Shown here piece by piece: positions 1 to 64,000 of a stretch of DNA of 64,000 bases; within the stretch, counting starts at the first letter, position 1; the number at the start of each line of letters is the position of its first letter. The stretch is from positions 30,773 through 94,772 of the forward strand of contig CAYHPR010000002.1 in assembly GCA_964358895.1 (NCBI GenBank), written 5' to 3'. The DNA comes from Candidatus Micrarchaeota archaeon (GTDB taxonomy: Archaea; Micrarchaeota; Micrarchaeia; CABMEP01). A program made the position numbers and the translations under genes. Below the pieces are notes generated by a model. The model had not been told where the DNA came from and did not search any database. It saw only the letters and a list, made by a program, of their open reading frames with translations.

Positions 1-804
1 GGAAAGATTTGCATTTGACAATAGTTTTACCTTGTGTGCATGCGGGATATTTATCTCCGGCGTTTCTTCTATTATTACTATCCTGTCGTTTAAAGGTACG
101 AAAGAAAAAAGCGAATTGAGCGTACTGCTTTTACCGCTAGCAGTATTTCCAGCGATTATAGTGTTGTAATCTAACTGAAAGACTATCGATAAGAAAGCAA
201 GCTGTTCAGCTGAATAAACTGAACTGTTGAGAAGGTTGGAAATCGTTAGCGGGTTCTTTCTGAACTTACGAACAGTGAGCTCAACATTGGAAATCGGTGG
301 AATCGATGCGTGCAGTCGTGAGCCGTCGGGCAAAACAGCATTTAATTTTGGCTCTTGATAAGTTATTCTTCTACCAAGGGATCTAGCAATTTTATTGATA
401 ATATTGGTTGCTCCTTCTTCATTTCTAAAATATAGATTTGTTCTAAGCCAACCATATTTAGTATGATAAACATAAACCGGTTTGTCGATGCCTATGAGTG
501 CAATTTCTTCAAGCTCGTCATTTTCAAAAAGCTCGTCCAACCCACAGAATCCTGCAACATTTGAATCAATGTATCTGACAAGATAATTTGATTGTGATGG
601 ATCTAGATCAATCTGATTTATTTTGCAGTATCCTTCAAGAAGCGTTCTTATTGTTTTATTTCTATTTGCATTACTCTGCTCTTTATTAGTTGACTCGACA
701 AATAATTTAGAAATGGCTGATATAACTGTCTCTTCGGCTTTGCTCAACGGGGGAAACAATAACGGATAATCACAAGCATTTCTAGTGACAGACCAACTTA
801 ACAT
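1..804 (-). CDS. Type II/IV secretion-system ATPase (archaeal PilB/FlaI-like), N-terminal part; gene runs off the window start
   Basis: Own translation of the minus strand from ATG at 804 (MLSWSVTRNACDYP...) stays open to position 1. It contains the Walker-A-like GNTASGKSSTLNS followed by RIVIIEETPEI, typical of VirB11/PilB/FlaI ATPases. It is not in the ORF track because there is no stop inside the window. Confidence 0.7.
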   Translation of the reverse strand, partial: MLSWSVTRNACDYPLLFPPLSKAEETVISAISKLFVESTNKEQSNANRNKTIRTLLEGYCKINQIDLDPSQSNYLVRYIDSNVAGFCGLDELFENDELEEIALIGIDKPVYVYHTKYGWLRTNLYFRNEEGATNIINKIARSLGRRITYQEPKLNAVLPDGSRLHASIPPISNVELTVRKFRKNPLTISNLLNSSVYSAEQLAFLSIVFQLDYNTIIAGNTASGKSSTLNSLFSFVPLNDRIVIIEETPEINIPHAHKVKLLSNANLS

Positions 805-878
805 AATAGAGGAGCCTTCTGTAAATTAAAGAATGAAAGTGGTTGTCCCCCACATCACTAAGGAGCCTTTACTCATAC

Positions 879-1600
879 TTATTTTCCAAATCGTCTATGT
901 CTTTGTCTAAACTCGGAGATTGCTTTTTCAAAATCCTCTTTAGTTACGTCAGGCCAGAGCTTAGGGCAGAAATAAAATTCACTGTACACCGATTGCCAGG
1001 GCAATAAGCCAGAAAGTCTTTGCTCACCTGCCGATCTAAATATCAAGTCTGGATCCGAAATGTCTGGAGCATAAAGGTATGAATTGAATGTTTTTTCATC
1101 TATCTGTTTTATCTTTCCTGATTTAACATCGACTGCCATACTGTTTGCAGCATCTATCAATTCCTGCCTCCCACCGTAACCTGCCAGAAAGACTACTGTA
1201 TATTTTTTGTTTTTTCCAGTTAATTTTTCTATCTTATTTATTCGTTCAACTATGTCTTTTGGAAAAAGAGAAAGCTTACCGACCCATCTAATACTCACTT
1301 CTTTTCTTATTTTTTCAAACTCTTTGCTTTTTTCTATCCTATCCAAAAGGTTCCTGAATAATTTGAACAGTGCTTCGATTTCTACTTTTGATCTGCTAGC
1401 ATTTTCTGTTGAAAAGATCCAGATGCTAAGTGTCTTGACACCTAAATCCTTACACCATTTAACAACGTCCTTAAACTTCTCAGTACCTGCGATATGTCCC
1501 TCTGGGATTGACTTTCCGTGTTCCTTGGCCCATCTCCGGTTTATGGTCTAAAAATTCCATCCGGGATTATGCAAACATGTAGTTCTTTTGATTTTCCGAT
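879..1600 (-). CDS. uppS: cis-prenyltransferase (undecaprenyl/polyprenyl diphosphate synthase, UppS family), reading frame interrupted by a 14-nt insert at 1541..1554
   Basis: The C-terminus RSAGEQRLSGLLPWQSVYSEFYF..LWPDV..RQRHRRFGK matches the UppS signature. Homology continues upstream (NRRWAKEHGKSIPEGHIAGTEKF..IWIFSTENASRS) past the TTG used by the ORF track. The far N-terminus KSKELHVCIIPDG lies in another frame. No ATG/GTG/TTG start is available; ATC at 1600 lies 5 nt after AGGTG. Confidence 0.7.
1541..1554 (-). other. Candidate 14-nt BHB/BHL-type intron inside the uppS coding sequence
   Basis: The RNA CCGG-AUGG-AAUUUUUAGA-CCAU-AAA-CCGG forms an outer helix, a 4-bp central helix, a 3-nt bulge and a loop. 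Excision restores CCG GAU GGA AAC CGG AGA UGG, which reads PDGNRRW. Confidence 0.45.
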
Positions 1601-1615
1601 TTAAACACCTTTATT

Positions 1616-1921
1616 TTAAGAACGTTCAGCTGCTAAAATTGCATTAAAATGTTTCTCAAGTAACGTTTCAGCATTTTTCCAATGCTTTTTTGATTCCTTA
1701 ATCTTTCCAGAATCTTCAAGTTCTTCGGCTATGTCATGTTCTCTCGTAGCCTTAAAAAAATAATCTATTGCTTTTCTAGCTTCGTTTACAGAGATATTGT
1801 GAAGCAGTCTATATTTTTCAATTAAATTAGAGTATAATCTCTTTTTATCCCTACGATGGTGGGCTTTCCACCATTCGATCTCATATCTTGCTAAATTTTT
1901 AGAGATAACCTTCGTTTTCAT
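1616..1921 (-). CDS. Hypothetical protein (charged, helical)
   Basis: 101-aa ORF with coding-like composition in a co-directional gene string; no family recognised. Confidence 0.5.
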   Translation of the reverse strand: MKTKVISKNLARYEIEWWKAHHRRDKKRLYSNLIEKYRLLHNISVNEARKAIDYFFKATREHDIAEELEDSGKIKESKKHWKNAETLLEKHFNAILAAERS

Positions 1922-2032
1922 AGAATCAGTGAAGATACTGCTCTAAAAAGGAATATATGCCTTTCTTAATAAGCTCTCAAGTAATTGCTTAATCTGCGGA
2001 ATAATTAAATATGTGAACTGGCTAGATAGGAG

Positions 2033-2281
2033 ATGGGAAACATAGGATTTATTCCGACAAAAAAAGAAGCCAGGGCGATATTTACTAAAGCAAACGAACT
2101 CCATACTAGGCATATGCGAATTGTTGGAAAAGGGTTCAAAAGAGCTGGAAAATTGAATAGAACTGAACATAAAAAGATAGATTCGATAAGGTACGCCAGA
2201 CGAATGCTTTTTAGTGGACATCACGAAAAGCTTGGACTTCTTGGTCGTATTTTATATGCTAAAGAATTAGAGTCGTATTAG
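2033..2281 (+). CDS. Small basic hypothetical protein
   Basis: 82-aa K/R-rich ORF. The overlapping minus-strand ORF 1943..2224 has S/F-rich shadow-like composition, so the plus ORF is preferred. Confidence 0.3.
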   Translation: MGNIGFIPTKKEARAIFTKANELHTRHMRIVGKGFKRAGKLNRTEHKKIDSIRYARRMLFSGHHEKLGLLGRILYAKELESY

Positions 2282-2941
2282 AAAATAACCTATCAAAGCT
2301 GAAGAGATAGTGCAGATCATATTTGACGTTGACTTATTACCTATCCCCATTTCTTCAAAGATTCCTGCAATTGTATCGAATACACTTCCTAAGAAGCCAG
2401 CTATTGCAATATAAAAAATAAATGACGGATCGAAGTTATACAAAAAATAAGCAATCACTCCGATTATAAGTGCTCCGATAAAAGAAAGAAATGTTCCAAG
2501 TGCAGATATTGCTCCAGATGTACCTGCTCTGACACTTTTTAAATTTTTCAGAGAAATTGGCTTTCCTGAAAGCACGCCGAGTTCTGATCCAAATTTATCA
2601 GAAAGAGCTCCAGCAACTGAAGTTACATATGCGGCAATCCAAACTGGCGAATTCGTCAAATAAAATGCAGCACAACATAAAGTTGGGATTGAACCATTAG
2701 AAATGACATTATGCCACCCTCTCTCGTGCTCATAAACGCCTTTCTCTTTCTTTTCCTCATGTCTATACTTCGTTGCGATGACACTGATAAATAAAAATAA
2801 GAGAAGAAGTAGGATATTAGCTAACGCGTAACTTTTAGAAGTGAAAATGACGACTAAACCAATAATTAGGGAAGCAACGAAACCAGGAGTATCTAATAGA
2901 AGCGCTCTAACCAAATTATCACTTATCTGTTGTTTGTTCAC
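2267..2941 (-). CDS. DUF92/COG1836-family integral membrane protein (VTE6-like isoprenoid-phosphate kinase family)
   Basis: Multi-TM protein with GALSDKFGSELG and SGAISALGT motifs resembling the DUF92 DTxASExG / GxxSxxGT pattern. It lies next to uppS. Confidence 0.5.
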   Translation of the reverse strand: MNKQQISDNLVRALLLDTPGFVASLIIGLVVIFTSKSYALANILLLLLFLFISVIATKYRHEEKKEKGVYEHERGWHNVISNGSIPTLCCAAFYLTNSPVWIAAYVTSVAGALSDKFGSELGVLSGKPISLKNLKSVRAGTSGAISALGTFLSFIGALIIGVIAYFLYNFDPSFIFYIAIAGFLGSVFDTIAGIFEEMGIGNKSTSNMICTISSALIGYFLIRL

Positions 2942-3947
2942 CTATTCCTCTAACTGACAACTTACTGTCTTTTACATCGAATGAAATATTTGTAAACTTT
3001 GGTATAAGCCACATACAGGTTTTAGCATGTTGAGTAAGTTCTGGAACTGAAATTGATGACTCTCCATTTGCTAGCGCCATAAAAATAAGAAGCTGGTCTG
3101 ACATCCATCTATCGACAGTCGCTTGATTTGATATTTCCTTCTTCAGATCGAGCGCAACAGATCTACCAAGATCCTCTGATTTCAGACCAATTTTACCGAG
3201 ACTAGAAACACCAACTACTGTATTCTGAAATTCGGCCCAAAGAGTCAGTCCGGTGCCTGGAGATTGGGAGGACATAACAATTTTCTGTATCGAAGCGTCT
3301 GGAAGAACACTTTTTACTGCACTTATTTGTCGGTCGGCTACGTCTTCTTTAAGATTCGATAAAGCACAAACTCCCTTTATTCCATACAATAATCCTTTGT
3401 CATTAATCTCTATACCTGCCAGTTTTGAAGGATGTACTTCTATAGTCGTTGACCCTCCGCCGCGCGGATACCAGCCAAGCGAATCAACAAAAGAAACGAT
3501 CTTTGCTCCGAACCTTGCCGTAAGAGGTATGAACACGTTTCTGTAGAAATCAGTTGTTGGAGACCAGGCCACATGCGTTCCTCCAGTTAGTTTCAGCACG
3601 GATTTTTCTTTTCCGAATAGCAATACCGGAACCAATGACTGCGCTAAAAGAGTTACAGAGCCTGCCGTACCGATATCGAACGAATACTCGCCTTGTTTGA
3701 TCGCTTTTGGCGAAAAGCCCAGTTCCTGGGAACCTATTGATGCGCCCGTAACTACTGCATCGGTTATTTTAGCCATCGCCTGCACGCAAGTAAGGTGCTG
3801 CGGCTGAAGACCTGGTTTCGTACGGCCTGCTCGGATGTTCTTGATAACGAACGGTTTGCCTAGAATTGCAGATAAAGATAGAGCAACCCTTAAGATCTGG
3901 CCCCCTCCCTCTTCATAACTGCCGTCAATTTCAATAATATCTGTCAT
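2919..3947 (-). CDS. rtcA: RNA 3'-terminal phosphate cyclase
   Basis: N-terminus IEIDGSYEEGGGQILRVALSLSAILGKPFVIKNIRAGRTKPGLQPQHL is the RtcA signature; 342 aa is the typical length. Confidence 0.9.
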   Translation of the reverse strand: MTDIIEIDGSYEEGGGQILRVALSLSAILGKPFVIKNIRAGRTKPGLQPQHLTCVQAMAKITDAVVTGASIGSQELGFSPKAIKQGEYSFDIGTAGSVTLLAQSLVPVLLFGKEKSVLKLTGGTHVAWSPTTDFYRNVFIPLTARFGAKIVSFVDSLGWYPRGGGSTTIEVHPSKLAGIEINDKGLLYGIKGVCALSNLKEDVADRQISAVKSVLPDASIQKIVMSSQSPGTGLTLWAEFQNTVVGVSSLGKIGLKSEDLGRSVALDLKKEISNQATVDRWMSDQLLIFMALANGESSISVPELTQHAKTCMWLIPKFTNISFDVKDSKLSVRGIGEQTTDK

Positions 3948-4180
3948 AGACTCACAATAGAAAAATAAATAGAAAAAGGCCAGCGCATTTCGCGCTGGCG
4001 AGGCGACCAGTTTTTGAGGCAGATGTGCAAAATTCGAGTATACCTCTATTCTGTCTTTTGAAAAAGCTCATTTAAAAGGTTTTCTGTGGAAGTTTAACTT
4101 ATATATAAACATTTAGTAGAATAACCCCTCTTTCGTATTCTTCCACTAATAACATAAAGCATGAGTGAGTTTGTATAATT

Positions 4181-5440
4181 ATGGACCTTAAAAAACTGTA
4201 TTATAAATCAAAAATTTCCGGCGTTGGCGGAAGGATAAAAGAGATACCCGAATCCTTCATTGTTCAAGAGATAGGGCCCACAGGAAATACGTATTATACT
4301 GATGCAGTATTAGAAAAGAGCAAAACAGTAGAAAATTTCCTGCACATCGTTTTACAAAAGAAAAATTGGTCAACTGAAGATGCAGTCGCACGTGTTGCAG
4401 AGGCGTTAGGTATAAATCATAAAAGATTCTCTTGGTCTGGAACAAAAGATAGACGTGCAATAACTACTCAACTTGTTTCAGTATTTGGATTGAATGAAAA
4501 ACAAATAGAAACCATGGATAAATTGGAACTAAAGGATATTGCTGTCCTAGGCTATTGGGGAGCAAAAGAAAAAGTTAAATTCGGACAGCACATTGGAAAC
4601 AGATTCAAAATAATCCTGACAGATTCTGATCCGGATTCAGATCAACTGATTAGGGAGATCTATACAGATTTGGGGGGCAAGTTTCCAAACTATTTTGGAC
4701 CGCAGAGATTTGGGAAAAAAAATAATAATCATATTATTGGAAAAAGAATTATTCAAGGTAACTTCTACGAAGCAGTAATGCTTTTCCTTACTGAAACCGA
4801 AGAAAATGAAAAAGAAGAAATTGCTAGTGTAAAAAAAGAACTAAAAGATACGAAAGACTTCAAAAAAGCTATTGAAAGCTTTCCGAGAAATATGCGCCAT
4901 GAAATCAGAATGTTGGAGCACCTGAATAAAAAACCTGGAGATTTTGTTGGAGCACTTCGTGCGATACATCGAAGTGTTTCACTTAGATTTATACATGCTT
5001 ACCAATCATACTTGTTTAACAGAGTGTTAAGTGATAATCTAGAAAAAATAGAAGAACGTAAGCAGAGAGGAGGAGAAAGGGTAGAAGATAGTAAGAGTCT
5101 GAATAGCATAGGAGATGATAAGAACTTTGATTCTTACTGTGGGACAAATTCTTATGGATTTCCTGATATCGAACAGGCGGGGACAGCTTGGCAGACTAGT
5201 AATATTATAGGTTACGATACAAAGATAACTGAAGAAGAAGCTGAATTATTGGAAGATGAAAATATTTCTAAGGATGATTTCAAAATAAGATCCGTACCTG
5301 AGTTATCATCCAAAGGATCTGTAAGAACGATGCTTGTTCCGATTAAAAATTTTACATATTCAAATGCAGCATTCACATTTGAATTACCTAAAGGCGCTTA
5401 TGCTACTTCAATGTTAAGAGAATTTATGGATAAAAAATAA
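4181..5440 (+). CDS. truD: tRNA pseudouridine synthase D (TruD/Pus7 family)
   Basis: GTKDRRAITTQ catalytic motif; FPNYFGPQRFG; 419 aa. Confidence 0.9.
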   Translation: MDLKKLYYKSKISGVGGRIKEIPESFIVQEIGPTGNTYYTDAVLEKSKTVENFLHIVLQKKNWSTEDAVARVAEALGINHKRFSWSGTKDRRAITTQLVSVFGLNEKQIETMDKLELKDIAVLGYWGAKEKVKFGQHIGNRFKIILTDSDPDSDQLIREIYTDLGGKFPNYFGPQRFGKKNNNHIIGKRIIQGNFYEAVMLFLTETEENEKEEIASVKKELKDTKDFKKAIESFPRNMRHEIRMLEHLNKKPGDFVGALRAIHRSVSLRFIHAYQSYLFNRVLSDNLEKIEERKQRGGERVEDSKSLNSIGDDKNFDSYCGTNSYGFPDIEQAGTAWQTSNIIGYDTKITEEEAELLEDENISKDDFKIRSVPELSSKGSVRTMLVPIKNFTYSNAAFTFELPKGAYATSMLREFMDKK

Positions 5441-5481
5441 GAATTAAAAAGAGAATATAAATGCAAAAGAGATAGTTCCAT

Positions 5482-6660
5482 ATGGTTGACATACTTAGAC
5501 TGGCTGAATATTTGATGATGTTTGCAGTTCTTTACTTCACGATAGTTTTACTGTTAATATATTTGCAGAATAGGAATAAGATGTGGTCGAATAAAAGGAA
5601 CAAGTATGAACCGACCGTATCGTTCATCATTCCAGCCTATAATGAACAAGAAGATATAGAAAAATCAGTAAGATCTGTACTTGCAGTAGATTATCCAACG
5701 GATAAACTCGAAATTGTTGTAGTTAATGATGGGTCGACTGACAACACCGCCAACTTAGTGAGATCAATTGCTGAAAAAGAGCTCCGAGTTAGATTATTAG
5801 ATAAAAAAAATGAAGGAAAAGCTCTAGCACTAAATTATGGAATAAAAAATGCTACCGGAGAGATTGTAATAACACTAGATGCTGACTCATATGTAACTAA
5901 AAACTGTGTGAAAATTTTAATGTCTCATTTTGATAAGGATGTTGCTGCAGTTACATCTGCGGTTAAGATTAAGGATAGAAAAGACATGACATTTCTTGAA
6001 TCATTGCAAAAAGTTGAATATCTATTCACAATATTTAACCGACGTCTATTTTCATTTATTAATTCAGTTTATGTAACTCCAGGTCCACTCAGTGCTTTTA
6101 GAAAAGAGGTATTTGAAGAGGTCGGTGGATTTGATCCAAATAATATCATGGAGGATCAAGAAATGGCTTTAAGAATTCAATCAGCAAATTATCGAATAAT
6201 AAGTTGCATGGACGCAGTAGTGTATACTGAGGCTCCGAAAGATTTTGATTCGTTAATGAAACAGAGAATACGGTGGCACAGAGGAGGGTTCAGAAACATT
6301 ATGAAATACTCATATATGGTTAATCCGAAATATGGAGATTTCGGTGCATTTGTTATGCCTTACTCTTTCGTATCAATCTTCCTGTTATTCTTGGTATTCT
6401 GGATTGTTGCCGTAGCTGTTTCGAAGGTGTCTGGATTATATTTCCTTGAACCGCTCCTCTCTGTTGAACCAATTCATGTTATTTCAGCGATTGTATTGAT
6501 CATAACTTTAATCTGGACGTTTATTGCATTGTCGCAGATAGAGGAAAAACCAAGCATAAAAAACATGATACTTTATATTATAACCTATTGTTATCTGATA
6601 ACATTTTTTATGGCTATAGCGATTGTAAAGGAATTGAAAGGGGATCCCGCTTCGTGGTAA
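5482..6660 (+). CDS. Family 2 glycosyltransferase, processive type (membrane-embedded, QxxRW)
   Basis: SFIIPAYNE, VVNDGSTD, TLDADS and QRIRWHRG motifs, plus N- and C-terminal TM helices. Confidence 0.85.
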   Translation: MVDILRLAEYLMMFAVLYFTIVLLLIYLQNRNKMWSNKRNKYEPTVSFIIPAYNEQEDIEKSVRSVLAVDYPTDKLEIVVVNDGSTDNTANLVRSIAEKELRVRLLDKKNEGKALALNYGIKNATGEIVITLDADSYVTKNCVKILMSHFDKDVAAVTSAVKIKDRKDMTFLESLQKVEYLFTIFNRRLFSFINSVYVTPGPLSAFRKEVFEEVGGFDPNNIMEDQEMALRIQSANYRIISCMDAVVYTEAPKDFDSLMKQRIRWHRGGFRNIMKYSYMVNPKYGDFGAFVMPYSFVSIFLLFLVFWIVAVAVSKVSGLYFLEPLLSVEPIHVISAIVLIITLIWTFIALSQIEEKPSIKNMILYIITYCYLITFFMAIAIVKELKGDPASW

Positions 6661-6675
6661 TTTAGTAGTAAAGTA

Positions 6676-7323
6676 GTGAATAATATGATACAAAAAACTG
6701 AAAGAACAATTAATTGGTCGATCTATTTTATTGGGTTTGTTATATCTGCTTTAATCTTTGGAATTGGATTTTGGTTTGGTTCTCAAATTGAGACAGGAGT
6801 GGCTGAACAACTGAAGAGAACTATAGACATTACACGAGGAGGGGTTGTCTCGGTAGAAACAATGCTTATCTTAGAAAATGATTCTTCGTTCTGTGAATTC
6901 TTTATGGACGAAATGGCTAAATCTGACAGTGAAACTTATGAACTTGGTAAAAAGATAGGATACATGGAAGAAAGGAAAGGAGTAGACCCACAATTAAAAG
7001 CAGATTATATGACTTTGGAATTTCGTGACTACCTGCTGTCAAAACGGATAGACGCTAAGTGCAATGGCAATTCAACACTTGTACTCTATTTCTTGTCTAG
7101 CTCTTCTTGTCCGGACTGCAAATCACAAGGATTGGAATTAACAAAAGTAAGAGATCAGATCCCGTTAAGAGTTTACTCTTTTGATATGGACATTAACAAC
7201 TCACTTGTAAATTCATTATCAAAATCTTATGAAATTGAGAGATATCCAACATTAATAATCAACGACAAAAAATATGTTGGTTATTTAAGTTCTCAGGATA
7301 TTCTTAAAGCAATAAATCAATAA
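6676..7323 (+). CDS. Membrane-anchored thioredoxin-fold protein (CxxC)
   Basis: N-terminal TM helix; LYFLSSSSCPDCKSQ CxxC motif; YPTLIIND typical of the thioredoxin-fold cis-Pro region. Confidence 0.55.
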   Translation: MNNMIQKTERTINWSIYFIGFVISALIFGIGFWFGSQIETGVAEQLKRTIDITRGGVVSVETMLILENDSSFCEFFMDEMAKSDSETYELGKKIGYMEERKGVDPQLKADYMTLEFRDYLLSKRIDAKCNGNSTLVLYFLSSSSCPDCKSQGLELTKVRDQIPLRVYSFDMDINNSLVNSLSKSYEIERYPTLIINDKKYVGYLSSQDILKAINQ

Positions 7324-7351
7324 GCAAACAGATGCAGCTAAAAGTGGTTTA

Positions 7352-7654
7352 ATGCTTTCGATTAATCTGAAAAAGAGTAAAAAGGGAACTATACTCGCAA
7401 TTTGCGACAGTGAATTGCTTGGTAAAACTCTGAAAGAGGGTAAATTAGTTATAGACCTGAATAAATATAGGTCATTTTATGAAGGCAAATTAATCAGTGA
7501 AACTGACCCAAGCCTTGAACAGATAATAAAAAATGCGGACTCAATTAATATCGTAGGTAAGAAGGCAATTGAAACATTGAAAAAATTTGGCTTAGATGTG
7601 TCAGGTGTAAAAACAATCGAAAGTATACCTCATCTGCAGATATATCGACTCTAA
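7352..7654 (+). CDS. DUF424-like small archaeal protein
   Basis: ILAICDSELLGKTLKEGKLVIDL..FYEGKLIS resembles the DUF424 pattern, recalled from memory of the family. Confidence 0.45.
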   Translation: MLSINLKKSKKGTILAICDSELLGKTLKEGKLVIDLNKYRSFYEGKLISETDPSLEQIIKNADSINIVGKKAIETLKKFGLDVSGVKTIESIPHLQIYRL

Positions 7655-7693
7655 ATCTAGTTGTAGAGATTAGTCCCTTGCTAAATTTTTCAC

Positions 7694-8860
7694 TTATTTT
7701 GCTGCTGATACTATTTTTATTACATCTCCATCTTTCAAAACATAATCCTTAGCTATCCTTATCTTTTTCTTTGCATCAATTGCATATAGAAAAGATTTAG
7801 CCAGATCTGTATGTATTTTTGCTGCAAATGCAAGAGCAGTAGTTCCTCTCCTAACAAGAATCGCATCTGGAAGAATATTGCCGAAATTATCGGCAAATTT
7901 ATTTTCATCACTTACGGGGAATACAGTAATCAATTCTAATTGCCTAAATGCTGCTGCATTTAATGTCTCTTGCACGCCAGAACCCTTATTTTCCTTCAAA
8001 ATCTTAGCAATTTTATTTAGCGCAGAACGCTGGCCCTCGCTGACATTCGCAAGCATCTCAAAATCTAAAGCACCGGAATTGTATTTTACCAATCCTTTTT
8101 CGTTGGCCTTTCTTAGAGCAAGCTCTCCGTCTGCATAAACGGATAGTATAGTTCTGTTAGGAAATTCCTTAACAAGTTTATCGAATTTCTCTCTAGCATT
8201 TGGAAGATCAATCTTATTCGCAGCAATAAGTATGAGTAGTGACCTTTCCCTTATTTTATAGGCGAACTTTCTCACCTCGTCTTCAGACCACGTAATCCTA
8301 GTTTTAGGTAGAGATAATTCGTCTGCCAAATGGTCTACAACCTCTGGTGAGATGTTCAGACCCGTAAGGATAGAATGAACTGAGTCTATATTTTTTCCTT
8401 TAATTTTGGTCCAATTCTTCAAGAGTATATCCGTGAACCATTCATTAATTTCTTTTTCCAAAAATCTTATTTCTTCTGCTGGATCTGCATTTTCAATTGG
8501 GTTCCCTTCTAAGTCAGTAGTACCGCTGACATCAATGACTTGGATCAATACATCTGCAGTTCTAACACTATCAAGAAATTTGTTACCTAATCCTTTACCT
8601 TCATGTGCACCTGGAACAAGACCTGCTAAATCAACTACGTTAATTGGAACATAGCGAATGCCATTTACACATTTAGAATTTTTTGGATTACATTTAGCAG
8701 CTATAACTGATTCAGGACAGTTCGTAGTTATGAAAGTGACTCCTTTGTTTGGCTCTATGGTTGTAAAGGGTCTGGAAGAGATTGGAACATCTATCTTTGT
8801 TATAGCTGAAAAGAACGTTGACTTTCCTTTGCTCGGTGCACCGGTTATGCCTATTAACAT
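7694..8860 (-). CDS. OBG/YchF-DRG-like GTPase with C-terminal TGS domain
   Basis: G1 GITGAPSKGKSTFF, G3 DLAGLVPGA, G4 NKID, C-terminal TGS-like ..GDVIKIV. The start is placed at the internal Met (MLIGITG); the ORF-track extension to 8896 looks non-coding. Confidence 0.85.
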   Translation of the reverse strand: MLIGITGAPSKGKSTFFSAITKIDVPISSRPFTTIEPNKGVTFITTNCPESVIAAKCNPKNSKCVNGIRYVPINVVDLAGLVPGAHEGKGLGNKFLDSVRTADVLIQVIDVSGTTDLEGNPIENADPAEEIRFLEKEINEWFTDILLKNWTKIKGKNIDSVHSILTGLNISPEVVDHLADELSLPKTRITWSEDEVRKFAYKIRERSLLILIAANKIDLPNAREKFDKLVKEFPNRTILSVYADGELALRKANEKGLVKYNSGALDFEMLANVSEGQRSALNKIAKILKENKGSGVQETLNAAAFRQLELITVFPVSDENKFADNFGNILPDAILVRRGTTALAFAAKIHTDLAKSFLYAIDAKKKIRIAKDYVLKDGDVIKIVSAAK

Positions 8861-8879
8861 AAGGATATATGCACAAAAT

Positions 8880-10200
8880 ACTCTTAAAATCAACACTTCC
8901 TGTACTTCCAGTGGTCTTGTGAACTACCGCCGATTAAAATCGGTGGCTTCCTCTTTCATTAAAGGAATTTGCTGACGAAACTTTTTATCAGTTTTGTCAG
9001 TATCGGTTTCTTCTCTGAGAGGCTTGACTTCGGACAGTTCCTGCCCTATTTTGCTCAACGCTCGATTGAGTATGTTTATGGCTGCATTGTGATCTCTGTC
9101 CAATGTAAGTCCACAATAACTGCATTTGTGAATCCTGTTCCACAACTTCTTTGGACTTTCTCCCACTTTTCCGCAGCCACTGCATGTCTGAGTTGTTCCT
9201 CTTGGCTCAACCCTTACCAACTGGATACCGGCACTCGCAGCCTTGTAATCCAGCATCTGTAAGAATCTTGACCAGGATGCATCGTTTATGTTTCTTGCAT
9301 TGTATGATATTTTGATTATTCCTGATCTCAAGAGCTTCCACAGCAATAATATCATGACTGTTAACATAATGTCTCGAAAGTTTATGGAGAAAATCATTTC
9401 TCTGATTGTAGATCTTTTCGAATTGTCTTGCAACTTTAATACGTTGTTTCTGCCTGTTGGCGGATCCTTTCTTCTTTCTAGATAATATTTGTTGTAATAC
9501 CTTAAACCCCTCAAATCCAACAGTCATGAATTTTGGATTATTTACGTGGTTGCCAACACTGTCAGAGGCAAAGTGCATAATCCCAAGATCTATGCCTACT
9601 GCTTTTGTTGCTTTTTCTGCGTGTAATCTTGAATTGTCTTTTTCACATTCAACAGAAATTGAAACATACCATTTGCCTGATGGATATTTTTTGACAGTAA
9701 CTTGTTTCATCTTTCCATCGACCTCCCTGTGCACCCTCATGGGAATTTCTCCAATCTTTGATAGGTACAGCTTCTGATATCTTTTCCCTGTTGAAATCAG
9801 ATGGAAGCCTGACTGATTGTATACGAACGTCTTAAACCATTCCTTCCCTTTGAACCTCAGTCTGCCTACTTTCTTTCCGTTTTTCTTCAGCTTGGTCAAT
9901 GCCCTTAAATTTGAAAAAAGCCTATAGCATTCATATTGAAGAACTTTAGAATAAACCTGACTCAAATCCGGATTCTCTGTTTTGATTTTTGGAATTGAAT
10001 TCTGCAGTGCTGAGCTATCTGGCTTCTCTTGCTTCCGAAGACCTTCAAGCATCTTATTGTAAACAAATCTACAGCTATCGAGGACTGATTGCATTCGTTG
10101 CTCCTGAACCTTTGATGGATAAAGACGGAATTTGAATGCTTTTAGCACGTATTAACGTCGAAAAATCTATTTATATAGCTTGACAGACCCTTCACAGCCG
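8880..10200 (-). mobile_element. Stand-alone tnpB insertion element (IS1341-like, no tnpA seen); ends not defined
   Basis: TnpB without an adjacent Y1 transposase. There is a hairpin CCGCCGATT-AA-AATCGGTGG at the tnpB 3' end (8927..8950) and a CCGGTGATCCGG palindrome upstream of the start (about 10200). Confidence 0.45.
8924..10148 (-). pseudogene. tnpB: TnpB (IS200/IS605-family OrfB, RNA-guided nuclease), split by a frameshift near 9300-9320
   Basis: ORF 9207..10148 carries the N-terminal MLKAFKFRLYP, RuvC-I GIDLGI and RuvC-II IIAVEAL. ORF 8924..9520 continues in another frame with NINDASWSRFLQMLDYKAASAGIQLVRVEPRGTTQTCSGCG...CSYCG...DRDHNAAINI (zinc ribbon plus RuvC-III). Confidence 0.8.
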
Positions 10201-10311
10201 GTGATCCGGTGATTCTTGTCACTGCTACCTGAATGCTCATAATTTAATAGTAAAAGCGAAAGTCTTTACCACCGTTTGAAAACGATGGAATTCATAAGCT
10301 TTTAAAGATTT

Positions 10312-10860
10312 ATGAAAAATAGTATTATGGTCGACTTAGTGACGTCTATTGTTGTATTGCTTATCCAGCTTTTCTTAGGTTTGCTTTTTTCTATATTATC
10401 AATTTACTTCTCACTTAGAATGTTTGACAAAATGACTGAGCATATCGATGAAATTGCTGAACTGAGAAAAGGAAATATTGCAGTCGCAATCGTATTACTT
10501 TCATTGTTCGTTTCTATTACGACAATTGTTAACCAGGGGATACAACAATTTGATAACATATTTACTTCTAGCTTGTCTGTCCCATTATTCATTATTGCAT
10601 TCATGATGGCGATTGTACAACTAGTTGTTGTATTGCTTATTTCTATCTTTACCATCTATACTGCTATCAGAGTACTAGACACGTTAACTGTAGGTATAGA
10701 TGAGATGAAAGAACTGAAGCGAGGAAATATCGCTGTTGCACTTCTTATTGCAGGAGTCATATATGCTGTTGCATCAATAGTATCTAATTCGATAAGTGGG
10801 ATAGAAAACTTGGCAATCTTCAAATCTGAAACCTTGGCTGCACTGCTCGGAATCAGATAA
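10312..10860 (+). CDS. DUF350-like membrane protein (two repeats)
   Basis: Duplicated ELRKGNIAVAIVLLS / ELKRGNIAVALLIAG motifs embedded in TM helices. Confidence 0.5.
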   Translation: MKNSIMVDLVTSIVVLLIQLFLGLLFSILSIYFSLRMFDKMTEHIDEIAELRKGNIAVAIVLLSLFVSITTIVNQGIQQFDNIFTSSLSVPLFIIAFMMAIVQLVVVLLISIFTIYTAIRVLDTLTVGIDEMKELKRGNIAVALLIAGVIYAVASIVSNSISGIENLAIFKSETLAALLGIR

Positions 10861-10868
10861 CTGCTAGC

Positions 10869-11294
10869 CTAATCAGCTGAAAGAGATCCAAATATTGTTC
10901 CGTTTCTATTCTCCATTGAAAATGAGTTCATACTTGAAGGCAGTAAAGTAACAGACTCTATGTTTATTTTACATTTTATCAATTCAACCTGTTTCTGCCC
11001 AGATCGTTCAAAAATAAGCTCACTGCCTACTGCTGAAATGTTGACGTCCTTAAGTGGCTTAAGATAAAAAATACGTTTATTGCCAGGGCCCAGGATACAA
11101 ATTATATCGGCAGTATCTGAAAGATCAGATAGCATATTTTGCTCCATCAGATAAGTCATCTCATTTTCTATTGTTAGTTTGCTGTTTGTAATTAACGGTA
11201 AAATAAAAATGAAGGCGGAAATATTGATGCCGAACAACAATAGAAACTCAAGTGATAGCTGGCCTTTCAGCCGTTTAGTTGCAAATGCCATCAT
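10869..11294 (-). CDS. Pilin-like protein with class III (type IV prepilin-like) signal peptide
   Basis: KRLKGQLSLEFLLLFGINISAFIFIL is a K/R-G-Q|hydrophobic prepilin-peptidase motif. The start is placed at the internal MMAF; the ORF-track start 11372 is probably too far upstream. Confidence 0.5.
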   Translation of the reverse strand: MMAFATKRLKGQLSLEFLLLFGINISAFIFILPLITNSKLTIENEMTYLMEQNMLSDLSDTADIICILGPGNKRIFYLKPLKDVNISAVGSELIFERSGQKQVELIKCKINIESVTLLPSSMNSFSMENRNGTIFGSLSAD

Positions 11295-11520
11295 AACAGT
11301 CACCAGAACGGCACTGCCTAGAAGAGATACATACCTCTCCAGTAGCTCGCTTGGAAAAGCCGGATGTTTCATTCATCAATATCTGAACGTCTAAAGTCTG
11401 GTTTTGTATCTGTGCAGCTGTGCTACGTGATGTTTTCTGCAACTGATCCCCAAGAGTCATGACGAGACCCATCAATATTGCAATAATAATTATCATCTCA
11501 GCTGAGATTTGTCCACGCAT
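11275..11520 (-). CDS. Pilin-like protein with class III signal peptide
   Basis: MRGQISAEMIIIIAILMGLV at the N-terminus; Cys-rich C-terminus. Confidence 0.6.
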   Translation of the reverse strand: MRGQISAEMIIIIAILMGLVMTLGDQLQKTSRSTAAQIQNQTLDVQILMNETSGFSKRATGEVCISSRQCRSGDCYDGICN

Positions 11521-11634
11521 AAAATTGATAAGGAATGGATGGAGATAAACGTTTGCGGAGGACTAACACCACACAAACTTTCTTTTTAAGAAAGTTTAAT
11601 CAAAGAATTGAAGAATGAACGATGTACGAATTGT

Positions 11635-12075
11635 TTAGAATTTGATTCCTTCTTTTTCTTCTCTTTCTCTCCTCAGCAATGTCGCAAGGAGGGAACCGAA
11701 GCCTAAAGAAACAGACACGAAAATAATTTCAATTGCAACTATTGCTGCACCCGCAATAATTCTTGGGATATCGACCTGAAGCCCTCCTTTATCGATATCG
11801 AATGAGGATAACTTTATTGCATTTAAAAGAAATAGTATGATCCCGACTGCCAATCCTAGGCCAATGCCTAGTCCGAAAATTTTATACACATCAAATCTGA
11901 TTACAAACTCTTCTGTCAGTTTATATCCAATTGCAAATGAAATAAGAATGACAGATAGATCAAAATATCCTCGTGTATTTTCCAAATCTACGAAACCAAA
12001 TACAACAAGAGTAAGGTACACTGCTGAAAGCACAAGAAATCCGTAGGGAAGTTTGTCAATGAACTGCATGGCCAA
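11635..12075 (-). CDS. Hypothetical membrane protein
   Basis: 146 aa with about 4 predicted TM helices. Confidence 0.5.
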   Translation of the reverse strand: MAMQFIDKLPYGFLVLSAVYLTLVVFGFVDLENTRGYFDLSVILISFAIGYKLTEEFVIRFDVYKIFGLGIGLGLAVGIILFLLNAIKLSSFDIDKGGLQVDIPRIIAGAAIVAIEIIFVSVSLGFGSLLATLLRREREEKEGIKF

Positions 12076-12101
12076 ACATTGAATCTGCAGCTATTTAATA
12101 G

Positions 12102-14000
12102 CTATTTCAATCTGATTGTATCGAGATTCATTGGAGCTCTTGATTCAACATGCATTAACCTTGAAAGACTGAATGCTAAATCATCACACTTTCTTTCTTC
12201 GCCGTGATCACAAAGAATTCTGGTTGGTTTTGGTCGCATGTTTTTAACGAACGCCATAAGCTGGCGCCTATCGCTGTGACCACTGAAACCTTCGGCTGTT
12301 TCGATGCGCATGTTGATCTTAATAGTATCAAGACGACCGTCTTCACCGACGATTGCAACTTCTTTATCCCCTCGCTGTATCTTTCTACCTAGCGAATAAT
12401 TGGTATTGAAACCTACGAAGATAAGTGTGTTCTTTGGATCGTGTGCCAATGCCTTGAAATATTCTACAGATGGCCCTCCAGTCATCATACCGGATGGTGC
12501 AAGGATAACGCAAGGGGGACCGTCAATTATCTCTTCCCGCTTATGCTTAGCAACTTCAAATATAGGAGATTCGAATGGACTCTTGTTGCTGAGGATTGAA
12601 CGCTGAAGGCTGTCGCGTAAGTATTCTGGATAAACTGTGTGTATGGCTGTAGCTTCCAGAACCATTCCATCAATGTAAACTTTATATGGAAAGTCTGGGA
12701 CTCTTCTTGCATATTCTTCGAGTGCAAGCATCATATCTTGTGAACGGCCAATCGAAAAAACGGGAATCAATACTTTCCCACCATTTTTGAGTGTCTCGTC
12801 AACAACACGTAACAGTTTTGCTTCTGCGTCTTGGCGTGAAGCATGGAAGTCGTTCTTACCTCCGTAAGTACTTTCCATAACTAACGTCTCGACACGCGGA
12901 AATACGTTGTTCGCTGGATTGAACAGTCGCGTATGGCTGTATTTGAAGTCGCCTGTATAAACAAAATTATGTAATCCATCGCTGATATGAAGATGAACAA
13001 TGGAACTACCGAGAATATGACCAGCGTTATGAAAAGTAAGCTTTATCTCAGGAGTAATGTCGGTTACCTCGGACCATTCACGCGTTATGCAGTGGACGAG
13101 CGCATTCCTGATATCTTTTTCAGTATACAACGGCTCAATGCCTTGTCTTTTCATAACTTTGATGTAATCGAAACACAGCAATGCGAATAGGTCACGTGAT
13201 GGCGGTGTGCAATAAAGTGGACCATCGTAGCCCATGGCAAAGTAGTATGGTATAAACCCGCAGTGGTCGAGATGGCTGTGTGAGAGTACTAATGCATCAA
13301 GCTCATCAAGGGGCATATTCAATTCTCTAATGTACGGATATTCTTTCGATGTATCCGTAGCCTCGAACCTCAGCCCACTGTCTAATATAACTTTGTCGTT
13401 TGATGTCTGCATAAAGATGCAGGACCTACCGACTTCTCTGAATGCACCGAGTGCAGTTATTTTGACCCAACTGGTCTTTTCCTGAGGAGTGAAAATACGT
13501 TTCCCAACTTTCGTTAAGAATTTCTTTCTTGTTTCTGCTTCTTTGAGCAGCGTACCTCTAATTCCTTTTATGACTTCTGAAGGTAACGTTGGAATTCTAA
13601 GAACACGTGGAGCCCAACCACTGCTTTTTATGATTTCTTTTAGTGTTGATCCACCCTTGCCGATAACAAGACCTGGTTTGTAAGCATCAATCCATACTTC
13701 ATGAAACTCTGGACTGAAACGTATTTCTTCCGCTCTTGCATCAACAGGAATTACTGCCTTAATTTTTTCGATTGCTTCGTCTGGTGGCAGCAATGCGCTT
13801 GCGACAGACCTAACAATCACTTTCTTCTTTATGCCAGCCGCTATATCCTTGACTGGATTCTCAGCAGCGTAAAATTTTGCGATATCGTCTATGTATAAAA
13901 CGATGTCTGGCCCTTCTGCCTCGATCTTTACTGCAGAACAACCTGTGCGTGGTAGAAGTGATTCAATTCTTTTGACTAATTCTGGTTGTATGTTTTGCAT
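12102..14000 (-). CDS. Archaeal CPSF1 (beta-CASP/metallo-beta-lactamase RNase with N-terminal KH domains; FttA termination factor)
   Basis: KH-like VIGKGGSTLKEI, the MBL motif LSHSHLDHCG, and beta-CASP motifs; 632 aa is typical of aCPSF1. Confidence 0.92.
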   Translation of the reverse strand: MQNIQPELVKRIESLLPRTGCSAVKIEAEGPDIVLYIDDIAKFYAAENPVKDIAAGIKKKVIVRSVASALLPPDEAIEKIKAVIPVDARAEEIRFSPEFHEVWIDAYKPGLVIGKGGSTLKEIIKSSGWAPRVLRIPTLPSEVIKGIRGTLLKEAETRKKFLTKVGKRIFTPQEKTSWVKITALGAFREVGRSCIFMQTSNDKVILDSGLRFEATDTSKEYPYIRELNMPLDELDALVLSHSHLDHCGFIPYYFAMGYDGPLYCTPPSRDLFALLCFDYIKVMKRQGIEPLYTEKDIRNALVHCITREWSEVTDITPEIKLTFHNAGHILGSSIVHLHISDGLHNFVYTGDFKYSHTRLFNPANNVFPRVETLVMESTYGGKNDFHASRQDAEAKLLRVVDETLKNGGKVLIPVFSIGRSQDMMLALEEYARRVPDFPYKVYIDGMVLEATAIHTVYPEYLRDSLQRSILSNKSPFESPIFEVAKHKREEIIDGPPCVILAPSGMMTGGPSVEYFKALAHDPKNTLIFVGFNTNYSLGRKIQRGDKEVAIVGEDGRLDTIKINMRIETAEGFSGHSDRRQLMAFVKNMRPKPTRILCDHGEERKCDDLAFSLSRLMHVESRAPMNLDTIRLK

Positions 14001-14137
14001 AGTTTCAAGATCCTATATTCAAATTTCATTAGAATTTTTATTAGAAATATGAACCAGCTAATGATGAACAGATTATGAAATTGGATTCTTATTGCACAAA
14101 TATGAACGACAGAAAGTGTGCCCTCACTTTCTTCTCT

Positions 14138-14782
14138 TTACTTTCTTTTCTTATCTGATTCTGTCAGTTTCGCAAGTTCGTCTTTCTTTAAGCGTCTTAT
14201 CCCGTCTTTAGTTATTAACGCAATATTTGGATCTCCACCTGATGCCGAATCTCTTTTCTTAGCAGCATTGATTGCTCTTACTGCCAATGGAACCAATTCC
14301 TTAACTTCCATTTTTTTATAGGAATCATCCATTATTGCTTCTGCTGACAACCAACCGCTACCTGCGAATGCGGTGTGATCACTCACTGGCGCTATATCCC
14401 CTGCCGGATCAACTGCATAAAGTTTTGGTGTTCCGTTAGCATCTACACCGCCTATAATTAAACCTACATAAAATGGAGAGAATTTGTATTCATGAAGCAC
14501 TACGCCCAACATGCTTACTGTAGCTTCAACACTAATTGGCCTTCCATTTCTTGTCTTGAAAAGCTTCGCCTCGACCTGTAGCATCTTGGAGAGCGCTTGA
14601 ATATCTCCACCCATACCTGCACCTGCCATTACAATATGGTTATTAATCTCATAAAGCTTGTCAGATTCTTCGGTTGCAATTATAGTTGATACAGTACTTC
14701 GGCTTTCAGAAGCTATGAGTACTCCGTCAGTACCGATCATTCCCAATATAGTTGTACCTGTTTTTATTTTTGGTTCGGTCAT
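14138..14782 (-). CDS. psmB: Proteasome subunit beta
   Basis: TGTTILGMIGTDGVLIASESR includes the active-site Thr after a short propeptide. Confidence 0.9.
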   Translation of the reverse strand: MTEPKIKTGTTILGMIGTDGVLIASESRSTVSTIIATEESDKLYEINNHIVMAGAGMGGDIQALSKMLQVEAKLFKTRNGRPISVEATVSMLGVVLHEYKFSPFYVGLIIGGVDANGTPKLYAVDPAGDIAPVSDHTAFAGSGWLSAEAIMDDSYKKMEVKELVPLAVRAINAAKKRDSASGGDPNIALITKDGIRRLKKDELAKLTESDKKRK

Positions 14783-15005
14783 ATTAACCACAAAAAATCG
14801 TATGTCTTAATGCCTCACAATATACCAACCGTGAGCTATTTAAATCCATCTCTCAGGACGAATATGCTAAGGATTAAGAAGTGTCAAGACGTATTTCTAG
14901 AATTAATTGAACCTAACCAAAAGCTTTTAATCAATTATCTACGTACTGAATTTACTAATTAAATTGTATTATATTAACTAATATTTTGAATTTTAAGTGA
15001 GTTTA

Positions 15006-16223
15006 ATGGAAGAATTTGATGTAATCGTTGTTGGAGGGGGACCTGCAGGATCAACCTGCGCGACTTTTTTAGGCAGAGAAGGATACAAAGTACTACTTCT
15101 AGACAAGGCTAAGTTTCCAAGAGATAAAACATGTGGTGATGCAATAAGCGGTAAATCCCTATCCGTGCTAAAAGAACTTGGGTTGCCTGCTGAAGTGGAA
15201 AAAGTAATGCATGCAAAAGTCTATGGAGTCACATTTTCGTCACCGAACAGCCGTGTTCTTAAAATACCGATGAAAAATCCGGAAACAAGTTATGGATACG
15301 TAAGTCCACGTGAAGTATTTGACAATGTTCTTTTTCAGAATGCGAAGAAATATGCTAAAACTATGGAACAATTTCAAGTAACTGATCTGATAAAAGAGGG
15401 CGAAAAGATTGTCGGAATCAAGGGTATGGATTTAGTTAAAAAAACACCGTATGAATTCCGATCAAAAGTTGTAGTTGGTGCAGATGGAGCGACATCAGTT
15501 GTTGCACAGAAGTTAGGTTTGTTTGAAATGGATGATGCACACCATTGCGTTGCACTTAGAGCTTATTATGAAGGGGTAGACGGGATGGATAACACCATTG
15601 AACTTCATTTCACTGAGAATTTAATACCAGGTTATTTCTGGATTTTTCCAGCAGGGCACGACGGATACGCAAATGTTGGTCTTGGAATGCTCACAAAAGA
15701 TGTTAAAAAAAGAAAAATCAATCTTAAAGAAGTAATGTTCAAAGAAATTGAACAAAATCCACTTTTCAAAGACAGATTCAAAAATGCTAAACTCGTATCT
15801 GAAGTTAAGGGATGGAATCTTCCACTTGCATCAAAGATGAGAAAAATGGCAGGCGATGGATGGATCCTGATCGGAGATGCAGCCTCGTTAATCGATCCAT
15901 TTTCTGGTGAAGGTATTGGCAATGCAATGACAAGTGGAAAAATTGGTTTCAGAACAATCAGTAAAGCACTAAGACTCAGTAACACATCTAGTCAGGTATT
16001 AAGTGAATACGAAGCGGAACTAAAGAAAGAAATAAAGGACGAAGTAGCTATGAGCTACAAGTTGCAACAACTCGGACAACACAAATTCCTACTTAATCTA
16101 GTTATTGATAAAGCTTCACGAAACAAAGAGCTGCAAGATCAAATTTCCGGAATGCTTGTAAACGAAGAAGCAAAAAAGGGTTTCATGTCACCGTTATTCT
16201 ATCTGAGGTTATTATTCAGCTAA
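15006..16223 (+). CDS. Geranylgeranyl reductase family flavoprotein
   Basis: FDVIVVGGGPAGSTCA dinucleotide-binding motif, LIGDAAS, about 400 aa. The ATG at 15006 is preferred over the GTG at 14997. Confidence 0.85.
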   Translation: MEEFDVIVVGGGPAGSTCATFLGREGYKVLLLDKAKFPRDKTCGDAISGKSLSVLKELGLPAEVEKVMHAKVYGVTFSSPNSRVLKIPMKNPETSYGYVSPREVFDNVLFQNAKKYAKTMEQFQVTDLIKEGEKIVGIKGMDLVKKTPYEFRSKVVVGADGATSVVAQKLGLFEMDDAHHCVALRAYYEGVDGMDNTIELHFTENLIPGYFWIFPAGHDGYANVGLGMLTKDVKKRKINLKEVMFKEIEQNPLFKDRFKNAKLVSEVKGWNLPLASKMRKMAGDGWILIGDAASLIDPFSGEGIGNAMTSGKIGFRTISKALRLSNTSSQVLSEYEAELKKEIKDEVAMSYKLQQLGQHKFLLNLVIDKASRNKELQDQISGMLVNEEAKKGFMSPLFYLRLLFS

Positions 16224-16252
16224 GCTATGCAAGACCTAAGATTTTTTATTTT

Positions 16253-16807
16253 TTACCTGTTCGTTTCTTTTCTCAGTTTTTCAAAATCTTTTTCTAATAG
16301 TCTTCTTGTTTTAATCGGAGATCTCAGTGCTGCAGCCGGATGATAAGTTGGAAAAAATAAATTGTGATTTATAGAGATAATCGTTCCATGGACGTCCCCT
16401 ATCTTTAATTTTGAATCTACAAGTGTATTCAGAGCTGTGTTTCCAAGTACAACAATAAATTTTGGCTTAATAATATTTATAATTTCGCTTACAAACCGTA
16501 AGCTTTGTTCTATCTCTTTCTTTTTTGGCTTTCTGTTGTTTGGGGGCCTCCAATGCAGGATAGAAGTAATGTAAACTTCTTTTGGATCCAAACCTAATTT
16601 TGTCTTGATTAATTCTCTTAACAAGTTTCCGGATCGTCCTACGAACGGCCTGCCTGTTTTTTCTTCATTCGCGCCGGGTGCCTCACCTATGAAAAGAAGT
16701 TTAGAATTAGGATTACCTTCTCCAGGAACTGGATTTTTCCCGTATTTAGACCTCACAAATTCTCGTATTTTATCTTCTAAGACTTTCAGTTGATTATCTT
16801 TACTCAT
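16253..16807 (-). CDS. udg: Uracil-DNA glycosylase, family 4
   Basis: GEGNPNSKLLFIGEAPGANEEKTGRPFVGRSGNLL and HPAAALR motifs. Confidence 0.9.
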   Translation of the reverse strand: MSKDNQLKVLEDKIREFVRSKYGKNPVPGEGNPNSKLLFIGEAPGANEEKTGRPFVGRSGNLLRELIKTKLGLDPKEVYITSILHWRPPNNRKPKKKEIEQSLRFVSEIINIIKPKFIVVLGNTALNTLVDSKLKIGDVHGTIISINHNLFFPTYHPAAALRSPIKTRRLLEKDFEKLRKETNR

Positions 16808-17406
16808 AAAATCCTGACCAAACCTGACAAATTTTTAATTTTATAATCAGGTTTAAACTTGCTCCGTACCTTATCTTTTATTCGTTCTACATAAATAGTT
16901 TTCATACCAAGTTTTTTGGCTGCCGACAGATTCTTGAGATGGTCATCGATAAAAATAGTTTCTGCTGGATCTGAATTCATAACTTTTAATGCAACTAAGT
17001 ATATTCTTGCGTCGGGCTTTTCAATCCCCAACTGATAACTATAAACAACTTTATCGAAATGTCGTTCTATATTATATTTATGCTCAAATTTCTCCTGCCA
17101 TCTTTGACTAATGTTTGAAACTAAAGCTACGTTATACTTTTTACGAAAACGGTCTACAATTTTAGGAAAAAAGGGATCTAATCTATAGGAACCTAGAAAC
17201 TTTTCTTCATCGTCGATTGGATTGTCACTTATTCCTTTCCAAAATTGAATCGTGTTTATTTTACCTATTTTATACAAATGTGCTTTTCTCTTAATAAGTT
17301 TGGACGAAACTTTTGGAAACATCTCATGAAGTGCATGGGCAAATGAACCTTTTGCAAAAACCACACCCATCAGATCAAATAAGATAGTCTTGTTAGTAGA
17401 TGACAT
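16804..17406 (-). CDS. HAD-superfamily hydrolase
   Basis: ILFDLMGVV (DxxG-type motif I variant), VSN, and FIDDHLKN (motif IV). The start is placed at MSSTNK because the ORF-track N-terminus overlaps tRNA-Pro. Confidence 0.7.
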   Translation of the reverse strand: MSSTNKTILFDLMGVVFAKGSFAHALHEMFPKVSSKLIKRKAHLYKIGKINTIQFWKGISDNPIDDEEKFLGSYRLDPFFPKIVDRFRKKYNVALVSNISQRWQEKFEHKYNIERHFDKVVYSYQLGIEKPDARIYLVALKVMNSDPAETIFIDDHLKNLSAAKKLGMKTIYVERIKDKVRSKFKPDYKIKNLSGLVRIL

Positions 17407-17408
17407 AG

Positions 17409-17481
17409 TGGGGTCGCTGAGATTTGAACTCAGATCACCAGCTCCCAAAGCTGGTAGCATGCCAAGTTAGCCCACGACCCC
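17409..17481 (-). tRNA. tRNA-Pro (UGG), uninterrupted
   Basis: Reverse complement GGGGTCGTGGGCTAACTTGGCATGCTACCAGCTTTGGGAGCTGGTGATCTGAGTTCAAATCTCAGCGACCCCA folds as a cloverleaf, with anticodon loop TTTGGGA. Confidence 0.9.
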
Positions 17482-17531
17482 TTAAGAATAAATACTCTGG
17501 TTATGTTTTTAACCTTATAGAAGAGGAGAAA

Positions 17532-18461
17532 ATGTTAAATAAAGAAGTGAAAAAAGCTGCTGAAATAATTAAAAACGGAGGGCTTGTTGCTTTCCCTACT
17601 GAAACAGTTTATGGTCTTGGTGCATCTGCACTAAATAGCATAGCAGTTGAAAAAATTTTTAAGATAAAGGGGAGGCCGTCTGATAATCCATTGATTGTAC
17701 ATATAGGAACTGAACAGCAACTTGAGTTGCTTACTTATCCTCTTGATTTAATATCTAGAAAACTGGTCCGAAAATTTTGGCCTGGACCGCTTACATTAGT
17801 ACTTCGTAAGAAAGAAGCTGTACCTGACAACGTTACTGCAAGACTTGGCACAGTTGCAGTTAGAATGCCTGCACATGAAACTGCACGTCTGCTTGCTAAA
17901 TTAGCTGGTCCGATCGCAGCACCAAGTGCGAATAAATCTGGGAAACCAAGTCCGACATCTATAAAACATATTTTAGAGGATTACACCAAAAAAGAATTAA
18001 CAAAAATAGGGGCGATCTTAGATGGAGGAGATACGCAACATGGAATTGAATCGACAGTTTATGACCCTATTAAAAAAAGAATATTGCGGCCCGGCACTAT
18101 CACTCTGAAGCAGATACAAGAAATAATCCCTGAAGCAGCTTATTCCTCGGCCGTATCCCTGGTCCCGGCTTCGCCAGGTATGAAATACAAACATTATTCG
18201 CCTAAAGCTGAACTTATCCTTTTCACAGGAAATTTGAAAGCTATAGATGAAATATTCAAGCTGATTAAAAATGAACAAATTGCAATATTGAAAATTGATA
18301 GAACAAAGAATTCGGCAAAGACATTATTTGCGAAACTAAGACTATTTGATGAACGAAGAATCAAAACAATTTTGTGTAAGGGGATTGAAGAAGAAGGGAT
18401 TGGATATAGCATCATGGACAGATTAAAAAAGGCTTCAACACAGATTATTGAAGTCGGATAA
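17532..18461 (+). CDS. sua5: L-threonylcarbamoyladenylate synthase (Sua5/YrdC/TsaC)
   Basis: GGLVAFPTETVYGLGA, KGRPSDNPLIVHI, and a Sua5 C-terminal domain. The start is at MLNKEV; the upstream ORF-track extension overlaps tRNA-Pro. Confidence 0.9.
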   Translation: MLNKEVKKAAEIIKNGGLVAFPTETVYGLGASALNSIAVEKIFKIKGRPSDNPLIVHIGTEQQLELLTYPLDLISRKLVRKFWPGPLTLVLRKKEAVPDNVTARLGTVAVRMPAHETARLLAKLAGPIAAPSANKSGKPSPTSIKHILEDYTKKELTKIGAILDGGDTQHGIESTVYDPIKKRILRPGTITLKQIQEIIPEAAYSSAVSLVPASPGMKYKHYSPKAELILFTGNLKAIDEIFKLIKNEQIAILKIDRTKNSAKTLFAKLRLFDERRIKTILCKGIEEEGIGYSIMDRLKKASTQIIEVG

Positions 18462-18473
18462 AGAAGTGATTGA

Positions 18474-18818
18474 ATGAAACAAGCAATAATTTTTAGAACT
18501 GATCTAAAACTTGGGAAAGGAAAACTTGCTGCACATGCAGCACATGCTGCGTTAGTTGGATATCAAATTGTTATGTCAAAAAATCCAATGCTGGTTGGCC
18601 GTTGGATGATTGAAGGACAGAAAAAGATTGTACTTAAGGTTAAAGATGAAAAAGAACTGAAAACATTGTACAAAGAAATTAAGTCTCATGTTCCTGCCGA
18701 ACTGATAAGTGATGCAGGCCTTACACAAATTAAGCCAGGCACAATTACCTGTCTAGTTATTGGACCATGGGAAGAAAAAGAAATTGACAGATATACGAAG
18801 AAATTAAAGTTACTTTAA
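18474..18818 (+). CDS. pth2: Peptidyl-tRNA hydrolase, archaeal type (Pth2)
   Basis: KQAIIFRTDLKLGKGKLAAHAAHAAL and DAGLTQIKPGT; 114 aa. Confidence 0.9.
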   Translation: MKQAIIFRTDLKLGKGKLAAHAAHAALVGYQIVMSKNPMLVGRWMIEGQKKIVLKVKDEKELKTLYKEIKSHVPAELISDAGLTQIKPGTITCLVIGPWEEKEIDRYTKKLKLL

Positions 18819-18906
18819 GTAGTGGAAGTATACGTATCCTTTTTCTTCTTTTTTCACTGAACAAAAACAATATAAATTGACAAGAACACCTTTCTTTGGG
18901 AGAAAA

Positions 18907-19497
18907 ATGTTCATCGTATTCGAAGGCTTAGAAGGGGCTGGAAAAGAAGCAGTCTCGAAATGGTGCAAAAGATACCTCAAAAAAGAAGGAAAACGGGTTG
19001 AGGAACTTTCGTATCCAGACCGAGAAGGTAGATTTGCTAGAATTATGGATGAAATCTTGACTGGAAAAGCTACAATATCACCAACGTCGCAGTTTCTTGT
19101 TTTTCTAGCCGATATAACAAAAGATCAAGAAAAAATAGAGAGATGGATGGATGAAGGTAAGACAGTTGTTGCTGACAGATATTTCTTTTCGACAATTGCT
19201 TACCAGCAGATGTCACCAGAAACTGCTGAAAAGATTTTTAATGAATTGAAATTAGTTAAACCGACCGTTGTATTTTATCTAAATATTACTCCCGATATTT
19301 CTGTTGGAAGAACTAAAAATGAAAGAAAACATTTTAGCAGATATGCAGCTAATAAAGAAAGATTATTGCATGCAAAATTAAAATATCAAATAATGTTGGA
19401 GAAAAACTTGATTTCTAAATGGATAGAGATAGACGCAACTAAACCTTTGGAAGAAACTATCCAAGAAGTAAAGAAACGTCTGGATAAAATGATCTGA
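18907..19497 (+). CDS. tmk: Thymidylate kinase
   Basis: FIVFEGLEGAGKEA P-loop and DRYFFST (DRY motif). Confidence 0.8.
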   Translation: MFIVFEGLEGAGKEAVSKWCKRYLKKEGKRVEELSYPDREGRFARIMDEILTGKATISPTSQFLVFLADITKDQEKIERWMDEGKTVVADRYFFSTIAYQQMSPETAEKIFNELKLVKPTVVFYLNITPDISVGRTKNERKHFSRYAANKERLLHAKLKYQIMLEKNLISKWIEIDATKPLEETIQEVKKRLDKMI

Positions 19498-19607
19498 TTT
19501 AACCTGAACTCTGGAGATCGGATGACGCTTATTATTATTGAGGGAGTAGAATTAAGGATAAACAAGTGATACAACGTGAGATTTATGAGAAACTTAAAGA
19601 AACACAT

Positions 19608-19618
19608 ATTATTTAAAA
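19608..19618 (+). promoter_or_regulatory. TATA-box-like element upstream of tRNA-Glu
   Basis: ATTATTTAAAA is centred about 29 nt upstream of the tRNA 5' end. Confidence 0.35.
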
Positions 19619-19641
19619 TTTGGAAGTTCTATTCTAATTAC

Positions 19642-19765
19642 GCTTCGGTCGTCTAGTCCGGTTAAGGATCTTGGCCTTTCGTACAACTTTTAGTAAAAGT
19701 TTGATCAAACTTGACTAAATTTGTAAAGTTAGCCAATGACCCGGGTTCAAATCCCGGCCGGAGCA
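19642..19765 (+). tRNA. tRNA-Glu (UUC) with a 49-nt intron at 37/38 (19682..19730)
   Basis: GCTTCGGTCGTCTAGTCCGGTTAAGGATCTTGGCCTTTCG[49 nt]AGCCAATGACCCGGGTTCAAATCCCGGCCGGAGCA. Anticodon stem TTGGC/GCCAA, loop CTTTCGA. Confidence 0.85.
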
Positions 19766-20100
19766 TTTTGCAAAATCTCATTTATTGATCTTGCAATTTT
19801 TTCTCCTTTTTCAGTAAGTTTGATAATGCGTTTTTTACCTTTGATAGAAATAAGGATTATGCCTGCTTTTTCGAATTCTTGGACAGTTTTTGTGGCATAA
19901 ACGTAGGATTGTACTGTTTCTCTCGCTAGTCCGGAAGTATGCCATTGCTTATCTTGTAGGAGTAAAACAAGGAGTTTTGCTGGTTTAAGATGAAGGATTA
20001 TATCTACTACTTGTTTTTCTTTCTTCTTTTTCTCCTTTTCTTCCTTTTTGATCTCTGCTTTCTCTGGCTTTTGCTCTTCTTTTTTAATTTCTTCAACCAT
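19747..20100 (-). CDS. Winged-helix (MarR/ArsR-like) DNA-binding protein with K/E-rich N-terminal tail
   Basis: LLVLLLQDKQWHTSGLARETVQSYVYATKTVQEFEKAGIILISIKGKKRIIKLTEKG has a wHTH-like pattern. The last 19 nt overlap the tRNA-Glu 3' end on the opposite strand. Confidence 0.5.
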   Translation of the reverse strand: MVEEIKKEEQKPEKAEIKKEEKEKKKKEKQVVDIILHLKPAKLLVLLLQDKQWHTSGLARETVQSYVYATKTVQEFEKAGIILISIKGKKRIIKLTEKGEKIARSINEILQNAPAGI

Positions 20101-20177
20101 ATTGATCTATTTTAGTTGGGCTATCATAAACCTTTTAAATACATTCGATTCAATAGACAACATTGAGGCGATTAAGT

Positions 20178-20489
20178 ATGTCAATCAGAATGAGTAGACT
20201 TTATGGGATGGACATCTTTTCTGACGGCGGAAAGTATCTTGGAAAAGTATTCGATATAATCGTAGATGTTGAAAAAGGCGATGTTGTCAGAGTAACACTC
20301 GAAGCAATTCACGCAGCATCACGAGAAGAAGCTCAGCGTATAATAAAAGAAAAAACAATACTTTACAAGAATGTCAAATCTGTCGAAGACGTTATAGTTG
20401 TGTCTAAAACCCAAGGAGCAGGTGCAGCAGGTTATACATACGCACCGACAAAGGAAGAGAGCGAACAAACACTTTCTTTCCTGAAGTAG
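20178..20489 (+). CDS. PRC-barrel domain protein
   Basis: LYGMDIFSDGGKYLGKVFDIIVDVEKGDVVRVTL matches the PRC-barrel pattern. Confidence 0.6.
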   Translation: MSIRMSRLYGMDIFSDGGKYLGKVFDIIVDVEKGDVVRVTLEAIHAASREEAQRIIKEKTILYKNVKSVEDVIVVSKTQGAGAAGYTYAPTKEESEQTLSFLK

Positions 20490-20717
20490 GATATTAAATA
20501 GTCCGGATAGCGTGGCAGAGGAGAGATAATAGTAATTGATCTAGCATTAGCTTTGACTACCTCTCGGACGGATAATGAATTAATACCTACTCTAACTGGA
20601 CTTATTTTGTAGAGTACTCTCGTAATAATACGAAATTTAAAATAAGATAGAAAAAAGAATTACAACATAAAATAATATAAAAAAGAAAAAATAAAAAAAG
20701 AAAAAGAAAGATGAAAT

Positions 20718-20936
20718 TTATCTTACGTTTTTCATCTTTGCTTCGTACACATATCCGTCTTTTCCAACGTAATACATGAATCCTTTCTTCTTGGAGATTT
20801 TCTCGGCTCCTATTCTCTTCTTGGAACCTTTCTTGTTTGCCTTCATAGGCGCTCTCCAAACATAACCATCCTTACCGATAAAGTAAAGATAGCCGTCTTC
20901 TCTCTTAATTTTTTCTGATCCAACTTTCTTTCCCAT
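20718..20936 (-). CDS. Small basic protein with two tandem G(Y/F)xY(F/Y)(I/V)GKDGYV repeats
   Basis: MGKKVGSEKIKREDGYLYFIGKDGYVWRAPMKANKKGSKKRIGAEKISKKKGFMYYVGKDGYVYEAKMKNVR. The start is placed at the internal ATG of ORF 20718..21041. Confidence 0.5.
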   Translation of the reverse strand: MGKKVGSEKIKREDGYLYFIGKDGYVWRAPMKANKKGSKKRIGAEKISKKKGFMYYVGKDGYVYEAKMKNVR

Positions 20937-21065
20937 ATTAACGACCTCCCTTTGTATTCGAAGATATTTACTACAACCTTTAAAAACTATTCGGTGAAAG
21001 TAGAATATCGAGGTAAAAGAAAGGTTTAAATAGTGAAACACGTCGATATCGACGTAGGTGTACTT

Positions 21066-21476
21066 ATGGGATTGTTGGATATATTCGGAAAAAAGGATGT
21101 TGGTAAGATAACTAAGGGTGTTCCTTTCTCTATCAAAACTTCATTTATTCCTGTTAGACTAGCGTCTTACAAAGGAGATAGGACTGATTTAGTAATAAAA
21201 TTGAAGAACAACGAAGACGAAAATGTACTCGTATCGCTAGTTGTTGAAGTACCTAAAGCACTGGGTGTCGATCAGTCATGTCTTCAAAAAGCTAAGGAGA
21301 TCAGAATCGGGTATCTGAGTAAACAAGGAAGCCAGGATATAACTGTTCCTCTGTGGTCTAACGTGACTACAAAACCTGGAGACTACAGTATTACGATAAC
21401 TGCGTTCGTACATTATAGGACATACGCGTACGTTCTCAATTCTGTCAAAAAAACAGCAGAAATAAGGGTTGTTTAA
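21066..21476 (+). CDS. Hypothetical protein (beta-rich)
   Basis: ORF 21033..21476; no recognised motif; start uncertain. Confidence 0.4.
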   Translation: MGLLDIFGKKDVGKITKGVPFSIKTSFIPVRLASYKGDRTDLVIKLKNNEDENVLVSLVVEVPKALGVDQSCLQKAKEIRIGYLSKQGSQDITVPLWSNVTTKPGDYSITITAFVHYRTYAYVLNSVKKTAEIRVV

Positions 21477-21533
21477 AACCTTTGTGTTCAATATTTGTTA
21501 GGTGTTAATATCAAAAAATCGACTTCGTCAGCC

Positions 21534-22094
21534 ATGAAAACAACTGCAAACGTAAAAACCAGTTATGTTGATTTATGGATTTCTTCGCTAACCAAACCTG
21601 TAGACACATTTTCGTCCGAGAATGGGAAAGGCAATAAAACAAAAATTGCTGTTAACGTATTTTTTGCATCTGTTATAGTTGTTTTGGGCAGCACGCTTGC
21701 TCAACTAAGAACATTTGATTTAATTGCCGCGTTGTTGGCTGTAATCAGCGGCACTTTGATGACTGTCTTTGTTGGAGGTATCTTCTTTGTCCTGGCAAGA
21801 ATTCTTGGAGGAAAGTCCTCTTTTGAAAACCAACTCTACTTAACCACATTGTTCTCAGTTCCTATAGCTTTACTTAATTCTATAGTTATTCTTATACCGA
21901 TTGTAGGCAATTGGTTGGGATTGGTACTACTAATTTATCTTGCTTATCTCCTTACCCTCTCGTTAAAAGAAGCGCATGCTCTCAGCACACTCAAAGCAGT
22001 TGCAACATGGCTTATATCTGTGGTCATATTAACTGTACTTATGATAGTCATAACCTATTTTTACTACGGATCTCTCACACCATTGAGCGCTTAA
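21534..22094 (+). CDS. Yip1-like multi-pass membrane protein (putative)
   Basis: The N-terminal soluble segment YVDLWISSLTKPVDTF is followed by about 5 TM helices, the Yip1-domain layout. Confidence 0.4.
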   Translation: MKTTANVKTSYVDLWISSLTKPVDTFSSENGKGNKTKIAVNVFFASVIVVLGSTLAQLRTFDLIAALLAVISGTLMTVFVGGIFFVLARILGGKSSFENQLYLTTLFSVPIALLNSIVILIPIVGNWLGLVLLIYLAYLLTLSLKEAHALSTLKAVATWLISVVILTVLMIVITYFYYGSLTPLSA

Positions 22095-22469
22095 ATTCAA
22101 AACTTAAAATCTAACAACTGGCGTGCAGATAGAACAGGGGGAGGTCACTTCAACTAATACTATATCTATATTAATATATGTAACTATAGTTACAATATGT
22201 TAATATACATATATAATATCATTATTAAAGACAAAAAAGTACTTAATAATATAAAAAGAAGGTTTTATTACACATTTAATACTAAAATAAGCAAATTTTC
22301 TACTAAATTATCAAATAATACTCTTAAAATAGACGTTTTACACGAAAAAGAACTAGATTCATTTTTCAACGAATTTTCTGGGTTTATTGAAGTGTATAAA
22401 ATCAGTGTAAATTCAATAGAGCGAATACTGGAAGTCCCCTCCCTCTAGGTCTCAGAAAGGCAGTAAGTA

Positions 22470-22871
22470 TTATTTTTTATGTTCTTCTTTAAGAAAATCT
22501 TTGAAATCCTTGACGATTTCTTCAAATGACTTCTCTTCTTCCTCTTCAGAACCTGCGGTCCCTGAGCCTCCCTTACCGTTCTTTTTAGCCTCTTTCTGTT
22601 CTTCCTCTTCGTTTTCTTTTTCTTCTTCTGTTTCTTCCTCTTCTCCGATCTCTTTTTCTTTAAGTTTTTTTCTTGCTTTTTTGGCAATTTCTCTTATTTC
22701 TTGAAATTTTCTTATCTCTTCTATCTCTTTGTCCTTTCTCTCTTTCATTGTCTCCAATCTTTCAACCAGTCCGGTCTCAGTAAATTTCTTAGCCTTCTCT
22801 TTCTTTTCCTTTTCTTTCCTCTCCTCTTCTTCCTTCCTCACTTCTTTTTCTGTCATTGTTTTAGAATTCAT
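22470..22871 (-). CDS. Highly charged K/E-rich hypothetical protein
   Basis: 133-aa ORF. Several overlapping frames are open because of low complexity; this is the longest with an ATG start. Confidence 0.4.
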   Translation of the reverse strand: MNSKTMTEKEVRKEEEERKEKEKKEKAKKFTETGLVERLETMKERKDKEIEEIRKFQEIREIAKKARKKLKEKEIGEEEETEEEKENEEEEQKEAKKNGKGGSGTAGSEEEEEKSFEEIVKDFKDFLKEEHKK

Positions 22872-22945
22872 AGGGTATTTATAAAGATTCTGAGAATTAT
22901 TCTATTATTTTATTAGTCGGTCGAGTATCTAATCCAGATGAGTTT

Positions 22946-25195
22946 ATGACTTATGAATTGATTATTGCGGAGAAGCCTTCTGTCGCACAGAAAATCGCAT
23001 ATGCGTTATCTAACGATGTGAAGAAAAGGTTCGGACGGAAGACAGTTTATTACGAAGTAACTAGGGACTCAAAACAGATCGTTATTGTTCCTGCAGTTGG
23101 ACACTTATTCTCGCTTAGACAAAAAGGCCAGGAAACGCCAGCGTTTGATATCGAGTGGGTTCCTACATATGAACTAAACAAGACTGCGTGGTATATGCGC
23201 GGGTATCTAGATACAATAAAGGAAATGGCGAAAAATGCCAGCGTGTTCATTAATGCAGCAGATTACGATATTGAAGGCAGCCTGATTGGTTATAATATAA
23301 TTAGGTTTGCTGGCGATCTCACGCGCGCCAAGAGGATGCGCTTTTCAACACTCACCCCAAATGAGCTTAGTCAATCGTACGAACATTTAGAACCTCTGGA
23401 TGTGCCTAATGCAATAGCCGGCGAAACACGGCATATGATCGATTGGTTGTACGGAATCAATCTCAGTAGAGCGATAATGAATGCGCTCCGGGCTGCTGGA
23501 AGGTCCCGAACGCTTTCAATCGGTCGCGTACAAGGTCCGATGCTGAAGTTCTTAGCAGAGCGAGAAGAACAAATTAAGAATTTTATTTCAACACCTTACT
23601 GGGAGTTGTTTGTATATGCAAAAGAAACAAAATTTCATCACACTACTAGCCGTTTTAATTCTGAACAAGAGGCAATCAAAGTTCAGAACAATACCAAACC
23701 CGAAGGAACAATTGACATAAAGAAAACTGCTCGTACAATTTATCCATTTCCAGCCTTCGATTTTACCAGTCTTCAGATTGAAGCCTACCGCCTTTTCGGT
23801 TTTTCTCCAATGCAAACACAAGAACTCGCTCAAACCCTTTACGAACACAGTTACATCAGTTATCCCAGAACTGCTTCTCAAAAGCTTCCTGTACAATTAA
23901 ATCTACCTTCTATTATTCAGAAAATTGCCCAGATAGAACGATTCAGTGAATTAGCTAAAAAGTTAATCGAAGGAAAAAGATTCAGGCCGCGTGAAGGTCA
24001 AAAGGAAGATGTGCATCCAGCACTTTATCCAACCGGAATTATTGGTAAGTTATCAACAGACGAGCAAAAACTCTACGATCTAATCACTCATAGGTTTCTT
24101 GCTGCCTTTGCTGAACCTGCGGAAGTTGAAGATCAGAAGATTAATTTAGACGCAAAAGAAAAATATGCTGCCGAAGCAATTCATATTGTAAAAGAGGGTT
24201 GGATTCAGTTCTATCCATACACACAGCTACGCGAGTCACAGATGGCCGTGTTTAAGCAAGGAGAACTCCTGAAAATAGATAAATTCGAGATTCTTCGAAA
24301 AGAAACAAAACCATCGCCACGTTTTACTCCAGCAACAATTCTTCAACTTATGGAAAAGGAAGACATTGGAACTAAAACAACCAGAGCAATAATTCTTGAA
24401 ACACTTTTCAAGCGCGGTTATTTTACTGGAAAACAAATCACTGTTACGCCACTTGGTCGTGCAGTTTACGAAACGTTCAGAGATTATTCACCAAAGATCG
24501 TTAATCCAGAGCTGACGAAACAGCTTGAATCCGAAATGGAAATGATACAGGAACAAAAAATTGACCAGCAGAAAGTTATATCCAATGCTAAAGGTATTCT
24601 CACTGAAATTCTTGATGATTTCACAAAGAACCAACAGAAAATAGGAACCAATCTGCTTGAAAAATTGGAAGAATCTGAAAGATTCGCACCTTGCAAGTGC
24701 GGCAAAGGTTTTCAGAGAATAATTGAAAGAAAAGGGAAATACCGTTTCTTAGGTTGCAGCGATTATCCAAATTGCAAGATCACTTACTCCCTTCCTCCAT
24801 TCGGTTTTGTTAATTCCGCAGGTTTATGCGAATTTTGCAAATCTCCTAGAATCTGGGCAGCCAAAGGCAAACAACGGTACACTTATTGTCTCAATCGTGA
24901 ATGTCCGGAAAAACTTGAAAAACTTAAACGGAAAGAGGAAGCGGCAGCTGAAAAGGAAGCTGCCAAAGCAGCAGAAAAGAAGCTAAAGGCACAACAAAAG
25001 CGAGAAGAAAAGAAACTTAAGACTCAGCAGATGAAGGAAGAAACAAAAAGTAAGGCAAAACAGAAGAAAGAAGAGAAGGCATCGGAGAAAATAAAACCAA
25101 AGGAAAAAACCGAAACGGCAGATACGAAATTAAAAGTGAAAAAAGAGAAGAAACAAAAACCGAAGAGCATCTCTCCGGAAGATTCGAATAATTAG
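22946..25195 (+). CDS. topA: DNA topoisomerase I (type IA) with C-terminal zinc ribbons and a K/E-rich tail
   Basis: Toprim LIIAEKPSVAQKIA and DYDIEGSLIG; active-site region SYISYPRT; CxxC...CxxC ribbons at aa about 575-650. Confidence 0.92.
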   Translation: MTYELIIAEKPSVAQKIAYALSNDVKKRFGRKTVYYEVTRDSKQIVIVPAVGHLFSLRQKGQETPAFDIEWVPTYELNKTAWYMRGYLDTIKEMAKNASVFINAADYDIEGSLIGYNIIRFAGDLTRAKRMRFSTLTPNELSQSYEHLEPLDVPNAIAGETRHMIDWLYGINLSRAIMNALRAAGRSRTLSIGRVQGPMLKFLAEREEQIKNFISTPYWELFVYAKETKFHHTTSRFNSEQEAIKVQNNTKPEGTIDIKKTARTIYPFPAFDFTSLQIEAYRLFGFSPMQTQELAQTLYEHSYISYPRTASQKLPVQLNLPSIIQKIAQIERFSELAKKLIEGKRFRPREGQKEDVHPALYPTGIIGKLSTDEQKLYDLITHRFLAAFAEPAEVEDQKINLDAKEKYAAEAIHIVKEGWIQFYPYTQLRESQMAVFKQGELLKIDKFEILRKETKPSPRFTPATILQLMEKEDIGTKTTRAIILETLFKRGYFTGKQITVTPLGRAVYETFRDYSPKIVNPELTKQLESEMEMIQEQKIDQQKVISNAKGILTEILDDFTKNQQKIGTNLLEKLEESERFAPCKCGKGFQRIIERKGKYRFLGCSDYPNCKITYSLPPFGFVNSAGLCEFCKSPRIWAAKGKQRYTYCLNRECPEKLEKLKRKEEAAAEKEAAKAAEKKLKAQQKREEKKLKTQQMKEETKSKAKQKKEEKASEKIKPKEKTETADTKLKVKKEKKQKPKSISPEDSNN

Positions 25196-26961
25196 CTATT
25201 TAATTTTCTTTCTTTAACTCTCTGCCTTGCCTCTGAGTCTGCTCTTGACCAGTAATAATTATTATAGTCTACAAATTTCATTGAACTTGCCCTAGTTTCT
25301 GACTGCTCTTTTAATTTCTGATGCATTTTCTGGCACATTAGTCTGTAGTTAGGATGCCCCTGTTTTCCAGTTCTTAGTTCAAGCATATGCATTGCTTCTC
25401 TGTCATTCATTCCCATATACCATCTTACATTGAATCCAAATGGCACAACATATTGTGCAATTTCATTACCCATTGCCGTTCTAATCTTTTCATAAAGATT
25501 TGATGCAGTTTCATAATTTTCTACAAGTTTATCTTCGAATCCGGCTTCATTTATTTCTTCAGGTATAGAAAAGCCTAATCTAGTCGTAAGTTTCTGTCTT
25601 TCTTGAGTCAGCATCCTATGTCTTTGCAGGTCCCTATAAATGCCAAAACTTTCAACCAAATCATAAAGTAAAGGATATCCGTATTCTAATGCTCTTCCAG
25701 GTTTGTCTCTTCTTGAGTTTCTATCTCCAATATATGTACAGTATATCTCCTTCCTTTTTTCTTCAGGTAGTTCACGCACGATATTAATTATTTGTTCCAT
25801 TGAGTGTTCAGTATACTTGTATAGCATAACTGCAATCTGTCTTATTTCAAACTCTTTTTCAAATCTTTTTATCAAGTCCTTTGGCAATTCTCGTTCTAAT
25901 AACCCACTAATATTCCCCGAAAATTTACCCTCAAAATATTTGTTTAAATCTTTTGCCAATGCTTCCGCAATAAATCTTATTCCATTGTCAAGCAGTGTTA
26001 CGTCTTCTGTCAATTTAACATTTTTTTTATCAAAAATAGAATTAACTAGACGCTGCATGGTTTTTCTTGTTTCCATAATATATCCATTCGGTTTAGCTCT
26101 TTCTACAAATCTAGGGATTACTTTATTTAGTTCATAATGTAATTCTTCACCCCTAATCTTAAATTCAGGCACGTCTGACGAATAAAGTTTAGTTAGTAAG
26201 TTCTGATACGCTCTTCCATTACAGAACAACGCAACATTTGATAAGGTGGCAGCGGGCAACGGTCCTCTTATTGTGTCGCAGGCTTTAGTTTTAATATCAA
26301 AATTATACGTTGTTAACCACGCGTTTCTATCGTTTTCATCAGTCAGCGCTGCAAGTTTAAGCTGCTCACCGGTTCCTTTTATATCATAAGTTGCTTCAGT
26401 AATGGGTTTAAGTTTTTTGAAGTAGTCGGTCATCGGTGCTATCAGATCGCAATATGTTTGGAATAATTTGTCCATTGTTTTTACGTATTCCTCTTTGTAT
26501 TCTGAGTTCATTATCGGATTCTTAGTTTTATCTTTGAGATAGCGGAAATTTCCAGCAGTATCTTTTTGGTTATAGAAAACGTACCGAGAAGATTGTTCGA
26601 TATATGCTACTCCGATTCTACAGTCTTCTATTTCCTTTATGGCTAGATTGGAGATATTTTCTAATCTAACAAGAGCCCCTTCCAATTCTCCAACTGAATC
26701 GTCACCGTAAGCAACAAGCACTTTTTCAATTAGTTTATCAAGCTTCTTTAAGTTGAATTGCCCATCTTTGGCGAATTCCTTTGTAACAATTGTCCTCCAT
26801 CCATATGCCGCACGACTAAATCTAGTTACAGTCGCTCCACCTATTCCTGGAGGCAAAAGAATAACAGAGGTATCCCCAAGTGCATTTGTTGTATACTTGG
26901 ATAAGAAGTTAATATCCTGTTCATTAAATTTTTCAAATTCACCTTCAAACTGATCAGTTAT
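25192..26961 (-). CDS. thyX: Large ThyX-family (flavin-dependent thymidylate synthase-like) protein; start codon unresolved
   Basis: YRDLQRHRM (RHR motif) and ELRTGKQGHPNYR. The frame is open and conserved-looking (FNEQDINFLSKYTTN...) upstream of the TTG used by the ORF track (26856), up to 26994, without ATG/GTG/TTG. Confidence 0.75.
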   Translation of the reverse strand: MTDQFEGEFEKFNEQDINFLSKYTTNALGDTSVILLPPGIGGATVTRFSRAAYGWRTIVTKEFAKDGQFNLKKLDKLIEKVLVAYGDDSVGELEGALVRLENISNLAIKEIEDCRIGVAYIEQSSRYVFYNQKDTAGNFRYLKDKTKNPIMNSEYKEEYVKTMDKLFQTYCDLIAPMTDYFKKLKPITEATYDIKGTGEQLKLAALTDENDRNAWLTTYNFDIKTKACDTIRGPLPAATLSNVALFCNGRAYQNLLTKLYSSDVPEFKIRGEELHYELNKVIPRFVERAKPNGYIMETRKTMQRLVNSIFDKKNVKLTEDVTLLDNGIRFIAEALAKDLNKYFEGKFSGNISGLLERELPKDLIKRFEKEFEIRQIAVMLYKYTEHSMEQIINIVRELPEEKRKEIYCTYIGDRNSRRDKPGRALEYGYPLLYDLVESFGIYRDLQRHRMLTQERQKLTTRLGFSIPEEINEAGFEDKLVENYETASNLYEKIRTAMGNEIAQYVVPFGFNVRWYMGMNDREAMHMLELRTGKQGHPNYRLMCQKMHQKLKEQSETRASSMKFVDYNNYYWSRADSEARQRVKERKLNS

Positions 26962-27001
26962 TTTCCCACCATTAAAAGCTACCAGAAGACCTATTTATTG
27001 A

Positions 27002-28870
27002 TTACTGTAACTTCTGATCGGTTTTTTGGTCGATTCGTTGATCAATAATTCGTTCTTGCATTCGTGTTGCTTTTGGCAACGTGAAGCTGATTGTACTGCC
27101 TTGTCCTGTTTCTGATTTTTCAACCCACACGTCTCCTCCATGTAATTTAACGATGTCTTTAGCTATGGCAAGGCCGAGGCCGCTACCTTCTTTTTTGACC
27201 TGTTTTCCTGCCATTTGATAAAATCTCATGAAAATATTCTGCCATTCTGTTTTTGGGATGCCCGAACCTGTATCTATAACATCTATTCGTATATTTTTTT
27301 TGTCGGATGGATACGCATTTACTGTGACCGAACCTTTTTCTGTGAATTTTATTGAATTTGTGACTAGATTAGTCACTACTTGAGCGATTCGGTCCATATC
27401 TCCATCTACTTCCCCTATTATATCTGGAGTATTCCACCGCACCACTAACCCTTTCTTTTCAGCAAGTGATCTGAATGAGCAGCGGTCTTCAAGTGTGCTT
27501 AGGTAAAACGGTTTTCGGTGAATAACGATGGCACCTGCTTCAAGTTTCGAAATGTCCAGCAGATCGTTGATTAGTTTTGCTTCTCTTATTGCTTCTTTGT
27601 GTATTATTTCAGCAGCTTCAGTCTGTTCTTTGTTAAGCAGGCCAAGACTTTTACTATTCAATAATGATGCATATCCCTGAATATTTGTTAGTGGAGTTCG
27701 CAAGTCGTGCGAGACATTACTAACGAACTCTGATTTTAGTCTGTTAAGTTCCATCAGTTCTTTATTCTGTCTTTCTAATTCTCTGCGGATTTGTTCAGTT
27801 TTATCCTCTGCTTTCTTTTTTTCGTCTATGTTTCTCATCGTTCCTCTGAATCCCGTTACTGTTTGCAGTTCTTTGACTGGTACTGCATTTGCAGAGAAGT
27901 AAACCCATCTCTTCTTTGAATTTTGCAGTCTGAACTCAAGGTCACGAAAACCTTTCCCTTCGTTCTGTGCTTTATTCAAAATATTGATGACATTCGAAAG
28001 ATCGTCGGGATGTATAATGGAAACGATTGATTTGACTGTTTCGGGTTTATGTCCAAGTTGTTTTTCAAATTGATAATTTGAATACTGAATTTCTCCTTGT
28101 TTATCTATGACAAATATAATGTCAGTTACATTATCCACCAGCTGCTGGTAAACTTCCTTAGCTTGTGTTATTTGTTCCTTAAGTTTGGTGCGTTCTGATA
28201 CGTCCTTTACTATACAAACAGCAGCTCCATCTACTGGAAGCAGATTGACTTCTGCTTCAAAATTTGTTCCATCTGCTCTGACGCAATTAGTCTCATTTTT
28301 TTGCACTCTATTTTCGGCAGCAGCTTTTTTTATCAGTTGATTAATTTTGCTTCCCCAACCCATCAGATCCTTTATTCCAATTCCAGTGAAATCTTCTTTC
28401 CCAAACATTTTCTTTGCAGCTACATTCCACTCAATTATTCTACCATTTTTATCAATACGTAAAATTGCATCCTGAGTGGTTCCTTCAATTACTCTGAGAA
28501 GTTCAGTGTTCTGATCTAAATGTCTGCGTTGGCTAAGGTTTGAAAGCAACAAAACAGCACTATTATCTATCGTAAGTTCCGTAAATCCAATTTCTATCGA
28601 TGTACCGTTTTTCTTTTTCAACTTATTTTTGTTAAGTATCTTGCTTAATTTACTCCCAATTAATTCACTACGCTGGTATCCTGAAAGAAGTTCAAAGGAA
28701 TTATTTAATTCAATTATTACCTTTTTATCGTTTAGAACAATTCCAGCTTCTCTTAAGCTATCAAATAATAGTTTAAATTTGTTAATTGTCTGTTTTTGCG
28801 GTTCTGTTACATCTTGATTAATGTCTGAGAGCTGTAGCTGCCCTTCGACCGCTTTCTGTTCATCTGCCAT
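27002..28870 (-). CDS. Sensor histidine kinase with multiple PAS domains (cytoplasmic)
   Basis: H-box FVSNVSHDLRTPLTNIQGYA; HATPase N/G boxes (DTGSGIP, GSGLGLAIAKDIVKLHGG); about 3 PAS-like repeats upstream. Confidence 0.9.
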   Translation of the reverse strand: MADEQKAVEGQLQLSDINQDVTEPQKQTINKFKLLFDSLREAGIVLNDKKVIIELNNSFELLSGYQRSELIGSKLSKILNKNKLKKKNGTSIEIGFTELTIDNSAVLLLSNLSQRRHLDQNTELLRVIEGTTQDAILRIDKNGRIIEWNVAAKKMFGKEDFTGIGIKDLMGWGSKINQLIKKAAAENRVQKNETNCVRADGTNFEAEVNLLPVDGAAVCIVKDVSERTKLKEQITQAKEVYQQLVDNVTDIIFVIDKQGEIQYSNYQFEKQLGHKPETVKSIVSIIHPDDLSNVINILNKAQNEGKGFRDLEFRLQNSKKRWVYFSANAVPVKELQTVTGFRGTMRNIDEKKKAEDKTEQIRRELERQNKELMELNRLKSEFVSNVSHDLRTPLTNIQGYASLLNSKSLGLLNKEQTEAAEIIHKEAIREAKLINDLLDISKLEAGAIVIHRKPFYLSTLEDRCSFRSLAEKKGLVVRWNTPDIIGEVDGDMDRIAQVVTNLVTNSIKFTEKGSVTVNAYPSDKKNIRIDVIDTGSGIPKTEWQNIFMRFYQMAGKQVKKEGSGLGLAIAKDIVKLHGGDVWVEKSETGQGSTISFTLPKATRMQERIIDQRIDQKTDQKLQ

Positions 28871-28943
28871 ATTGTGCTTTTAGCGTAAGAGATTTAATGT
28901 TATTTATTGAAAGAGGGCTACAGCAAGTAAACAGAGGCAGAAG

Positions 28944-30158
28944 ATGAGAATAGAAGAGGCACAGCTAGAACAGGATATACTGCACGCACTGACTACTGCT
29001 GACGGTGGAGTCGAGACGTCAGAACTTTTAAGCAGTATTTCTTCGGATAAAGACGAGATTAAGGCGGCTCTAGTCAGACTTAAAGGCGATGAGCGTATAG
29101 ACAGCAGATTTGTTGGCAAGAACGAATATTGGTATGTACTGGCGCACACAGAGCCAAAAAGGATACTAGTTGTCGAGGACGATAAAGATATTAATAAACT
29201 AATTCAGCTTTCAATCGGTGGCGGGTATAAAATTGAGGCAGCTTATGACGGCGATGAAGCACTCGGTATGGTTGATGTATTTAAGCCAGATTTGATTTTT
29301 CTAGATCTAATGTTACCTGGGGCCAATGGCTTGGAGATATGTAAGAAAATAAAGCAAAGTCCAGACAAAAAAAATACAACTATTGTTATTGTTTCTGCTG
29401 CGGATGCAGCCGTTAACCGTTTCTTCGGAATTAAATATGGTGCAGACTATTATATCAAAAAGCCATTCGAGCCAATGGAGCTCAAGGCTCTAACTAAAAT
29501 TTTTCTCAAGAAACACGGAAGCTTATTCGATCCGCTTGTAGACCTCCCAGATGTGAAGAGACTTCTTACAGTGATAAAGAGTTACGTAGACGAAAAAGAC
29601 ACAGAATTTACTAAAATAGATCTTGACGGACTTGAAGAGTATCAGGTAAGTTATGGAAAGAAAGAAGCAAAACTTATTGTCAGGCTGGTTTCACAAATGC
29701 TCCAGGATAAATTGAAGGAGACAGAAATTAATGCAACTATTGCATATCTAGGTGAGAATTCTTTCGTCATAGCTGCAAAGCGTGGCAATGCTGATAAGTT
29801 CTTAGCCGAGACAGAAGCTGATTTCAGGCGTGTCTCAGGTTTCATCAGACAGAAGCACAAGATAACTGGAGAATTATTCGAAAAATTAGAACGTGGAAAG
29901 ACAGGAGGCCAGAAATTCGCACTTAGACTTGTATACTATACTATCAATATGGATGCATTCAAGAAACAGTTTGAGAAGGAAATTTGGCCAGACGTCACAG
30001 AAGAAGCCAAACAAATCAATATTGCGGCTGTACGCAATATTTCACTTGATCAGATAAGAACTCTCTTCGAGACGGTCGCATCTAAAGATATCGAAGTTTC
30101 AATGAAGGAAGTAGGCGGCCAATCAAGGATCACTGCAGGAAGACCAGGGAAAAAATAG
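28944..30158 (+). CDS. Response regulator: wHTH-like N-terminus + REC + degenerate GGDEF-like (nucleotidyl-cyclase fold) C-terminal domain
   Basis: REC: ILVVEDDKDI...DLIFLDLMLPGANG...K. C-terminus: DPLVDLPD.., KIDLDGLEEYQVSYGKKEAKLIV, AYLGENSFVIAA align with GGDEF-domain DPLTGL / DIDxFKxIND..G / GGDEF blocks. Confidence 0.8.
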   Translation: MRIEEAQLEQDILHALTTADGGVETSELLSSISSDKDEIKAALVRLKGDERIDSRFVGKNEYWYVLAHTEPKRILVVEDDKDINKLIQLSIGGGYKIEAAYDGDEALGMVDVFKPDLIFLDLMLPGANGLEICKKIKQSPDKKNTTIVIVSAADAAVNRFFGIKYGADYYIKKPFEPMELKALTKIFLKKHGSLFDPLVDLPDVKRLLTVIKSYVDEKDTEFTKIDLDGLEEYQVSYGKKEAKLIVRLVSQMLQDKLKETEINATIAYLGENSFVIAAKRGNADKFLAETEADFRRVSGFIRQKHKITGELFEKLERGKTGGQKFALRLVYYTINMDAFKKQFEKEIWPDVTEEAKQINIAAVRNISLDQIRTLFETVASKDIEVSMKEVGGQSRITAGRPGKK

Positions 30159-30304
30159 ATTTCCTTGAATTAAATCAATAAACCCTTTATTAGGTCGTTG
30201 TCTATGGCTTCTTTTTTACTGAAAAATTTGATAATGTTTTTGGGCCGATCTTTTAAACCAGAAAATATTAGAGGATTTTAGTTCTATAGCGTAGGATTTT
30301 TATA

Positions 30305-30619
30305 TTGCCAATACGTTTAATGTGTATGACAAGAGAGATTAATCATCAAATAAAAGAACTCTATTTTGAAAAAATTTTAAATCTTCGTCTTTCAGACCCA
30401 TTATTCATAAGCATCGTTTCAAGTTCTGATTTTATCCCTCTTTTTAATTATTTTCTAAAAGAAGGAGATCCACAACAAAAAGCGGCGGCAGTAACTTTGC
30501 TTTTAGTGGGCAATAATAAAGAAGCTATAAAACGTTTAAAACTAGAAGTCTTTAAACTACCTAAAACTATTCAAGAACAATTAAATTATTCAAACGAATT
30601 TAAAAAAAGATTAGTGTGA
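30305..30619 (+). CDS. Hypothetical protein
   Basis: 104-aa ORF; the true start is probably the ATG at about 30320. Confidence 0.4.
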   Translation: MPIRLMCMTREINHQIKELYFEKILNLRLSDPLFISIVSSSDFIPLFNYFLKEGDPQQKAAAVTLLLVGNNKEAIKRLKLEVFKLPKTIQEQLNYSNEFKKRLV

Positions 30620-30623
30620 GGAT

Positions 30624-31613
30624 ATGGGAACAACGGAAACATTAGAAAAAGAAAAAAAAAGTAGTATAAGAACTTTACTTAAGCTGAATAAAAATAATCT
30701 GTACAGAACAAAAGAATTAATAGAAAACATAATTAGTGAGGTTTCAAAAAATCCCGTGAAGGAATATAATCCAGTAAATAAAGAAAAAATAAGAAAAGAA
30801 TACGAAGACTTAACTGAAGCAGAATGTAAGGAGTATGTCGAAGTTATTAAAGCCTTAGAGATCACATCAACTCAAGAAAATATAGTAATGATAGATAAGT
30901 TGTTGTATCTTAACTATGGAGATATAACGCGTCTTTCGCAAGAATACATGGTCCTTAACGATGAAAATGAAAGATTAGCTATGAAAGACGGGGCGGTAAA
31001 GATCGCTAAATTTGTAAAGGATAATGATATAAAAGAAATAATTGTTTTAGAAAAAAGCGGAAGACCTATGGCTTTTTTCTTTGAATTAGTTTGGAAAAGG
31101 ATATTCTCAACAATCGAATTACCTAAAATTTACTACCTAGATCCATCGGAGTTTGCGCCTCACTATAAAGAAACCGATCAACCAAAACATGTAATAAAAT
31201 CATTTCTGCCCGAATTATACAAAACTAGCCGAATTTTTAATAGGATTCTAAATAAGTTGAATAAGGTAAAAGAAAAGTCCATCCTAATATTGGACGACTT
31301 CTTTAAAACAGGCGAACAACTCGACAGAACTAAAAAAGCATTAAAATCTATTTTAAAAATAGATAATATCTATACTGGAGCAATTGTTTCAAAATCAGAA
31401 CGAGAGTATGGATTAATAACGCCAGATGTATATGGTCCCGAGGTTAAAAATAAAACAAATTTTTCTGAGTATGTAGGATATTCTGAAATGTCACTTTCAA
31501 TCCATGAAAAATTACCTAAACTTGAGGGCAGACATCTTTGGCGTTTTTTGAGGAAAGAGCAGTTAAATAGAGATTTGATTAAGTTAGCAGAGACAATAGA
31601 CGCAGTTATATAA
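30624..31613 (+). CDS. Hypothetical protein with phosphoribosyltransferase-like PRPP-loop motif
   Basis: SILILDDFFKTGEQL resembles the PRTase VLIVDDxxxTGxT loop; the rest is unrecognised. Confidence 0.45.
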   Translation: MGTTETLEKEKKSSIRTLLKLNKNNLYRTKELIENIISEVSKNPVKEYNPVNKEKIRKEYEDLTEAECKEYVEVIKALEITSTQENIVMIDKLLYLNYGDITRLSQEYMVLNDENERLAMKDGAVKIAKFVKDNDIKEIIVLEKSGRPMAFFFELVWKRIFSTIELPKIYYLDPSEFAPHYKETDQPKHVIKSFLPELYKTSRIFNRILNKLNKVKEKSILILDDFFKTGEQLDRTKKALKSILKIDNIYTGAIVSKSEREYGLITPDVYGPEVKNKTNFSEYVGYSEMSLSIHEKLPKLEGRHLWRFLRKEQLNRDLIKLAETIDAVI

Positions 31614-31739
31614 CTCCGTCTAAAGGGTATACTTGAAACCTCATTTTTTTCCGAAGTTAGTTCCTCTCTCTTTGAGTTCCATTTTTATTACGAAAAAGGG
31701 AAGCTAAAGAATAAGGGGAAGGTTATTTGGGTAACGATA

Positions 31740-32066
31740 TCAGAACTCTATAGAATCTCCTAAACTTATTTTCAAGTTTTTAATCGATCCAGCAGGCATT
31801 TCAACTAAAAACCTAGCTTTCCTTTTAGTTGTTATGAAAGAAAAAGGCTTTACGTTGGTGTAAATCTCAACAACCTTTTTGTTTTTGTCAAGGAAGACTG
31901 CGTCGAACGGGACGCAGAATAAGGAATGGATCGAAATTATTTGTTCATGGGAAAACGGGAAGACCAGAGGTCTGGTCAATTTTTTTCTGAACATTATTCC
32001 AATAGCTCGCTTAAGCATTGTATCTGCTAGTTCGTAATTTTTGAGCCTAATTATTTTCATAAACAA
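31740..32066 (-). CDS. DUF192 family protein
   Basis: GIMFRKKL...PFDAVFLDKNKKVVEI...FLVEMPAGS...GDSIEF matches the DUF192 (COG1430) pattern. Confidence 0.7.
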   Translation of the reverse strand: MFMKIIRLKNYELADTMLKRAIGIMFRKKLTRPLVFPFSHEQIISIHSLFCVPFDAVFLDKNKKVVEIYTNVKPFSFITTKRKARFLVEMPAGSIKNLKISLGDSIEF

Positions 32067-32068
32067 AC

Positions 32069-32599
32069 CTAAAATTTTAATCTATAATTTACCTGGATAC
32101 TTGTTTGTTCAAATGTTAATAAAATATCCCTCAGTTTTTTCTTCCTCTCATTTTTGTCAGATTTTTCAGTCAATGAAATGGCAACGGATTGTTTGGACGG
32201 ATCTAGTGTGACATCTTTCATCTCAAAATTTTTCGGAATTAAATGCGATACTACTGCTGCAACAAACTTTCTAGGTTTTTTCTGTATTTCTTCACAAAAG
32301 CTTTTGAGTACAGGCATGCTTTCGACAGCAATAGAAAATGCGCCCGCAGTAGCCTCTTCGGCGTTTAATTTATTTTCTACAGCATGTCTTAGGATATCTG
32401 CAGCTGTCTGTGTTTCTTTTTTAGCTAAAAAATTTTCTATATCTCTATTTTCTGTCAGTTCTATTGAGATCAGAACATTTTTTTTTCTGTCTTTCCCTTT
32501 TTTAACAACCGGAGGCTCTGCCAAAATTAGATTAGAAAATGTAAAAAGTATGGCAAATGTTGTTGCCAATTTAGGTTTCAATTTTTCTATTGTTCCCAC
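32069..32599 (-). CDS. Hypothetical secreted or membrane-anchored protein
   Basis: N-terminal hydrophobic segment LATTFAILFTFSNLILA; no family recognised. Confidence 0.4.
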   Translation of the reverse strand: MGTIEKLKPKLATTFAILFTFSNLILAEPPVVKKGKDRKKNVLISIELTENRDIENFLAKKETQTAADILRHAVENKLNAEEATAGAFSIAVESMPVLKSFCEEIQKKPRKFVAAVVSHLIPKNFEMKDVTLDPSKQSVAISLTEKSDKNERKKKLRDILLTFEQTSIQVNYRLKF

Positions 32600-32702
32600 A
32601 GAAATGCTTAGAATTGATCATATAAAACACTTAGCTTCCGCTAGCTGTTCGTGAATCGAATTAACAATAAAAAGAATAGGTTAAGTTGAATGCCTTAGAC
32701 GT

Positions 32703-32897
32703 TCAGAGAAATACTAAATTAGATTTTCCTGGAGCATATCTCTTTTCATACATCCGTTGCATTTCCAACTGTTTTTGAAGTGCCTTTATTATGTCGTCAC
32801 TTCTTTTTTGTTTTTTCATGATTTCGCTTGTCAAGGGTTTAGGAACTAATTCTAGTTTATTTTCATGCAACTTACCAGTTAGTTGTTTAACTCTCAT
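32703..32897 (-). CDS. Small hypothetical protein
   Basis: 64-aa ORF of basic helical composition. Confidence 0.3.
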   Translation of the reverse strand: MRVKQLTGKLHENKLELVPKPLTSEIMKKQKRSDDIIKALQKQLEMQRMYEKRYAPGKSNLVFL

Positions 32898-33442
32898 TTT
32901 TAGACCTATGATATTTGTTTTTTAATCTATTAATTCTTTCTATTCTGATGTTTTACTTGAATTTTATACAGCTTACGCTAGCAGTCTGCGAAATTAATTA
33001 AGAAAAAAGAATAGGATGAGTGAAGAACACGGAAACTTGAGAAATAGGAGATTTAGTATTGGACTGGCACACAAATCGCTTGCGCTCTTTGCTTACACCA
33101 CCAACCTATCAAACCCGTCTGCTACGGGCTCCCACAGCTGACTCGTTTTGGGAGATCCTTCGACCTTAGATGCTTTCAGGTCTTATGATCTGGCGCGTGG
33201 CTGCCCGGCGATGCTTGTTACAACCGGTATACTAGAGGCGCCTACCCTCTGTTCCTCTCGTACTCAGAGGATATTACCCTCAGTCAACAACACTCCCAGT
33301 AGATACTACCGTACTGTCTCGCGACGTACTGAACCCAGCTCGTGTACCTCTTTAACGGATGTACAACCCGACCCTTGGAAGCTCCTGCACTTCCAGGATG
33401 AGATAAGCCGACAGCGATGTACCAAGCCGCGGGGTCGATATG

Positions 33443-33490
33443 TACGCGATAGTCTAATTAGTGTTTGACGAAAACTAGGCTATCGCAGGG
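33443..33490 (-). other. 23S insertion 1 (48 nt, ORF-less) inside the H89-equivalent GAGT|CATATCGAC block
   Basis: Conserved CGATATG..TACTCTCGCCCGCG is split by a hairpin, GCGATAG..CTATCGC. The boundary is ambiguous by the repeated TAC. Confidence 0.6.
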
Positions 33491-33513
33491 TACTCTCGCC
33501 CGCGACGAGCCTG

Positions 33514-33860
33514 TTTTGGGTCATTCCAGCAAAAATAAAATTACGAATAATTAATTTACGAATTTGATTTGTTATGAATAGAATTATTGACGTAGCTAAA
33601 CGTCAAAATTTACGAGGTTTATTCGTAAATTATCCATAAAGAATCCAGAGTTTCGACTAAAGCATTTTTGAAAAAAATTCGAGAATCAAGAAAAATTCAA
33701 GATTAAATCTAAGAGTAACTCTAAGAGTATTTCTAAGATAAAATCTACGATTATATCTAGATATCTAAAATTATTTTCATATTGTTTGCGCTTTAGGTGT
33801 GGTAGTAAGAGGAGATCAAACTAAACCACACTCTGGACTCCAAAATTTTCACTGAAACGA
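33514..33860 (-). other. 23S insertion 2 (347 nt, ORF-less, AT-rich) splitting GGGG(G/A)UAA|CAGGCU
   Basis: Exon halves ..gagcctg (33507-33513) and ttacccccgggg (33861-) rejoin to the universal CCGGGGATAACAGGCTGAT-like block. There is no ORF of 60 aa or more; internal TTACGAAT and TCTAAGAGTA repeats are present. Confidence 0.7.
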
Positions 33861-34029
33861 TTACCCCCGGGGTAACTTGTCTGACAGATTGAGCCCTTAT
33901 CAAAAGGATTTCAATGTTCATTAAGCCCGACTTTCGTCTCTGCGAGACATACTGTTAGTCTCACAGTCAGTCCTGCATTTCTCTTTAACCGTTATCATCC
34001 GACGTTCAGCGATGATGAGCGTCATTCGC

Positions 34030-34129
34030 TGCTTTGCCTCATCATAAACTTTTAGGAAATCTTTCGAAAATAAATTTCGAAAAATTGTTTTATAAAAAGT
34101 TTCTGAGGTTGTACATAATATCATTCGCA
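34030..34129 (-). other. 23S insertion 3 (about 100-150 nt, ORF-less, long AT hairpin); boundaries uncertain
   Basis: CCTCA..AAACTTTT....AAAAGTTT..TGAGG hairpin flanked by the direct repeat TCATTCGC. The region is longer than the corresponding E. coli or haloarchaeal segment as recalled from memory. Confidence 0.5.
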
Positions 34130-34536
34130 CATCACTGATCACTTTCGTTTCTGACCGGATTAAGCAGAACATTGGGCGCCTTTATTTCCTTATCGAAGGC
34201 GTACTGCCCCAGCCAAACTATCCATCTGCAGCTGTTCCTTTTCAGGTTAGAAACACAAAAATTGTAAAGTGGTGTTACATTGGTGCATCCACCTCGGCCG
34301 CGACCAAGGTTTCTACGCTCCCACTTACGCTATGTAACAATTCCTATATTTCAACAACAGACTATAGTAAAGCTCCACGGGGTCTTCGTTTCCCACTAGG
34401 AGTCCTCCGCATATTCACGGAGCAGTGAGTTCACCAGGTCCCTCTCTGGGACAGTGGGGGATTCGTTATGCCCTTCATGCAAGTCGCCAATTAAGCGACG
34501 AGGTATTACGCTACCTTAAGAGGGTCAGATTGGTAC

Positions 34537-34567
34537 AAAATTTCTATTAGAAATTTTCTAGAAATCT
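34537..34567 (-). other. 23S insertion 4 (about 31 nt) in the GGTAAACGGCGG|CCGTAAC-equivalent block
   Basis: aaaatttctattagaaattttctagaaatct interrupts otherwise conserved sequence immediately 5' (RNA sense) of CTTAAGGTAGCG. Confidence 0.5.
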
Positions 34568-35617
34568 CGTGTTACCCCCGCTCTTCGCCAGCCCTTTGTG
34601 CCCTTGAACGAGCGTATCGGGTACTGGTAGTGAGCAGGCATCGCCTTCCATACTAGACATTGCTATTTTGCGTAAAGCTGTGTTTTTGGTAAACAGTCGA
34701 TCCCCCCAATTCACTGCGACCTGCGCATGCAACTTGCGTCACAAACGCAGGCAATCCTTGTACCGAAGGTACGGATCTATTTGGCCGAATTCCCTAGAGA
34801 GAGTTCCCCTGCCACGCCTTAGAATTTTCATCTTGCAGCACCTGTACTGGATCTTGGTACGATCACAACGAATCGGATAGAGAAATTTTTCACGGACCCA
34901 AAGCGTACGCCAAACCGCCTAAGGGCGGCTATTCGCATATTATACTGCTTCTCCTCATAATGAGACTCCACAGTACTATGTTGCTTAAACAGAGTCTCCC
35001 CTGCTCAGCTTAGCTTCAGATGTCAATCTCTACCTTGTGTTGCCACGTCTATCGTTGTGGCTGCCGAATATTAACGGCATTCCCTTTCATGTCCTAGTAA
35101 TTGGCTGGACATTTAGGATCGGCTAACTCTTGGCTGTCGAACGTTGCCAAGAAAACCGAGTGCTTTCGGCGTTCAGGATTCTAACCTGAATTTGCTGCTA
35201 CTGACGCCAGGATATTTATTGCAAAACGGTCCATAGGAGCTCACGCCCCTACTTCTGCCCGTTCCGCACACCTTCCTACCAGATTACGTATTTTGTACGT
35301 ACTCTTGGGTATCAGAAATCAGTTTAGTCCCGTACATTTTCGGAATGTGTACTTCTTCTAGTAAACTAGATCGAGCGGTCCGCTATTACGCGTTGCTTAG
35401 ACGATGGCTGCTTCTGAGCCTACGTCCCGCTTGTCTAGAAATGAACACTCCTTGTGACTTCACACTTAACTGATATTTAGGGTCTTTAACCCAAGTTTCG
35501 GTCGTTCCCGTCACGGCACACTAGCTTACCCAGTGCAACCCGACTCTCAACTTCTACAATGAACAAAGATTCGGAGTTTGACAAGAAAGCAGACTCTTTC
35601 GAATCTATTCTCCCTAA

Positions 35618-36547
35618 TCAGTGCTCTACCCCTTGTTCCATCTCCATTGAGGTCATCCTGATGGATGCTTCGGAAGGAACCCGCTTTCGCGGACTTAAAA
35701 GGCTATTAAGTTCGTTTTTCTTCCGGATAACCGGAATATGAGTATAAAATCTTTTTACATTTTCAAGACCATTAATATACAAATCATAAGTTGATCTGTT
35801 TTTGTATGGTCCTGCTGAATTTATTGGGAAAGTTGAAAGTGCTTTCCTAATAAATTCTAAAGATTCTTTGTTTGTCTGCGTGATTTTTAGCTTATATCTC
35901 CCTGTTTTTTCAACTGTTTTAACAGAAGGGCAATATCCTTCTGCGTCGAAAAAACCAGCAATATATTTACTCCACAACTTCTTATTTTCAGCTATCATTT
36001 TTGGTGTCGACCACGTTGTTTGTCTTGTCGGCATTTCAAAAACTTTTTCGAAAAAGATAACTAAAGGTTTAGATGAAAACCTTAGTCTGTAACTTTCTCT
36101 ATCTTTTTCTATAACTCCTTTAATTCGGAAGTTCATCTGAAAAATCTTGCTTAAATATTTCAACCAAAATTCAGCATATTTTCCGCTTTGAGTTATTACG
36201 ATATCGTTTTTTCTCCCAGTTTTTCTGAGATTTCCGTCCCTCAAAGCACCTACAAGATAAGCTACATCTTCGTTTATTTTAGGAATCTTTATTCCTTTAT
36301 TGCTAAGAGACCTAATGTCTTTGGCAATTGTTAGGATTTCACTTTTTTCCTTTTCGTTCGAAATTTCCAAAAGCAAATCTAACGGAATTGCAACCCCTGA
36401 AAGATAACTATATTTTGTAGATCTTTTCAATTTGCCGAGTTTTTCGAAGTGAGTTTTAACAATCTCTTCACAACCTGTTATGAAAAGATTCTCACCTTTG
36501 AAATATTCAACAAGAAGCTGTTTATCACGCATACAGTTTTTACTCAA
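35618..36547 (-). CDS. LAGLIDADG homing endonuclease (double-motif), intron-encoded in 23S
   Basis: Motifs VAYLVGALRDGNL and YIAGFFDAEGYC. The last 22 codons of the ORF-track model read into the downstream rRNA exon. The likely ATG start is at 36532. Confidence 0.85.
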   Translation of the reverse strand: MSKNCMRDKQLLVEYFKGENLFITGCEEIVKTHFEKLGKLKRSTKYSYLSGVAIPLDLLLEISNEKEKSEILTIAKDIRSLSNKGIKIPKINEDVAYLVGALRDGNLRKTGRKNDIVITQSGKYAEFWLKYLSKIFQMNFRIKGVIEKDRESYRLRFSSKPLVIFFEKVFEMPTRQTTWSTPKMIAENKKLWSKYIAGFFDAEGYCPSVKTVEKTGRYKLKITQTNKESLEFIRKALSTFPINSAGPYKNRSTYDLYINGLENVKRFYTHIPVIRKKNELNSLLSPRKRVPSEASIRMTSMEMEQGVEH

Positions 36548-36561
36548 TTAGCCCTTTAAAT
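35684..36561 (-). other. 23S insertion 5 (878 nt) with LAGLIDADG ORF, splitting GCGAUAG|CGGGUUCC (E. coli GAGAUAGCUGGUUC block)
   Basis: Flanking sequences rejoin to the conserved ..CAATCGAACATCGCGATAG+CGGGTTCCTTCCGAAGC. Confidence 0.7.
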
Positions 36562-37554
36562 CTATCGCGATGTTCGATTGGACTTTCACCCCTATTCCAA
36601 GGTCACCCAAGTGGATATACCAACACTGGTTGCGGCCCTCCACCAATCGTTAGATCGGCTTCAGCCTGCCCCGGAATAGATCACAACCGCTTCGGGTCAT
36701 ACAATAGTGATCAAACGCATTTTCATACGTCCCGCCTCGTTCAGCACTGCGCGGAATTGCTTTCGCTACGTCTTTCGACTCACCACTACCGTATACTCCC
36801 TGGCTCTTGATTCGAGAAGTACGATGCAACACTGGTCCATTTTCCTGGTCCACTGCCTTGCGACAGTTTGCTTCGGAAAACTTCGACCCTTTCGTGCCAC
36901 ACCAACCTGTAACCATTCAGTTTCAGGCTCTTTTCAAAGGTCTTTCGACCTACTTTTCAACGTTCGCTCACGCTACTAATTCGCTATCGGTCTTGGATAC
37001 TTGTTTAGGATTAGAGGTTGATCCCCCCAACTTCGTGCTCCATTCTCGAGGAGCACTACTCACATCGTTACCCTCCTTTACGTTTTGCTTACGGGACTAT
37101 CACCCTTTGTCGTAAGACTTTCCAGTCTACTTCAGCTCCTGTAAAGGATAGTTGTAACGCCCACATCCACTACATATTACTATGCAGAGTTCGGTTTGTC
37201 CTGTCCGGCTTTCGGTCGTCTTACTCACCGGATCCCAATTGGTTTTTCTTCCTTCGGTTACTGAGATATTTCAATTCACCGAGTTTTTGTCCATTCCTGG
37301 ACGCACAGATATCTTCGGTTCAACGTTCGCATGCAACTCCCCGAAGCTTTTCGCAGCTTGCCACGTCTGCTTGAAATCCAAGCCTGGCCATCCCCTGAAT
37401 GGCGTATTAACTTCTCACTGTTCTCGTGTCCTTCACTCAAACCTATAAATCAGCGTCACAGCACATTCTCATGTGCTCAGCAATCCTTTGTCCAATCATT
37501 CGGACAAAATCATACTTCAACGAAACTTCGACGCTATTAACGTCAAAGTTTCTA

Positions 37555-37769
37555 TGGACTCGGCGTGATTCCCGCATAAGAACCTATGGTTCTTATTATC
37601 TCCTAGGCAATTGCCTAGATCGTTTCGGTTTCGAACACGCAGCCTCCTCCTGTTTTGGAAACTTTTTTTGTTAAGAAGTTTCATCATCAAACCAGCCGTT
37701 TTTTGATGAAACTTTTTCTTACAAAAAGTTTCTTGCAAAGGAGGCGCTCTACCATTGAGCTACGAGCCC
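37555..37769 (-). tRNA. tRNA-Ala (UGC) in the 16S-23S spacer, with two introns (82 nt at 37/38: 37652..37733; 61 nt in the T-loop: 37569..37629)
   Basis: Exons GGGCTCGTAGCTCAATGGTAGAGCGCCTCCTTTGCA / AGGAGGAGGCTGCGTGTTCGAA / TCACGCCGAGTCCA assemble to a 72-nt cloverleaf with the G3:U70 Ala identity pair and T-loop TTCGAAT. Confidence 0.8.
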
Positions 37770-38281
37770 AGTATTAACACTTCAAGGTCCTTCAGTGGAC
37801 ATATATGCTCTGAATTTTTTAGAAAAAAATCTAACCAAAAACAAGTTTTGATCAAACTTTCAAGAAAAAATTGTTCAACGTTTGAATTAAGTATCAAACA
37901 ATTGACGTTTTTAACGTCAATATTTAGCAATTTGCATTGCTAATCAAATTAATTACGCACACGACTCTCACAAATTTTTATTTTCATAAAATATTGGAGG
38001 TGATCTATCCGCAGGTTCCCCTACGGATACCTTGTTACGACTTAGCCCCCCTCATAAAAATTTGGTTCGAGGCTACCAATTTCTCAATAGCGCCTCACCA
38101 GACTCTCACTTGGGTGACTTGACGGGCGGTGTGTGCAAAGAGCAGGGACCGATTCACCGTACGATTGTGACATACGATTACTAGGGATTCCAGCTTCATG
38201 AGGGCGAGTTTCAGCCCTCAATCCGAACTTAGACTAGGTTTCGGGGATTAGCTCCACCTTTCGGTGTGGCAACCCATTGTC

Positions 38282-38911
38282 CTAGCCATTGTAGGCCACG
38301 TTAGGCTCTCGCGAGGTAAATTTAGGATGATAAGTATAAATTTTACGAAAATAAGCATCAGTATTATTGAAACCATTTATTTGGAGTCCATACATTTTGC
38401 CTGAATTCCAAGTAGAGAATTTCAATCCTAGATCTTTCAATAGGAAAGCCAGTTCATCTCTTATTGTTTTATTTACTACATGCATTGCAATTCTTGGATA
38501 GATGTATGTTCTTCTTTCTTTTTTTACTACTTTTCGTGTGATGCAACCTTCTGCATCCATCCACCCTCCAATATACGATGCCTTAGTTTTACTTCCTGAA
38601 TTCATGATCCATTCTGGCGTTTTCATTTGAAAAGTTTTCGTCCTTCCTTCAGGAACACCCAGTTTAATCAAGAAATTGTAGAGTTTTTTCGACCAAATTC
38701 TTATTCTATAACAAATATTACCTAAAGCAGTTTTCATCACATAAATTTTTGCTTTTATGTTCAACGTTTCTTCAAATAGTTTTGTTACAGTTTGTAAAAA
38801 TTCGAAAGAAGGATCTACAATATTGATTTCATAGTTACCTTTTCCATCTTTTGAAAGGCTTCCGTCGCCCCCAATTAGACCTACCAAATAAGCCAAAGAT
38901 TTTCTTTTCAT
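38282..38911 (-). CDS. LAGLIDADG homing endonuclease (double-motif), intron-encoded in 16S
   Basis: Motifs LAYLVGLIGGDGSL and ASYIGGWMDAEGCI. The ATG (MKRKSLAYL) is at 38911. The frame is open over the entire intron, and the last 6 codons lie in the exon. Confidence 0.85.
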   Translation of the reverse strand: MKRKSLAYLVGLIGGDGSLSKDGKGNYEINIVDPSFEFLQTVTKLFEETLNIKAKIYVMKTALGNICYRIRIWSKKLYNFLIKLGVPEGRTKTFQMKTPEWIMNSGSKTKASYIGGWMDAEGCITRKVVKKERRTYIYPRIAMHVVNKTIRDELAFLLKDLGLKFSTWNSGKMYGLQINGFNNTDAYFRKIYTYHPKFTSREPNVAYNG

Positions 38912-38992
38912 TATCTTTGTCAAATTTTTGTAGTTTTTAAAGGTTATGAGACACCTAACAACCGGTGATCCTAAGGATATTTTACCTCGCAA
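38300..38992 (-). other. 16S insertion 1 (693 nt) with LAGLIDADG ORF, splitting GGGCTACAC|GTGGCCTACAATGG
   Basis: Intron termini are complementary (CTCGCGAGGTAAA / TTTACCTCGCAAG). The exons rejoin to the archaeal GGGCTACACGYGGGCTACAATGG block. Confidence 0.75.
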
Positions 38993-39015
38993 GTGTAGCC
39001 CGGGAGATTAGGGGC

Positions 39016-39145
39016 TTTAGCCGTCGATAGCAGTGTAAATATAACAACTGCCTGCCGGCTCCCAAAAATCTTTGGCTAACATGTTCTGCGACATATTTGT
39101 GCAAAGTGCTGTGTTTAATGTGGTGTTGTGATACCACTATCGACG
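39016..39145 (-). other. 16S insertion 2 (130 nt, ORF-less) splitting ..GGTCAGTATA|GCCCCTAATC.. (E. coli CATCATG|GCCCTTA block)
   Basis: Terminal inverted repeat GTCGATAG..CTATCGAC. The flanks rejoin to GGGGCATACTGACCTACCGTCGCC-like conserved sequence (plus-strand view). Confidence 0.65.
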
Positions 39146-39259
39146 TATACTGACCTACCGTCGCCCTCTCCTTCCTCTGTTTTAACAACAGCGGTTCCTT
39201 TAGAGTGCCGCTTCCCCGGAGGAAAACGTTGCAACTAAAGATGAGGGTCTCGCTCGTTT

Positions 39260-39848
39260 CCAGACTCAATGGTAACGCCACAAAAGAAATAAGCATGATT
39301 AATGTTTAGTTTTATTTTCAGATTTTTCAGGTCTGTATTTTATTAATGAAAGAAAATTTTCAACGTCTCTGATCCAGAGATCTTTTCCCTTTCGTTTAGT
39401 ATAGAACCCAAGATGTTCAATCAGTAACTGATCTTGGAAGTTTGTGTTATGAATAATACTTCCATCTCCGTCTGATATGTACATCCCCCTTAGAAAAGAT
39501 GCGGATAAATTATTTTTTCTTCCAAATATCTCATTTTGATTTTTTAGAGTGTTTAAGAAGAAAGTCTTAATTTTGTGATGAGAGAACCAGATAGCTCTAT
39601 CTTCACTTACAATCTTTTCAGGAGGAACTAATCTAAGTTTGAGAACCATTTCGACAAATTTTTCTTGTTTATCAAAATTTCCAAATACTCCTACACTCTG
39701 ACGAGTACGTCTGAGTTTCCAGAATCCGATAAATTCTGCTAATTCGTTTGTCAATTTTAATTTCATATTCTCATCTTAGTTGTTTAGTTCTTTATTCTTT
39801 CTTTTTGTTTCTTTTGTGGACATTCACCAAAGAGTTTACTGGACTTAA
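39260..39848 (-). other. 16S insertion 3 (589 nt) with a short LAGLIDADG-like ORF, splitting GGTTAAGTCCAG|AAACGAGCGAGACCC
   Basis: The flanks rejoin to the universal GTTAAGTCC.GCAACGAGCGCAACCC block; the boundary is known to within a few nt. Confidence 0.7.
39299..39766 (-). CDS. LAGLIDADG-like protein, short (155 aa), first motif degenerate
   Basis: The second motif FLRGMYISDGDGSI is intact. The N-terminal LAEFIGFWKLRRT occupies the first-motif position but lacks the acidic residue. Confidence 0.65.
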   Translation of the reverse strand: MKLKLTNELAEFIGFWKLRRTRQSVGVFGNFDKQEKFVEMVLKLRLVPPEKIVSEDRAIWFSHHKIKTFFLNTLKNQNEIFGRKNNLSASFLRGMYISDGDGSIIHNTNFQDQLLIEHLGFYTKRKGKDLWIRDVENFLSLIKYRPEKSENKTKH

Positions 39849-40208
39849 CCAGACAGCTCACGCCACGAGCTGACGATGGCCATGCACCACCTCTCGGCTC
39901 GTTAGGTAAGATCTTTAGTCTGACCTTCATCCTGCCGTCGCTCCCGGTAATATTCCCGGCGTTGAATCCAATTAAACCGCAGCCTCCACCCCTTGTGGTG
40001 CTCTCCCGCCAATTCTTTTAAGTTTTAAGCTTGCGCTCGTACTCCCCAGGTGGCAGACTTAACGCTTACGCTACGGCACTGCCAATCCTCGAAGGAAAGG
40101 CAACACCTAGGTCTGCATCATTTACTGCTAGGGCTACATGGGTATCTAATCCATTTCGTTCTCCTAGCCTTCGCACCTCACCGTCAGACATGTTTTAGCC
40201 AGACGCCT

Positions 40209-40260
40209 AAACGCTTTCTTTCAGTTTCTTTGATGAAACTTTTCTTTTAGAAAGAAAGTT
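40209..40260 (-). other. 16S insertion 4 (52 nt, ORF-less) splitting GGCGA|AGGCGTC
   Basis: The flanks gacgcct / tcgccgc rejoin to the conserved GCCTTCGCC block. The insert is an AT hairpin containing AAAAGTTTCATCAAAGAAAC (RNA sense). Confidence 0.7.
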
Positions 40261-40467
40261 TCGCCGCTGTGGGTCCGTACAGGATTAACGGATTTTACTC
40301 CTACTCTATACGTACCTCTGGCCCCCCCCATTCTCAAGCTCGGTAGTACTCTCTGCACGCCTTTCGGTTAAGCCGAAAGATTTCACAGAGAACACGCCGA
40401 ACCGGCTACGTGCGCTTTAAACCCAATATACGTGGATACCACTCGGGCTGCCGGTATTACCGCGGCT

Positions 40468-40512
40468 TCCAGTTTCATTACGATGTAAAACGTGTAATTT
40501 CGTAAGGAAATG
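40468..40512 (-). other. 16S insertion 5 (45 nt, ORF-less) inside the universal GTGCCAGC|AGCCGCGGTAA (515-533) block
   Basis: attaccgcggct[45 nt]gctggcac, with an internal TTACGA..TCGTAA hairpin. Confidence 0.75.
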
Positions 40513-41224
40513 GCTGGCACCGGTCTTACCCAGCCCTTATTCTATCTGCTATTTACACAAATCAAAAGACCCTCTAAAAGAGGATCACTCGGAATTTCTT
40601 TGTCACGCTTTCGCGCATTGCAAAATTTTCGCGCCTGCTGCATCCCGTAGGACTAGGGCCCTTGTCTCAGTGCCCTTCTGGGGGCTCCAACTCCCATTGC
40701 CCCTACCGATAATCGGTTTGGTGAGCCGTTACCTCACCAACAGCCTAATCGGCCGCAGTCCAATCGTTAAGCCCACACCATACAATTCTGGTGCAGATTT
40801 CAGTCAGGAGGCGTTCCAGATCTCCAGACCTATAATGTATTATCCTCAATTTCTCGAGGTTATCCACTTCTAAACGTTATGTTGACCACGTGTTACTCAG
40901 CCGTGTGCCACGACTCCATAAGAAGTCGTCGACTTGCATGGCTTAGCCAAATTCCGATAGCAGTACCCTCCAGCAAGATCAACTGGAATTACGTCGATGT
41001 TTGTCGACGAGTATATTTATTTCTGTATGTTTTGACGAGCTCAAACGCTGTTGCTAACTTATCAGTTAGCGGTCGAGCACATATGTCCCTTGCTGAACCT
41101 TGAAGTGTATATCGAATCCAAACTTACGTCTTGGATTCTCATGGTAATAGTGTACGCTGCAGTGGAAACATGCAATTCATTGCACGAGAAAAAGACCCGT
41201 ACTCCTCTTGGCCGTTCTACAGCT

Positions 41225-41232
41225 TATTTAAA
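41225..41232 (-). promoter_or_regulatory. TATA-box-like element (TTTAAATA) upstream of the rRNA operon
   Basis: Minus-strand TTTAAATA lies about 240 nt upstream of the 16S 5' end; a second ATTTAAAT is at 41246..41253. Confidence 0.3.
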
Positions 41233-41450
41233 CATGCCTCTCAAGATTTAAATACTTTTCGCAGATTGAGTTTTGTGCACGTTAGAATTATTTAACTAAA
41301 TCGAACGTCTATCTGAGACAGCATTATATCCTATCACTGTTGATCAATCAAATGTTTTTGAATAATATAACTGTGTTCTCAAAATACTCTACAGTTAATT
41401 GGCAGAAAAATAGGAACAAATATTTAAATTGTAAACTCCTTCTAATAAGC

Positions 41451-41645
41451 ATGAAAACCTTTAGAATAAATTTCAACAGAGAAGCATGCATAGGCTGTGG
41501 TTCCTGCACTACTGTTTGCAGTAATTGGGTTATAGACGAAAATAAAGCTAAGCCAAAGAAAATTGAAATTTCAGAAAAAGAACTCGAAAATAACAAGGAA
41601 GCGGAAGAGCTGTGTCCCACTGGCGCTATCAAAATCGAGGAGTAA
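41451..41645 (+). CDS. Small 4Fe-4S ferredoxin-domain protein
   Basis: CIGCGSCTTVC ... CPTGAIKIE. The start is placed at the internal MKTFRINF of ORF 41340..41645. Confidence 0.7.
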   Translation: MKTFRINFNREACIGCGSCTTVCSNWVIDENKAKPKKIEISEKELENNKEAEELCPTGAIKIEE

Positions 41646-41650
41646 ATTAA

Positions 41651-43324
41651 ATGAAAACAATTCCTGAAACAAGCAGAAGTACTAAACGTTCAAAAAAATC
41701 TCTTAAAATATTGTTAGTTGTTCCGCGTTATAATCTTACAAATAAAATCGATTACAACTACACGTTTCCCTTGGGTCTTGGATATATCTCATCTACGGTG
41801 AAAAATGCCGGATATGATGTGTCTGTCTTAAACCTGAATCACAATAACGGAACAATCGCAGAAATAATGAAAACGGAATTGGATAAACAGGACTACGATA
41901 TCATAGGCACTGGACATACAGGTATGGGGTATTCTGTAATCAAAAAGACCACCGAATTTGCGAGGGAACACAAATCAAAACCAAAGGTTATCATCGGGGG
42001 AGCAGTCATAACTCCAGATCCAGAAACAATGTTTGGGGCACTTAAACCAGATTATGCAGTTGTAAGCGAAGGCGAGAAGACAGTTTTAGATCTATTAGAG
42101 TGTATCGAAAATAACGGAGATCCAAAGGACGTGAAGGGCATTGTTTACAGAAACGAATCTGGAAAAATTTCTATTACGCCTCCAAGAGAGCCCATAGAGG
42201 ATATCGATGCCATCCCAGCCCCTGATTTTGAAGGTCTTGGTTTCAAAGAATTTTTAGACCATCAGTATACAAACAGGTATTATTACAACAACCAGTTTGA
42301 TTATCCAAGAACGTATCCCATGCTCTGCAGTCGCTCCTGTCCTTTTCAGTGCACATTCTGTTATCATGCAATAGGGACTAAATATCGGGAGCGAACAATG
42401 GCAAACATAACGGAGGAACTTGAACATGCAGTTACAGCGTATAAAATAAACATGGTAAACTTGTATGATGATTTGTTCTCTTACAAGAAAGAAAGAGTGT
42501 ATGAATTCTGCAATCTTATCGAAAATTTGCGTGAAAAAGTTGGATGGGAAATTAAGTGGACTTGCCAACTTGCAGTAATAACTGTTGATAAAGAGATGTT
42601 AAATAGGATGAAAGAATCTGGATGCGATATAATAAGTTACGGTTTTGAAAGCTACAGTCCGGAAGTACTCAAGAGTATGCGAAAACCGATAACTCCACAG
42701 CAGATCGACAGCGCATTTAAATCTACAGTTGAAGCGAAAATGAGTGTTCAGGCAAATTTTATTTTCGGAGATCCTGCTGAAACAAAAGAAACTGCAAAGC
42801 AAACACTAGATTACTGGAAAAATAACTGTGAGGGACAAGTGTCTTTATTATTTATTCAGCCCTATCCGGGCAGTGCAATACACAAGTTGTGTCTAGAAAA
42901 AGGACTTATAAAAGACAAATTACATTATGTAGAAAACGACATGAATAGAACGGTCATATTCAATATGACAAATAACATGACCGACAAAGAATTAATCGAG
43001 CTAAATGAGGAAATGCAAAAACTAAGGATGCAATATGGAAAATTCGTAATCCCGAAACATGTTAAGCGTATCGATGGTCAAACAGACGAAGCAAGATATG
43101 AGGTAAACGTACAATGTCCGTTCTGCAAGGACGATCTTGTCTTTAAGAATTTTTATCTTCAGAACGAATTGATGTATCTTTCATATATAATCTGCAGGAA
43201 CTGCAATATGCGCTTCAATGTATTGAGTCCTCTAATGAAGCTATCAAAAGATATCTATTTTCTACCGCTTATAGAAAAATACTATAGACAAGTAACAAAA
43301 ATCCTTTGGAAGAATATAGAATGA
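41651..43324 (+). CDS. B12-binding-domain radical SAM enzyme (class B rSAM)
   Basis: N-terminal Rossmann-like cobalamin-binding region, CSRSCPFQCTFC (CxxxCxxC), and a C-terminal Cys cluster CPFC..CRNC. Confidence 0.85.
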   Translation: MKTIPETSRSTKRSKKSLKILLVVPRYNLTNKIDYNYTFPLGLGYISSTVKNAGYDVSVLNLNHNNGTIAEIMKTELDKQDYDIIGTGHTGMGYSVIKKTTEFAREHKSKPKVIIGGAVITPDPETMFGALKPDYAVVSEGEKTVLDLLECIENNGDPKDVKGIVYRNESGKISITPPREPIEDIDAIPAPDFEGLGFKEFLDHQYTNRYYYNNQFDYPRTYPMLCSRSCPFQCTFCYHAIGTKYRERTMANITEELEHAVTAYKINMVNLYDDLFSYKKERVYEFCNLIENLREKVGWEIKWTCQLAVITVDKEMLNRMKESGCDIISYGFESYSPEVLKSMRKPITPQQIDSAFKSTVEAKMSVQANFIFGDPAETKETAKQTLDYWKNNCEGQVSLLFIQPYPGSAIHKLCLEKGLIKDKLHYVENDMNRTVIFNMTNNMTDKELIELNEEMQKLRMQYGKFVIPKHVKRIDGQTDEARYEVNVQCPFCKDDLVFKNFYLQNELMYLSYIICRNCNMRFNVLSPLMKLSKDIYFLPLIEKYYRQVTKILWKNIE

Positions 43325-43356
43325 AGTGCGTTTATAGACGACTTAAACTAGATGAT

Positions 43357-44130
43357 TCAATCGATTTTTTTGCAAATAATACTAATGCTCTGAGCAAAAG
43401 GAAATTCTATATGTTTTTCTATATCAACCATAAAAGAAAACGCATTCAATAGGGGCATCACAACCCTAGCGGGTCCGCCTCCGAAAGGTAAAATATCAGA
43501 ATTCCTTATCGAGAGAACTTTGTATCCTGTTTCTTTCAGCAATCTCAAAATAGTTCCTCTGCTGAATCTTTTTTTATGAGCAAATCCATTGAAAAAAAGT
43601 TGTGCTACAACTTCCTTATACGAATATTTATTAGGCAAATTGAAAATAAGTAGAACGCCGTCCTTTTTTAAAACACGTCTTATTTCTTTGAGAAAGAGAG
43701 TCTCTATATCATAATCCTTGCGATCTTCAGCTACGTGTTCCAGTACTCCAAACATTGTTATTGCATCGAACATTCCATTCTTAAACGGTATTTTTGAGCC
43801 ACCATATTTCTGAAACTTGATGTTAAACCCATATTGATTGCAAGTTTTCCATACTTTTGAATCTTGAATATCAATCCCGTATAATCCTGCACCAGGAAGT
43901 TGCGACCTTATCAGAACAAGCGAATATCCTGTACCACATCCTATGTCAAGCAAGCTCTTCGGTGCGAAACCTTTAATTTTTTCTATGTATGCTGAACGCA
44001 CTTTTAGGTTGCTTTTACTTTTAATAACATTACTTCGCCAATCTCCTTCTACTTCTTCGTATTTCTTAAGAAATTTTACTACTTTAGGATCAGAAAACAT
44101 CGGATGTACGTTCATAAATTCCTTTGTCAT
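43357..44130 (-). CDS. Class I SAM-dependent methyltransferase
   Basis: LLDIGCGTGYS motif I; FDAITMFGVLEHV. Confidence 0.8.
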   Translation of the reverse strand: MTKEFMNVHPMFSDPKVVKFLKKYEEVEGDWRSNVIKSKSNLKVRSAYIEKIKGFAPKSLLDIGCGTGYSLVLIRSQLPGAGLYGIDIQDSKVWKTCNQYGFNIKFQKYGGSKIPFKNGMFDAITMFGVLEHVAEDRKDYDIETLFLKEIRRVLKKDGVLLIFNLPNKYSYKEVVAQLFFNGFAHKKRFSRGTILRLLKETGYKVLSIRNSDILPFGGGPARVVMPLLNAFSFMVDIEKHIEFPFAQSISIICKKID

Positions 44131-44173
44131 ACTTATAATTTAAAGCTTATGCGCCGAAACGATAAATGAGAAT

Positions 44174-45358
44174 ATGAAAGTTGCATTCTTGGTTCAGCGC
44201 GGTTTCGATCTTCGCGGTGCCTCCTTCGGAGGCTCGCCGAGTGTTTTATACATATTCAGGAGGCTTGTAGAACGCGGGCATACGCCTATTCTTATTGTAC
44301 CTTCGGACAGAGAAGGCGAAGAAATTTTTGAGGGAGGTAAAATTTTTTACGTGAAAGATACCGTCAATCCAAAAGATATCTATGCGGGTTTGTTGAAAGT
44401 TGTCGGAAAAGCTATAGGAAATTTTGCATCCGTTTTCAGGTTTAAAAAAATAGTTGACCGAGAGAAACCGGAACTTATTATCTATCAGCCAAGTCTTTTG
44501 GCCGCATTATCTCTTTTGATTAAATACTCTTTTTCGAAGACAAAATTTGTATTTAGACATGAAGATTCGATTGCAAATCTTGCCAGAATCAGGGGGGCAA
44601 AAGGTATGCAACTTTTGCTGCCAAAATTTCTTGAATGGTTTTATTGTTTTTTTTCAGATCATATTCTGACTTCTCAACGTGAATTGACTGCGATATTAAT
44701 TGAACAGTATGGAAAATTCGGCATTCCCAAATCTAAGATCACAGCCGTTCCATATTCTGTAGATTTTTCTATTTTTATGAAAAAAAGAAACAAAACCTTA
44801 AAGCAGAAAAAAATCAGATACAAGTTTTTGTACACTGGAGGGATTGGATATCGACAAGATATTCCCGAGTTTCTTTCTCTAGTTCTTCCCGTACTTAAGA
44901 AAAGAAAAGACCTAGAATTTCTTTTCGTTGGTAAGGAACAAAATAATAGTCTATCGACATTTATCAAAAGAAACGGACTTTATAATACTATTAAAATTCT
45001 TCCATCAATTGAATATGGAAAGATTCCCGAATTGATTAGATCTGTAGATTTCGGATTAACTATTCTTAAAAATGATCAGGGGCTTAATTATTCTGTTCCT
45101 TCAAAGACAATTGAATATATCGCATCAGGTAAACCGGTTTTAGCATACGGGCCACCTGGTGGAAAACTTGACCAGTTAATCTCTGGTTTTCGGGCCGGAA
45201 TCTTTTTGAGAAAAGATTTAGATATCTTTAACCAAATGGAGCAGTTAATTAGAAATAGACAAAGATTTACTATGAATACAAAAAAAGCAGTTAACAGTGA
45301 AGTATTTGGTACTGCAGATACGTTTATAGATGTCTGCGAAAAATTATTGAAGCTTTAA
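44174..45358 (+). CDS. GT-B glycosyltransferase (family 4-like)
   Basis: Two-Rossmann layout of about 390 aa; the C-terminal part has the E..x7..E-like region VPSKTIEYIASGKPVLA. Confidence 0.7.
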   Translation: MKVAFLVQRGFDLRGASFGGSPSVLYIFRRLVERGHTPILIVPSDREGEEIFEGGKIFYVKDTVNPKDIYAGLLKVVGKAIGNFASVFRFKKIVDREKPELIIYQPSLLAALSLLIKYSFSKTKFVFRHEDSIANLARIRGAKGMQLLLPKFLEWFYCFFSDHILTSQRELTAILIEQYGKFGIPKSKITAVPYSVDFSIFMKKRNKTLKQKKIRYKFLYTGGIGYRQDIPEFLSLVLPVLKKRKDLEFLFVGKEQNNSLSTFIKRNGLYNTIKILPSIEYGKIPELIRSVDFGLTILKNDQGLNYSVPSKTIEYIASGKPVLAYGPPGGKLDQLISGFRAGIFLRKDLDIFNQMEQLIRNRQRFTMNTKKAVNSEVFGTADTFIDVCEKLLKL

Positions 45359-45371
45359 TGTATAATGTTGG

Positions 45372-46523
45372 ATGGATAAAATGGCATTTGTTAAACTATT
45401 GGATAAATATATCGGGATCCCTATCTGCTATCTCCTTTGGCCATTAACAAAAATTATGGCAAGAAATAAAGGGAAAAATATTCTTATAGTTAAGATGTGG
45501 GGAATGGGGGACGCAGTAATTATTTTACCAGTTGTAAATTTCCTTAAAAAAAGAATGCCAGATAGAAAAATAATCGCACTTGCAACGAGAGAGACTGCAG
45601 ACGTTTTTAAGCACGAAGCCATAGACGAAGTAGTTATTTTCAATGATAAAGTTGGACCGTCCCTTCCATTAGATTCTTTGAAAACTATACATGAATTATC
45701 TAAGAAGAATATAGGAACAATTCTTGATTTTGAACAGTTTACAAGAATATCTGCAATTTTTTCTTTCCTTTCCGGAGCTGCAATGAGAGTTGGTTATAAG
45801 GGCCTTGGTAAAGATAGGCTGTATACCCATCGCGTTCCCTTCAATTCAGATGTTCATGCATCTGAATCATTTTCAGACATAACTGGCATACTTGGAGTCA
45901 AGGAAAAGATAACTGAGCTTGAACGTTTGACAATATCGAGGGAAGATCGGGCAATAGCCGCGAAATTTATTAGAGAAAATAATCTTGGAAAAAAGAAAGT
46001 AATAGGAATACATCCCGGTTCAGGTCCTACTGCAATTTCAAGAAGGTGGGATCCAGACAAATTCTCTAGGTTAGCCGACATGTTGGCAAAACTCGGATAT
46101 TCTATTGTTATCTCCGGGACGAAATCCGAATCAGAAGTTATAGGAGCTGTATCAAACCATATGAAAGAAAGGAAAGTTTTAGCAACTTCACTTACAATCA
46201 AACAATTTTGTGCTTTAATTGAAAATTTCGAATTATTTGTAAGCAATGATACTGGGCCAATGCATCTTGCAGCAGCAATGGGTACGCCAACATTAGGTCT
46301 TATGGGGGTTAATACTCCTACCCGATACGCCCCTCTTGGTAAAAAAAATAGATATATTTACAAAAATTTTCCATGCAGTCCATGTGTTAATGTTCACAGA
46401 GGTATAGTCCCAATGGTATGTCCGTTATACGAGAATGCAAAGTGTATGGAAGCGATATCCGTAATCAACGCATTCACAGTAGCAAAAGAAATGCTTCAAA
46501 ATAAACCAAATTCTTCAAATTAA
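45372..46523 (+). CDS. Family 9 glycosyltransferase (heptosyltransferase-like)
   Basis: ILIVKMWGMGDAV, IGIHPGSG, and FVSNDTGPMHLAAAMGTPTLGL are GT9 hallmarks. Confidence 0.8.
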   Translation: MDKMAFVKLLDKYIGIPICYLLWPLTKIMARNKGKNILIVKMWGMGDAVIILPVVNFLKKRMPDRKIIALATRETADVFKHEAIDEVVIFNDKVGPSLPLDSLKTIHELSKKNIGTILDFEQFTRISAIFSFLSGAAMRVGYKGLGKDRLYTHRVPFNSDVHASESFSDITGILGVKEKITELERLTISREDRAIAAKFIRENNLGKKKVIGIHPGSGPTAISRRWDPDKFSRLADMLAKLGYSIVISGTKSESEVIGAVSNHMKERKVLATSLTIKQFCALIENFELFVSNDTGPMHLAAAMGTPTLGLMGVNTPTRYAPLGKKNRYIYKNFPCSPCVNVHRGIVPMVCPLYENAKCMEAISVINAFTVAKEMLQNKPNSSN

Positions 46524-46559
46524 TTCTTCAAATTATTAATTTTATCAATGCCTAAGTGG

Positions 46560-49205
46560 TCAGTCTTTAATTTTGTATATTCTTACTGGAATATCGGGTT
46601 TGTTAGAATAGACATTAGGATAAACCTGTACAAATCCAGGAATGTTGCCTTCAAAGAACCCTTTGTAAAATACGGATTCGTAATAACTTCCTTTTTTGTC
46701 AGTCGCATCTGCTCCATAAATAGCCATGAAAATCGCAAATCCCTCTTGTTCTCCTTGCTGAAGCAGGTTAGTTATTCCAGCAACAGATCCGTTTTCATAT
46801 AGTAATGGCAGTTGTCCAGTATAACAGTAATTATTGAAGCCAGTCAACTGCCCTAATGAGCTATATATCTTTACCGCAGTAACATTCCCTCTCTTTAACT
46901 TACATAAATCGTTCGATGTTGGATTCTTAGGTGCAAATACCTGTTCAGCATAGCTTAATGCATCGCATTCCGAATTTCCTGGTCCTTTTTCTATAGTTGT
47001 TTTATTGTTGTAAAAACATGAATGATATACTAGGGCGCCCCATTTTCCAATCAAATCTTGGTCAAGAAGCAAGTATTTTGCACGGTGTTCTTTCATATAT
47101 TTTACAAGTGATTCTGGTGTGTCGTGCACAAGTTTATCTGCAACTTCCTGGTGCATTATGGTATATTCGTGTGTATTTCCAGTAACTGATTTCTTTTGTC
47201 CAAAGGAGTTTGTCCAATGTCCATAATCCCACCACGAGAAGATGCGTTCTTCTTCACCAACGTTCTCTTTTATCCATGTCATTGCATCAATCCAGAAATC
47301 CGGCATCCTGCTACAGTAAATTCTCAACGCAAGGGATTGTGCCCTACCTACAAATTCTTTGATAAATTGTGGTGAGTTTGTCGAGAACGTACTCTGCAAA
47401 TCCTCATTTATTTTATTACAAACGTTTTGGTTGAACGTTGGGTTATTTTCAACACTTTCTTTTGCTGCAAAAGTTGTTGAGTAAAGTGTTATGCCATAAT
47501 ACGGCGCGGCTTGGGCAACAAATAACAACAATCCCACAGCAAGGCCAACAGATCCAATTTTATATTTTTTGATTTTGTAAAATTCCGCAATCAGTACGCA
47601 GAAGATTATTGGCACCATAAGTGCCGTAAAAACTACGAATTTTGCTTTGAAAAATCCAGCCAATGAGACCGGGAAAAGTCCAATTAGAAACAGTATTAGT
47701 TGTTCAAGTTCAACTTTTTCACTTTCAGATAACGGCAGAGTTTTCATTTTTGATGCAAATCGATACAGTGCAAACAGAATTGCAAACAGCGTTACGATGA
47801 TGATTACAGGAGTCATACTAAGTGTTCCGAAGTTTGTTCCAAGAACGCCTAAAGGATAAGAGAAATCTATCGATGCCCTAGTTTGTTCAGCGATCGTCTG
47901 AAGGGTCGGATCCGTGTAAGTTGTAACATAAAGCACCGTTCCCATCACTCTGTCAATAAGGCTTCTAAGCGGCGTAATCAAGATTAGAATAAGTCCAAGG
48001 ACCAGAAATACAGAGAGATAAAGCAACCTATCCTCTGTGTTTTTCATTGCATTTTTCATGTAATATAACGTCGTTGCCAGTATCAAAGACAAGATTGGCG
48101 CAAATGGCAGTATGTGCGTTTGATCTAAGTCGCGTATTTCGTCAACGGGTAAATAAAGCCATATCATTATTACTGCCAGTAGAACTCCCGGAACGATCAT
48201 TGTAGCATTCATCTTCAAGAAATCCGGCGTTATATCGTTGAGAAAGAAATATGCCAATGTCAGTACTGCCAAGAAAATAGTAAGAGTCAATGCCGGTATG
48301 ATTCCAGATGCCGAACCTACGAGAGACAGGGCAAGTGCGAAAGTTGTAAGCAGAGCAAGTCGTTTTGATCGGTATAATGTAGCGAGTGCGAACGTTGAGA
48401 AAAAGAAGATTATAGAAAAAAAGCCAAAAGGTGTTAGTTCAAAATTTCCAGTTAAAACTTTGTCAACAAGGGACGGGGTAAATGCCATAAATCCAGCTGC
48501 TATTAACCCAATTTTGTTATTGTAAACGCGTGATAACCAAAGATAAGCAAAAAATGTGAATACTGCCGCAATTATTGGTGGGTAAAGTGACGACACCAAT
48601 GTCATTTTTTCAAAATTAAAAATTTCCAAACCATTAAACATGGAATATAAGAAATACCACCCTGCTTCCATTGTTTGAACAAGGCCAAATACTCTGTGTG
48701 TTGATGGGTTTGGATACCAGACTAAATCGTCATGCAGAGGCACAGTTCCCTTCTCTATCAAGAATTGTGTAGCTTGATTATACCAATACGGGTCAAAATC
48801 ATAAAAGTAAGGCGTAAGTGACTGCATTCTTATCCAAAATGCTAGGAAAGTTATTATCAGTATAGCGCCCATCAGTTTGAAATTCGCACCTTTTAGTCCG
48901 ATACTTGTTGGGAGCACCGTAAGTTTATCCCGATATATGACAAATAGCGAAATTGCAACAACGACTAAGACATTGATCAACATCATTGAAGATGTAAAGC
49001 TTATTCCAAGATTAAATTCAAGGAAACCTAAAACTGCAGGAACAAACATCCCCAAAGGTAACCCTATGAAAAAAAGTTCCAAAGAATTAAACTTCTGCAT
49101 TTTTCTTAGTAATGCTATTGCGAGCAAATATCCCGGAACAGATACGGCAATAAATATTGGCAATGACTGAACTAAGAATTCCAAAATTGTTGTCATGTTA
49201 TACAC
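46560..49205 (-). CDS. aglB: Oligosaccharyltransferase AglB/STT3
   Basis: 13-TM-like N-terminal half, the WWDYGHW (WWDYG) motif, and a soluble C-terminal domain; 881 aa. Confidence 0.9.
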   Translation of the reverse strand: MYNMTTILEFLVQSLPIFIAVSVPGYLLAIALLRKMQKFNSLELFFIGLPLGMFVPAVLGFLEFNLGISFTSSMMLINVLVVVAISLFVIYRDKLTVLPTSIGLKGANFKLMGAILIITFLAFWIRMQSLTPYFYDFDPYWYNQATQFLIEKGTVPLHDDLVWYPNPSTHRVFGLVQTMEAGWYFLYSMFNGLEIFNFEKMTLVSSLYPPIIAAVFTFFAYLWLSRVYNNKIGLIAAGFMAFTPSLVDKVLTGNFELTPFGFFSIIFFFSTFALATLYRSKRLALLTTFALALSLVGSASGIIPALTLTIFLAVLTLAYFFLNDITPDFLKMNATMIVPGVLLAVIMIWLYLPVDEIRDLDQTHILPFAPILSLILATTLYYMKNAMKNTEDRLLYLSVFLVLGLILILITPLRSLIDRVMGTVLYVTTYTDPTLQTIAEQTRASIDFSYPLGVLGTNFGTLSMTPVIIIVTLFAILFALYRFASKMKTLPLSESEKVELEQLILFLIGLFPVSLAGFFKAKFVVFTALMVPIIFCVLIAEFYKIKKYKIGSVGLAVGLLLFVAQAAPYYGITLYSTTFAAKESVENNPTFNQNVCNKINEDLQSTFSTNSPQFIKEFVGRAQSLALRIYCSRMPDFWIDAMTWIKENVGEEERIFSWWDYGHWTNSFGQKKSVTGNTHEYTIMHQEVADKLVHDTPESLVKYMKEHRAKYLLLDQDLIGKWGALVYHSCFYNNKTTIEKGPGNSECDALSYAEQVFAPKNPTSNDLCKLKRGNVTAVKIYSSLGQLTGFNNYCYTGQLPLLYENGSVAGITNLLQQGEQEGFAIFMAIYGADATDKKGSYYESVFYKGFFEGNIPGFVQVYPNVYSNKPDIPVRIYKIKD

Positions 49206-49369
49206 TGTATTGTCTAATCCATTTATCTAATCTATTTTAACTTTTTAGCAAATATCAATTGTATACATTAGATCCTTGCTAACAATTAGTATAATTACTT
49301 AATTACTACTTATTATTTATACTAATAACATTAGTATTTTAATTTAATAAGCTTTTGAGATAGATTGGA

Positions 49370-50884
49370 ATGGAAGACGAATCAGTTACTGAATATTCAA
49401 CTCAGTTTGAGCAAAAACGAATAATAGTGAAGGGCGCCTTTTGGACGTATTTTGGCCATTTTATTCTCGTTACATCCTCGCTTTTTACAAATATTCTTCT
49501 TGCCAGGCTACTCGATAAGGATAATTGGGGAGTATTCTCATTAGTTCTTTCACTCGTGTCCTTCTTTTCTGCATTTTCAGATGTCGGATTTAATTATACA
49601 ATCCAGCATAAGCTTGCTTCCAGCATCGATAAGCGTGCGAGTGCAGTAAAACGGATTGTTGGAGTATTATTACGATATAAATTATTCCTCTTAGTGCTGG
49701 CAACTGTCATACTTTTGTTTTTGGCAGGTACAGATGTTTTAACGAATCTCTTCAAAGTTGAAAACGGGACGATATATTTTGTCGTAGGTGCTGTATTTTT
49801 CTTGTTTTTCAATATTATGGGCACATTCGATTCAGTTTTTCTCGGACTTAAGCAGTTCAGAGACAGTTCTTTGACCCTGAGCGTATATCACGTTTTGCGA
49901 TTATTTCTATCTTCGTTGTTAGTTTTTTTTGGATTTGGTATTTCGGGAGCTATCGTAGGATTTGTGATTGCTTTGGCAATAACTACAGCCATACAGATTT
50001 ATTTTCTTAGATCTTTTTTGACACTTGCAGGGCGTGCAGACGAATCGTTGATGAATCAATTCAGTTATGGATTCAATATAGGTCTTGCTTCAATGGCAAT
50101 GAATATTCTTCTGTACACGGATTCAGTAACTATCGGATTGCTAGTCAATGCGACTGCCGTAGGTTTCTACAGAATCGCCAGCGGCATAGCTACTGCAGCT
50201 GGGGGTGCGATAGGAGTTATAAACAAAGTACTTTTTCCGATTTTCAGTTCTGAGTCCGATAAGAAAAAGTCAACAGTTCAATTCAACCGATCCCTAAAGT
50301 ACGCTGTAATATTTTCAATCCCTGCGTTTGTAGGACTTGCTGTTGTCAGCGATGTGTTGGTAGGTGTCTTTTTCGGAGTTCAATACGCAGAAAGTTCACT
50401 GCCCCTAATTATACTGAGCTATTCGGTTTTTGATACAGTGTTTACAGGAATCCTTGTAGCTTATCTAGCTGCAAAGAAGCATACGGCAATTGTAGGACAA
50501 ACTGCGGCAGCAATAACAATAATGAATGTTATCCTTAACGTTGTTTTAATCAATTACCTTGGATTTATAGGGGCTGCGGTTGCAAGCGTGTTCGTAAGAA
50601 TAGTAATGTTTCTAACACTTTATTTATGGGCAAAAGCAAAAATAGGATTGTCAATAGACTGGTCAATCTTCAAACAACCAATTGCTTCATCGGCAATAAT
50701 GTTATTGGCCCTTATTTTGGTTAAAACATATGTTCCTATTAGCTATTCCTTGGAGCTTGTAAACCTTGTCAAGTTTTCATTATACGTAGTAGTTGGCATT
50801 ATTTCTTATTTCGGTCCAGCATACGTTTTCGGTTTCAATATATTTGGATTTGGAAAGAAAGCTTATGAGTTGCTGTTCTCCTAG
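49370..50884 (+). CDS. Polysaccharide/oligosaccharide flippase (MOP/Wzx family)
   Basis: 504 aa with about 12-14 TM helices, the typical polysaccharide biosynthesis protein layout; adjacent to aglB. Confidence 0.7.
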   Translation: MEDESVTEYSTQFEQKRIIVKGAFWTYFGHFILVTSSLFTNILLARLLDKDNWGVFSLVLSLVSFFSAFSDVGFNYTIQHKLASSIDKRASAVKRIVGVLLRYKLFLLVLATVILLFLAGTDVLTNLFKVENGTIYFVVGAVFFLFFNIMGTFDSVFLGLKQFRDSSLTLSVYHVLRLFLSSLLVFFGFGISGAIVGFVIALAITTAIQIYFLRSFLTLAGRADESLMNQFSYGFNIGLASMAMNILLYTDSVTIGLLVNATAVGFYRIASGIATAAGGAIGVINKVLFPIFSSESDKKKSTVQFNRSLKYAVIFSIPAFVGLAVVSDVLVGVFFGVQYAESSLPLIILSYSVFDTVFTGILVAYLAAKKHTAIVGQTAAAITIMNVILNVVLINYLGFIGAAVASVFVRIVMFLTLYLWAKAKIGLSIDWSIFKQPIASSAIMLLALILVKTYVPISYSLELVNLVKFSLYVVVGIISYFGPAYVFGFNIFGFGKKAYELLFS

Positions 50885-50905
50885 CTACTTCATTTTAATT
50901 GCAAG

Positions 50906-51508
50906 TTATACAATCAATCCACCAGAAAACATCATTGCTAAAGCAATTACGAACGCAACCGCCCATATTCCTTTATCCCAATTGAAAACCTTCGCACCAT
51001 CTAGAATGAAGATAGGTAATAAGTTAAAGACTGCAAGAAGTGCGTTGATATTCATTCCAAATATTGCTATTTCTTTTACTATCTGAGTGAGGTTTATAGA
51101 TAAAATACTTGAGCCTAAAAGTATACATACAAAAAAGAGCCACAATGCCATGTTTATTGCAGGACCAGTTAATGAAATGATTCCATTTTCTTTCTTTGTC
51201 ATATAATTTTTGAAGATGTAAACTGCGCCAGGAGCTGCAAAAATTATTCTTATGAAAAATGCGAGTATGAACATCAAAAATAGTCCTTCTTTCCAAACAA
51301 TAAATCTTGCACGTGCACCGTGGCGTTCTGCCATCCATTTGTGTCCAAGTTCATGACTTATGAATCCAATCCCAACTGTGAATAAAACTATAGCAAGTTT
51401 CGGAATAAGATTCTGTTCGAAAAAAACACCCGGTCCCCAGAACACAATGGCAAAAGCTAGTACAATTGATGCCATTGCGATTATCATGTCTTCTGTTTCG
51501 CTACCCAT
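50906..51508 (-). CDS. M50-family (site-2 protease-like) membrane metalloprotease
   Basis: HELGHKWMA HExxH within a TM helix; LLPIFILDGAKV (the LDG motif). Confidence 0.8.
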   Translation of the reverse strand: MGSETEDMIIAMASIVLAFAIVFWGPGVFFEQNLIPKLAIVLFTVGIGFISHELGHKWMAERHGARARFIVWKEGLFLMFILAFFIRIIFAAPGAVYIFKNYMTKKENGIISLTGPAINMALWLFFVCILLGSSILSINLTQIVKEIAIFGMNINALLAVFNLLPIFILDGAKVFNWDKGIWAVAFVIALAMMFSGGLIV

Positions 51509-51574
51509 AAACTTACCTACTAATCCATTGTGATTAACGCTGTTTCTCTCAAATCATGATGTCAGTTTATTTTT

Positions 51575-51976
51575 TTATCCTCTTATCTCTATAGGGATGT
51601 TTTTTTCCATCACTTTAACTTCCGGATTTGTTAATAGTCCTTCATATCTTGAAACCTTTCCTATTCCTGTTGTTCCATCCATTAGTTCGAACTGAATCAA
51701 GTCATTAAATCTTCCATCACTCATTGCAACTGCATTAGTGAATCCAAACAAAAAAATAGGCAATTTTTCTTCCGAGACAATTATTCGATCCCCCTTTCTA
51801 ATCCCCCGGATTTGCGGATAAGCCAATAATGTTACTAGTGCAAGTCCGATATCTATTGCAATAAGTTTTGCCAATAATCCCAATGTTGCATTTGGAGTGA
51901 TCCCAAATAATATCAGGGCCATTGCAGTAAAAAAGACCAGTACTCTAGCAAAAAATCCGATTAGCATATATATCAC
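51575..51976 (-). CDS. Hypothetical membrane protein (2 TM + small soluble domain)
   Basis: 133-aa ORF, co-directional with the M50 protease gene. Confidence 0.45.
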   Translation of the reverse strand: MIYMLIGFFARVLVFFTAMALILFGITPNATLGLLAKLIAIDIGLALVTLLAYPQIRGIRKGDRIIVSEEKLPIFLFGFTNAVAMSDGRFNDLIQFELMDGTTGIGKVSRYEGLLTNPEVKVMEKNIPIEIRG

Positions 51977-52013
51977 TTTACAACTTTTAACTACAATTTA
52001 TTTCAACCGTTCG

Positions 52014-54164
52014 TTATTGGTACATTCCAACAACGCCTTGTTCAAATCTTTTTATTCTCTCCATATGTTCTTTTGTTACAGTTGCACGAACTTCCGTGAT
52101 CGAACCTTCAAAATCTTCCATAGTTACCTTATCATGTTTAGCACGTATTGCATTCATGCCTGCTTCTCTAACAACGCCTTCCACATCTGCACCAGAATAA
52201 CCTTTGAGTAGGCTGTTTATTCTTTCCAGATCAACATCCTTTGCAATCGGCATATTTTTCGTGTGAACTTTTAGCACTTCAATTCTAGATTTATCATCTG
52301 GGAACGGAATCTCAATTATTCTGTCAAATCGACCAGGACGTAATAATGCTGGATCTATTATGTCGGGTCTATTTGTAGCTGCAATAACTACGATATTCTT
52401 CAGTTCTTCAAGTCCATCCAATTCTAGCAAGAGTGTATTTACAACGCGTTCACCAACTCTACTTCCATCATCCGATCCGCCTCGCGCGCTAGCTATTGCG
52501 TCTAATTCGTCAATAAATATGATTGAAGGTGCAGCCATTCTTGCTTTTCTAAATATCTCGCGTATTGCTTTTTCCGATTCTCCAACCCATTTAGAAAATA
52601 GCTCAGGGCCTTTAATCGAAATGAAGTTTGATTCACTTTCTGTTGCGACTGCTTTTGCAAGCAACGTTTTTCCAGTCCCGGGTGGTCCATACAGCAAAAT
52701 ACCTTTGGGTGTACGTATTCCCATTTTTTTGAATACATCCGGATTCTTAAGTGGAAGGTCTACGGCTTCTTTTAGTTTTGTTTTCACTTCTTCAAGTCCT
52801 CCAACATCCTTCCAATGAACATTAGGAACTTCAACAAATACTTCTCGTAAAGCCGATGGTTGAATCTCACGCATTGCATCGGTGAAATCATTTGCTGTAA
52901 CTGTCAATTTTTCTAGCACTGCAGGAGGTATGATGTCTTGTTCAAGATTTATTTCAGGCATAATCTTTCTCAACGCTTTCATTGCAGCTTCCTTCGTAAG
53001 CAATGAAATATCCGCACCAGTATAACCGTGCGTTACATTTGAAAGATGATCAAGACTAACATCTTTATTTAACGGCATATTGCGCGTGTGAATCATAAGA
53101 ACTTCTTTTCTCGAATTTTTATCCGGTACACCGATTTCGATTTCTCGATCAAAGCGGCCAGGACGGCGCAGAGCCTGATCAATGGAATTCGGTCGATTTG
53201 TTGCACCGATAACTATAACTTGTCCTCTTGTTTTCAACCCATCCATAAGCGCAAGAAGCTGACTAACCATTCTTCTTTCAACCTCACCTGTCGCCTCCTC
53301 TCTTTTCGGTGCTATTGCATCGATTTCATCCATAAAAATGATTGAAGGTGCATTCTCTTCGGCCTCCTTGAAAAGTCCACGTAGCCGTTCTTCAGATTCT
53401 CCGACAAACTTTGAGATCAGTTCCGGTCCACCGACATAAATAAAATTCGCTTCACTTTCGTTTGCGACTGCTTTCGCAAGAAGCGTTTTTCCAGTTCCTG
53501 GCGAACCATGGATAAGAACTCCTTTCGGTGCTTCAATTCCAAGCCTTTCGAATAGTTCAGGATGTCGCAGCGGTAGTTCAATCATTTCTCTTACTTTTCT
53601 TATTTCTTCTTTAAGTCCGCCGATATCTTCATATGAGACTGTTGGAATTCTGCCAACATCTTTCATTGGTTCTTCTTTCAGTTCAATTTGTGTAGCTTCA
53701 GTAATTATGACTGCAGATGGAGGTTGAACGATTGCAGCTATGAGCGGAAAAGTGGTTGTACCAAAAACGCTGACAAAAATTGTATCTCCCTTCACCAGCG
53801 CTCTTCCTTCCATTCTCTTCTTTATCAATTCAGGAAATCCTGGGGAGAATCGCATTGGCTGGTATGGCGCAAAAGTTACTTTTTTAGCTTCCTTAACTTC
53901 GTTTTTTCTTATAAAGATTTTATCTCCAAGTCCAACGCCTGCATTTTGACGCATATATCCGTCCATTCTGATGATGCCAGCTCCTTCGTCTTGTGGATGC
54001 GAAGGCCAGACGAGACCGACAGTGACTTTTTTGCCTTTTAATTCAACTACGTCGCCAGTTGTCACTGCAAGTTTTTTCATCGTTGCAGCATCGAGTCTAA
54101 CTATCCCTCGTGCAACGTCTGTTTTTAGCGCTTCAGCAATTTTTAGTTCGACTCCTTCTGCCAT
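52014..54164 (-). CDS. cdc48: Cdc48/VCP-like AAA+ ATPase (two AAA domains)
   Basis: Two Walker A motifs ([26 protein letters not shown]), two DEID/DELD Walker B motifs, and an N-domain LKIAEAL..GIVRLD. The ATG at 54164 is preceded by GTGAG. Confidence 0.92.
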
Positions 54165-54304
54165 GGAACTCACAATTTTAGTTTAATGTGTCGGTAGCTT
54201 ATCCTATTCTGTCTTAATCTATCCGACGATAATTTCATGTATGCTAACCTTTTAATTACTATCCTGGCTAGCTCGGAGATCCTAAGAACCGTAGGTTCTT
54301 AGAG

Positions 54305-54441
54305 CGAGCCCGAAGGGATTTTCGGAACAATCGGAAAGTTTTGTCGAACTTTTCCAAAAGTTCGTTCGAACCCTCAACCTCTCTGGACCGGTTATTGTGT
54401 TGGTCCGAAGCCAAGCGCTCTGTCCGTTGAGCTACGGGCCC
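54305..54441 (-). tRNA. tRNA-Arg (UCG, tentative) with a T-loop intron (46 nt, 54319..54364) and a short insert 3' of the anticodon loop (about 18 nt, 54382..54399)
   Basis: Exons GGGCCCGTAGCTCAACGGACAGAGCGCTTGGCTTCGGACCAA / GAGGTTGAGGGTTCGAA / TCCCTTCGGGCTCG give a stem CTTGG/CCAAG, loop CTTCGGA, and T-arm GAGGG-TTCGAAT-CCCTT. The exact boundaries of the first insert are uncertain. Confidence 0.65.
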
Positions 54442-54687
54442 TCGCTTAATGTATATCTAACTTCTGCAATAATAAGACTTACTGTTAGGTGATGCAAGAC
54501 TACGCTCCATTTTTTGTTTTCCTCCCATTTTCACTTCCTGCGCTTCCCTTTTCGTTCCAAACCTTTACGGTTGAGAACGAAAACGGTTCTCGGAGTGGAA
54601 ATATGGTAAAGAAAAACAAAATACATAGGTGTGGAGGTCGACTTCCCTCACGGATAATAATAAAGACATTTATCTCTAGGTGAGAAT

Positions 54688-55407
54688 ATGGTTACGTATT
54701 CTAAACCAATTAATTCTAGAATGACTAAAAGATTTGCTGAGTTCATAGGTATTTTGATAGGAGACGGACATTTAGAGTATCGTAAAAGAGGAAGTTATTT
54801 TAAGATAACAGGAAATCCTAAAACCGAAATAGATTATTACGAGCACGTTGCTAGACTTGCATCCGAAATTTTAAAGAGAAAGATTAAACCGAGAATAATG
54901 GATACTGGGCGGTCAATAGGGATTTCTTTCGGTTCTAAAAGATTAGGTGAGTTTTTATTTAGACTAGGTTTTCCTAAAAAGAATAAATGTCATACAGTTA
55001 AAATTCCTAAAAAGATTCTCACAAAAAGAAATTTATCCATAGCTTGTTTAAAAGGAATTTTTGATACCGACGGTTGTCTTACTATTAAAAGAAGATACAG
55101 AGAAGATCCGTATTATCCTACGGTTAATATTACGCTAGCGAACAAACCTTTAATCATTCAAATTTCAAAAATACTTGATAGGTTGCGAATGGAACATTGT
55201 AGAGTTTTAGATAAGTGTTATTATGATGAACGAACTAAAAAATTTTATACAAAAAGTTTCATTTATTTGTACGGATTTACAAGAGTTCACAAATGGTTCA
55301 AAGTGATAGGCTCAGGTAATCCGGCAACTATTCTAAGATATAAGGATAAGGTGAAGGAGCATTATAGCGGAGAAAGGCTAATTCAGTTTAATAAAAGAAA
55401 AAAGTAG
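54688..55407 (+). CDS. Free-standing LAGLIDADG homing endonuclease (double-motif)
   Basis: Motifs FAEFIGILIGDGHL and ACLKGIFDTDGCL. It has its own GGTGAG-N3-ATG ribosome-binding site and lies on the strand opposite to the flanking tRNA genes. Confidence 0.85.
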   Translation: MVTYSKPINSRMTKRFAEFIGILIGDGHLEYRKRGSYFKITGNPKTEIDYYEHVARLASEILKRKIKPRIMDTGRSIGISFGSKRLGEFLFRLGFPKKNKCHTVKIPKKILTKRNLSIACLKGIFDTDGCLTIKRRYREDPYYPTVNITLANKPLIIQISKILDRLRMEHCRVLDKCYYDERTKKFYTKSFIYLYGFTRVHKWFKVIGSGNPATILRYKDKVKEHYSGERLIQFNKRKK

Positions 55408-55410
55408 AAG

Positions 55411-55598
55411 TAGCGGGAGATGGAGACTCAGGAATTAGATTTGTCTAAATTCCATTTGAATTCGACGGACATAAGACGGCTCTTAAGTCCTCCATCGATC
55501 TCCGGGTGACTCAGAAAGCTTTCTCTCTTATGAGCTTCGCCTTCTACAAGTTTTAACTTGTAAAATCCGGCGGGCACTCCAAGCTACCCTACCCCGCT
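55411..55598 (-). tRNA. Initiator tRNA-Met (CAU), apparently split into five exons by four inserts
   Basis: AGCGGGGTAGGGTAGCTTGGAGTGCCCGCCGG[31]GCTCATAA[21]CCCGGAGATCGATGG[31]TTCAAAT[30]CCATCTCCCGCTA. It has A1:U72, three G:C pairs closing the anticodon stem, and 75 nt after removal of the inserts. Confidence 0.65.
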
Positions 55599-55621
55599 AC
55601 GAAATAAGTATCTTCGTGTAG

Positions 55622-55630
55622 ATTTATATT
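55622..55630 (-). promoter_or_regulatory. TATA-box-like element upstream of initiator tRNA
   Basis: Minus-strand AATATAAAT is centred about 28 nt upstream of the tRNA 5' end. Confidence 0.4.
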
Positions 55631-55693
55631 CTCTTGCGATCTCTGCGCGAGAGGCTACGTAGGTTATTTATACTTTGAAAAAGTAAATTAAAT

Positions 55694-56356
55694 ATGGCTA
55701 CAGTAGCATTGGCGACACAGGTCCCCAAAAATAATAATAATGGTAATTCACATAGGATTGCTACAAGCATGATTCTTAGAGATAGTTCAAAACTCATGAA
55801 ATTAAAAAAAGAATATGAGAGTAAACACAATTTTTCGTTAACCTCATTCGTTTCCCATCCGTTAAGCTACTTACCAATACTCAGCACATTGATCAGCCGA
55901 TTTGGAGACCTTAGTGGAAAACATGTACTCGAAATAGGCAGTGGGGCTGGAGAATTCCTTTATGTACTCAATAGTTGTGGCGCTATAACGCTTGGGATCG
56001 ACTGGACTGGAGCTCTAGGAAACTTTTCAAAACAAATCGGAGTGAAAACATTAACGGATGATGTCTTTAGTCTTATTGGTTCTCCATACAAGTTTGATGC
56101 AGTCATAAGCAAGGGCTTCTTGACTCCAACAATTCTTGATCCAGAATTCGATGATAAATTCGAGATTAATCTTGAGAAATTTTTGAAGCTTACATACAAC
56201 TGGACAAGCGACGGTGGAGTAGGTATTCATTTGTATCCTACAGCAAGAGAGATCTCAAACCAATTATGTGCTTCGGCAGGATACAGCTCCAGTCTAACAA
56301 GGCAGATTTATTATAAAAACAATCCGTATAAAACAATTCTATTATTGGAAAAGTAA
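55694..56356 (+). CDS. SAM-dependent methyltransferase-like protein
   Basis: VLEIGSGAGEF motif I; FDAVISKGFL. Start uncertain. Confidence 0.6.
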   Translation: MATVALATQVPKNNNNGNSHRIATSMILRDSSKLMKLKKEYESKHNFSLTSFVSHPLSYLPILSTLISRFGDLSGKHVLEIGSGAGEFLYVLNSCGAITLGIDWTGALGNFSKQIGVKTLTDDVFSLIGSPYKFDAVISKGFLTPTILDPEFDDKFEINLEKFLKLTYNWTSDGGVGIHLYPTAREISNQLCASAGYSSSLTRQIYYKNNPYKTILLLEK

Positions 56357-56441
56357 CAGATATCTGTTCAGACATTACGGGCGTATCTGATTTGGCAGGT
56401 TCCACCACATCAGAATAAATGCAGGTCTGTTTGCTAGTGTG

Positions 56442-57134
56442 ATGAAAGGGTTTCTTTCATTTCTTTTATTTCTGTCAATTTCTTCGACTTTGATACTATT
56501 GGTTTCATACCGTAACAATCTCGAAGCAAGTTCAAATGAAATTGCAACAAATCTGCTGCTAATGGAGACAAGGAAAGGATTAGAACTGGATTTGAAAAGA
56601 GCAATAACTAAAACGATGGCTTATTCTGCACAGAAAATAATTCGGACTGCCACGGCTGAGGAAATAATTACTGGCGTTGCTGAAGGTCTGGTACAGCTAG
56701 AATCATTAGAAGCGTATTATTATGGACGACACAATGTTACTGTTAATTTTTGGTGCGGCACACCGACTGAACAAGATCTGAAGTTAACAATACAAAAGAT
56801 TAGAAATGCCAGTAATAAATCAGGGAATACTAAGGTAATCTGTAACAACTGTGAACGGTTCAGCTCTTTTGCTATTAAGCAGTCAAACAATGATCAAAAA
56901 TTAGTTAGAGCATGCACGAAATTTCTTTCAGCAAATACATTGGAAAAGACACTCTCTATATCTGATCCCGACTTGCAGGTCGTATCTTTAGATAATCCCC
57001 TGGTAGAGTTGATGGCATCATATTCTGGAGATCCAGCTTTCGGTGCATTTATCTATGATCAAAAAAACGACATCGGTTCAGTTATTTTGATTCCAAAATC
57101 TTCAAAAATAAATTGGGATATTAACGGAGAATAG
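56442..57134 (+). CDS. Pilin-like protein (class III signal peptide)
   Basis: MKGFLSFLLFLSISSTLILLV N-terminus. Confidence 0.5.
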   Translation: MKGFLSFLLFLSISSTLILLVSYRNNLEASSNEIATNLLLMETRKGLELDLKRAITKTMAYSAQKIIRTATAEEIITGVAEGLVQLESLEAYYYGRHNVTVNFWCGTPTEQDLKLTIQKIRNASNKSGNTKVICNNCERFSSFAIKQSNNDQKLVRACTKFLSANTLEKTLSISDPDLQVVSLDNPLVELMASYSGDPAFGAFIYDQKNDIGSVILIPKSSKINWDINGE

Positions 57135-57136
57135 TT

Positions 57137-57442
57137 ATGATAGGACAGTTATCTCTTGAATTTTTAGTAGCACTTTTAATCTACACAACTTTTTTGCTAG
57201 TTTTGCTAAACTCACAGCAATTGTCCAAGATCAAAATTAAAGAAAGTTTATCATTTCAAAAAATTAAATTGAATATGCTAAACTCACTAATATCAGAGCA
57301 ACATATCCTCAATAGATTTCTTTCTTTCTCTGTCTCACAAGATTGTGTAATAACTGAAACTGAAATATTTTGCAAAGATTTAGGCGAATTGTTATCCGAG
57401 CGTATATTCATCAATAAGTCAAGTGAGGGATATCTGGAGTAG
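57137..57442 (+). CDS. Pilin-like protein (class III signal peptide)
   Basis: MIGQLSLEFLVALLIYTTFLLVL, the same GQLSLEF motif as in ORF 10869..11294. Confidence 0.6.
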   Translation: MIGQLSLEFLVALLIYTTFLLVLLNSQQLSKIKIKESLSFQKIKLNMLNSLISEQHILNRFLSFSVSQDCVITETEIFCKDLGELLSERIFINKSSEGYLE

Positions 57443-57462
57443 TCGACGTGATAGGTGGATTT

Positions 57463-57894
57463 ATGAAAGCATTTGCTATGTTTGATATTTTATTTGCAAT
57501 TCTTGCAGTCCTTTCACTTTTGTATTTAGGAAACAATCTGATCTCTATTGTGTCAAAGTCTATTTACGATGAGAGTAAGACGACCGATAATCTAGTCAAG
57601 TTAATCCTTCTATCAAATCAACTAGTAAGATGGGATTTAGCCTATAATGAAAATAGCCGAGTGTTTTCAAACAAAATTGATCAAAATGCGTTTAAAAATT
57701 TAGATTTATCAAAATATCTGCAACAGTTCAATTTTTCATACGTTTCAATTTCTAGTTCTGAAATTGTCAGAACTAGCAATGCTAACAACAAAAACGAAAT
57801 CGAAAAGGAAAAGTTTGCAGATTTATACTGCCAGCAACGGTTTATTCTGAATTCTGTTGACAAGGTTGATTCTCTTGAGATATGTGCGAAATGA
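57463..57894 (+). CDS. Pilin-like protein (class III signal peptide)
   Basis: MKAFAMFDILFAILAVLSLLYL N-terminus. Confidence 0.5.
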   Translation: MKAFAMFDILFAILAVLSLLYLGNNLISIVSKSIYDESKTTDNLVKLILLSNQLVRWDLAYNENSRVFSNKIDQNAFKNLDLSKYLQQFNFSYVSISSSEIVRTSNANNKNEIEKEKFADLYCQQRFILNSVDKVDSLEICAK

Positions 57895-58285
57895 CAAGCA
57901 GGAAAAACTTAGAAAAGGATTCATATTTACTTTGGAAGTGATAATTAGTTTGCTGAGTCTATTTCTGTTACTTTCAAGTCTTCAGATAAATAGTCAGAAT
58001 AGTCGTGTCTATCCGACTTTGGCTAAATTCCTAATCCTTTCGGATTCTCACGAAATAATTGAAAAAGGATTCAGCTCAGAGCTTTCAGATTTTATCGACA
58101 ATGGATTTAAAGATGAAAAACTTGTACAAATATTTGACCTAATTTATCAAAAAACTAGGAGTCGCACGTATATACAATCTGATCAACAGTGGCTTCCGAA
58201 CGAATGTGAGCGAGAGATATCTACGGAACGTTTGGTAACTACTTCAAAAGGTTTTCACTTTATTGAGATTGGGGTTTGTAAGTAG
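57884..58285 (+). CDS. Pilin-like protein (class III signal peptide)
   Basis: ..KLRKGFIFTLEVIISLLSLFLLL. The start (GTG at 57884) is uncertain, and it overlaps the preceding gene. Confidence 0.45.
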   Translation: MRNDKQEKLRKGFIFTLEVIISLLSLFLLLSSLQINSQNSRVYPTLAKFLILSDSHEIIEKGFSSELSDFIDNGFKDEKLVQIFDLIYQKTRSRTYIQSDQQWLPNECEREISTERLVTTSKGFHFIEIGVCK

Positions 58286-58301
58286 AATAAGCACGCTGTG
58301 A

Positions 58302-58550
58302 TTATCTTTTTTTCTTTCTCATTTTTTTAGCTGCTTTCGATCTTATTTTTTCTTGTAGAGCTATGGTTGTTACGAAACCAGTGCTAACTGCTGAAATTCC
58401 AACCAACACAGTGCTAACTTCTGGAGAAAAGAATGCGCCTATGGTCAACATTCCAAGTCCTGCGGCAGTCCCGCCATACACTCCTTCTAATATTATCGGC
58501 ACGGATTCGTGGAGTTCAAGTTCATCTGGGAATAAAATTTCCTTGACCAT
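58302..58550 (-). CDS. Small membrane protein with basic C-terminus
   Basis: 82-aa ORF with 2 TM helices (Gly-zipper-like) and a KKMRKKKR tail. Confidence 0.4.
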   Translation of the reverse strand: MVKEILFPDELELHESVPIILEGVYGGTAAGLGMLTIGAFFSPEVSTVLVGISAVSTGFVTTIALQEKIRSKAAKKMRKKKR

Positions 58551-58626
58551 TTGGTATCTATCATGCCTTAGGTCGGGTTATTTATAAGACTTGCGGTAAC
58601 CATATTATTGTCTTAAAACGACGAAG

Positions 58627-58750
58627 GCCAGGGTAGCTCAGTTTGGTTAGAGCGCCAGACTCATAAGATCTTAAAACTCAAGACCGATCGATGTCTGTCA
58701 TCGGTTTCTAAGAAATCTGGAGGCCGAGTGTTCAAATCCCTCCCCTGGCA
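58627..58750 (+). tRNA. Elongator tRNA-Met (CAU; could be tRNA-Ile2) with a 49-nt intron at 37/38 (58666..58714)
   Basis: GCCAGGGTAGCTCAGTTTGGTTAGAGCGCCAGACTCATA[49]ATCTGGAGGCCGAGTGTTCAAATCCCTCCCCTGGCA, with one U:C mismatch in the T-stem. Confidence 0.8.
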
Positions 58751-58761
58751 TTAGTGATAAA

Positions 58762-59844
58762 ATGGTTGTAAATCTTCTGTCAAATACCGATGTGATCTCA
58801 AGGACAATCTCCTTATCAGATAATCAATTGGTCACTCAGATGTCCAAATTTGTAGATATATTTACCTACCCTATTCTGTTTATTTTTGCTTTATGGTTAT
58901 TTTTTTATAAGTTCAAAGGAGATAAACAAAAAAGAAACGCAATATTGCTCTCCTCCATACTTCTAATCGTTGCGGTCCACGCAACAAAAACATTACTTTA
59001 CCAACAGCGACCATGCTGGCAGGATACTGCTTCTAAAATTGAATGTCCTCTAGATTCAACATTTCCATCAGGTCATGCTTCGGTCGCTGCACTATTAGTT
59101 TTGCCTTTAATTCAATCAGCACTGTTTATTCCATACCTTATATTCACCCTATTTGTTGCGTTTTCTAGAGTTTATCTAGGTGTGCATACAGTCCTCGATG
59201 TTTCTGCTGGATTTGTTTTTGGCACTGCAGCATATCTAATTACAAGCAGATTTCTTACTAGCAATTCTTTTAAGAAGAATAATGGGGAATTAATCAGACA
59301 GGCTACACACATCTTTTCTGGAGTTGTTTCATTAGGCTTGTTGTTATTGATATACTATTCTACAACTGACTGGAGAGCATTAGCTGCCTTAACTTTCGCC
59401 TTCTTAGTAATTCTTTTGTTGTTTATCATCTATTTGATGAAATATTCCATCCGGATACCTTTCGTAAGCAATCATCTGAAGGTCATAAGTTTCAGAGATT
59501 CTTTTATAGGTGAAGCAGCAATATGGTATCTGCTAGGTATTATCCTTCTTGTAACTTTTTTGAATAATTTTCAGCAGATTATTGCATCACTTCTTATTCT
59601 GACGTTGGGAGACAGCGTTTCTACAGTTTTTGCCTCAAAATTAAAAAGTAAAACAATATTCAAAAATAAAACGCTCGTATCCTTTGCTGCGTTCATTCTT
59701 TTCTCTTTACCTGCTTTCTTTTTTGTTGGGGCTGCAGCAATTCCTTTGGTAATAATCTGTGCGTTAGCAGAATCAGTATACCTGAAAATAGATGATAATT
59801 TTCTTATTCCCGTAGTATGTGTGCTTTATTTCCTACTTCTCTAA
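58762..59844 (+). CDS. Fusion of PAP2 (type 2 phosphatidic acid/polyprenyl-diphosphate phosphatase) and dolichol/polyprenol kinase-like domains
   Basis: PAP2 motifs KTLLYQQRP, PSGHAS, SRVYLGVHTVLDV. C-terminal half: GEAAIWYLLG, LGDSVSTVFASKLKSK, KTLVSFAAF, DDNFLIP resemble the DolK/phytol-kinase (CTP-dependent) family. Confidence 0.65.
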   Translation: MVVNLLSNTDVISRTISLSDNQLVTQMSKFVDIFTYPILFIFALWLFFYKFKGDKQKRNAILLSSILLIVAVHATKTLLYQQRPCWQDTASKIECPLDSTFPSGHASVAALLVLPLIQSALFIPYLIFTLFVAFSRVYLGVHTVLDVSAGFVFGTAAYLITSRFLTSNSFKKNNGELIRQATHIFSGVVSLGLLLLIYYSTTDWRALAALTFAFLVILLLFIIYLMKYSIRIPFVSNHLKVISFRDSFIGEAAIWYLLGIILLVTFLNNFQQIIASLLILTLGDSVSTVFASKLKSKTIFKNKTLVSFAAFILFSLPAFFFVGAAAIPLVIICALAESVYLKIDDNFLIPVVCVLYFLLL

Positions 59845-59849
59845 CCTCA

Positions 59850-61682
59850 TTAAATCAGAGTGTTCAATTTTTCAATTAGTTTTTCCATTTCGCTAATAAC
59901 AAATCCAACCGATTCGCCAGATCTGACTATTGCTATTACAGAAAGAGATTTTCCACTATAAATCAAAATATTTTGATCTCCAGCTTTGATTAATACGAAC
60001 TTAGGTCTTCCTTTTTCAAGTTCCATTGAGGACATTTCTGCATTCGCCATTACCTTTGTGCCCATTGCTGCAATTAAATTGGGATCGACGTCTTTCGGCA
60101 TAAATGATGAGATTGTCAGGCCGTCTTTTCGCATGACTGTCATTCCCTCAATCTTTCCTGCCCTCATGAAATCTGTCAATATCAGATCAACCTCTTCTTT
60201 TCCAACTGCTGCAATTTTTATCTTCTTCAGAATCCCCTCTTCAATTGTCAATGCCTCGCCAAGATGCTCTGAGAGATATCTAGTTAATGCCCATTTTCTC
60301 CATCTTGAAGGAACAGCAGTCAGCATTTCTGCAGTTACACTATCCTTTGTAATCAGTAAATCATCTACGTTCTTTCGCCACATAGGCCAGCTTGTTAAAA
60401 CCTCTATTTTATTTTCCAAGCTGTCTATGGATGTTTGTACATTATTTATTGCGTTGACCAATGGTTTGACATAATACTCTGCATTTTCTTCATTAAGTTC
60501 GCTAGCTATTCTCTCTGCTTTATTCCTTTCAACTTCCATTACAATTTCTTCAGGCTCTGTATCAATTCCTTGAGTATTCTGTTGAGATATCTCTCTATCT
60601 AATCGGTCAATTGTGTCTAGCAATTGCTTGAGTCTTGCTCTTGCCATATCTATTGGAACTAAAAAGTATCTCTCACCTAGCACTATGCCTTTAAGCATGT
60701 CTGCTAAGACGTAATATATTGAAACGATTCCAAGAACGAATATTGCGATGCCGATAGTTTTAGGTACGTTCGATGCTAACCTCACTACAAGTGTTAGTTC
60801 ACCTGTTCCAGCTATTTCCTCAGTCATTACGATTGCAACGGTCCCTAAAATAGCTAATAAAATTCCAAGCGCAATCCATACTTGATTATCTTTTTTTCCA
60901 TGTCCAACCAATTTCAAATATTCCTTTTTTATTTCCGTTCTGCCTACAGTACTTCTAACATATGCAAATACTGCCATAAATAATTCGATCAGTACAAGAA
61001 ATACTATAACAATTATTGAGGTATACGCTGCTGTTGCCAAGTAGAAGCCTATTGTATTCGTCAGGAATTCGTAAATCGTTTTGTTCAGGCTACTTAACTG
61101 GACATAAATTGGGATTGCTTTTGGATCTATCACTTCAACTTCGATGGATGGAGCTTGTGCGTATCTATCAATCCATGCTCGGTTAATCTCCTGGAACGCA
61201 GTGACCGTATATTCAATTGTTTTTCCAATCTCTCCTCCACTTCCGAAAGTAAATCTCCATACCACAGTTATCGGTGGTTCTTTTCTTACTAGTTCACTGT
61301 ATTTAGGTGAGAATGAGAGTTTGTCTATTGAGGATGCCAATGAGGTAGGAATCGTTTCCTGAAGAACGATATTTGATATCTTATCTGTGGCGTTCGATAT
61401 AATGTTCAGTCTTACTACGACAATATTTCCAACTTTTCGTTGGACAAGTATCTCGCGGTGAACAGTCACTGTTCCAACAGTTCTGTCCTGAAACGTGTAA
61501 ATAATCTGATCAGGAATTCCATCTCCGTCCAAATCGATTGTCCTCTCTCTATCAATCGTTTCTTTTTCAGATGGATATACGCTTCTTTGGATACATCCTA
61601 AAAATACAAACGTAAGCATGATCGTAAGTAGGATCAATATTTTGCTATACTTAGTCGCCTTAGTTGTCATGGTTCTTTCCAT
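59850..61682 (-). CDS. Multi-domain membrane protein with C-terminal Roadblock/LC7 (MglB-like) domain
   Basis: Lipobox-like FLGCIQ, DLDGDGIPD, about 4 TM helices, a coiled-coil region, and a C-terminal ..MTVMRKDGLTISSFMPKDVDPNLIAAMGTKVMA...VLIKAGDQNILIY.. Roadblock pattern. Confidence 0.55.
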   Translation of the reverse strand: MERTMTTKATKYSKILILLTIMLTFVFLGCIQRSVYPSEKETIDRERTIDLDGDGIPDQIIYTFQDRTVGTVTVHREILVQRKVGNIVVVRLNIISNATDKISNIVLQETIPTSLASSIDKLSFSPKYSELVRKEPPITVVWRFTFGSGGEIGKTIEYTVTAFQEINRAWIDRYAQAPSIEVEVIDPKAIPIYVQLSSLNKTIYEFLTNTIGFYLATAAYTSIIVIVFLVLIELFMAVFAYVRSTVGRTEIKKEYLKLVGHGKKDNQVWIALGILLAILGTVAIVMTEEIAGTGELTLVVRLASNVPKTIGIAIFVLGIVSIYYVLADMLKGIVLGERYFLVPIDMARARLKQLLDTIDRLDREISQQNTQGIDTEPEEIVMEVERNKAERIASELNEENAEYYVKPLVNAINNVQTSIDSLENKIEVLTSWPMWRKNVDDLLITKDSVTAEMLTAVPSRWRKWALTRYLSEHLGEALTIEEGILKKIKIAAVGKEEVDLILTDFMRAGKIEGMTVMRKDGLTISSFMPKDVDPNLIAAMGTKVMANAEMSSMELEKGRPKFVLIKAGDQNILIYSGKSLSVIAIVRSGESVGFVISEMEKLIEKLNTLI

Positions 61683-61743
61683 CCTAAGCTTATTTTACCG
61701 TCGGTTTTAAATCTCTTTGGCACTTTACTATTTTCGTTTATTT

Positions 61744-63027
61744 ATGTCTGATTTCCTAAGGATCAATGCAGATCTGCATATGCACGGACTGTATGCGGGA
61801 GCAGTGTCAAAGGATATGATCCCTCGCGTGATCGCTGAGCAGGCACCGCTTAAAGGGCTTCAACTTGTTGGAAGTGCGGACATCCTTAATGGAAGATGGT
61901 TGAACCTAGTTAAGCAGCAACTTGAGCAGGTGGACGAGTCAATATTCATTCATAAGAATGGGACCCATTTCGTTCTTCAAACAGAAGTTGAGGACAACAG
62001 ACGGATTCATCACATTATTCTATTTCCTTCGCTCAGCAAGGTGCAAGAAGTAAAAGAGAGGCTAGCTGGTAAAAGTGCCGATCTAGATATCGACGGAAGG
62101 CCAAAATTATATCTCGGCGGTGCTGAGATTGCACAGATTGCAATCGATGCTGGCTGCCTTATCGGGCCTTCGCATGCGTTCACTCCCTGGACTGCAATAT
62201 TCAAAGAATACAACTCGCTAAAGGAATGCTATGGTGATCTCGCAGACAAGATCCATTTCATAGAACTCGGTCTTTCAGCAGATACAAATATGGCTGATCG
62301 GATTAGCGAACTTCATCGTGTCACGTTTCTAAGCAACAGCGATGCTCATAGTCCATGGCCGAACAAGATAGGTCGAGAATTCACTACTTTTACAATGAAG
62401 GAGATAACTTTTGACGAGTTAAGCAAAGCAATAAGACGGGAAGGCGGGAGAAAACCGGTGCTTAATGTCAAGTTCGATCCTAAAGAGGGCAAGTACCATA
62501 AGACTCGCTGCATCAATTGTCTCACTTTCTTCTCAGCTCTCGACGCCGCCACCTGTAAATGGAGATGTCCAATCTGCAGAAGTCCAATCAAGAAAGGAGT
62601 CGCAGAGAGAATAGAAGAATTGGCCGACCTAAAAGAACCGATGCACCCAGACCACCGACCACCGTGCCTTCATACTATTCCTCTATCAGAAATTATTGCG
62701 CTAGCATTGAAAACTAAACAGCCATACTCTGCTAAAGTTCAAGAAATGTGGAAACGTTTCATCAGTAAGTTTGGAAATGAAATAAACGTTCTGATAGATG
62801 CACAACCAAATGTCCTGGCGGAAATCGATCAGAAGACATCTGAGCTAATAGTCGCTTTCAGAAACAACCAATTCTCTTACGTTCCCGGTGGCGGAGGAGT
62901 TTATGGCATCCCCGTCCCTCCAGGCGCTGAGGCAACTATGAAAGTGTGGAAAAACGGCCAGGTTAACGAGACAACACTTAACGAACAGATTGATTCAAAA
63001 CAACGTTCACTAAGCGAATTTTTTTGA
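61744..63027 (+). CDS. Endonuclease Q-like protein (PHP-fold, TIGR00375 family)
   Basis: INADLHMHGLYAGAVSKDM..LKGLQLVGSADILNGRW, SNSDAHSPW, and a Zn-ribbon CINC..CPIC. These match my recollection of EndoQ. Confidence 0.65.
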   Translation: MSDFLRINADLHMHGLYAGAVSKDMIPRVIAEQAPLKGLQLVGSADILNGRWLNLVKQQLEQVDESIFIHKNGTHFVLQTEVEDNRRIHHIILFPSLSKVQEVKERLAGKSADLDIDGRPKLYLGGAEIAQIAIDAGCLIGPSHAFTPWTAIFKEYNSLKECYGDLADKIHFIELGLSADTNMADRISELHRVTFLSNSDAHSPWPNKIGREFTTFTMKEITFDELSKAIRREGGRKPVLNVKFDPKEGKYHKTRCINCLTFFSALDAATCKWRCPICRSPIKKGVAERIEELADLKEPMHPDHRPPCLHTIPLSEIIALALKTKQPYSAKVQEMWKRFISKFGNEINVLIDAQPNVLAEIDQKTSELIVAFRNNQFSYVPGGGGVYGIPVPPGAEATMKVWKNGQVNETTLNEQIDSKQRSLSEFF

Positions 63028-63102
63028 ATAGGTTCGATAACATGCTACCTAAGTAGGTGTTAAAGAAAGAAAAATAAAAAAAAATAAGAAAATAGAATTA
63101 GT

Positions 63103-63396
63103 TTAGATTCCTATAGTTTTTCTGTCAACGATAACATAGTCAGAAGCAGCAAGAATCGCAGTATACGGTATGTATACGTTGCCTTCTTCCTTTCTAGCCT
63201 TTCTCATGCTCATGTTGTCAGGGTTCGGTTCTACGACAAGTGTCTCTAGTCTTCCGTTCTTTTCGTTGATTATTATATCAACAAGTCGTCCTAGTTCTTC
63301 CCCGTCGTTTGTTATGAGTTTCCGTCCAGCTAGCTGCCTCGCTAGTAATAGTTTAACCATTACATCCACCTTCTGCATTGCATTTATAAATATCAA
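63103..63396 (-). CDS. PRC-barrel domain protein
   Basis: LAGRKLITNDGEELGRLVDIIINEKNGRLETLVVEP. Confidence 0.6.
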   Translation of the reverse strand: MIFINAMQKVDVMVKLLLARQLAGRKLITNDGEELGRLVDIIINEKNGRLETLVVEPNPDNMSMRKARKEEGNVYIPYTAILAASDYVIVDRKTIGI

Positions 63397-63441
63397 ATTT
63401 AAATATCTTTCGATATCCCGTCGAAAACCAAAAACACGCGC

Positions 63442-63575
63442 GCAGGGGTGGCGGAGCTTGGAAATCGCGCAAGACTTAAGACCTTAAGCGATCTCGCACA
63501 AAACTTTCTTAGAATAAAGTTTGTAGGAGATCTTGTGCCTTAGTGGCTACGTGGGTTCAAATCCCACCCCCTGCA
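63442..63575 (+). tRNA. tRNA-Leu (UAA) with a 49-nt intron at 37/38 (63481..63529)
   Basis: GCAGGGGTGGCGGAGCTTGGAAATCGCGCAAGACTTAAG[49]ATCTTGTGCCTTAGTGGCTACGTGGGTTCAAATCCCACCCCCTGCA. It has a long variable arm and is 85 nt when mature. Confidence 0.85.
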
Positions 63576-63660
63576 TTTCAGAATCTACCCGACGTTTTAT
63601 TGCTTTTAGAGGCGGTAGTCCGCCGCGCTGTAATAATAAGCAAGAATATACATTTTCAGT

Positions 63661-64000
63661 ATGTGTAGGGGATCTCGGCGCATACTATCTGTTTCAGTCC
63701 TAGTTCTTCTATTATTCTTTTTTTTAACACCTGTTGTACACAGTTGTCTCGTTCCAGAAAATGAATCTATCTCGTACATTAGAAGATTGCCTGAGGAATT
63801 GAGAATAGTTTGCAGTGAGCTTAATCCTCTTGATATCTTATTTACTAAGGCTGGTTGTTTAGGTGCTGTCGATCAGTTATGCCTCGATTCAGCAAATCCT
63901 TCTCCACAGGATTTCATAAGTTTCCTTTCACCAAGCGAAGCAAAGATATATGCTCAAGCGATCAAACATTTTGAAGCAAGTAATTCAAAATTATTGCAAG
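63661..64000 (+). CDS. Hypothetical secreted protein, 5' part (runs off window end)
   Basis: Own translation from ATG 63661: MCRGSRRILSVSVLVLLLFFFLTPVVHSCLVPENES..., with a signal-peptide-like N-terminus, open to the window end. Confidence 0.45.
   Translation, partial: MCRGSRRILSVSVLVLLLFFFLTPVVHSCLVPENESISYIRRLPEELRIVCSELNPLDILFTKAGCLGAVDQLCLDSANPSPQDFISFLSPSEAKIYAQAIKHFEASNSKLLQ

Follow-up and report, generated by a model that had tools for sequence, protein, structure and literature searches.

In the searched literature, which spans 2002 to 2020 and later years, an endonuclease-type intron interrupting an archaeal coding sequence is described only for cbf5 of some Crenarchaeota (PMC7714728, PMC2738675), as the first-pass annotation of the DNA considered here had stated, and one Haloferax case, in which the BHB motif lies in a 5' UTR, is known besides it (PMC7714728). 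The cbf5 system comes from Desulfurococcales and Sulfolobales (Watanabe 2002, Yoshinari 2006, Yokobori 2009; PMC2738675), and its introns measure 16-44 bp, lie in phase 1 within the codon of the catalytic Asp, and mostly show a relaxed motif, with cleavage falling between residues 2 and 3 of the bulge (PMC2738675). Within Micrarchaeota, the epsilon2 endonuclease type is known from Ca. Micrarchaeum acidiphilum ARMAN-2 only, where the epsilon2 EndA cleaves both BHB and bulge-helix-loop (BHL) substrates (PMC12397907) and where non-canonical and BHL tRNA introns have been described alongside this enzyme (Fujishima 2011; PMC3488258; PMC12397907).

We analysed a window of 64,000 nucleotides from a Micrarchaeota (DPANN) archaeon, in which positions 1541..1554 most likely represent a BHB-type intron (a relaxed bulge-helix-loop) in the pre-mRNA of uppS. 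It is comparison that decides the case, because relatives share the site, the architecture and the covariation described below. The uppS intron is very probably a cbf5-type BHB mRNA intron for which both the gene and the phylum are new, and very probably only the second case of a coding-sequence BHB intron for Archaea.

The resemblance to cbf5 is extensive. In both genes the introns are short (16-44 bp in cbf5, 14-35 nt in uppS) and in phase 1, they fall in a codon of the catalytic motif, their BHB structures are mostly relaxed with exon codons forming the helix, and cleavage takes place, or in the case of uppS is predicted to take place, between bulge residues 2 and 3. Some in-frame variants still need removal, gene callers mis-annotate both genes, and both introns have a patchy phylogenetic distribution, which implies gain and loss. 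However, cbf5 encodes a pseudouridine synthase in Thermoproteota, whereas uppS encodes a cis-prenyltransferase in DPANN Micrarchaeota; the endonuclease is (alpha-beta)2 in the former and likely epsilon2 in the latter; and splicing of cbf5 is backed by cDNA and in-vitro proof, whereas splicing of uppS is a prediction from sequence.

Other systems are similar in part. The tRNA introns of ARMAN-2 belong to the same phylum and share the relaxed BHL form, combining a single strict 3-nt bulge with a 4-bp helix, but their substrates are pre-tRNAs, whereas the uppS motif is made of protein-coding codons without a tRNA body. HVO_1309 of Haloferax volcanii likewise provides an mRNA substrate of an archaeal splicing endonuclease (PMC7714728). 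Its BHB intron, however, lies in the 5' UTR and leaves the reading frame uninterrupted, and its euryarchaeal host has an alpha'2 enzyme. In the cytoplasmic, unconventional splicing of eukaryotic HAC1/XBP1, Ire1 acts together with tRNA ligase or RtcB, and the ends carry 2',3'-cyclic phosphates. This too involves a small frame-changing mRNA intron, a protein endonuclease and joining of the ends by a tRNA ligase, but the nuclease is Ire1, the substrate consists of twin stem-loops rather than a BHB, and the process is eukaryotic and stress-regulated. RtcB and XBP-1 are mentioned in PMC8718801.

The interrupted uppS gene

On the minus strand of the window, uppS is interrupted between DG and NRRWA, inside its catalytic motif, by 14 nt. 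The first-pass annotation had described this split, and translation reproduces both frames, their stops and the coordinates. The parts of the gene are as follows.

1555..1600, minus strand: uppS exon 1, 46 nt, from ATC 1600..1598 to GGA+A; encodes (I/M)GKSKELHVCIIPDG and the first base of Asn
1541..1554, minus strand: putative BHB-type (bulge-helix-loop) intron, 14 nt, 5'-UUUUUAGACCAUAA-3', in phase 1 of Asn16 in DG/NRRW
879..1540, minus strand: uppS exon 2, 662 nt, AC CGG AGA TGG ... GGA AAA TAA; encodes (N)RRWAKEHG...RRFGK and stop

The exon-1 frame reads ATC GGA AAA TCA AAA GAA CTA CAT GTT TGC ATA ATC CCG GAT GGA ATT TTT AGA CCA TAA, which translates as IGKSKELHVCIIPDG IFRP before the TAA stop at 1543..1541. 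The second frame, offset by 14 nt, reads F-stop-TINRRWAKEHG... and runs to the stop at 881..879. Excision of 1541..1554 (TTTTTAGACCATAA) gives ...IIPDGNRRWAKEHG... in an ORF of 708 nt, or 235 codons and the stop, if counting starts with the codon after an in-frame TAA. The predicted splice junction, which we infer from this reading, is GGAUGGAA joined to ACCGGAGAUGG without 1541..1554. An AA/AA repeat leaves up to 2 nt of freedom in placing the excision boundaries, and the mature sequence is identical for every choice.

The proposal that this excision restores DGNRRW in a complete protein is borne out by family models: the spliced product covers positions 1-219 of the 219 in Pfam PF01255 (E 1.9e-71, 240.5 bits) and scores 233 bits against TIGR00055 uppS, for which the cut-off is 109.6. 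Moreover, solved (PDB) cis-prenyltransferases align with it uninterrupted across the junction. Full-length membership of the UppS family under both models, with DGNRRWA intact, is reached only once 1541..1554 is removed; the unspliced DNA appears in gene calls as just a 155-aa tail (P0011), and the unspliced mRNA would encode a 19-residue peptide, with a UAA stop that extends from the final nucleotide of the central helix into the 3' bulge. Exon 1 itself is matched at 1600..1547 in a tblastn search with the spliced protein, and homologous N-termini (MENGLHIAIIPDG and similar) are present in intron-less relatives. The same tblastn search found no second uppS within the 64-kb window, and a protein search with the window's spliced product gave no full-length match that exceeded 72% identity. 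A look-up of 8 predicted spliced proteins in a catalogue of 15 billion gave 0 exact matches, a result that is uninformative on whether splicing occurs.

Predicted structure and mechanism

The helix-bulge-helix-loop drawn by the first-pass annotation is recovered by RNAfold in three sub-windows, where the minimum free energy (MFE) structure and the centroid are the same (CCGG/AUGG/10-nt loop/CCAU/AAA bulge/CCGG), the outer helix being lengthened by AUC:GAU pairing over a bulged A. Its elements are listed below.

1561..1567, minus strand: outer helix, 5' strand (exon-exon), AUC + CCGG, codons Ile-Pro-(Asp), from the MFE fold
1557..1560, minus strand: central 4-bp helix, exon strand, AUGG from GAU GGA, pairing with intron CCAU
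1547..1556, minus strand: 10-nt loop AAUUUUUAGA, the relaxed side, with the predicted 5' splice site AA/U between 1555 and 1554
1543..1546, minus strand: central helix, intron strand, CCAU
1540..1542, minus strand: 3-nt AAA bulge, with the predicted 3' splice site AA/A between 1541 and 1540
1532..1539, minus strand: outer helix, 3' strand, CCGG, bulged A and GAU, codons (Asn)-Arg-Arg-Trp

A canonical BHB has its exon-intron junctions in two 3-nt bulges, one at each end of a 4-bp helix, and the relaxed forms (hBH, HBh' and BHL) keep that helix and at least one strict bulge. With one strict 3-nt bulge beside a 4-bp helix, the insert qualifies as a relaxed BHL, its 5' splice site lying in a 10-nt hairpin loop rather than in a 3-nt bulge. 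The energy of the fold is not significant by itself (z -1.2 to -1.4, with 25-26 of 200 shuffles equally stable) and was excluded as evidence; the better-than-chance case rests instead on the register, in which the cut rule yields the universal motif, and on comparative data. The helix also shows a codon bias: CGG, the rarest Arg codon in the window, accounts for 5% of Arg, CCG for 21% of Pro and ATC for 22% of Ile, all in a genome of 37.6% GC.

The mechanism that we propose is as follows. In the pre-mRNA, the exon 1 Ile-Pro-(Asp) codons AUC CCG G would pair with C CGG A GAU GG of exon 2 to form the outer helix, while AUGG of the Asp-Gly codons would pair with CCAU at the 3' end of the intron to form the 4-bp central helix. 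Such pairing would place the 3' splice site in the 3-nt AAA bulge and the 5' site two nucleotides beyond the central helix. The tRNA-splicing endonuclease (EndA) would then cleave after the second nucleotide on each side, which for this enzyme means 2',3'-cyclic phosphate and 5'-OH ends, and an RtcB-type ligase would link GGA-A to AC-CGG. Translation of the joined mRNA, presumably beginning at AUC, would read GAU GGA AAC CGG AGA UGG (DGNRRW) within a full-length cis-prenyltransferase.

Inserts at the same site in relatives

The first-pass annotation had suggested aligning the uppS loci of related genomes, and such an alignment reveals inserts at the same position in eight distinct relatives. 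Together with the window there are nine distinct Micrarchaeota uppS inserts of eight lengths: 14 nt in the window, 15 in L094, 17 in L002 (identical to L087), 20 in L038, 22 in L001, 28 in both L099 and L100, 33 in L021 and 35 in L023. All nine occupy the identical inter-nucleotide position, in phase 1 after the first A of the Asn codon. Seven of the insert lengths shift the frame, the in-frame inserts of 15 nt (L094) and 33 nt (L021) contain stop codons, and in all nine a stop in the exon-1 frame is reached within 2-7 codons. In the scan of genome contigs 3 of 80 loci were intron-bearing, which is no frequency, as one of the two search patterns was IIPDGNRRW and favoured intron-less genes. 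A metagenome scan with exon-2 patterns only gave 4 of 13, counted among relatives that share 47% identity or more and whose contig includes the N-terminus.

The architecture is shared as well as the site. A 3' bulge of 3 nt is always present in the same register (AAA in seven sequences, UAA in two), and the rule of cutting after bulge nucleotide 2 gives DGNRRW and a full-length UppS in 9/9. Paired cells amount to 94% overall across the nine sequences (96% for the outer helix), against 19-50% for slid registers. The outer CCNG:CNGG helix is complete in 8 of 9 intron-bearing genes compared with 11 of 77 intron-less homologues (Fisher p = 1.1e-5), and its presence in 14% of the latter goes with a helix that is partly dictated by conserved amino acids. 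The 5' splice site is more variable, lying in a 3-nt bulge in L099 and L100, a 4-nt bulge in L038 and a 4x1 internal loop in L023. The folds of L023 and L038 are near-canonical BHBs, and L099 and L100 also admit a canonical hBHBh' drawing, in which an AAA and a UAA bulge flank the 4 bp and an inner hairpin of 8 bp follows; that 4-bp register is the only one to give the correct frame. L021 has just 2 of 4 pairs in its central helix.

Two pairs covary through synonymous codons on the exon side. The third position of Pro and the first of Arg form GC in six sequences and UA in three (Pro CCG/Arg CGG versus Pro CCU/Arg AGG), and the third position of Asp pairs with the intron as CG in six and UA in three (GAU/CCAU versus GAC/CCGU); neither pair is unpaired in any sequence. 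The covariation score of the alignment is matched by 0 of 500 shuffles in a sample of nine sequences that is small and mutually related. Furthermore, in the spliced frame across both exons, L099 and L100 differ with dN/dS = 0.10 and dS = 0.59, one of two pairs for which the ratio could be computed, synonymous sites being saturated in the rest. Their 28-nt introns differ at a single position, an A-U to G.U change inside a helix, and the intron is thus much better preserved than synonymous sites. The BHB reading first proposed from the window therefore gains support from nine inserts at one site with shared bulge and helices, compensatory changes and purifying selection.

Translation start

The first-pass annotation had given the product as 235 aa, a normal UppS length. 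The full-length model match upholds the length, but the count begins at ATC 1600..1598, immediately 3' of a stop codon, and the annotation had overlooked that exon 1 has no ATG, GTG or TTG. These codons are likewise absent from the exon-1 frame of L001 and L002, and present as starts in 6 of the 9 intron-bearing sequences. A possible initiation signal lies just upstream.

1606..1610, minus strand: Shine-Dalgarno-like AGGTG, 5 nt upstream of ATC 1600..1598, with an in-frame TAA at 1601..1603

The 3' end of the 16S rRNA reads ...GAUCACCUCCA, and GGTG-N5-ATG is the preferred spacing ahead of long ORFs in the window. The layout GGTG-N5-ATC/ATT also occurs in L001, L003 and L004, and we consider Shine-Dalgarno-N5-ATC the likely start of uppS in the window's subclade. 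A candidate ACG start in L002 and L094 (GGTG-N5-ACG) was dropped, its conservation being due to the C-terminus of the overlapping upstream gene.

Genomic context and splicing machinery

Upstream of uppS lies a syntenic block.

1616..3947, minus strand: upstream syntenic block of a 101-aa ORF, DUF92 and RtcA
1616..1921, minus strand: 101-aa ORF
2267..2941, minus strand: DUF92 membrane protein
2919..3947, minus strand: RNA 3'-phosphate cyclase RtcA

The gene order RtcA-DUF92-UppS-T2SSE-T2SSF is found in the intron-less L005 and L006 and in L132, an independent ENA assembly, and this conserved synteny indicates that the window's uppS is an orthologue.

The introns and insertions that the first-pass annotation noticed in tRNA and rRNA genes of the window are present: three of the four tRNA genes contain introns of 49-59 nt, and the 16S and 23S genes carry insertions of ~1.5 kb and ~1.4 kb, respectively, with LAGLIDADG ORFs, so that splicing machinery is implied in the host. 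A host that removes such an intron would need RtcB and an EndA, of a broad-specificity type where the motif is relaxed; a Pfam scan found neither EndA nor RtcB among the ~50 ORFs scanned in the 64-kb window. No Rfam intron family matches the window at gathering thresholds, and group I or group II self-splicing introns can be set aside, as inserts of 14-35 nt compare with a catalytic core of hundreds of nucleotides.

A scan of both strands of the whole window for further split coding sequences (4+4 bp in the canonical register, intron lengths between 10 and 150 nt, joined ORFs of at least 40+40 codons), which is blind to introns near the 5' end such as that of uppS, returned 486 matches, about the chance level, and no convincing second case. 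Of the candidates, the ten whose joined frames were longest were rejected as antisense or low-complexity frames or merely adjacent genes. A long ThyX-like ORF in the window has, judged by eye, no intein signature in its translation.

Alternative explanations

The insert could have arisen in the assembly, as a mis-join or indel error, and the supporting assemblies are indeed of low coverage (contig names 'cov_3'). Yet L132 is 99.95% identical to the window with 0 gaps over 3755 nt, the same 14-mer included, one 17-mer insert is identical in L002 (ENA) and L087 (JGI), and homologous inserts occur in eight further distinct sequences, so that an artefact is to all practical purposes refuted. A real insertion might instead have killed uppS, leaving a decaying pseudogene whose hairpin is a by-product of self-complementary IIPDG/NRRW codons. 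DPANN archaea are reduced symbionts prone to the loss of biosynthetic genes, gene callers report merely the fragment P0011, the exon-1 frame has no canonical start codon, and the outer helix already forms in some intron-less genes. Independent decay would, however, scatter lesions, whereas nine distinct sequences are broken at one nucleotide position and nowhere else, with full-length exons and DGNRRW retained in every case. The low dN/dS between two interrupted genes, the covariation of the insert's helix strand with the exon, and an intron changed at 1 of 28 positions against a dS of 0.59 also speak against decay, which we regard as very unlikely.

Ribosomes might alternatively frameshift or bypass the insert, with the hairpin as a stimulator. 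In phage T4 gene 60, ribosomes skip a short untranslated gap within the coding sequence, and the take-off site has a stop codon and a hairpin. The uppS locus shares with it a gap within the coding sequence, a stop codon and a hairpin, the stop following immediately upon a stable hairpin near the 5' end, and cbf5 introns were formerly taken for frameshifts (PMC2738675). Gene 60, however, depends on matched take-off and landing codons and on the ribosome, whereas at every uppS locus the GGN landing codon that Gly-tRNA would require before AAC is absent, and gap lengths vary. Because the lengths (14, 15, 17, 20, 22, 28, 33 and 35) cover all three classes modulo 3, no single shift suffices; the in-frame inserts of L094 and L021 hold stops, a -1 shift in the window would put IFRPI within the catalytic motif, and the loci have no slippery site in common. 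With neither a consistent shift nor matched take-off and landing codons, recoding appears very improbable. It is also conceivable that the element is cleaved without productive ligation, or spliced conditionally, and acts mainly as a switch that turns uppS on or off or triggers its decay, with another enzyme making the polyprenyl carrier. Haloferax EndA cuts the BHB in the HVO_1309 5' UTR and affects expression (PMC7714728), and a weak non-AUG start with an intron 46 nt from it suggests low, controllable expression. Purifying selection on both exons in the spliced frame, exact restoration of frame and motif in all nine sequences, and the lack of an alternative uppS within the window nevertheless make such a switch highly doubtful.

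Implications

On the reading of a spliced BHB intron, uppS, a gene unrelated to cbf5 and in a phylum far from Crenarchaeota, would become the second case, and mRNA splicing by the tRNA machinery would be more than a one-gene curiosity. The ARMAN-2 enzyme, of broad specificity, is the sole characterised splicing endonuclease of Micrarchaeota, and the uppS insert may offer biochemistry a natural BHL substrate of just 14 nt. Additionally, the close parallel with cbf5 makes it testable where such introns insert and persist.

A more far-reaching possibility, which we think rather unlikely, is that DPANN archaea hold many more endonuclease-spliced mRNA introns that annotation has missed, with uppS as the first to come into view. 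The uppS intron would then have been long retained in one Micrarchaeota clade, at a site where the codons of the catalytic motif themselves make up the splice helix. Lying 46 nt from a weak non-AUG start, it would make production of the lipid carrier needed in envelope glycosylation depend on EndA and RtcB activity, and Archaea would thus have a counterpart to the regulated splicing of HAC1/XBP1.

UppS is an essential lipid-carrier enzyme, and every pipeline mis-calls its intron-bearing gene, reporting either a fragment of 155 or 186 aa or a chimeric protein of 235 aa. Consequently, metabolic reconstructions may falsely score the polyprenyl-carrier pathway as missing in these symbionts. A second case of endonuclease mRNA splicing would also extend this process to DPANN archaea.

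An interrupted uppS gene

The window has a GC content of 37.6% and carries archaeal 16S and 23S rRNA genes, four tRNA genes and, on its minus strand, an uppS gene whose best protein matches are Micrarchaeota (DPANN) sequences. The exon-1 frame (1555..1600) reads ATC GGA AAA ... ATC CCG GAT GGA and then ATT TTT AGA CCA TAA, and the homologous continuation, AAC CGG AGA TGG GCC ... (NRRWAKEHG...), lies in a different frame that stops at 881..879. Deletion of 1541..1554 (RNA UUUUUAGACCAUAA) fuses GGA-A with AC-CGG to give IIPDGNRRWAKEHG, confirming the observation of the first-pass annotation that a 14-nt insert splits the DGNRRWA motif. Judged by its sequence, the 235-codon spliced product behaves as a complete UppS: its PF01255 match spans the whole model (E 1.9e-71), it scores above the TIGR00055 uppS cut-off, and it can be aligned to solved cis-prenyltransferases without a break at the exon junction. 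From the unspliced DNA, the gene caller recovers only a 155-aa tail (P0011), and no second uppS copy was found in the 64-kb window.

RNAfold returned the helix-bulge-helix-loop proposed in that annotation as both the minimum-energy and the centroid fold in three sub-windows. In this fold AUC-CCGG pairs with CCGG-(A)-GAU as the outer helix and AUGG with CCAU as the central helix; three unpaired A residues bulge from the 3' strand, and the 5' side holds a loop of 10 nt. Cutting each strand two nucleotides beyond the central helix, the rule that the annotation had applied, excises exactly 1541..1554. The fold energy is unremarkable (z about -1.3), and it is the register of the fold, not its energy, that carries the argument. 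The intron interpretation is supported, and we consider it very probable that the insert is an endonuclease-type (bulge-helix-bulge, BHB, or bulge-helix-loop, BHL) mRNA intron. The uppS pre-mRNA would take the predicted fold, the splicing endonuclease EndA would cleave it at 1555|1554 and 1541|1540, and an RtcB-type ligase would seal the exons; the fold, its register, its conservation and the selection acting on the gene are shown by the sequences, and cleavage and ligation are inferred.

Inserts at the same site in relatives

Loci of uppS in relatives (L numbers) were gathered by protein search, from GTDB representative genomes, and from JGI metagenomes, the last queried with exon-2 peptides only. 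Their alignment revealed 8 further distinct sequences with an insert at the identical position, between the first and second bases of the Asn codon.

Length of the uppS insert in the window and in relatives
Window: 14 nt
L094: 15 nt
L002 (= L087): 17 nt
L038: 20 nt
L001: 22 nt
L099: 28 nt
L100: 28 nt
L021: 33 nt
L023: 35 nt

Seven of the inserts have lengths that disrupt the frame. The other two, of 15 and 33 nt, carry stop codons, and in each of the nine genes the exon-1 frame runs into a stop within a few codons. The same cut rule yields DGNRRW and a full-length protein in 9/9. The 3' splice site is in every case a 3-nt bulge (AAA in 7, UAA in 2), predicted to sit between the central helix and the exon-exon helix. 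The predicted 5' site is less uniform: it lies in a hairpin loop (window, L002), a 4-nt bulge (L038), a 4x1 internal loop (L023) or a strict 3-nt bulge (L099, L100). For the latter two a textbook hBHBh' structure with an 8-bp inner hairpin can be drawn; RNAfold favours a 5-bp central helix, and the correct reading frame is obtained from the canonical 4-bp register alone.

A neighbour-joining tree places every intron-bearing uppS inside one Micrarchaeota clade, intermixed with intron-less sisters: (window, (L002, L005 intron-less)); (L094, L095 intron-less); (L098 intron-less, (L099, L100)). This interleaved pattern implies either repeated precise loss or repeated gain, and the short introns end alike, in GAC[C/G][A/G]UAA, so that they may descend from one ancestor.

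The gene order RtcA-DUF92-UppS-T2SSE-T2SSF is conserved, and is common to the intron-less L005 and L006. RtcA, an RNA 3'-terminal phosphate cyclase (2',3'-cyclic-phosphate RNA end chemistry), lies two genes upstream of uppS (window 2919..3947 (-), L005 1164..2186, L006 103..1125); since intron-less genomes share this arrangement, the proximity is probably coincidental. The window and L132 share a 101-aa ORF without a family match (window 1616..1921 (-)), placed between DUF92 and uppS. It is missing from the matching 175-nt gap of L005 and L006, and shares the frame of uppS exon 1, with two TAA codons between them.

Covariation and codon choice

Covariation among the nine intron-bearing genes was assessed in an alignment anchored on coding features instead of structure. 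Standard pairs fill 94% of pair cells, against 19-50% once the 3' partners have been shifted by 1-3 columns, and 0/500 shuffles attain the observed covariation score. Two pairs vary on both sides with zero unpaired cells; Pro codon base 3 covaries with Arg codon base 1 (CCG/CGG in 6, CCU/AGG in 3), and Asp codon base 3 with an intron base (GAC/CCGU-type in 6, GAU/CCAU in 3). Both exon changes are synonymous, and consequently protein constraint cannot account for the coupling. Moreover, the 4-bp outer helix is complete in 8/9 intron-bearing genes versus 11/77 intron-less homologues (Fisher p = 1.1e-5). Its codons in the window include CGG, which at 5% is the least used Arg codon there, together with CCG (21% of Pro) and ATC (22% of Ile).

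The codons of the II-P-D-G and N-R-R-W motifs are mutually complementary, UCAUC-CCNG with CNGG-A-GAUGG, both in the window (1532..1567 (-)) and in intron-less homologues, and the helix extension is paired at at least 4/5 positions in 49/77 intron-less genes. Such a pre-existing exon hairpin may have served as a proto-splice site, and would stay in the spliced mRNA.

Alternative explanations

An assembly artefact is excluded by sequence comparison: L132, an independent ENA assembly, contains the 14-mer and agrees with the window at 99.95% identity across 3755 nt without a gap, and the 17-mer of L002 (ENA) was found again in L087 (JGI). Decay of uppS into a pseudogene does not explain the single shared site, the intact exons, the covariation or the low dN/dS, which is 0.10 (dS = 0.59) between the interrupted L099 and L100. 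The 28-nt introns of this pair differ by one change, an A-U pair to G.U, and are therefore under much tighter constraint than synonymous sites. The window is also rich in envelope-glycosylation genes, and since their pathways depend on the polyprenyl carrier that UppS synthesizes, the organism appears to need a working uppS. Envelope genes in the window encode an STT3/AglB-like oligosaccharyltransferase, GT2/GT4/GT9 glycosyltransferases, a polysaccharide flippase and a PAP2 phosphatase, and lie at:

46563..49205 (-)
5482..6657 (+)
44174..46520 (+)
49370..50881 (+)
58762..59841 (+)

Nor does ribosomal frameshifting or bypassing across the insert explain the data, as insert lengths fall into all three classes modulo 3, in-frame inserts contain stops, a landing codon is absent, and a -1 shift would place five foreign residues within the catalytic motif. 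A regulatory, cleavage-only element is possible as an extra layer, not as a replacement for splicing.

Translation start and gene-caller errors

The exon-1 frame lacks ATG, GTG or TTG in the window, L001 and L002. The window instead carries AGGTG, 5 nt and ATC (1598..1610 (-)), with an in-frame TAA immediately before the ATC, and L001 shows AGGTGAT...ATC with the same spacing (2166..2186). The intron-less L003 (about 1730..1760) and L004 (about 1780..1810), which have GGTG-N5-ATT, likewise lack an in-frame ATG, GTG or TTG. Given this Shine-Dalgarno (SD)-N5-ATC/ATT arrangement, the 16S 3' end (...GAUCACCUCCA) and the GGTG-N5-ATG arrangement favoured ahead of long window ORFs (in a small sample), initiation at AUC/AUU is likely. 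The remaining intron-bearing lineages have ordinary ATG, GTG or TTG starts in exon 1, and the odd start is thus tied to the subclade, not to the intron.

As a result of this apparent non-canonical start, gene callers shorten even the intron-less uppS of L003 and L004 (P0047, P0104). In L001 (2176..2883) the gene caller produced a chimeric 235-aa 'UppS' (P0041), which starts at a GTG within the SD and translates both exon 1 and the intron out of frame (MILSNLYILPSLLTEVFEYLTV-NRRW...), illustrating how such introns stay hidden in protein databases.

Splicing machinery

As the first-pass annotation had noted, insertions are widespread in the tRNA and rRNA genes of the window:

19642..19765 (+), 58627..58750 (+), 63442..63575 (+): tRNA genes (Glu-UUC, Met-CAU, Leu-UAA) with 49-59-nt introns
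33033..37422 (-): 23S gene, 4390 nt vs a 2987-position model, ~1.4 kb of insertions
37995..40989 (-): 16S gene, 2995 nt vs 1478, ~1.5 kb of insertions

The tRNA introns lie at or near the canonical anticodon-loop position, and tRNA-Pro (17408..17481) is the sole uninterrupted gene of the four. LAGLIDADG ORFs lie within the rRNA insertions (35621..36547 and 38285..38992), which are presumably BHB-type introns, since group I intron families gave zero matches in these genes at Rfam gathering thresholds. The interruption of 3/4 tRNA genes and both rRNA genes implies splicing machinery in the organism; a Pfam scan of about 50 ORFs of the 64-kb window found no gene for EndA or RtcB. In the Micrarchaeota member ARMAN-2, the epsilon2 endonuclease cuts both BHB and BHL substrates (PMC12397907).

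A free-standing LAGLIDADG-type ORF with weak Pfam matches lies outside the rRNA genes (54688..55404 (+)), and in L004 a LAGLIDADG gene (2527..3156) adjoins the intron-less uppS. Two further genes of the window were noted:

9210..10148 (-): IS200/IS605-family OrfB (TnpB-like) gene, with HTH_OrfB_IS605 and OrfB_IS605 domains
25195..26856 (-): ThyX-like ORF of at least 554 aa

The latter matches Thy1/thyX over only about its last 150 residues, scoring under the TIGR02170 cut-off; its N-terminal 400 residues have no family match, and no intein signature was seen by eye in the translation.

Comparison with known mRNA introns

The full-text literature searched holds no report of an intron in uppS or in a Micrarchaeota mRNA, although absence there is not proof. 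The nearest parallel is the cbf5 intron known from Desulfurococcales and Sulfolobales, which is 16-44 bp long and lies in phase 1 within the catalytic Asp codon, has mostly relaxed BHB motifs cut between bulge residues 2 and 3, is patchily distributed and is often mis-annotated (PMC2738675). The first-pass annotation held cbf5 to be essentially the sole mRNA example, and a 2020 study still gives cbf5 as the one case of this kind, adding a 5'-UTR intron in Haloferax (PMC7714728). Relative to cbf5, the uppS intron would extend the kind to a new gene and a new phylum, and probably to another endonuclease class.

Follow-up and report, generated by a model that had tools for sequence, protein, structure and literature searches.

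Are the five large inserts in the 23S rRNA gene of a tiny, mesophilic groundwater archaeon of the Micrarchaeota (DPANN) removed from the transcript as introns, and does any of them carry a function of its own? We addressed this question in a window of 64,000 nucleotides (assembly GCA_964358895.1, contig CAYHPR010000002.1) from a metagenome-assembled genome (69 contigs, 94.8% complete).

Five inserts in a single 23S rRNA gene

The model LSU_rRNA_archaea (Rfam RF02540) matches the gene over model positions 1-2987 with 2026 bits (Table 1), and MAFFT alignment with the LSU genes from 12 relatives and E. coli rrlH (with LSU genes from 15 relatives used for the mapping as a whole) placed five large inserts where the original prediction, made from the sequence alone, had put them. 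In 5' to 3' order they measure 878, 41, 145, 347 and 48 nt and fall at E. coli sites 803/804, 1914/1915 (H69 loop), ~2309/2310 (H84 loop), 2450/2451 (PTC loop) and 2477/2478 (H89 tip). The alignment confirmed the size and place of the 48-nt insert in H89, and the computed spliced length agrees with the anticipated 2.93-2.98 kb, whereas an insert given as 31 nt is in fact 41 nt long. A sixth extra element, of 16 nt (35355-35370), is of another kind: it has no BHB motif in any register, is common to the whole order with compensatory changes, and is present in an RNA-library contig (X4 record 19) from which intron 1 is missing. This hairpin is an order-wide expansion, not an intron.

Table 1. Features of the 23S rRNA locus, in window coordinates. 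In BHB cores, arrows mark predicted cuts.
Feature	Coordinates	Strand	Length (nt)	Site and remarks	BHB core	Inner helix
23S (LSU) rRNA gene	33033-37422	-	4390	2931 nt spliced; Rfam RF02540
Intron 1	35686-36563	-	878	between E. coli U803 and A804	CGCG/AU↓A ... CGCG/AA↓A	14 bp
LAGLIDADG homing-endonuclease ORF of intron 1	35618-36547	-		Pfam LAGLIDADG_3, 4e-11
Extra hairpin	35355-35370	-	16	near E. coli 1110; expansion, not intron
Intron 2	34530-34570	-	41	H69 loop, between C1914 and U1915	GGUA/AC↓A ... UACC/AA↓U	11 bp
Intron 3	34004-34148	-	145	H84 loop, ~2309/2310; carries predicted box C/D guide RNA	UCAG/AA↓A ... CUGA/AC↓G
Box C, D' guide, box D'	34102-34124	-		box C AUGAUAU 34118-34124; 12-nt D' guide UAUGUACAACCU 34106-34117; box D' CAGA 34102-34105
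Box C', second guide, box D	34022-34045	-		box C' AUGAUGA 34039-34045; second guide GGCAAAGCAGCGA 34026-34038; box D AUGA 34022-34025
Intron 4	33515-33861	-	347	PTC central loop, between A2450 and A2451	relaxed: GGGG/UA↓A ... CCCA/AA↓A (3 bp plus G.A)	16 bp
Intron 5	33440-33487	-	48	H89 tip, ~2477/2478	GUAC/CC↓U ... GUAC/AU↓A	7 bp
A-loop (H92) target	33359-33369	-		GGGUUGUACAU = G2548-U2558; predicted pairing with D' guide

The genome has no other LSU match, and its 16S gene contains four more BHB introns. A pseudogene, or a chimeric, mis-assembled contig, is hardly credible as an explanation of the locus: a metagenome-assembled genome in 69 contigs is open to such errors, but there is no other LSU gene, the exons score as a full-length LSU, contigs from a DNA run (X1 records 2, 6 and 7) repeat the intron-exon junctions without differences, and introns 3, 4 and 5 are kept in six genomes of a sister genus (g2) and fixed across the family.

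BHB motifs and the probable splicing enzymes

For each of the five inserts exactly one of the 17 BHB registers tested fits, and it is the register that restores the consensus of intron-less relatives. The probability of a 4-bp H helix with an inner helix of at least 3 bp at a random position pair is ~0.0011. Folds constrained to the BHB lie 0-2 kcal/mol above the free minimum, and for intron 5 the minimum-energy fold is the BHB fold itself. In relatives, the inner helices of introns 3, 4 and 5 co-vary while the BHB cores are kept. The outer helix of intron 3 has 6 bp; introns 1, 2 and 4 lack a proper one.

Two EndA genes are encoded in the genome, one for a 395-aa ARMAN-2-like protein and one for a 173-aa alpha-type paralogue, together with a gene for RtcB. 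The 395-aa EndA aligns over residues 19-395 (E 2.7e-131) with PDB 4fz2, which we take to be the epsilon2-type EndA of ARMAN-2 (Candidatus Micrarchaeum acidiphilum), although the alpha-type gene sets this genome apart from the ARMAN-2 case. EndA enzymes of the epsilon2 and (alpha-beta)2 types have broad specificity (PMC5829648), and such an enzyme would suit introns 1, 2 and 4, whose BHBs are relaxed. We infer a pathway in which every exon-intron pair of the pre-rRNA forms a BHB, with a 4-bp helix between two 3-nt bulges, the tRNA-splicing endonuclease (here the 395-aa EndA) cleaves each bulge behind its second base, and RtcB then ligates the exons and probably circularises the introns; splicing would make H89 and the loops of H69, H84 and the PTC whole again.

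Self-splicing as group I or group II introns, or excision without religation that leaves a fragmented 23S rRNA, is a highly improbable account of the inserts. Position 2449 and the 1915-1931 region are what we take to be classical group I sites. Micrarchaeota LSU genes do contain group I introns (Nawrocki 2018, PMC6125680), but no group I (Intron_gpI) or group II intron core matched at E <= 1 between 33033 and 41100, four of the five inserts (41-347 nt, AT-rich) lack the size or the structure that a ribozyme core needs, and ligated exons occur in RNA-library contigs, against a fragmented rRNA.

RNA- and DNA-library contigs across the junctions

These RNA data are assembled contigs, not reads, from libraries filed as metatranscriptomic (two of the RNA-filed libraries are flagged 'RNA? 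(probably DNA)'), and they derive from close relatives at ~98% identity, not from the same strain. Two contigs (X4 record 19 and X5 record 25) skip intron 1 and join 36562 to 35683, which is the predicted product, although an intron-less allele would look identical and family relatives lack this intron. Three others (X4 record 16, X5 record 22 and X15 record 9) join 34149 to 34003, exactly as predicted for intron 3. At introns 2 and 4 the contigs break at the predicted 5' splice sites: X4 record 19 and X5 record 25 match as far as 34571, predicted to be the last base of the exon, and continue for 15 more letters, while the match of X4 record 16 and X5 record 22 ends at 33861 and 16 more letters follow; X4 record 17 ends at 34528, near intron 2. 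Among the RNA-library contigs, none was seen to bridge introns 2, 4 or 5 at high identity. Depth in the intron bins is zero across three RNA-labelled runs. In the DNA run X1, intron 1 has the same depth as the exons, record 7 reads through its 5' junction, and record 2 reads through the 3' junction of intron 4 and through intron 5. The expectation that the inserts in the functional core are removed is thus supported by five BHB motifs and by RNA-library contigs that skip two introns exactly and break at two more.

The same contigs bear on whether some of the short inserts (145 nt in H84, 48 nt in H89 and 41 nt in H69) are expansion segments kept in the mature rRNA. All three lie in the loops of hairpins and fold so as to extend the helix, those in H84 and H89 are kept across the family, and the gene does contain one true expansion hairpin. 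Each of them, however, has an exact 3-4-3 BHB whose cutting restores the consensus loop, whereas the true expansion has none, and in the RNA contigs the H84 insert is missing with exact joining and the match breaks off at the H69 insert, yet the 16-nt expansion is kept; the H69 loop is, moreover, a functional site, as is the H89 tip. We regard retention as very unlikely and treat all five inserts as BHB introns.

Introns 1, 2, 4 and 5

Intron 1, inserted in the context GAU↓AGCGGGUUC, has the two LAGLIDADG motifs that had been foreseen (LVGALRDG and AGFFDAEG) in an ORF that, by stop-codon analysis, spans 309 aa when read into the exon and 289 aa when read round the circular intron. L017 and L020, which are also Micrarchaeota, have an intron at the identical site with identical bulges, and the ORFs of these introns are 41% and 48% identical to it, respectively; family relatives have no counterpart. 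Intron 1 would be a mobile element whose endonuclease targets the intron-less 803/804 site.

Intron 2 lies in the GGGGGUAAC↓UCUGACC block of H69. Intron 5, which splits GAGAGUAC..AUCGAC in H89, is kept in six g2 genomes with a compensatory change from U:A to C:G in its inner helix, and its predicted splice product, UACCC↓AUCGAC, is the sequence of the intron-less relative L012.

Intron 4 is ORF-less, has 28% G+C and lies inside GGGGGUAACAGGCU. In the register that restores the consensus its central helix has 3 bp plus G.A only, whereas a better-paired alternative (GGGU:ACCC) would leave two extra A residues in the PTC loop; the splice point is most likely after A2450, so that the forecast L2449-type site was right to within 1 nt. 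Its internal repeats, read on the RNA strand, are UACUCUUAGA (twice), AUUCGUAA (twice) and UUACGAAU, the inverse of AUUCGUAA (once). The suggestion that it is a decayed ORF-bearing intron gained no support: ten intron endonucleases used as tblastn queries matched only at E >= 3, and genus g2 has at the same site an ORF-less intron of ~100 nt (97-114 nt) whose core is the same and whose inner helix shows compensatory changes.

A predicted box C/D guide RNA in intron 3

The H84 insert had been described as a long AT hairpin of ~100-150 nt; at 145 nt it is AT-rich as described, but instead of a plain hairpin it is an intron with the layout of a box C/D guide RNA, box C-12 nt-D'...C'-12/13 nt-D, which relative L004 has in the minimal form C-12-D'-3-C'-12-D. 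The D' guide pairs over 11 bp with the A-loop, and U2552 (33365), a nucleotide that carries a modification in each of the three domains (PMC12123411, PMC7994747), lies opposite the fifth guide base upstream of D'.

The intron could be a genuine BHB intron whose C/D look is a relic or a coincidence that guides nothing, and some features would suit such a reading. The terminal boxes are degenerate, with C (AUGAUAU) and D (AUGA) deviating from RUGAUGA/CUGA, and D' is CAGA here; the second guide lacks a convincing target, its best rRNA pairing at any site being only ~7 bp; and a 12-mer scan of the intron yields further rRNA matches at chance level. In genus g2 the 3' flank is able to pair with box C. 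We nevertheless consider coincidence unlikely, since boxes and guide are kept among relatives while stems and loop are replaced, and since guide and target co-vary in three lineages. A2555 (33362), a rare variant, occurs in the window and in seven family-f16 genomes, all with a UGUAC guide, whereas U2555 is present in the g2 genomes and in G031, a control that was checked and whose guide has UGAAC; L004 shows a second compensatory change of guide and target, at position 2558. Of 201 Micrarchaeia genomes, 50 match the guide pattern, each of them once, and the reversed control gives no match; the same guide is found free-standing, as a canonical C/D sRNA, at 30 loci in other Micrarchaeia families, where the second half reads UGAUGA-12 nt(..AACAGCGN)-CUGA. 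Genes for fibrillarin, Nop5 and L7Ae are all present in the genome; FtsJ/RlmE was found above cut-off in 14 of 14 control genomes and not in this one, an absence that is not firm because the genome is 94.8% complete. Intron 3 as a guide RNA gene remains our reading: its D' guide would pair with the A-loop of its own rRNA and position U2552 for 2'-O-methylation by fibrillarin-Nop5-L7Ae, either in cis, on the unspliced precursor, or in trans, once the intron has been excised, and Um2552 may be made by this route.

Comparison with known systems

BHB introns in rRNA genes are an already known kind: they occur in the 16S and 23S genes of Thermoproteales and Desulfurococcales (Jay & Inskeep 2015, PMC4496867) and, for the rRNA genes of DPANN archaea, have been drawn alongside introns of group I (Nawrocki, Jones & Eddy 2018, PMC6125680). 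[quoted passage not shown] They differ in their mesophilic groundwater Micrarchaeota host, in their number (five in 23S and four in 16S), in the mini-introns of 41 and 48 nt at the H69 loop and H89 tip and the relaxed-BHB PTC intron, and in the fixation of three of them across the family.

As summarised in one review, the euryarchaeal pre-tRNA-Trp intron of Haloferax volcanii and Pyrococcus (sR50) is a box C/D guide (Clouet d'Orval 2001, Singh 2004, via PMC7994747). Intron 3 resembles it as a BHB intron and putative double-guide box C/D RNA directed at its own host molecule, but its host is 23S rRNA and its predicted target is U2552 in the A-loop, ~240 nt downstream in the mature rRNA; for sRNA gene contexts, the review names tRNA introns and tRNA fusions, and no rRNA intron (PMC7994747). 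Um2552 is made elsewhere by RlmE/FtsJ-type enzymes, by snoRNA/sRNA-guided fibrillarin or by the SPOUT enzyme RlmR (PMC12123411). The intron 3 guide is predicted to reach the same universal A-loop uridine by the RNA-guided route; unlike in these systems, it comes from within the precursor of its own target, in a genome where the RlmE/FtsJ search gave no match.

We conclude that the locus is very probably a single functional 23S rRNA gene with five BHB introns, of which intron 1 is mobile and intron 3 is a C/D guide gene. What the analysis adds to the original prediction is the 145-nt H84 intron as a predicted box C/D guide RNA, through which this archaeon would direct a modification of the rRNA that hosts it.

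Five predicted BHB introns in the 23S rRNA gene

The genome under study, G000 (0.94 Mb in 69 contigs, 94.8% complete), carries a single LSU rRNA gene, which spans 4390 nt compared with 2987 for the Rfam model. Alignment of this gene with the LSU genes of 12 relatives and with E. coli rrlH resolved five inserts and a 16-nt hairpin (see table). The original prediction had been right about all of these inserts, except that the one in the H69 loop, which it gave as 31 nt, measures 41 nt in the LSU alignment. Excision of the five leaves a spliced LSU rRNA of 2931 nt, and the intron-less LSU genes of relatives measure 2872-2956 nt. Because Rfam at gathering score returned no match for 33400-34200 taken alone, the helix names used here (H84, the tip of H89, and domain II for the site at 803/804) rest on E. 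coli numbering and the general secondary structure of LSU rRNA; the loop interrupted at ~2309/2310 is one that we take to be H84, and its insert is referred to as the H84 intron. [quoted passage not shown]

Features of the rRNA operon and tRNA genes in window coordinates (^, cut site in the bulge-helix-bulge (BHB) core)
Feature	Coordinates	Strand	Site or source	BHB core	Helices
Archaeal LSU rRNA, complete	33033-37422	minus	Rfam, 2026 bits, model 1-2987
Intron 1, 878 nt	35686-36563	minus	after E. coli U803; alignment	CGCG/AU^A...CGCG/AA^A	inner 14 bp
Intron 1 endonuclease ORF	35618-36547	minus
Intron 2, 41 nt	34530-34570	minus	after C1914, H69 loop; alignment	GGUA/AC^A...UACC/AA^U	inner 11 bp
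Intron 3 (H84 intron), 145 nt	34004-34148	minus	~2309/2310; alignment	UCAG/AA^A...CUGA/AC^G	inner 3 bp, outer 6 bp
Predicted D' guide	34106-34117	minus	intron 3
A-loop target, G2548-U2558	33359-33369	minus	U2552 at 33365
Intron 4, 347 nt	33515-33861	minus	within 2449-2451 (GGGGGUAACAGGCU), PTC central loop; alignment	GGGG/UA^A...CCCA/AA^A (3 bp + G.A)	inner 16 bp
Intron 5, 48 nt	33440-33487	minus	within 2472-2478, tip of H89; alignment	GUAC/CC^U...GUAC/AU^A	inner 7 bp
16-nt hairpin		minus	near E. coli 1110; alignment
16S rRNA gene, 2995 nt	37995-40989	minus	Rfam
tRNA gene	17409-17481		Rfam
tRNA gene	19642-19765		Rfam
tRNA gene	58627-58750		Rfam
tRNA gene	63442-63575		Rfam

All registers up to 8 nt from each aligned boundary were scored against the BHB of pre-tRNAs, in which a central helix of 4 bp has a 3-nt bulge on the 3' side of each strand, cleavage follows the second nucleotide of the bulge, and an inner helix is present. 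For each of the five inserts exactly one register passes, and the same register yields the consensus product: all five spliced products match the intron-less relatives in sequence and length. A random pair of positions in the LSU gene passes the strict test with P ~0.0011, and the same register scan found no BHB register for the 16-nt hairpin. The central helix has all four base pairs in introns 1, 2, 3 and 5, and three pairs plus a G.A in intron 4; a good outer helix accompanies intron 3 only, and the other introns are therefore relaxed (HBh'-like) forms. Imposing the BHB on folds of mini-substrates costs 0-2 kcal/mol relative to the unconstrained minimum; the minimum-energy fold of the 48-nt intron already is the BHB fold. 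Intron 4 has an alternative register with better pairing, GGGU:ACCC, which we discarded because it would leave GGGGGUAAAACAGG, with four A residues where the RNA-library contigs and all relatives have two; given these two extra A residues in the PTC loop, we prefer the relaxed register, which would splice A2450 to A2451. An arrangement that places the two bulges on the 5' side of the central helix was dropped, since this is not how the BHB of pre-tRNAs is built. Motif geometry and consensus-restoring excision together identify the five inserts as predicted archaeal BHB introns, which an endonuclease would splice.

The 16S rRNA gene carries a further four BHB introns (52, 579, 131 and 693 nt, near E. 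coli 728, 1102, 1205 and 1226), bringing the operon to nine rRNA introns; the two large ones hold ORFs of 155 aa (no Pfam match) and 236 aa (LAGLIDADG_3, 8e-13). Three of the four tRNA genes found by Rfam are intron-containing, judging by their lengths of 124-134 nt, and ARAGORN reported the uninterrupted tRNA-Pro only.

Joined exons in RNA-library contigs

Transcript evidence came from assembled contigs of close relatives (~98% identical) rather than from reads of the window strain, and the two freshwater-sediment libraries used are filed as metatranscriptomic and flagged as possibly DNA. A 1.5-kb contig from these libraries, ~98% identical to the window, joins 36562 to 35683 and thus has intron 1 removed; owing to an AG repeat, this is the same product as a joint of 36564 to 35685. 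The contig keeps the 16-nt hairpin, and its match ends at 34571, where the exon preceding intron 2 is predicted to finish; 15 further letters follow. Similarly, a 402-nt contig (~98.5% identical) joins 34149 to 34003, exactly as the BHB predicts for intron 3, and its match ends at 33861, the 5' edge of intron 4, followed by 16 letters. The same intron-3 joint is present in a groundwater RNA-Seq run, in a more distant relative. Depth is zero for the intron bins in all three RNA-labelled runs; contigs of the DNA run that is probably behind the assembly cover intron 1 at exon depth and span without a break its 5' junction, the 3' junction of intron 4 and, for intron 5, the junctions on both sides.

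The intron 1 joint may derive from an intron-less allele instead of splicing. Intron 3 was found in every family and order genome examined, so splicing is the best explanation for the lack of this intron in the 98%-identical contigs of the RNA libraries. Two other signals were discarded: high-depth joints at 33440/33493 with GGAG between them also occur in the DNA run and belong to other organisms without the H89 intron, and a joint across introns 4 and 5 in the RNA-labelled set X15, from a more distant relative (~94-95% identity), is indistinguishable from an intron-less gene.

Introns at shared sites in relatives

The six genomes of the sister genus have introns at three sites shared with the window, H84 (113-159 nt), 2450 (97-114 nt) and H89 (44-47 nt), with BHB cores identical to those of the window. 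The inner helices of these introns carry compensatory changes, for example GCGAUAG/CUAUCGC versus GCGACAG/CUGUCGC, and at the H84 site the inner-helix sequences differ wholly between window and sister genus. No other member of the family has the 878-nt intron; counterparts inserted at the identical position, with identical AUA/AAA bulges, are found in two further Micrarchaeota (loci L017 and L020). Across 16 LSU genes of the class, 2872 to ~6700 nt in length, BHB-type inserts occupy some fifteen sites, which makes multi-intron rRNA genes a trait of the class.

Other LSU inserts were observed among these relatives. At L020 (4480-5370) three introns fall within ~25 nt of mature H69-H71 sequence, two mini-introns of 49 and 35 nt and a ~770-nt intron with a 234-aa LAGLIDADG ORF, leaving micro-exons of ~15 and ~11 nt. 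Loci L017 (1206-2114, minus) and L018 (2372-3239, minus), from other Micrarchaeia, hold LSU inserts with non-LAGLIDADG ORFs that are 38% identical to each other and weakly DUF559/Vsr-like, perhaps of PD-(D/E)XK type; the L017 insert measures ~930 nt, lies in the H83-H84 region and showed no BHB at its aligned edges. A DNA contig from a source-like groundwater run matches the window exon to 34512 and then diverges, pointing to a relative whose gene has an insert near E. coli 1931/1932, where group I introns are known in DPANN (PMC6125680).

A predicted homing endonuclease and candidate splicing enzymes

The ORF in intron 1 matches Pfam LAGLIDADG_3 (4.4e-11, residues 195-271), and its motifs LVGALRDG and AGFFDAEG are invariant relative to the L017 homologue, identifying a predicted double-motif LAGLIDADG homing endonuclease. 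The same-site endonucleases of L017 and L020 are 41% and 48% identical, respectively, to the window's 309-aa ORF. A locus search with the single protein found nothing, and one with a two-sequence endonuclease alignment yielded two loci; the loci retrieved via the intron endonuclease are assigned to Candidatus Micrarchaeota or Micrarchaeia, and one comes from groundwater. The ORF has no stop codon within the intron: in the precursor it runs 22 codons into the exon (309 aa in total), and around a circular intron it would meet a TAA two codons beyond the junction, giving 289 aa, close to the 290 aa of the L017 homologue, which hints that the endonuclease is translated from the circular intron. 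By tblastn, ten intron endonucleases gave nothing against the 347-nt intron (E >= 3); one weak match to the 145-nt intron (E 0.006, 34 aa) was judged low-complexity noise.

Two EndA genes are present in G000. The first (G000:C2:18579-19766; 862-2049 of locus L014) encodes a 395-aa protein of the ARMAN-2-like three-unit form, with a full-length match (E 2.7e-131) to PDB 4fz2, the ARMAN-2 epsilon2 enzyme composed of three units. The second, a separate gene (G000:C2:98815-99336; 1474-1995 of locus L015), encodes a 173-aa alpha-like EndA. RtcB is also encoded. EndA enzymes of the epsilon2 and (alpha-beta)2 types have broad specificity (PMC5829648), and an ARMAN-2-like, epsilon2-type EndA, as predicted here, fits the relaxed BHB motifs of this 23S gene.

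The H84 intron as a predicted box C/D guide RNA

The 5' part of the 145-nt intron consists of a stem, AUGAUAU, 12 nt (UAUGUACAACCU), CAGA and a 56-nt AT hairpin, after which follow AUGAUGA, 13 nt (GGCAAAGCAGCGA), AUGA and the closing stem. Read as a box C/D sRNA, it has a canonical C' (AUGAUGA), variant terminal C (AUGAUAU), D (AUGA) and D' (CAGA) boxes, and spacers of 12 and 12-13 nt. H84 introns of relatives have CUGA as D' and a loop of 22-68 nt, and in L004, from an order-level relative, an 80-nt intron forms a minimal C-12-D'(CUGA)-3-C'-12-D unit inside an 11-bp stem. The D' guide pairs over 11 bp with G2548-U2558 of its own rRNA, in the A-loop (H92), placing the fifth guide base upstream of D' opposite U2552, a nucleotide that is 2'-O-methylated in all three domains by RlmE-type enzymes or guide RNPs (PMC12123411, PMC7994747).

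Guide and target vary together. At position 2555 the A-loop of the window has A and its guide U, against U and A, respectively, in relatives; A2555 also occurs in 7/7 genomes of f16, another Micrarchaeia family, in which the guide is free-standing and reads UGUAC, and a control genome with a UGAAC guide has U2555. Position 2555 is thus A with guide U in the window and f16, and U with guide A elsewhere, and in L004 C2558 is paired with a guide G. In the window, A2555 lies at 33362 (A-loop GGGUUGUACAUCC); the near-universal base is U2555. A pattern of box C, guide and D' matched once per genome in 50/201 Micrarchaeia genomes, and its reversed control in none. By boxes and spacers, guide complementarity and guide/target coevolution, the H84 intron qualifies as a predicted box C/D sRNA.

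None of the operon's eight further rRNA introns matched a box C/D pattern; the 878-nt intron has an isolated GUGAUAA-11-UUGA. For the D guide, 7-bp matches to LSU 2500-2506 (fifth position U2504) and SSU ~1166 were considered, neither of them convincing. A 12/12 match of intron positions 82-93 to SSU 606 is near chance for the 134 windows scanned and falls in a non-conserved variable hairpin. The AT hairpin between D' and C' (34079-34104) resembles the intron hairpins of the spacer tRNA-Ala (37658-37733; 26 nt, 73-81% identity); both are AT-rich palindromes, and the likeness may reflect either a small mobile hairpin module or simple low complexity.

G000 encodes fibrillarin, Nop5 and L7Ae. The best FtsJ/RlmE candidate in this 94.8% complete genome scored 18.7 bits against a Pfam cut-off of 24.1, and the enzyme is present in 14/14 control genomes. 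In 30 loci retrieved from other families the guide lies away from the LSU gene, in a canonical free-standing double-guide C/D sRNA. We lean towards the reading that, in the window's family, no separate gene encodes the A-loop Um2552 guide, which arises solely as an intron of its 23S target, in an organism without RlmE.

Discussion

We propose that the operon would be transcribed and the five BHBs form in the pre-rRNA, whereupon EndA would cut and RtcB would ligate the exons and close the introns. The H84 intron, whether still part of the precursor or already excised, would form an RNP with L7Ae, Nop5 and fibrillarin, and this RNP would methylate U2552 before H92 folds; intron 1 would spread via its predicted endonuclease. 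In this scheme the identity of the cutting and joining enzymes, the intron circles and the methylation of U2552 are inferred.

BHB rRNA introns, with or without LAGLIDADG genes, are textbook features of Thermoproteales and Desulfurococcales (PMC4496867), have been drawn beside group I introns in DPANN rRNA genes (PMC6125680), and introns are mentioned for Micrarchaeota 16S genes (PMC5498576); the multi-intron 23S gene therefore adds to a known type of rRNA intron. Pre-tRNA-Trp provides a precedent for a BHB intron serving as a C/D guide (cited in PMC7994747), and the H84 intron would likewise be such an intron, here hosted by 23S rRNA. Among the matches listed in our literature search, no paper described a guide RNA within an rRNA intron. 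If the proposed reading is true, the H84 intron guide would be an archaeal counterpart of eukaryotic intron-hosted snoRNAs.

For enzymology, the 23S gene brings together in one place varied substrates on which to probe the range of a broad-specificity EndA: its BHBs are both strict and relaxed, its mini-introns measure 41-48 nt, and some of its sites lie within H69, the PTC and H89. Multi-intron rRNA genes also cause rRNA primers and annotation pipelines to fail on DPANN archaea.

Archaeal rRNA BHB introns are usually regarded as selfish or neutral passengers. The H84 intron, kept across the family, carries a predicted guide for Um2552, one of the few rRNA modifications common to the three domains; the predicted target of this guide is the molecule that hosts it, and no protein enzyme for U2552 was detected in this reduced genome. 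Such a guide would give an rRNA intron a function and a reason for retention, make the intron a fixed and useful part of ribosome biogenesis, and link splicing and rRNA modification in time. Since other families hold the guide free-standing, the class would record the transfer of a guide gene between a locus of its own and an rRNA intron, and with the same guide free-standing in some families and intron-borne in others, it may provide a natural series for the origin of intron-hosted guides.

Follow-up and report, generated by a model that had tools for sequence, protein, structure and literature searches.

A hairpin-and-tail unit of about 29 bases in ORF-less rRNA and tRNA introns of a Micrarchaeota archaeon, possibly a very small spreading element

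Transposition of tRNA introns that lack an open reading frame (ORF) is described for Thermoproteales (Fujishima et al. 2010, Mol Biol Evol 27:2233, as reviewed in PMC4090602), and the 16S genes of that group offer examples of mobile rRNA introns of archaea that encode LAGLIDADG homing endonucleases (PMC4496867). In Caldiarchaeum, a tRNA gene is disrupted by an integrating element of 1.8 kb that encodes a recombinase (PMC3293823); the "introners" of eukaryotes are transposon-derived introns that arise in bursts and share sequence (review PMC11282704). An earlier note on the present DNA had proposed that ORF-less mini-introns in unrelated RNA genes share a sequence module and form a mobile family of a kind not well described. 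The last point is only partly true, since such transposition had already been described for Thermoproteales. Our analysis of the window (the whole stretch of 64,000 nucleotides) partly confirms the observation, with corrections, and partly supports its interpretation.

The shared sequence is a unit of about 29 nt, made up of an A/U-rich hairpin of 9 bp, [G/C]AAACUUUU-loop-AAAAGUUU[C/G], and, directly after it, the tail AUCAAAA(C). The window includes a minus-strand rRNA operon in which the 16S and 23S genes each exceed the archaeal model by about 1.4-1.5 kb:

37995..40989, minus strand: 16S rRNA gene with five introns (I1-I5); Rfam SSU_rRNA_archaea, 1041 bits, model 1-1478 over 2995 nt
40467..40511, minus strand: 16S intron I1, 45 nt, without ORF or unit, between GTGCCAGCC and GCCGCGG; aligned to the Rfam model as an insertion of 48 nt
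40208..40259, minus strand: 16S intron I2, 52 nt, without ORF, bearing the hairpin-tail unit
39261..39841, minus strand: 16S intron I3, 581 nt; its ORF at 39299-39766 (155 aa) has a LAGLIDADG-like motif
39016..39146, minus strand: 16S intron I4, 131 nt, without ORF or unit; inner helix 12-13 bp
38302..38994, minus strand: 16S intron I5, 693 nt; its ORF of 236 aa is a LAGLIDADG homing endonuclease (Pfam LAGLIDADG_3, 8e-13)
33033..37422, minus strand: 23S rRNA gene with five introns (J1-J5); Rfam LSU_rRNA_archaea, 2026 bits, model 1-2987 over 4390 nt
35684..36561, minus strand: 23S intron J1, 878 nt; its ORF of 309 aa is of the LAGLIDADG type (Pfam LAGLIDADG_3, 4e-11)
34530..34570, minus strand: 23S intron J2, about 41 nt, without ORF; arms AAAAUUUC/GAAAUUUU, which are not the unit
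34004..34148, minus strand: 23S intron J3, 145 nt; RNA contigs join 34003 to 34149
33514..33860, minus strand: 23S intron J4, 347 nt, without ORF
33443..33490, minus strand: 23S intron J5, about 48 nt (ends +/-3 nt), without ORF or unit

Introns also interrupt tRNA genes of the window:

37555..37769, minus strand: tRNA-Ala(UGC), G3:U70, two introns, read from the sequence (missed by a default ARAGORN run)
37652..37733, minus strand: tRNA-Ala intron A1, 82 nt, canonical position 37/38, starting AGAAACTTTTTGTAAG
37569..37629, minus strand: tRNA-Ala intron A2, 61 nt, in the T-loop, without unit
19642..19765, plus strand: tRNA-Glu(UUC), found by ARAGORN with introns allowed; its 49-nt canonical intron (19683-19731) opens with the unit
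54305..54441, minus strand: tRNA-Arg(UCG), read from the sequence; two introns, one of 16 nt within the 3' strand of the anticodon stem and one of 46 nt in the T-loop (54319-54364), the latter opening with a diverged unit copy
63442..63575, plus strand: tRNA-Leu(UAA), found by ARAGORN; 49-nt intron with an AAACUUU/AAAGUUU hairpin but without the tail

The inserts in the 16S (five), 23S (five), and tRNA genes are real bulge-helix-bulge introns, since their junctions fit the motif and RNA contigs of a near-identical organism skip them exactly. Exact skipping is seen for I2 (contigs of X4, X7, and X17), I3 (joint 39260>39842, RNA run X17), J1 (35683 joined to 36562, X4 and X7), J3, I4 with I5, and J4 with J5; the joint 38301>39147 retains just a 21-nt micro-exon between I4 and I5, and the joint 33439>33861 just a 26-nt micro-exon between J4 and J5 (the RNA joints skip 33440-33491 at J5). 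These contigs show 0-4 mismatches to the window per 133-243 nt; the intron-bearing relatives L226 and L274 are less close, with 3-9 mismatches, and intron-less relatives have 9-37 differing positions. All four central pairs are present at the mapped borders of I1, I2, I5, J1-J5, A1, A2, and the tRNA-Glu, tRNA-Leu, and tRNA-Arg T-loop introns, counted within 1-3 nt of those borders for J1, J4, J5, and tRNA-Glu. The A1 junction is fully canonical (UUUG/CAAA; inner helix 10 bp, outer helix 5 bp), and the motif is also matched by I1 (CCAG/CUGG), I2 (central helix GGCG/CGUU; inner helix 9 bp), I5 (GGCU/AGCC; inner helix 13 bp), and J2 (GGUA/UACC; inner helix 11 bp). Other junctions are J3 (UCAG/CUGA; outer helix 6 bp), J4 (GGGU/ACCC; inner helix 15 bp), A2 (UUCG/CGGG), tRNA-Glu (CUUU/AAAG), and the tRNA-Arg T-loop (UUCG/CGAA). 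The splicing endonuclease would cut the inserts from the RNA, after which the exons would be rejoined.

J1 and I5 are introns of the LAGLIDADG homing-endonuclease type, and I3 is probably another (its ORF has no Pfam match at 1e-3). The unit-bearing mini-introns lack ORFs, as had been claimed, and no sequence common to them and the endonuclease-bearing introns was found. The 16S insert, previously placed at 40209..40260, lies at 40208-40259 with a junction ambiguous by 1 nt; its length of 52 nt stands.

The unit is common to A1, I2, and the tRNA-Glu intron far beyond chance. The similarity of A1 and I2 that the earlier note had reported is real: their local alignment scores 37 against a dinucleotide-shuffle mean of 18.6. 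The pattern AACTTTN{2,12}AAAAGTTTSATCAAA matches the window three times (A1, I2, and the tRNA-Glu intron). Model R1, which was built only from other genomes, detects six unit copies in the window. It matches A1 at 37700-37732 (41.4 bits, E 2e-7), I2 at 40227-40262 (28.4 bits, E 2e-4; three exon bases included), and the tRNA-Glu intron at 19683-19711 (27.4 bits, E 3.6e-4). A1 consists of the unit, GGCU, and an inverted unit copy (18 bits at 37658-37692, plus strand), and folds as a long hairpin. The tRNA-Arg T-loop intron, also put forward as a member, is a borderline copy (21.3 bits, E 0.009 at 54338-54364); the unit is present there more weakly, and it also lies in the tip of J3. AAACTTT/AAAGTTT heptamers occur 34 times in the 64 kb, 13 of them inside the mini-introns and rRNA spacers, which together make up about 1.2 kb.

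It is highly improbable that these resemblances come from A/T-rich low complexity combined with the helix required beside the splice site. The introns are indeed 22-37% G+C and rich in hairpins, and loose matches to patterns of this sort are common, as shown by the 21 loci that an arm-swapped control pattern gives in a viral collection. Chance also accounts for the tRNA-Leu intron, which had been counted among the carriers: Model R1 gives it 10.8 bits (E 2.6), a generic hairpin match. For A1, I2, and tRNA-Glu it is rejected. The scores of the two best intron pairs are reached by one and by none of 4000 shuffles (1/4000 for A1 with I2), and none of 100 shuffles matches the pattern. The splicing motif fixes just four bases near the 3' end, neither the hairpin sequence nor the tail. 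Other genomes were retrieved with a pattern derived from this window. Positions left unconstrained by it are almost invariant in the 132 distinct matches from GTDB genomes; two extra complementary bases outside the pattern occur in 123 of them and A after the tail in 128, and the closing pair is swapped between G:C and C:G. In the viral collection, where the permuted controls were run, the full hairpin is present in 19 of 35 contexts, against 1/15, 0/9, and 0/1 for arm-swapped and tail-permuted controls. Shuffle tests, model, and controls thus indicate that the shared strings are homologous, as had been proposed, and common descent is supported.

Presence of the introns varies among relatives, the insertion polymorphism that the earlier note had suggested looking for. 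A1 is carried by L226, L274, L303 (a 46-nt short form), and L248 and is missing from seven relatives; the tRNA-Ala exons are identical in 12. L248 has A1 and L193 does not, and this pair is 96% identical over 923 nt, with 104-nt spacers identical at 103 positions. I2 is carried by L226, L274, and L292 and is missing from L303, L193, L240, L305, and L200. I3 is found in L226, L274, and L292 only, I4 in L226 and L274, and I1 in six relatives, with compensated hairpin changes. J4 measures 213 nt in L226 and about 145 nt in both L193 and L240; five relatives lack it. Every relative has J5 (with compensated stem changes) and an intron of 33-78 nt at the A2 site. I5, J1, and J2 occur in this genome only among the relatives compared, J2 being missing from L226 and seven others. 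The L248/L193 difference and the three private introns, J2, J1, and I5, represent turnover that favors the spreading element proposed below; against that reading, the distribution of I2 is explicable by one gain and one loss.

The 23S hairpin insert, earlier placed at 34030-34129, is the inner part of the 145-nt J3. Every relative has J3, 97-150 nt long, and while its ends are conserved, its tip varies. The tip does hold a unit copy, but a decayed one, antisense to the rRNA; the L226 orthologue carries a perfect consensus unit on the opposite strand (50.8 bits), and the antisense copy is missing from more distant relatives. Because J3 occurs in every relative and its unit is confined to the tip in the opposite orientation, it is an old conserved intron invaded by the unit, not a sister of the other unit-bearing introns.

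Two further copies sit outside introns, one of them away from any RNA gene, where the earlier note had suggested looking:

37845..37884, minus strand: unit copy (…GAAAGTTTGATCAAAAC) in the 16S-tRNA-Ala spacer; Model R1 22.9 bits, E 0.004
11574..11606, plus strand: intergenic unit copy, CAAACTTTCTTTTTAAGAAAGTTTAATCAAAGA, between two minus-strand protein ORFs, no RNA gene; Model R1 20.7 bits, E 0.013

The spacer copy sits within a stretch of about 66 nt that is missing in L274 and replaced by other sequence in L226. Beyond this genome, the unit opens 12 tRNA introns of Micrarchaeota, Woesearchaeota, Altiarchaeota, Methanocellales, and other archaea, lies 2-10 nt from tRNA ends at six loci, and occurs in spacers and intergenic DNA. 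At two Micrarchaeota loci (L061 and L012) it is flanked by partial 5' tRNA copies. In Clostridia, Aminicenantes, and Methanosarcina it is a multicopy repeat, with near-identical copies and tandem arrays in bacteria and Methanosarcina; in one Aminicenantes genome, multicopy repeats of about 130 nt bear it. The unit is therefore specific neither to this genome nor to introns, and the idea of an intron family of this genome fails. No transposase or other recurrent gene adjoining the copies was seen, and neither terminal inverted repeats nor target-site duplications were recognized at them.

Many other archaea have the same unit in tRNA introns, and some bacteria have it as a repeat. Our best reading, with a probability of about one-half, is therefore that this hairpin of about 29 bases is a very small element that proliferates, either seeding introns or invading those already there; we infer that the unit spreads as DNA and that its arrival creates introns. 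It would be part of a widely distributed family of short palindromic repeats multiplying on their own account. Some copies would land harmlessly in spacers, intergenic DNA, or the tips of pre-existing introns. Others would land at sites in tRNA or rRNA genes where the hairpin, with four bases complementary to the upstream exon, would give a structure the endonuclease can cleave, and there the copy would become an intron or enlarge one. Spread as DNA is favored by the antisense copy in the J3 tip, the spacer copy in a stretch missing from L274, and the intergenic copy. Against it count the negative results for a transposase, terminal repeats, and target-site duplications, and the placement of the intron-opening copies. 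All of these (12/12 in other archaea and 4/4 here) are in sense orientation and start 1-2 nt after the 5' splice site; random DNA insertion would not produce this uniform placement, which is better fitted by copying of whole introns or a step at the RNA level. The bacterial copies, moreover, may be a separate phenomenon, with only hairpin and tail in common.

Transposition of whole introns is possible, if somewhat doubtful. An ORF-less intron, such as that of tRNA-Ala or tRNA-Glu, would be copied into sites capable of forming the motif, by reverse splicing and reverse transcription or by recombination; the unit would be the conserved 5' part of the lineage, and copies outside introns would be secondary (remnants or separate events). 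Besides the uniform placement, A1 and I2 align collinearly for about 36 nt, beginning with the first base of the intron, paralogous identity is 70-82% and orthologous identity 75-90%, and both loci show the CTTCTTT..AAGAAG..CAAGAAA and CTTTCTTT..AGAAAG..CAAAGAA forms, in different genomes. The 3' parts of the unit-bearing introns are, however, mutually unrelated, no reverse transcriptase is in view, and the antisense (L226 J3 tip), spacer, intergenic, and tRNA-end-adjoining copies fit poorly, as do the copies in bacteria, which have no bulge-helix-bulge splicing.

It is unlikely that the unit is a functional motif kept by selection, whether because a processing or nucleoid protein binds it or because it aids folding and so presents splice sites or tRNA ends. 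Its position at RNA processing sites (after 5' splice sites and near mature tRNA ends) would suit such a role, as would the conserved tail, the closing-pair swap, and compensated stem changes between orthologues (GAAACUUUUU/AAAAAGUUUC, GAAACUUCUUU/AAAGAAGU(C)UC, and GAAACUCUUUU/AAAAGAGUUUC). Yet several close relatives lack A1 and I2, the J3 copy is decaying, other copies are antisense or intergenic, the near-identical repeats and tandem arrays look selfish, and no Rfam family matching the unit was found.

Under the preferred reading of a spreading hairpin, the locus can be set beside the known systems. Like the Thermoproteales tRNA introns (PMC4090602), these are bulge-helix-bulge introns without ORFs, gained after species divergence, and that report is the precedent for whole-intron transposition. 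There the host is a thermophilic crenarchaeote, whereas here it is a low-G+C groundwater archaeon; here a unit of about 29 nt is shared rather than a whole intron, and its carriers include a 16S rRNA intron. The unit is also met with outside introns and in further phyla, bacterial ones among them. As with the LAGLIDADG rRNA introns (PMC4496867), bulge-helix-bulge introns in 16S and 23S are patchy among relatives, but the unit-bearing mini-introns (41-145 nt) lack ORFs and are not visibly deletion remnants. Caldiarchaeum (PMC3293823) likewise combines intron gain with scattered partial tRNA copies, here at L061 and L012; its element is 1.8 kb with a recombinase, while here only the small unit is held in common. 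As with introners (PMC11282704), a short non-autonomous repeat multiplies and its insertions in genes are removed by the host splicing machinery; here, however, a protein endonuclease recognizing an RNA fold replaces the spliceosome, RNA genes replace protein genes, the unit is about 10 times smaller, and no transposase partner is known.

The unit also resembles REP/BIME and MITE-type repeats: a short hairpin is joined to a single-stranded flank that is conserved, and the copies are intergenic and multiple, sometimes in tandem or inverted pairs and near-identical within a genome; no RAYT/IS200-type gene was seen near its copies. To our knowledge, the known families of these types are confined to one species or genus, whereas about 26 positions of the unit are conserved between phyla of archaea and bacteria.

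The source of the window is an uncultured archaeon of low G+C content (about 37%). Contigs 99.97-100% identical to parts of it bear names from the 0.2-µm fraction of a groundwater well metagenome, and three contigs fetched via neighbouring proteins (L001-L003) match it at 99.97-100% identity with no indels and no polymorphism. Apart from the RNA genes, region 25192-30158 encodes a PAS/HisKA/HATPase sensor kinase with a response-regulator protein beside it; another protein there, of 554 aa, matches ThyX (Thy1) twice. The 16S and 23S genes each extend ~1.4-1.5 kb beyond the length of the archaeal model; insert borders were set from the Rfam alignment, joints in RNA contigs, and exon anchors in relatives. 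A default tRNA search recovers one of the six tRNA genes of the window.

rRNA and tRNA genes of the window and their introns
37995-40989, minus strand, 16S gene of the rRNA operon (Rfam alignment)
40467-40511, minus strand, 16S intron I1, 45 nt, no ORF
40208-40259, minus strand, 16S intron I2, 52 nt, no ORF
39261-39841, minus strand, 16S intron I3, 581 nt, LAGLIDADG-like ORF
39016-39146, minus strand, 16S intron I4, 131 nt, no ORF
38302-38994, minus strand, 16S intron I5, 693 nt, LAGLIDADG endonuclease ORF
37555-37769, minus strand, tRNA-Ala of the rRNA operon, between 16S and 23S
37652-37733, minus strand, tRNA-Ala intron A1, canonical position
within 37555-37769, minus strand, tRNA-Ala intron A2, T-loop, position 59/60
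33033-37422, minus strand, 23S gene of the rRNA operon (Rfam alignment)
35684-36561, minus strand, 23S intron J1, 878 nt, LAGLIDADG endonuclease ORF
34530-34570, minus strand, 23S intron J2, about 41 nt, no ORF
34004-34148, minus strand, 23S intron J3, 145 nt, no ORF
33514-33860, minus strand, 23S intron J4, 347 nt, no ORF
about 33443-33490, minus strand, 23S intron J5, no ORF
19642-19765, tRNA-Glu, 49-nt intron (ARAGORN)
54305-54441, tRNA-Arg(UCG), 16-nt intron and 46-nt T-loop intron (Arg-T)
58627-58750, tRNA-Met, 49-nt intron (ARAGORN)
63442-63575, tRNA-Leu, 49-nt intron (ARAGORN)

ARAGORN assigns exactly 49 nt to the introns of tRNA-Glu, tRNA-Met, and tRNA-Leu alike; their sequences are unlike. 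The 16-nt intron of tRNA-Arg(UCG) lies within the 3' strand of the anticodon stem, and Arg-T occupies the same T-loop position (59/60) as A2, which is conserved across all relatives. I1 interrupts, between GTGCCAGC and CGCGGTAA, the universal 16S primer site (515F/519R); I2-I5 fall within other conserved 16S stretches. The lineage would be missed or mis-sized by amplicon surveys. Organisms like this one are under-counted because of introns in universal primer sites and genes missed by default tRNA finders.

Exact joining of the exons is seen in RNA contigs (metatranscriptomes, three runs) across I2, J3, J1, I3, I4+I5, and J4+J5, joints that cover rRNA introns only. Between these contigs and the window, 133-243 nt hold 0-4 differences; the intron-bearing relatives L226 and L274 show 3-9 differences and intron-less relatives 9-37. 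Being nearer to the window than L226 and L274 are, the RNA belongs within the intron-bearing clade, so its gaps reflect splicing and not genes that lack introns. Of 16 inserts, 13 show at the mapped borders all four central-helix pairs, a 3-nt bulge on either side, and one or more flanking helices (for J1, J4, J5, and tRNA-Glu the central-helix fit lies within 1-3 nt of the border); inner helices of the rRNA introns measure 3-15 bp. The A1 junction is fully canonical (UUUG/CAAA, 10-bp inner helix, 5-bp outer helix), I4 and the tRNA-Met intron form three of four central pairs, and I3 gave no clear bulge-helix-bulge fit among the 16 introns scored. From the RNA joints and the junction motif, the rRNA inserts are archaeal bulge-helix-bulge introns; the tRNA inserts are assigned to the same class by the predicted junction motif. 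Introns of 41-145 nt are too short for any ORF. The Pfam scan took in ten ORFs of the window; LAGLIDADG ORFs lie in J1, I5, and probably I3, and these are ordinary mobile rRNA introns.

The mini-introns of tRNA-Ala, 16S, 23S, tRNA-Arg, tRNA-Glu, and tRNA-Leu had been proposed in an earlier note to form one mobile family. Local alignment of 78 intron pairs placed the top eight scores entirely among A1, I2, Glu, Arg-T, Leu, and J3; the A1/I2 score was reached by one of 4000 dinucleotide shuffles and the Glu/Arg-T score by none of 4000. Similarity of A1/I2, A1/Glu, and Glu/Arg-T, pairs of introns from non-orthologous genes or positions, exceeds that of shuffles. The alignable part is confined to the 5' ~29-36 nt; the 3' parts differ, and similarity does not extend over whole introns. 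What is shared is a unit beginning 1-2 nt downstream of the 5' splice site, a 9-bp hairpin with a tail, [G/C]AAACUUUU-loop-AAAAGUUU[C/G]-AUCAAAA(C). Its DNA pattern common to A1, I2, and Glu, AACTTT-N(2-12)-AAAAGTTT[C/G]ATCAAA, has three matches in the window and none in 100 shuffles. The 3' half of A1 is a second, inverted copy, which makes A1 a palindrome of the unit.

A covariance model of the unit (R1) was built from 25 copies, all from other genomes and all of 29 nt, since a MAFFT alignment of copies of variable length misplaced the gaps. R1 finds at least six copies in 64 kb, which are short, non-coding, palindromic, and multicopy in the manner of MITE/REP elements. The pattern used to fetch the training copies was defined by A1, I2, and Glu, which makes their scores circular in part; the remaining three are independent.

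Copies of the unit in the window matched by R1
37700-37732, in A1, 41.4 bits, E 2e-7
40227-40262, in I2, 28.4 bits, E 2e-4
19683-19711, in the tRNA-Glu intron, 27.4 bits, E 4e-4
37845-37884, in the 16S-tRNA-Ala spacer, 22.9 bits, E 0.004
54338-54364, in the tRNA-Arg T-loop intron, 21.3 bits, E 0.009
11574-11606, intergenic, between protein genes, 20.7 bits, E 0.013

Shuffles, pattern counts, and R1 together exclude chance and A/T-rich base composition as the source of the shared strings for the core set of introns, and the intergenic copy lies outside any RNA gene. The tRNA-Leu intron, with only 10.8 bits, is not supported as a member, and J3 of the window has no R1 match. As a separate observation, the trailer that begins immediately downstream of tRNA-Ala (37520-37554) opens with UAGAAACUUUGACG..CGUCGAAGUUUC; this hairpin, whose GAAACUUU/AAGUUUC ends are the same as before, is present in L226 and absent in L274.

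All relatives have J3; its ends are conserved and its tip varies. In L226 the tip carries a perfect unit consensus on the strand opposite to the rRNA (50.8 bits, E 1e-9); the window's J3 has the same tip insertion in decayed form, and it is missing from relatives farther off. J3 and the pair A1/I2 are not sister introns; the strings that had brought the 23S insert into the family (CAGAAACTTTTT.. and ..CCTAAAAGTTTATGATGAGG) are this decayed antisense copy of the unit and its surroundings. The conserved ends bear K-turn or box C/D-like blocks (GCGAAUGAUAU..CCUCUGA and AUGAAGAGG..GAUGACGC), kept in L193, L240, L305, L200, L197, L235, and L292, whose exons are only about 78-85% identical; the inner blocks read AAUGAUA/AUGAAGA, and the 3'-terminal CUGA forms the splicing motif's central helix. 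J3 may thus harbour a functional RNA.

Scanning metagenomes with the tRNA-Ala 5' half yielded 12 related operons, among which intron content is very fluid. I1, J5, A2, and J3 are present in all or nearly all; J1, I5, and J2 are found in the window only; I3 is shared with L226, L274, and L292, I4 with L226 and L274 only, and I2 with L226, L274, and the distant L292, being missing from five intermediate relatives. A1 is present in five of 13 operons (the window, L226, L274, L303, and L248) and absent from seven others; the L303 form is short (46 nt), with one unit copy. L248 and L193 share 96% identity over 923 nt, and the 104-nt spacers of the two match at 103 positions; A1 stands in L248 only, a gain or loss among close relatives.

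The A1 hairpin varies with compensation among relatives (ACUUUUU/AAAAAGU, ACUUCUUU/AAAGAAGU, ACUCUUUU/AAAAGAGU), the GUUUCAUCAA part remaining unchanged. Over the unit, A1 and I2 are 70-82% identical and orthologues 75-90%, and the two have the look of paralogues whose divergence began some time ago. The A1 and I2 loci show one and the same pair of variant forms in different genomes, which hints at exchange; concerted evolution within a genome was considered, orthologues being slightly closer than paralogues, and is only suggestive.

J2 (34530-34570), whose arms AAAAUUUC/GAAAUUUU are unlike the unit, is absent in all eight relatives with a readable site, including L226 (about 92-96% exon-flank identity), and appears to be a very recent gain; as its source, the top-scoring stretch in the rest of the window (about 14020-14048) scored 34 against a null maximum of 31 (30 shuffles), a marginal result too weak to accept. 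Relatives carry extra introns at sites empty in the window, some with endonuclease-like ORFs: one of ~566 nt near 16S position 38210 (L226 extra introns lie at about 8024-8590 and 6266-6370), one of ~600 nt near window position about 40013 (L305 and L303), and introns of 800 nt and 302 nt near the I4 site (L303 and L292). The rRNA intron sites of this lineage number at least a dozen.

A scan of GTDB (one genome per species) with the window-derived pattern gave at least 120 loci and at least 140 matches. Among the matches listed, an A directly precedes the pattern in 131 of 132 distinct matches, and in 123 of these 132 the next base also complements the [C/G] position, lengthening the hairpin by two pairs that the pattern does not require; an A follows the tail in 128 of 132. 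In a viral collection, the full hairpin accompanies 19 of 35 true-pattern contexts, as against one of 15 with arms swapped and none of nine and none of one with the tail permuted. The GTDB matches are not noise.

About half of 80 titled loci (of at least 120) are archaeal, from Micrarchaeota, Woesearchaeota, Iainarchaeota, Altiarchaeota, Methanosarcinales, other methanogens, and Thermococcus; non-archaeal carriers are Clostridia (mostly Oscillospiraceae), one Aminicenantes genome, and Cloacimonadota. At twelve archaeal loci a tRNA intron opens with the unit, always in sense orientation (12/12), in varied hosts (e.g., Lys, Gly, Asp, Cys, Met, and Glu) and in the anticodon region (11) or D-loop (1). 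In six further loci, on one strand or the other, 2-10 nt separate the unit from the end of a mature tRNA. In L104, the 36-nt tRNA-Met intron holds little beyond the unit and four exon-complementary bases.

Near some units, upstream or downstream of an intact gene, lie partial tRNA copies: 5' copies flank the unit on both sides in L061 (4620-4834) and L012, and 3' copies do so in L011 (these loci belong to Micrarchaeota and an unclassified archaeon). To judge from this arrangement, a single tRNA gene has undergone repeated insertion or recombination. Direct repeats of 16-27 nt stand, inconsistently, beside some copies (L061, L012, L039).

Elsewhere the unit is multicopy. Tandem arrays occur in L070, L040, L130, and L161, and two copies lie upstream of a ribosomal protein S2 gene. 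Methanosarcina and Methanoflexus arrays (L070, L040, L009, L083) repeat the unit with a fixed flank at periods of 83, 69, and 68 nt; the L070 array (3921-4279; 83-nt period) is about 400 nt from a tRNA gene, L040 has the 69-nt period, and L009 has two units only, with differing spacers. An Aminicenantes MAG contains more than 20 copies, some tandem, of a ~130-nt repeat in which GC-rich hairpins enclose a central unit (L016, L020, L028, L047, L056, L058, L066, L068, L074, L099, L110, L111, L117); this is a MITE- or REP-like bacterial family. Full copies, some as inverted pairs around short regions, also occur in A/T-rich IMG/VR contigs labelled, by binning, as giant-virus MAGs (L128, L129, L134, L139, L140, L153, L156, L161, L163, L164).

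No recurrent neighbouring gene was found within 2.5 kb of the unit in 120 loci, and clusters of 898 flanking ORFs contained no transposase or recurrent partner, the largest being ABC ATPases, TatD, TPR, and RFC proteins. No Rfam family covers the unit (18 loci at gathering thresholds; the Methanosarcina array at E up to 10). BLAST searches with the bacterial repeat returned no matches in plasmids and chance-level matches only in isolate phages; a Microviridae match has a different stem. Text and substring searches of searchable papers found no description of the unit. Several known elements were considered and rejected: an ECF-type promoter (AAC-N16-TC) and an IHF site (ATCAAN4TT), given the variable loop length and archaeal carriers; a dimeric operator, as the C variant breaks the palindrome and the closing pair covaries; an archaeal BRE/TATA promoter, the distances to tRNA starts being unsuited; an intron-borne box C/D guide RNA, with neither RUGAUGA nor CUGA in the sense strand; and a CRISPR repeat, most copies being solitary, with no unique spacers and no Rfam CRISPR-DR match. 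L070 and L040 are not CRISPR arrays either, as whole units are repeated and the 'spacers' are identical or nearly so.

The unit is found in both orientations, in and out of introns, in spacers that close relatives lack, and in multiple copies elsewhere, which points to an independent sequence piece, a small proliferating element rather than a whole-intron family. The earlier observation of shared sequence was largely right and its interpretation partly so. We tentatively suggest, with a probability of about 0.3, that the unit is an ultra-small, undescribed mobile element of Archaea and some Bacteria, which in archaea inserts at or beside RNA processing sites and serves as raw material for new bulge-helix-bulge tRNA and rRNA introns; a unit placed just after a potential 5' splice site, together with four exon-complementary bases, would create a cuttable structure. 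Every intron-opening copy is in sense orientation, which random DNA insertion leaves unexplained, so that copying of whole introns, or a step at the RNA level, stays in play for these copies. It is less likely that the unit is instead functional, for example as a binding site at processing sites: its loss from close relatives, the decay of the J3 copy, and arrays that look selfish fit this poorly. If the mobile-element reading is true, the unit would be an archaeal counterpart of eukaryotic introners.

A concrete, searchable unit ties together tRNA introns, an rRNA intron, spacers, tRNA gene ends, and free intergenic repeats across many lineages, and natural intron-plus and intron-minus alleles in close relatives make intron origin testable. 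To our knowledge, no donor unit or mechanism of archaeal tRNA/rRNA intron gain is known. Homing-endonuclease introns differ in that the 41-145-nt introns here encode no endonuclease; by analogy, the unit may be likened to eukaryotic transposon-derived introns (PMC11282704) and to REP/MITE repeats. The closest case is that of the Thermoproteales, for which the published account (PMC4090602) infers transposition of ORF-less tRNA introns. The evidence is of the same kind, high similarity between non-orthologous introns and gain or loss among close relatives, both found here; what sets the present case apart is its host lineage, the presence of an rRNA intron among those carrying the unit, a cross-phylum distribution, and a shared unit only, whereas the Thermoproteales introns are shared whole. 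Our finding varies a phenomenon already known, and the 29-nt hairpin conserved across domains is its wider, unexplained component, which merits follow-up.
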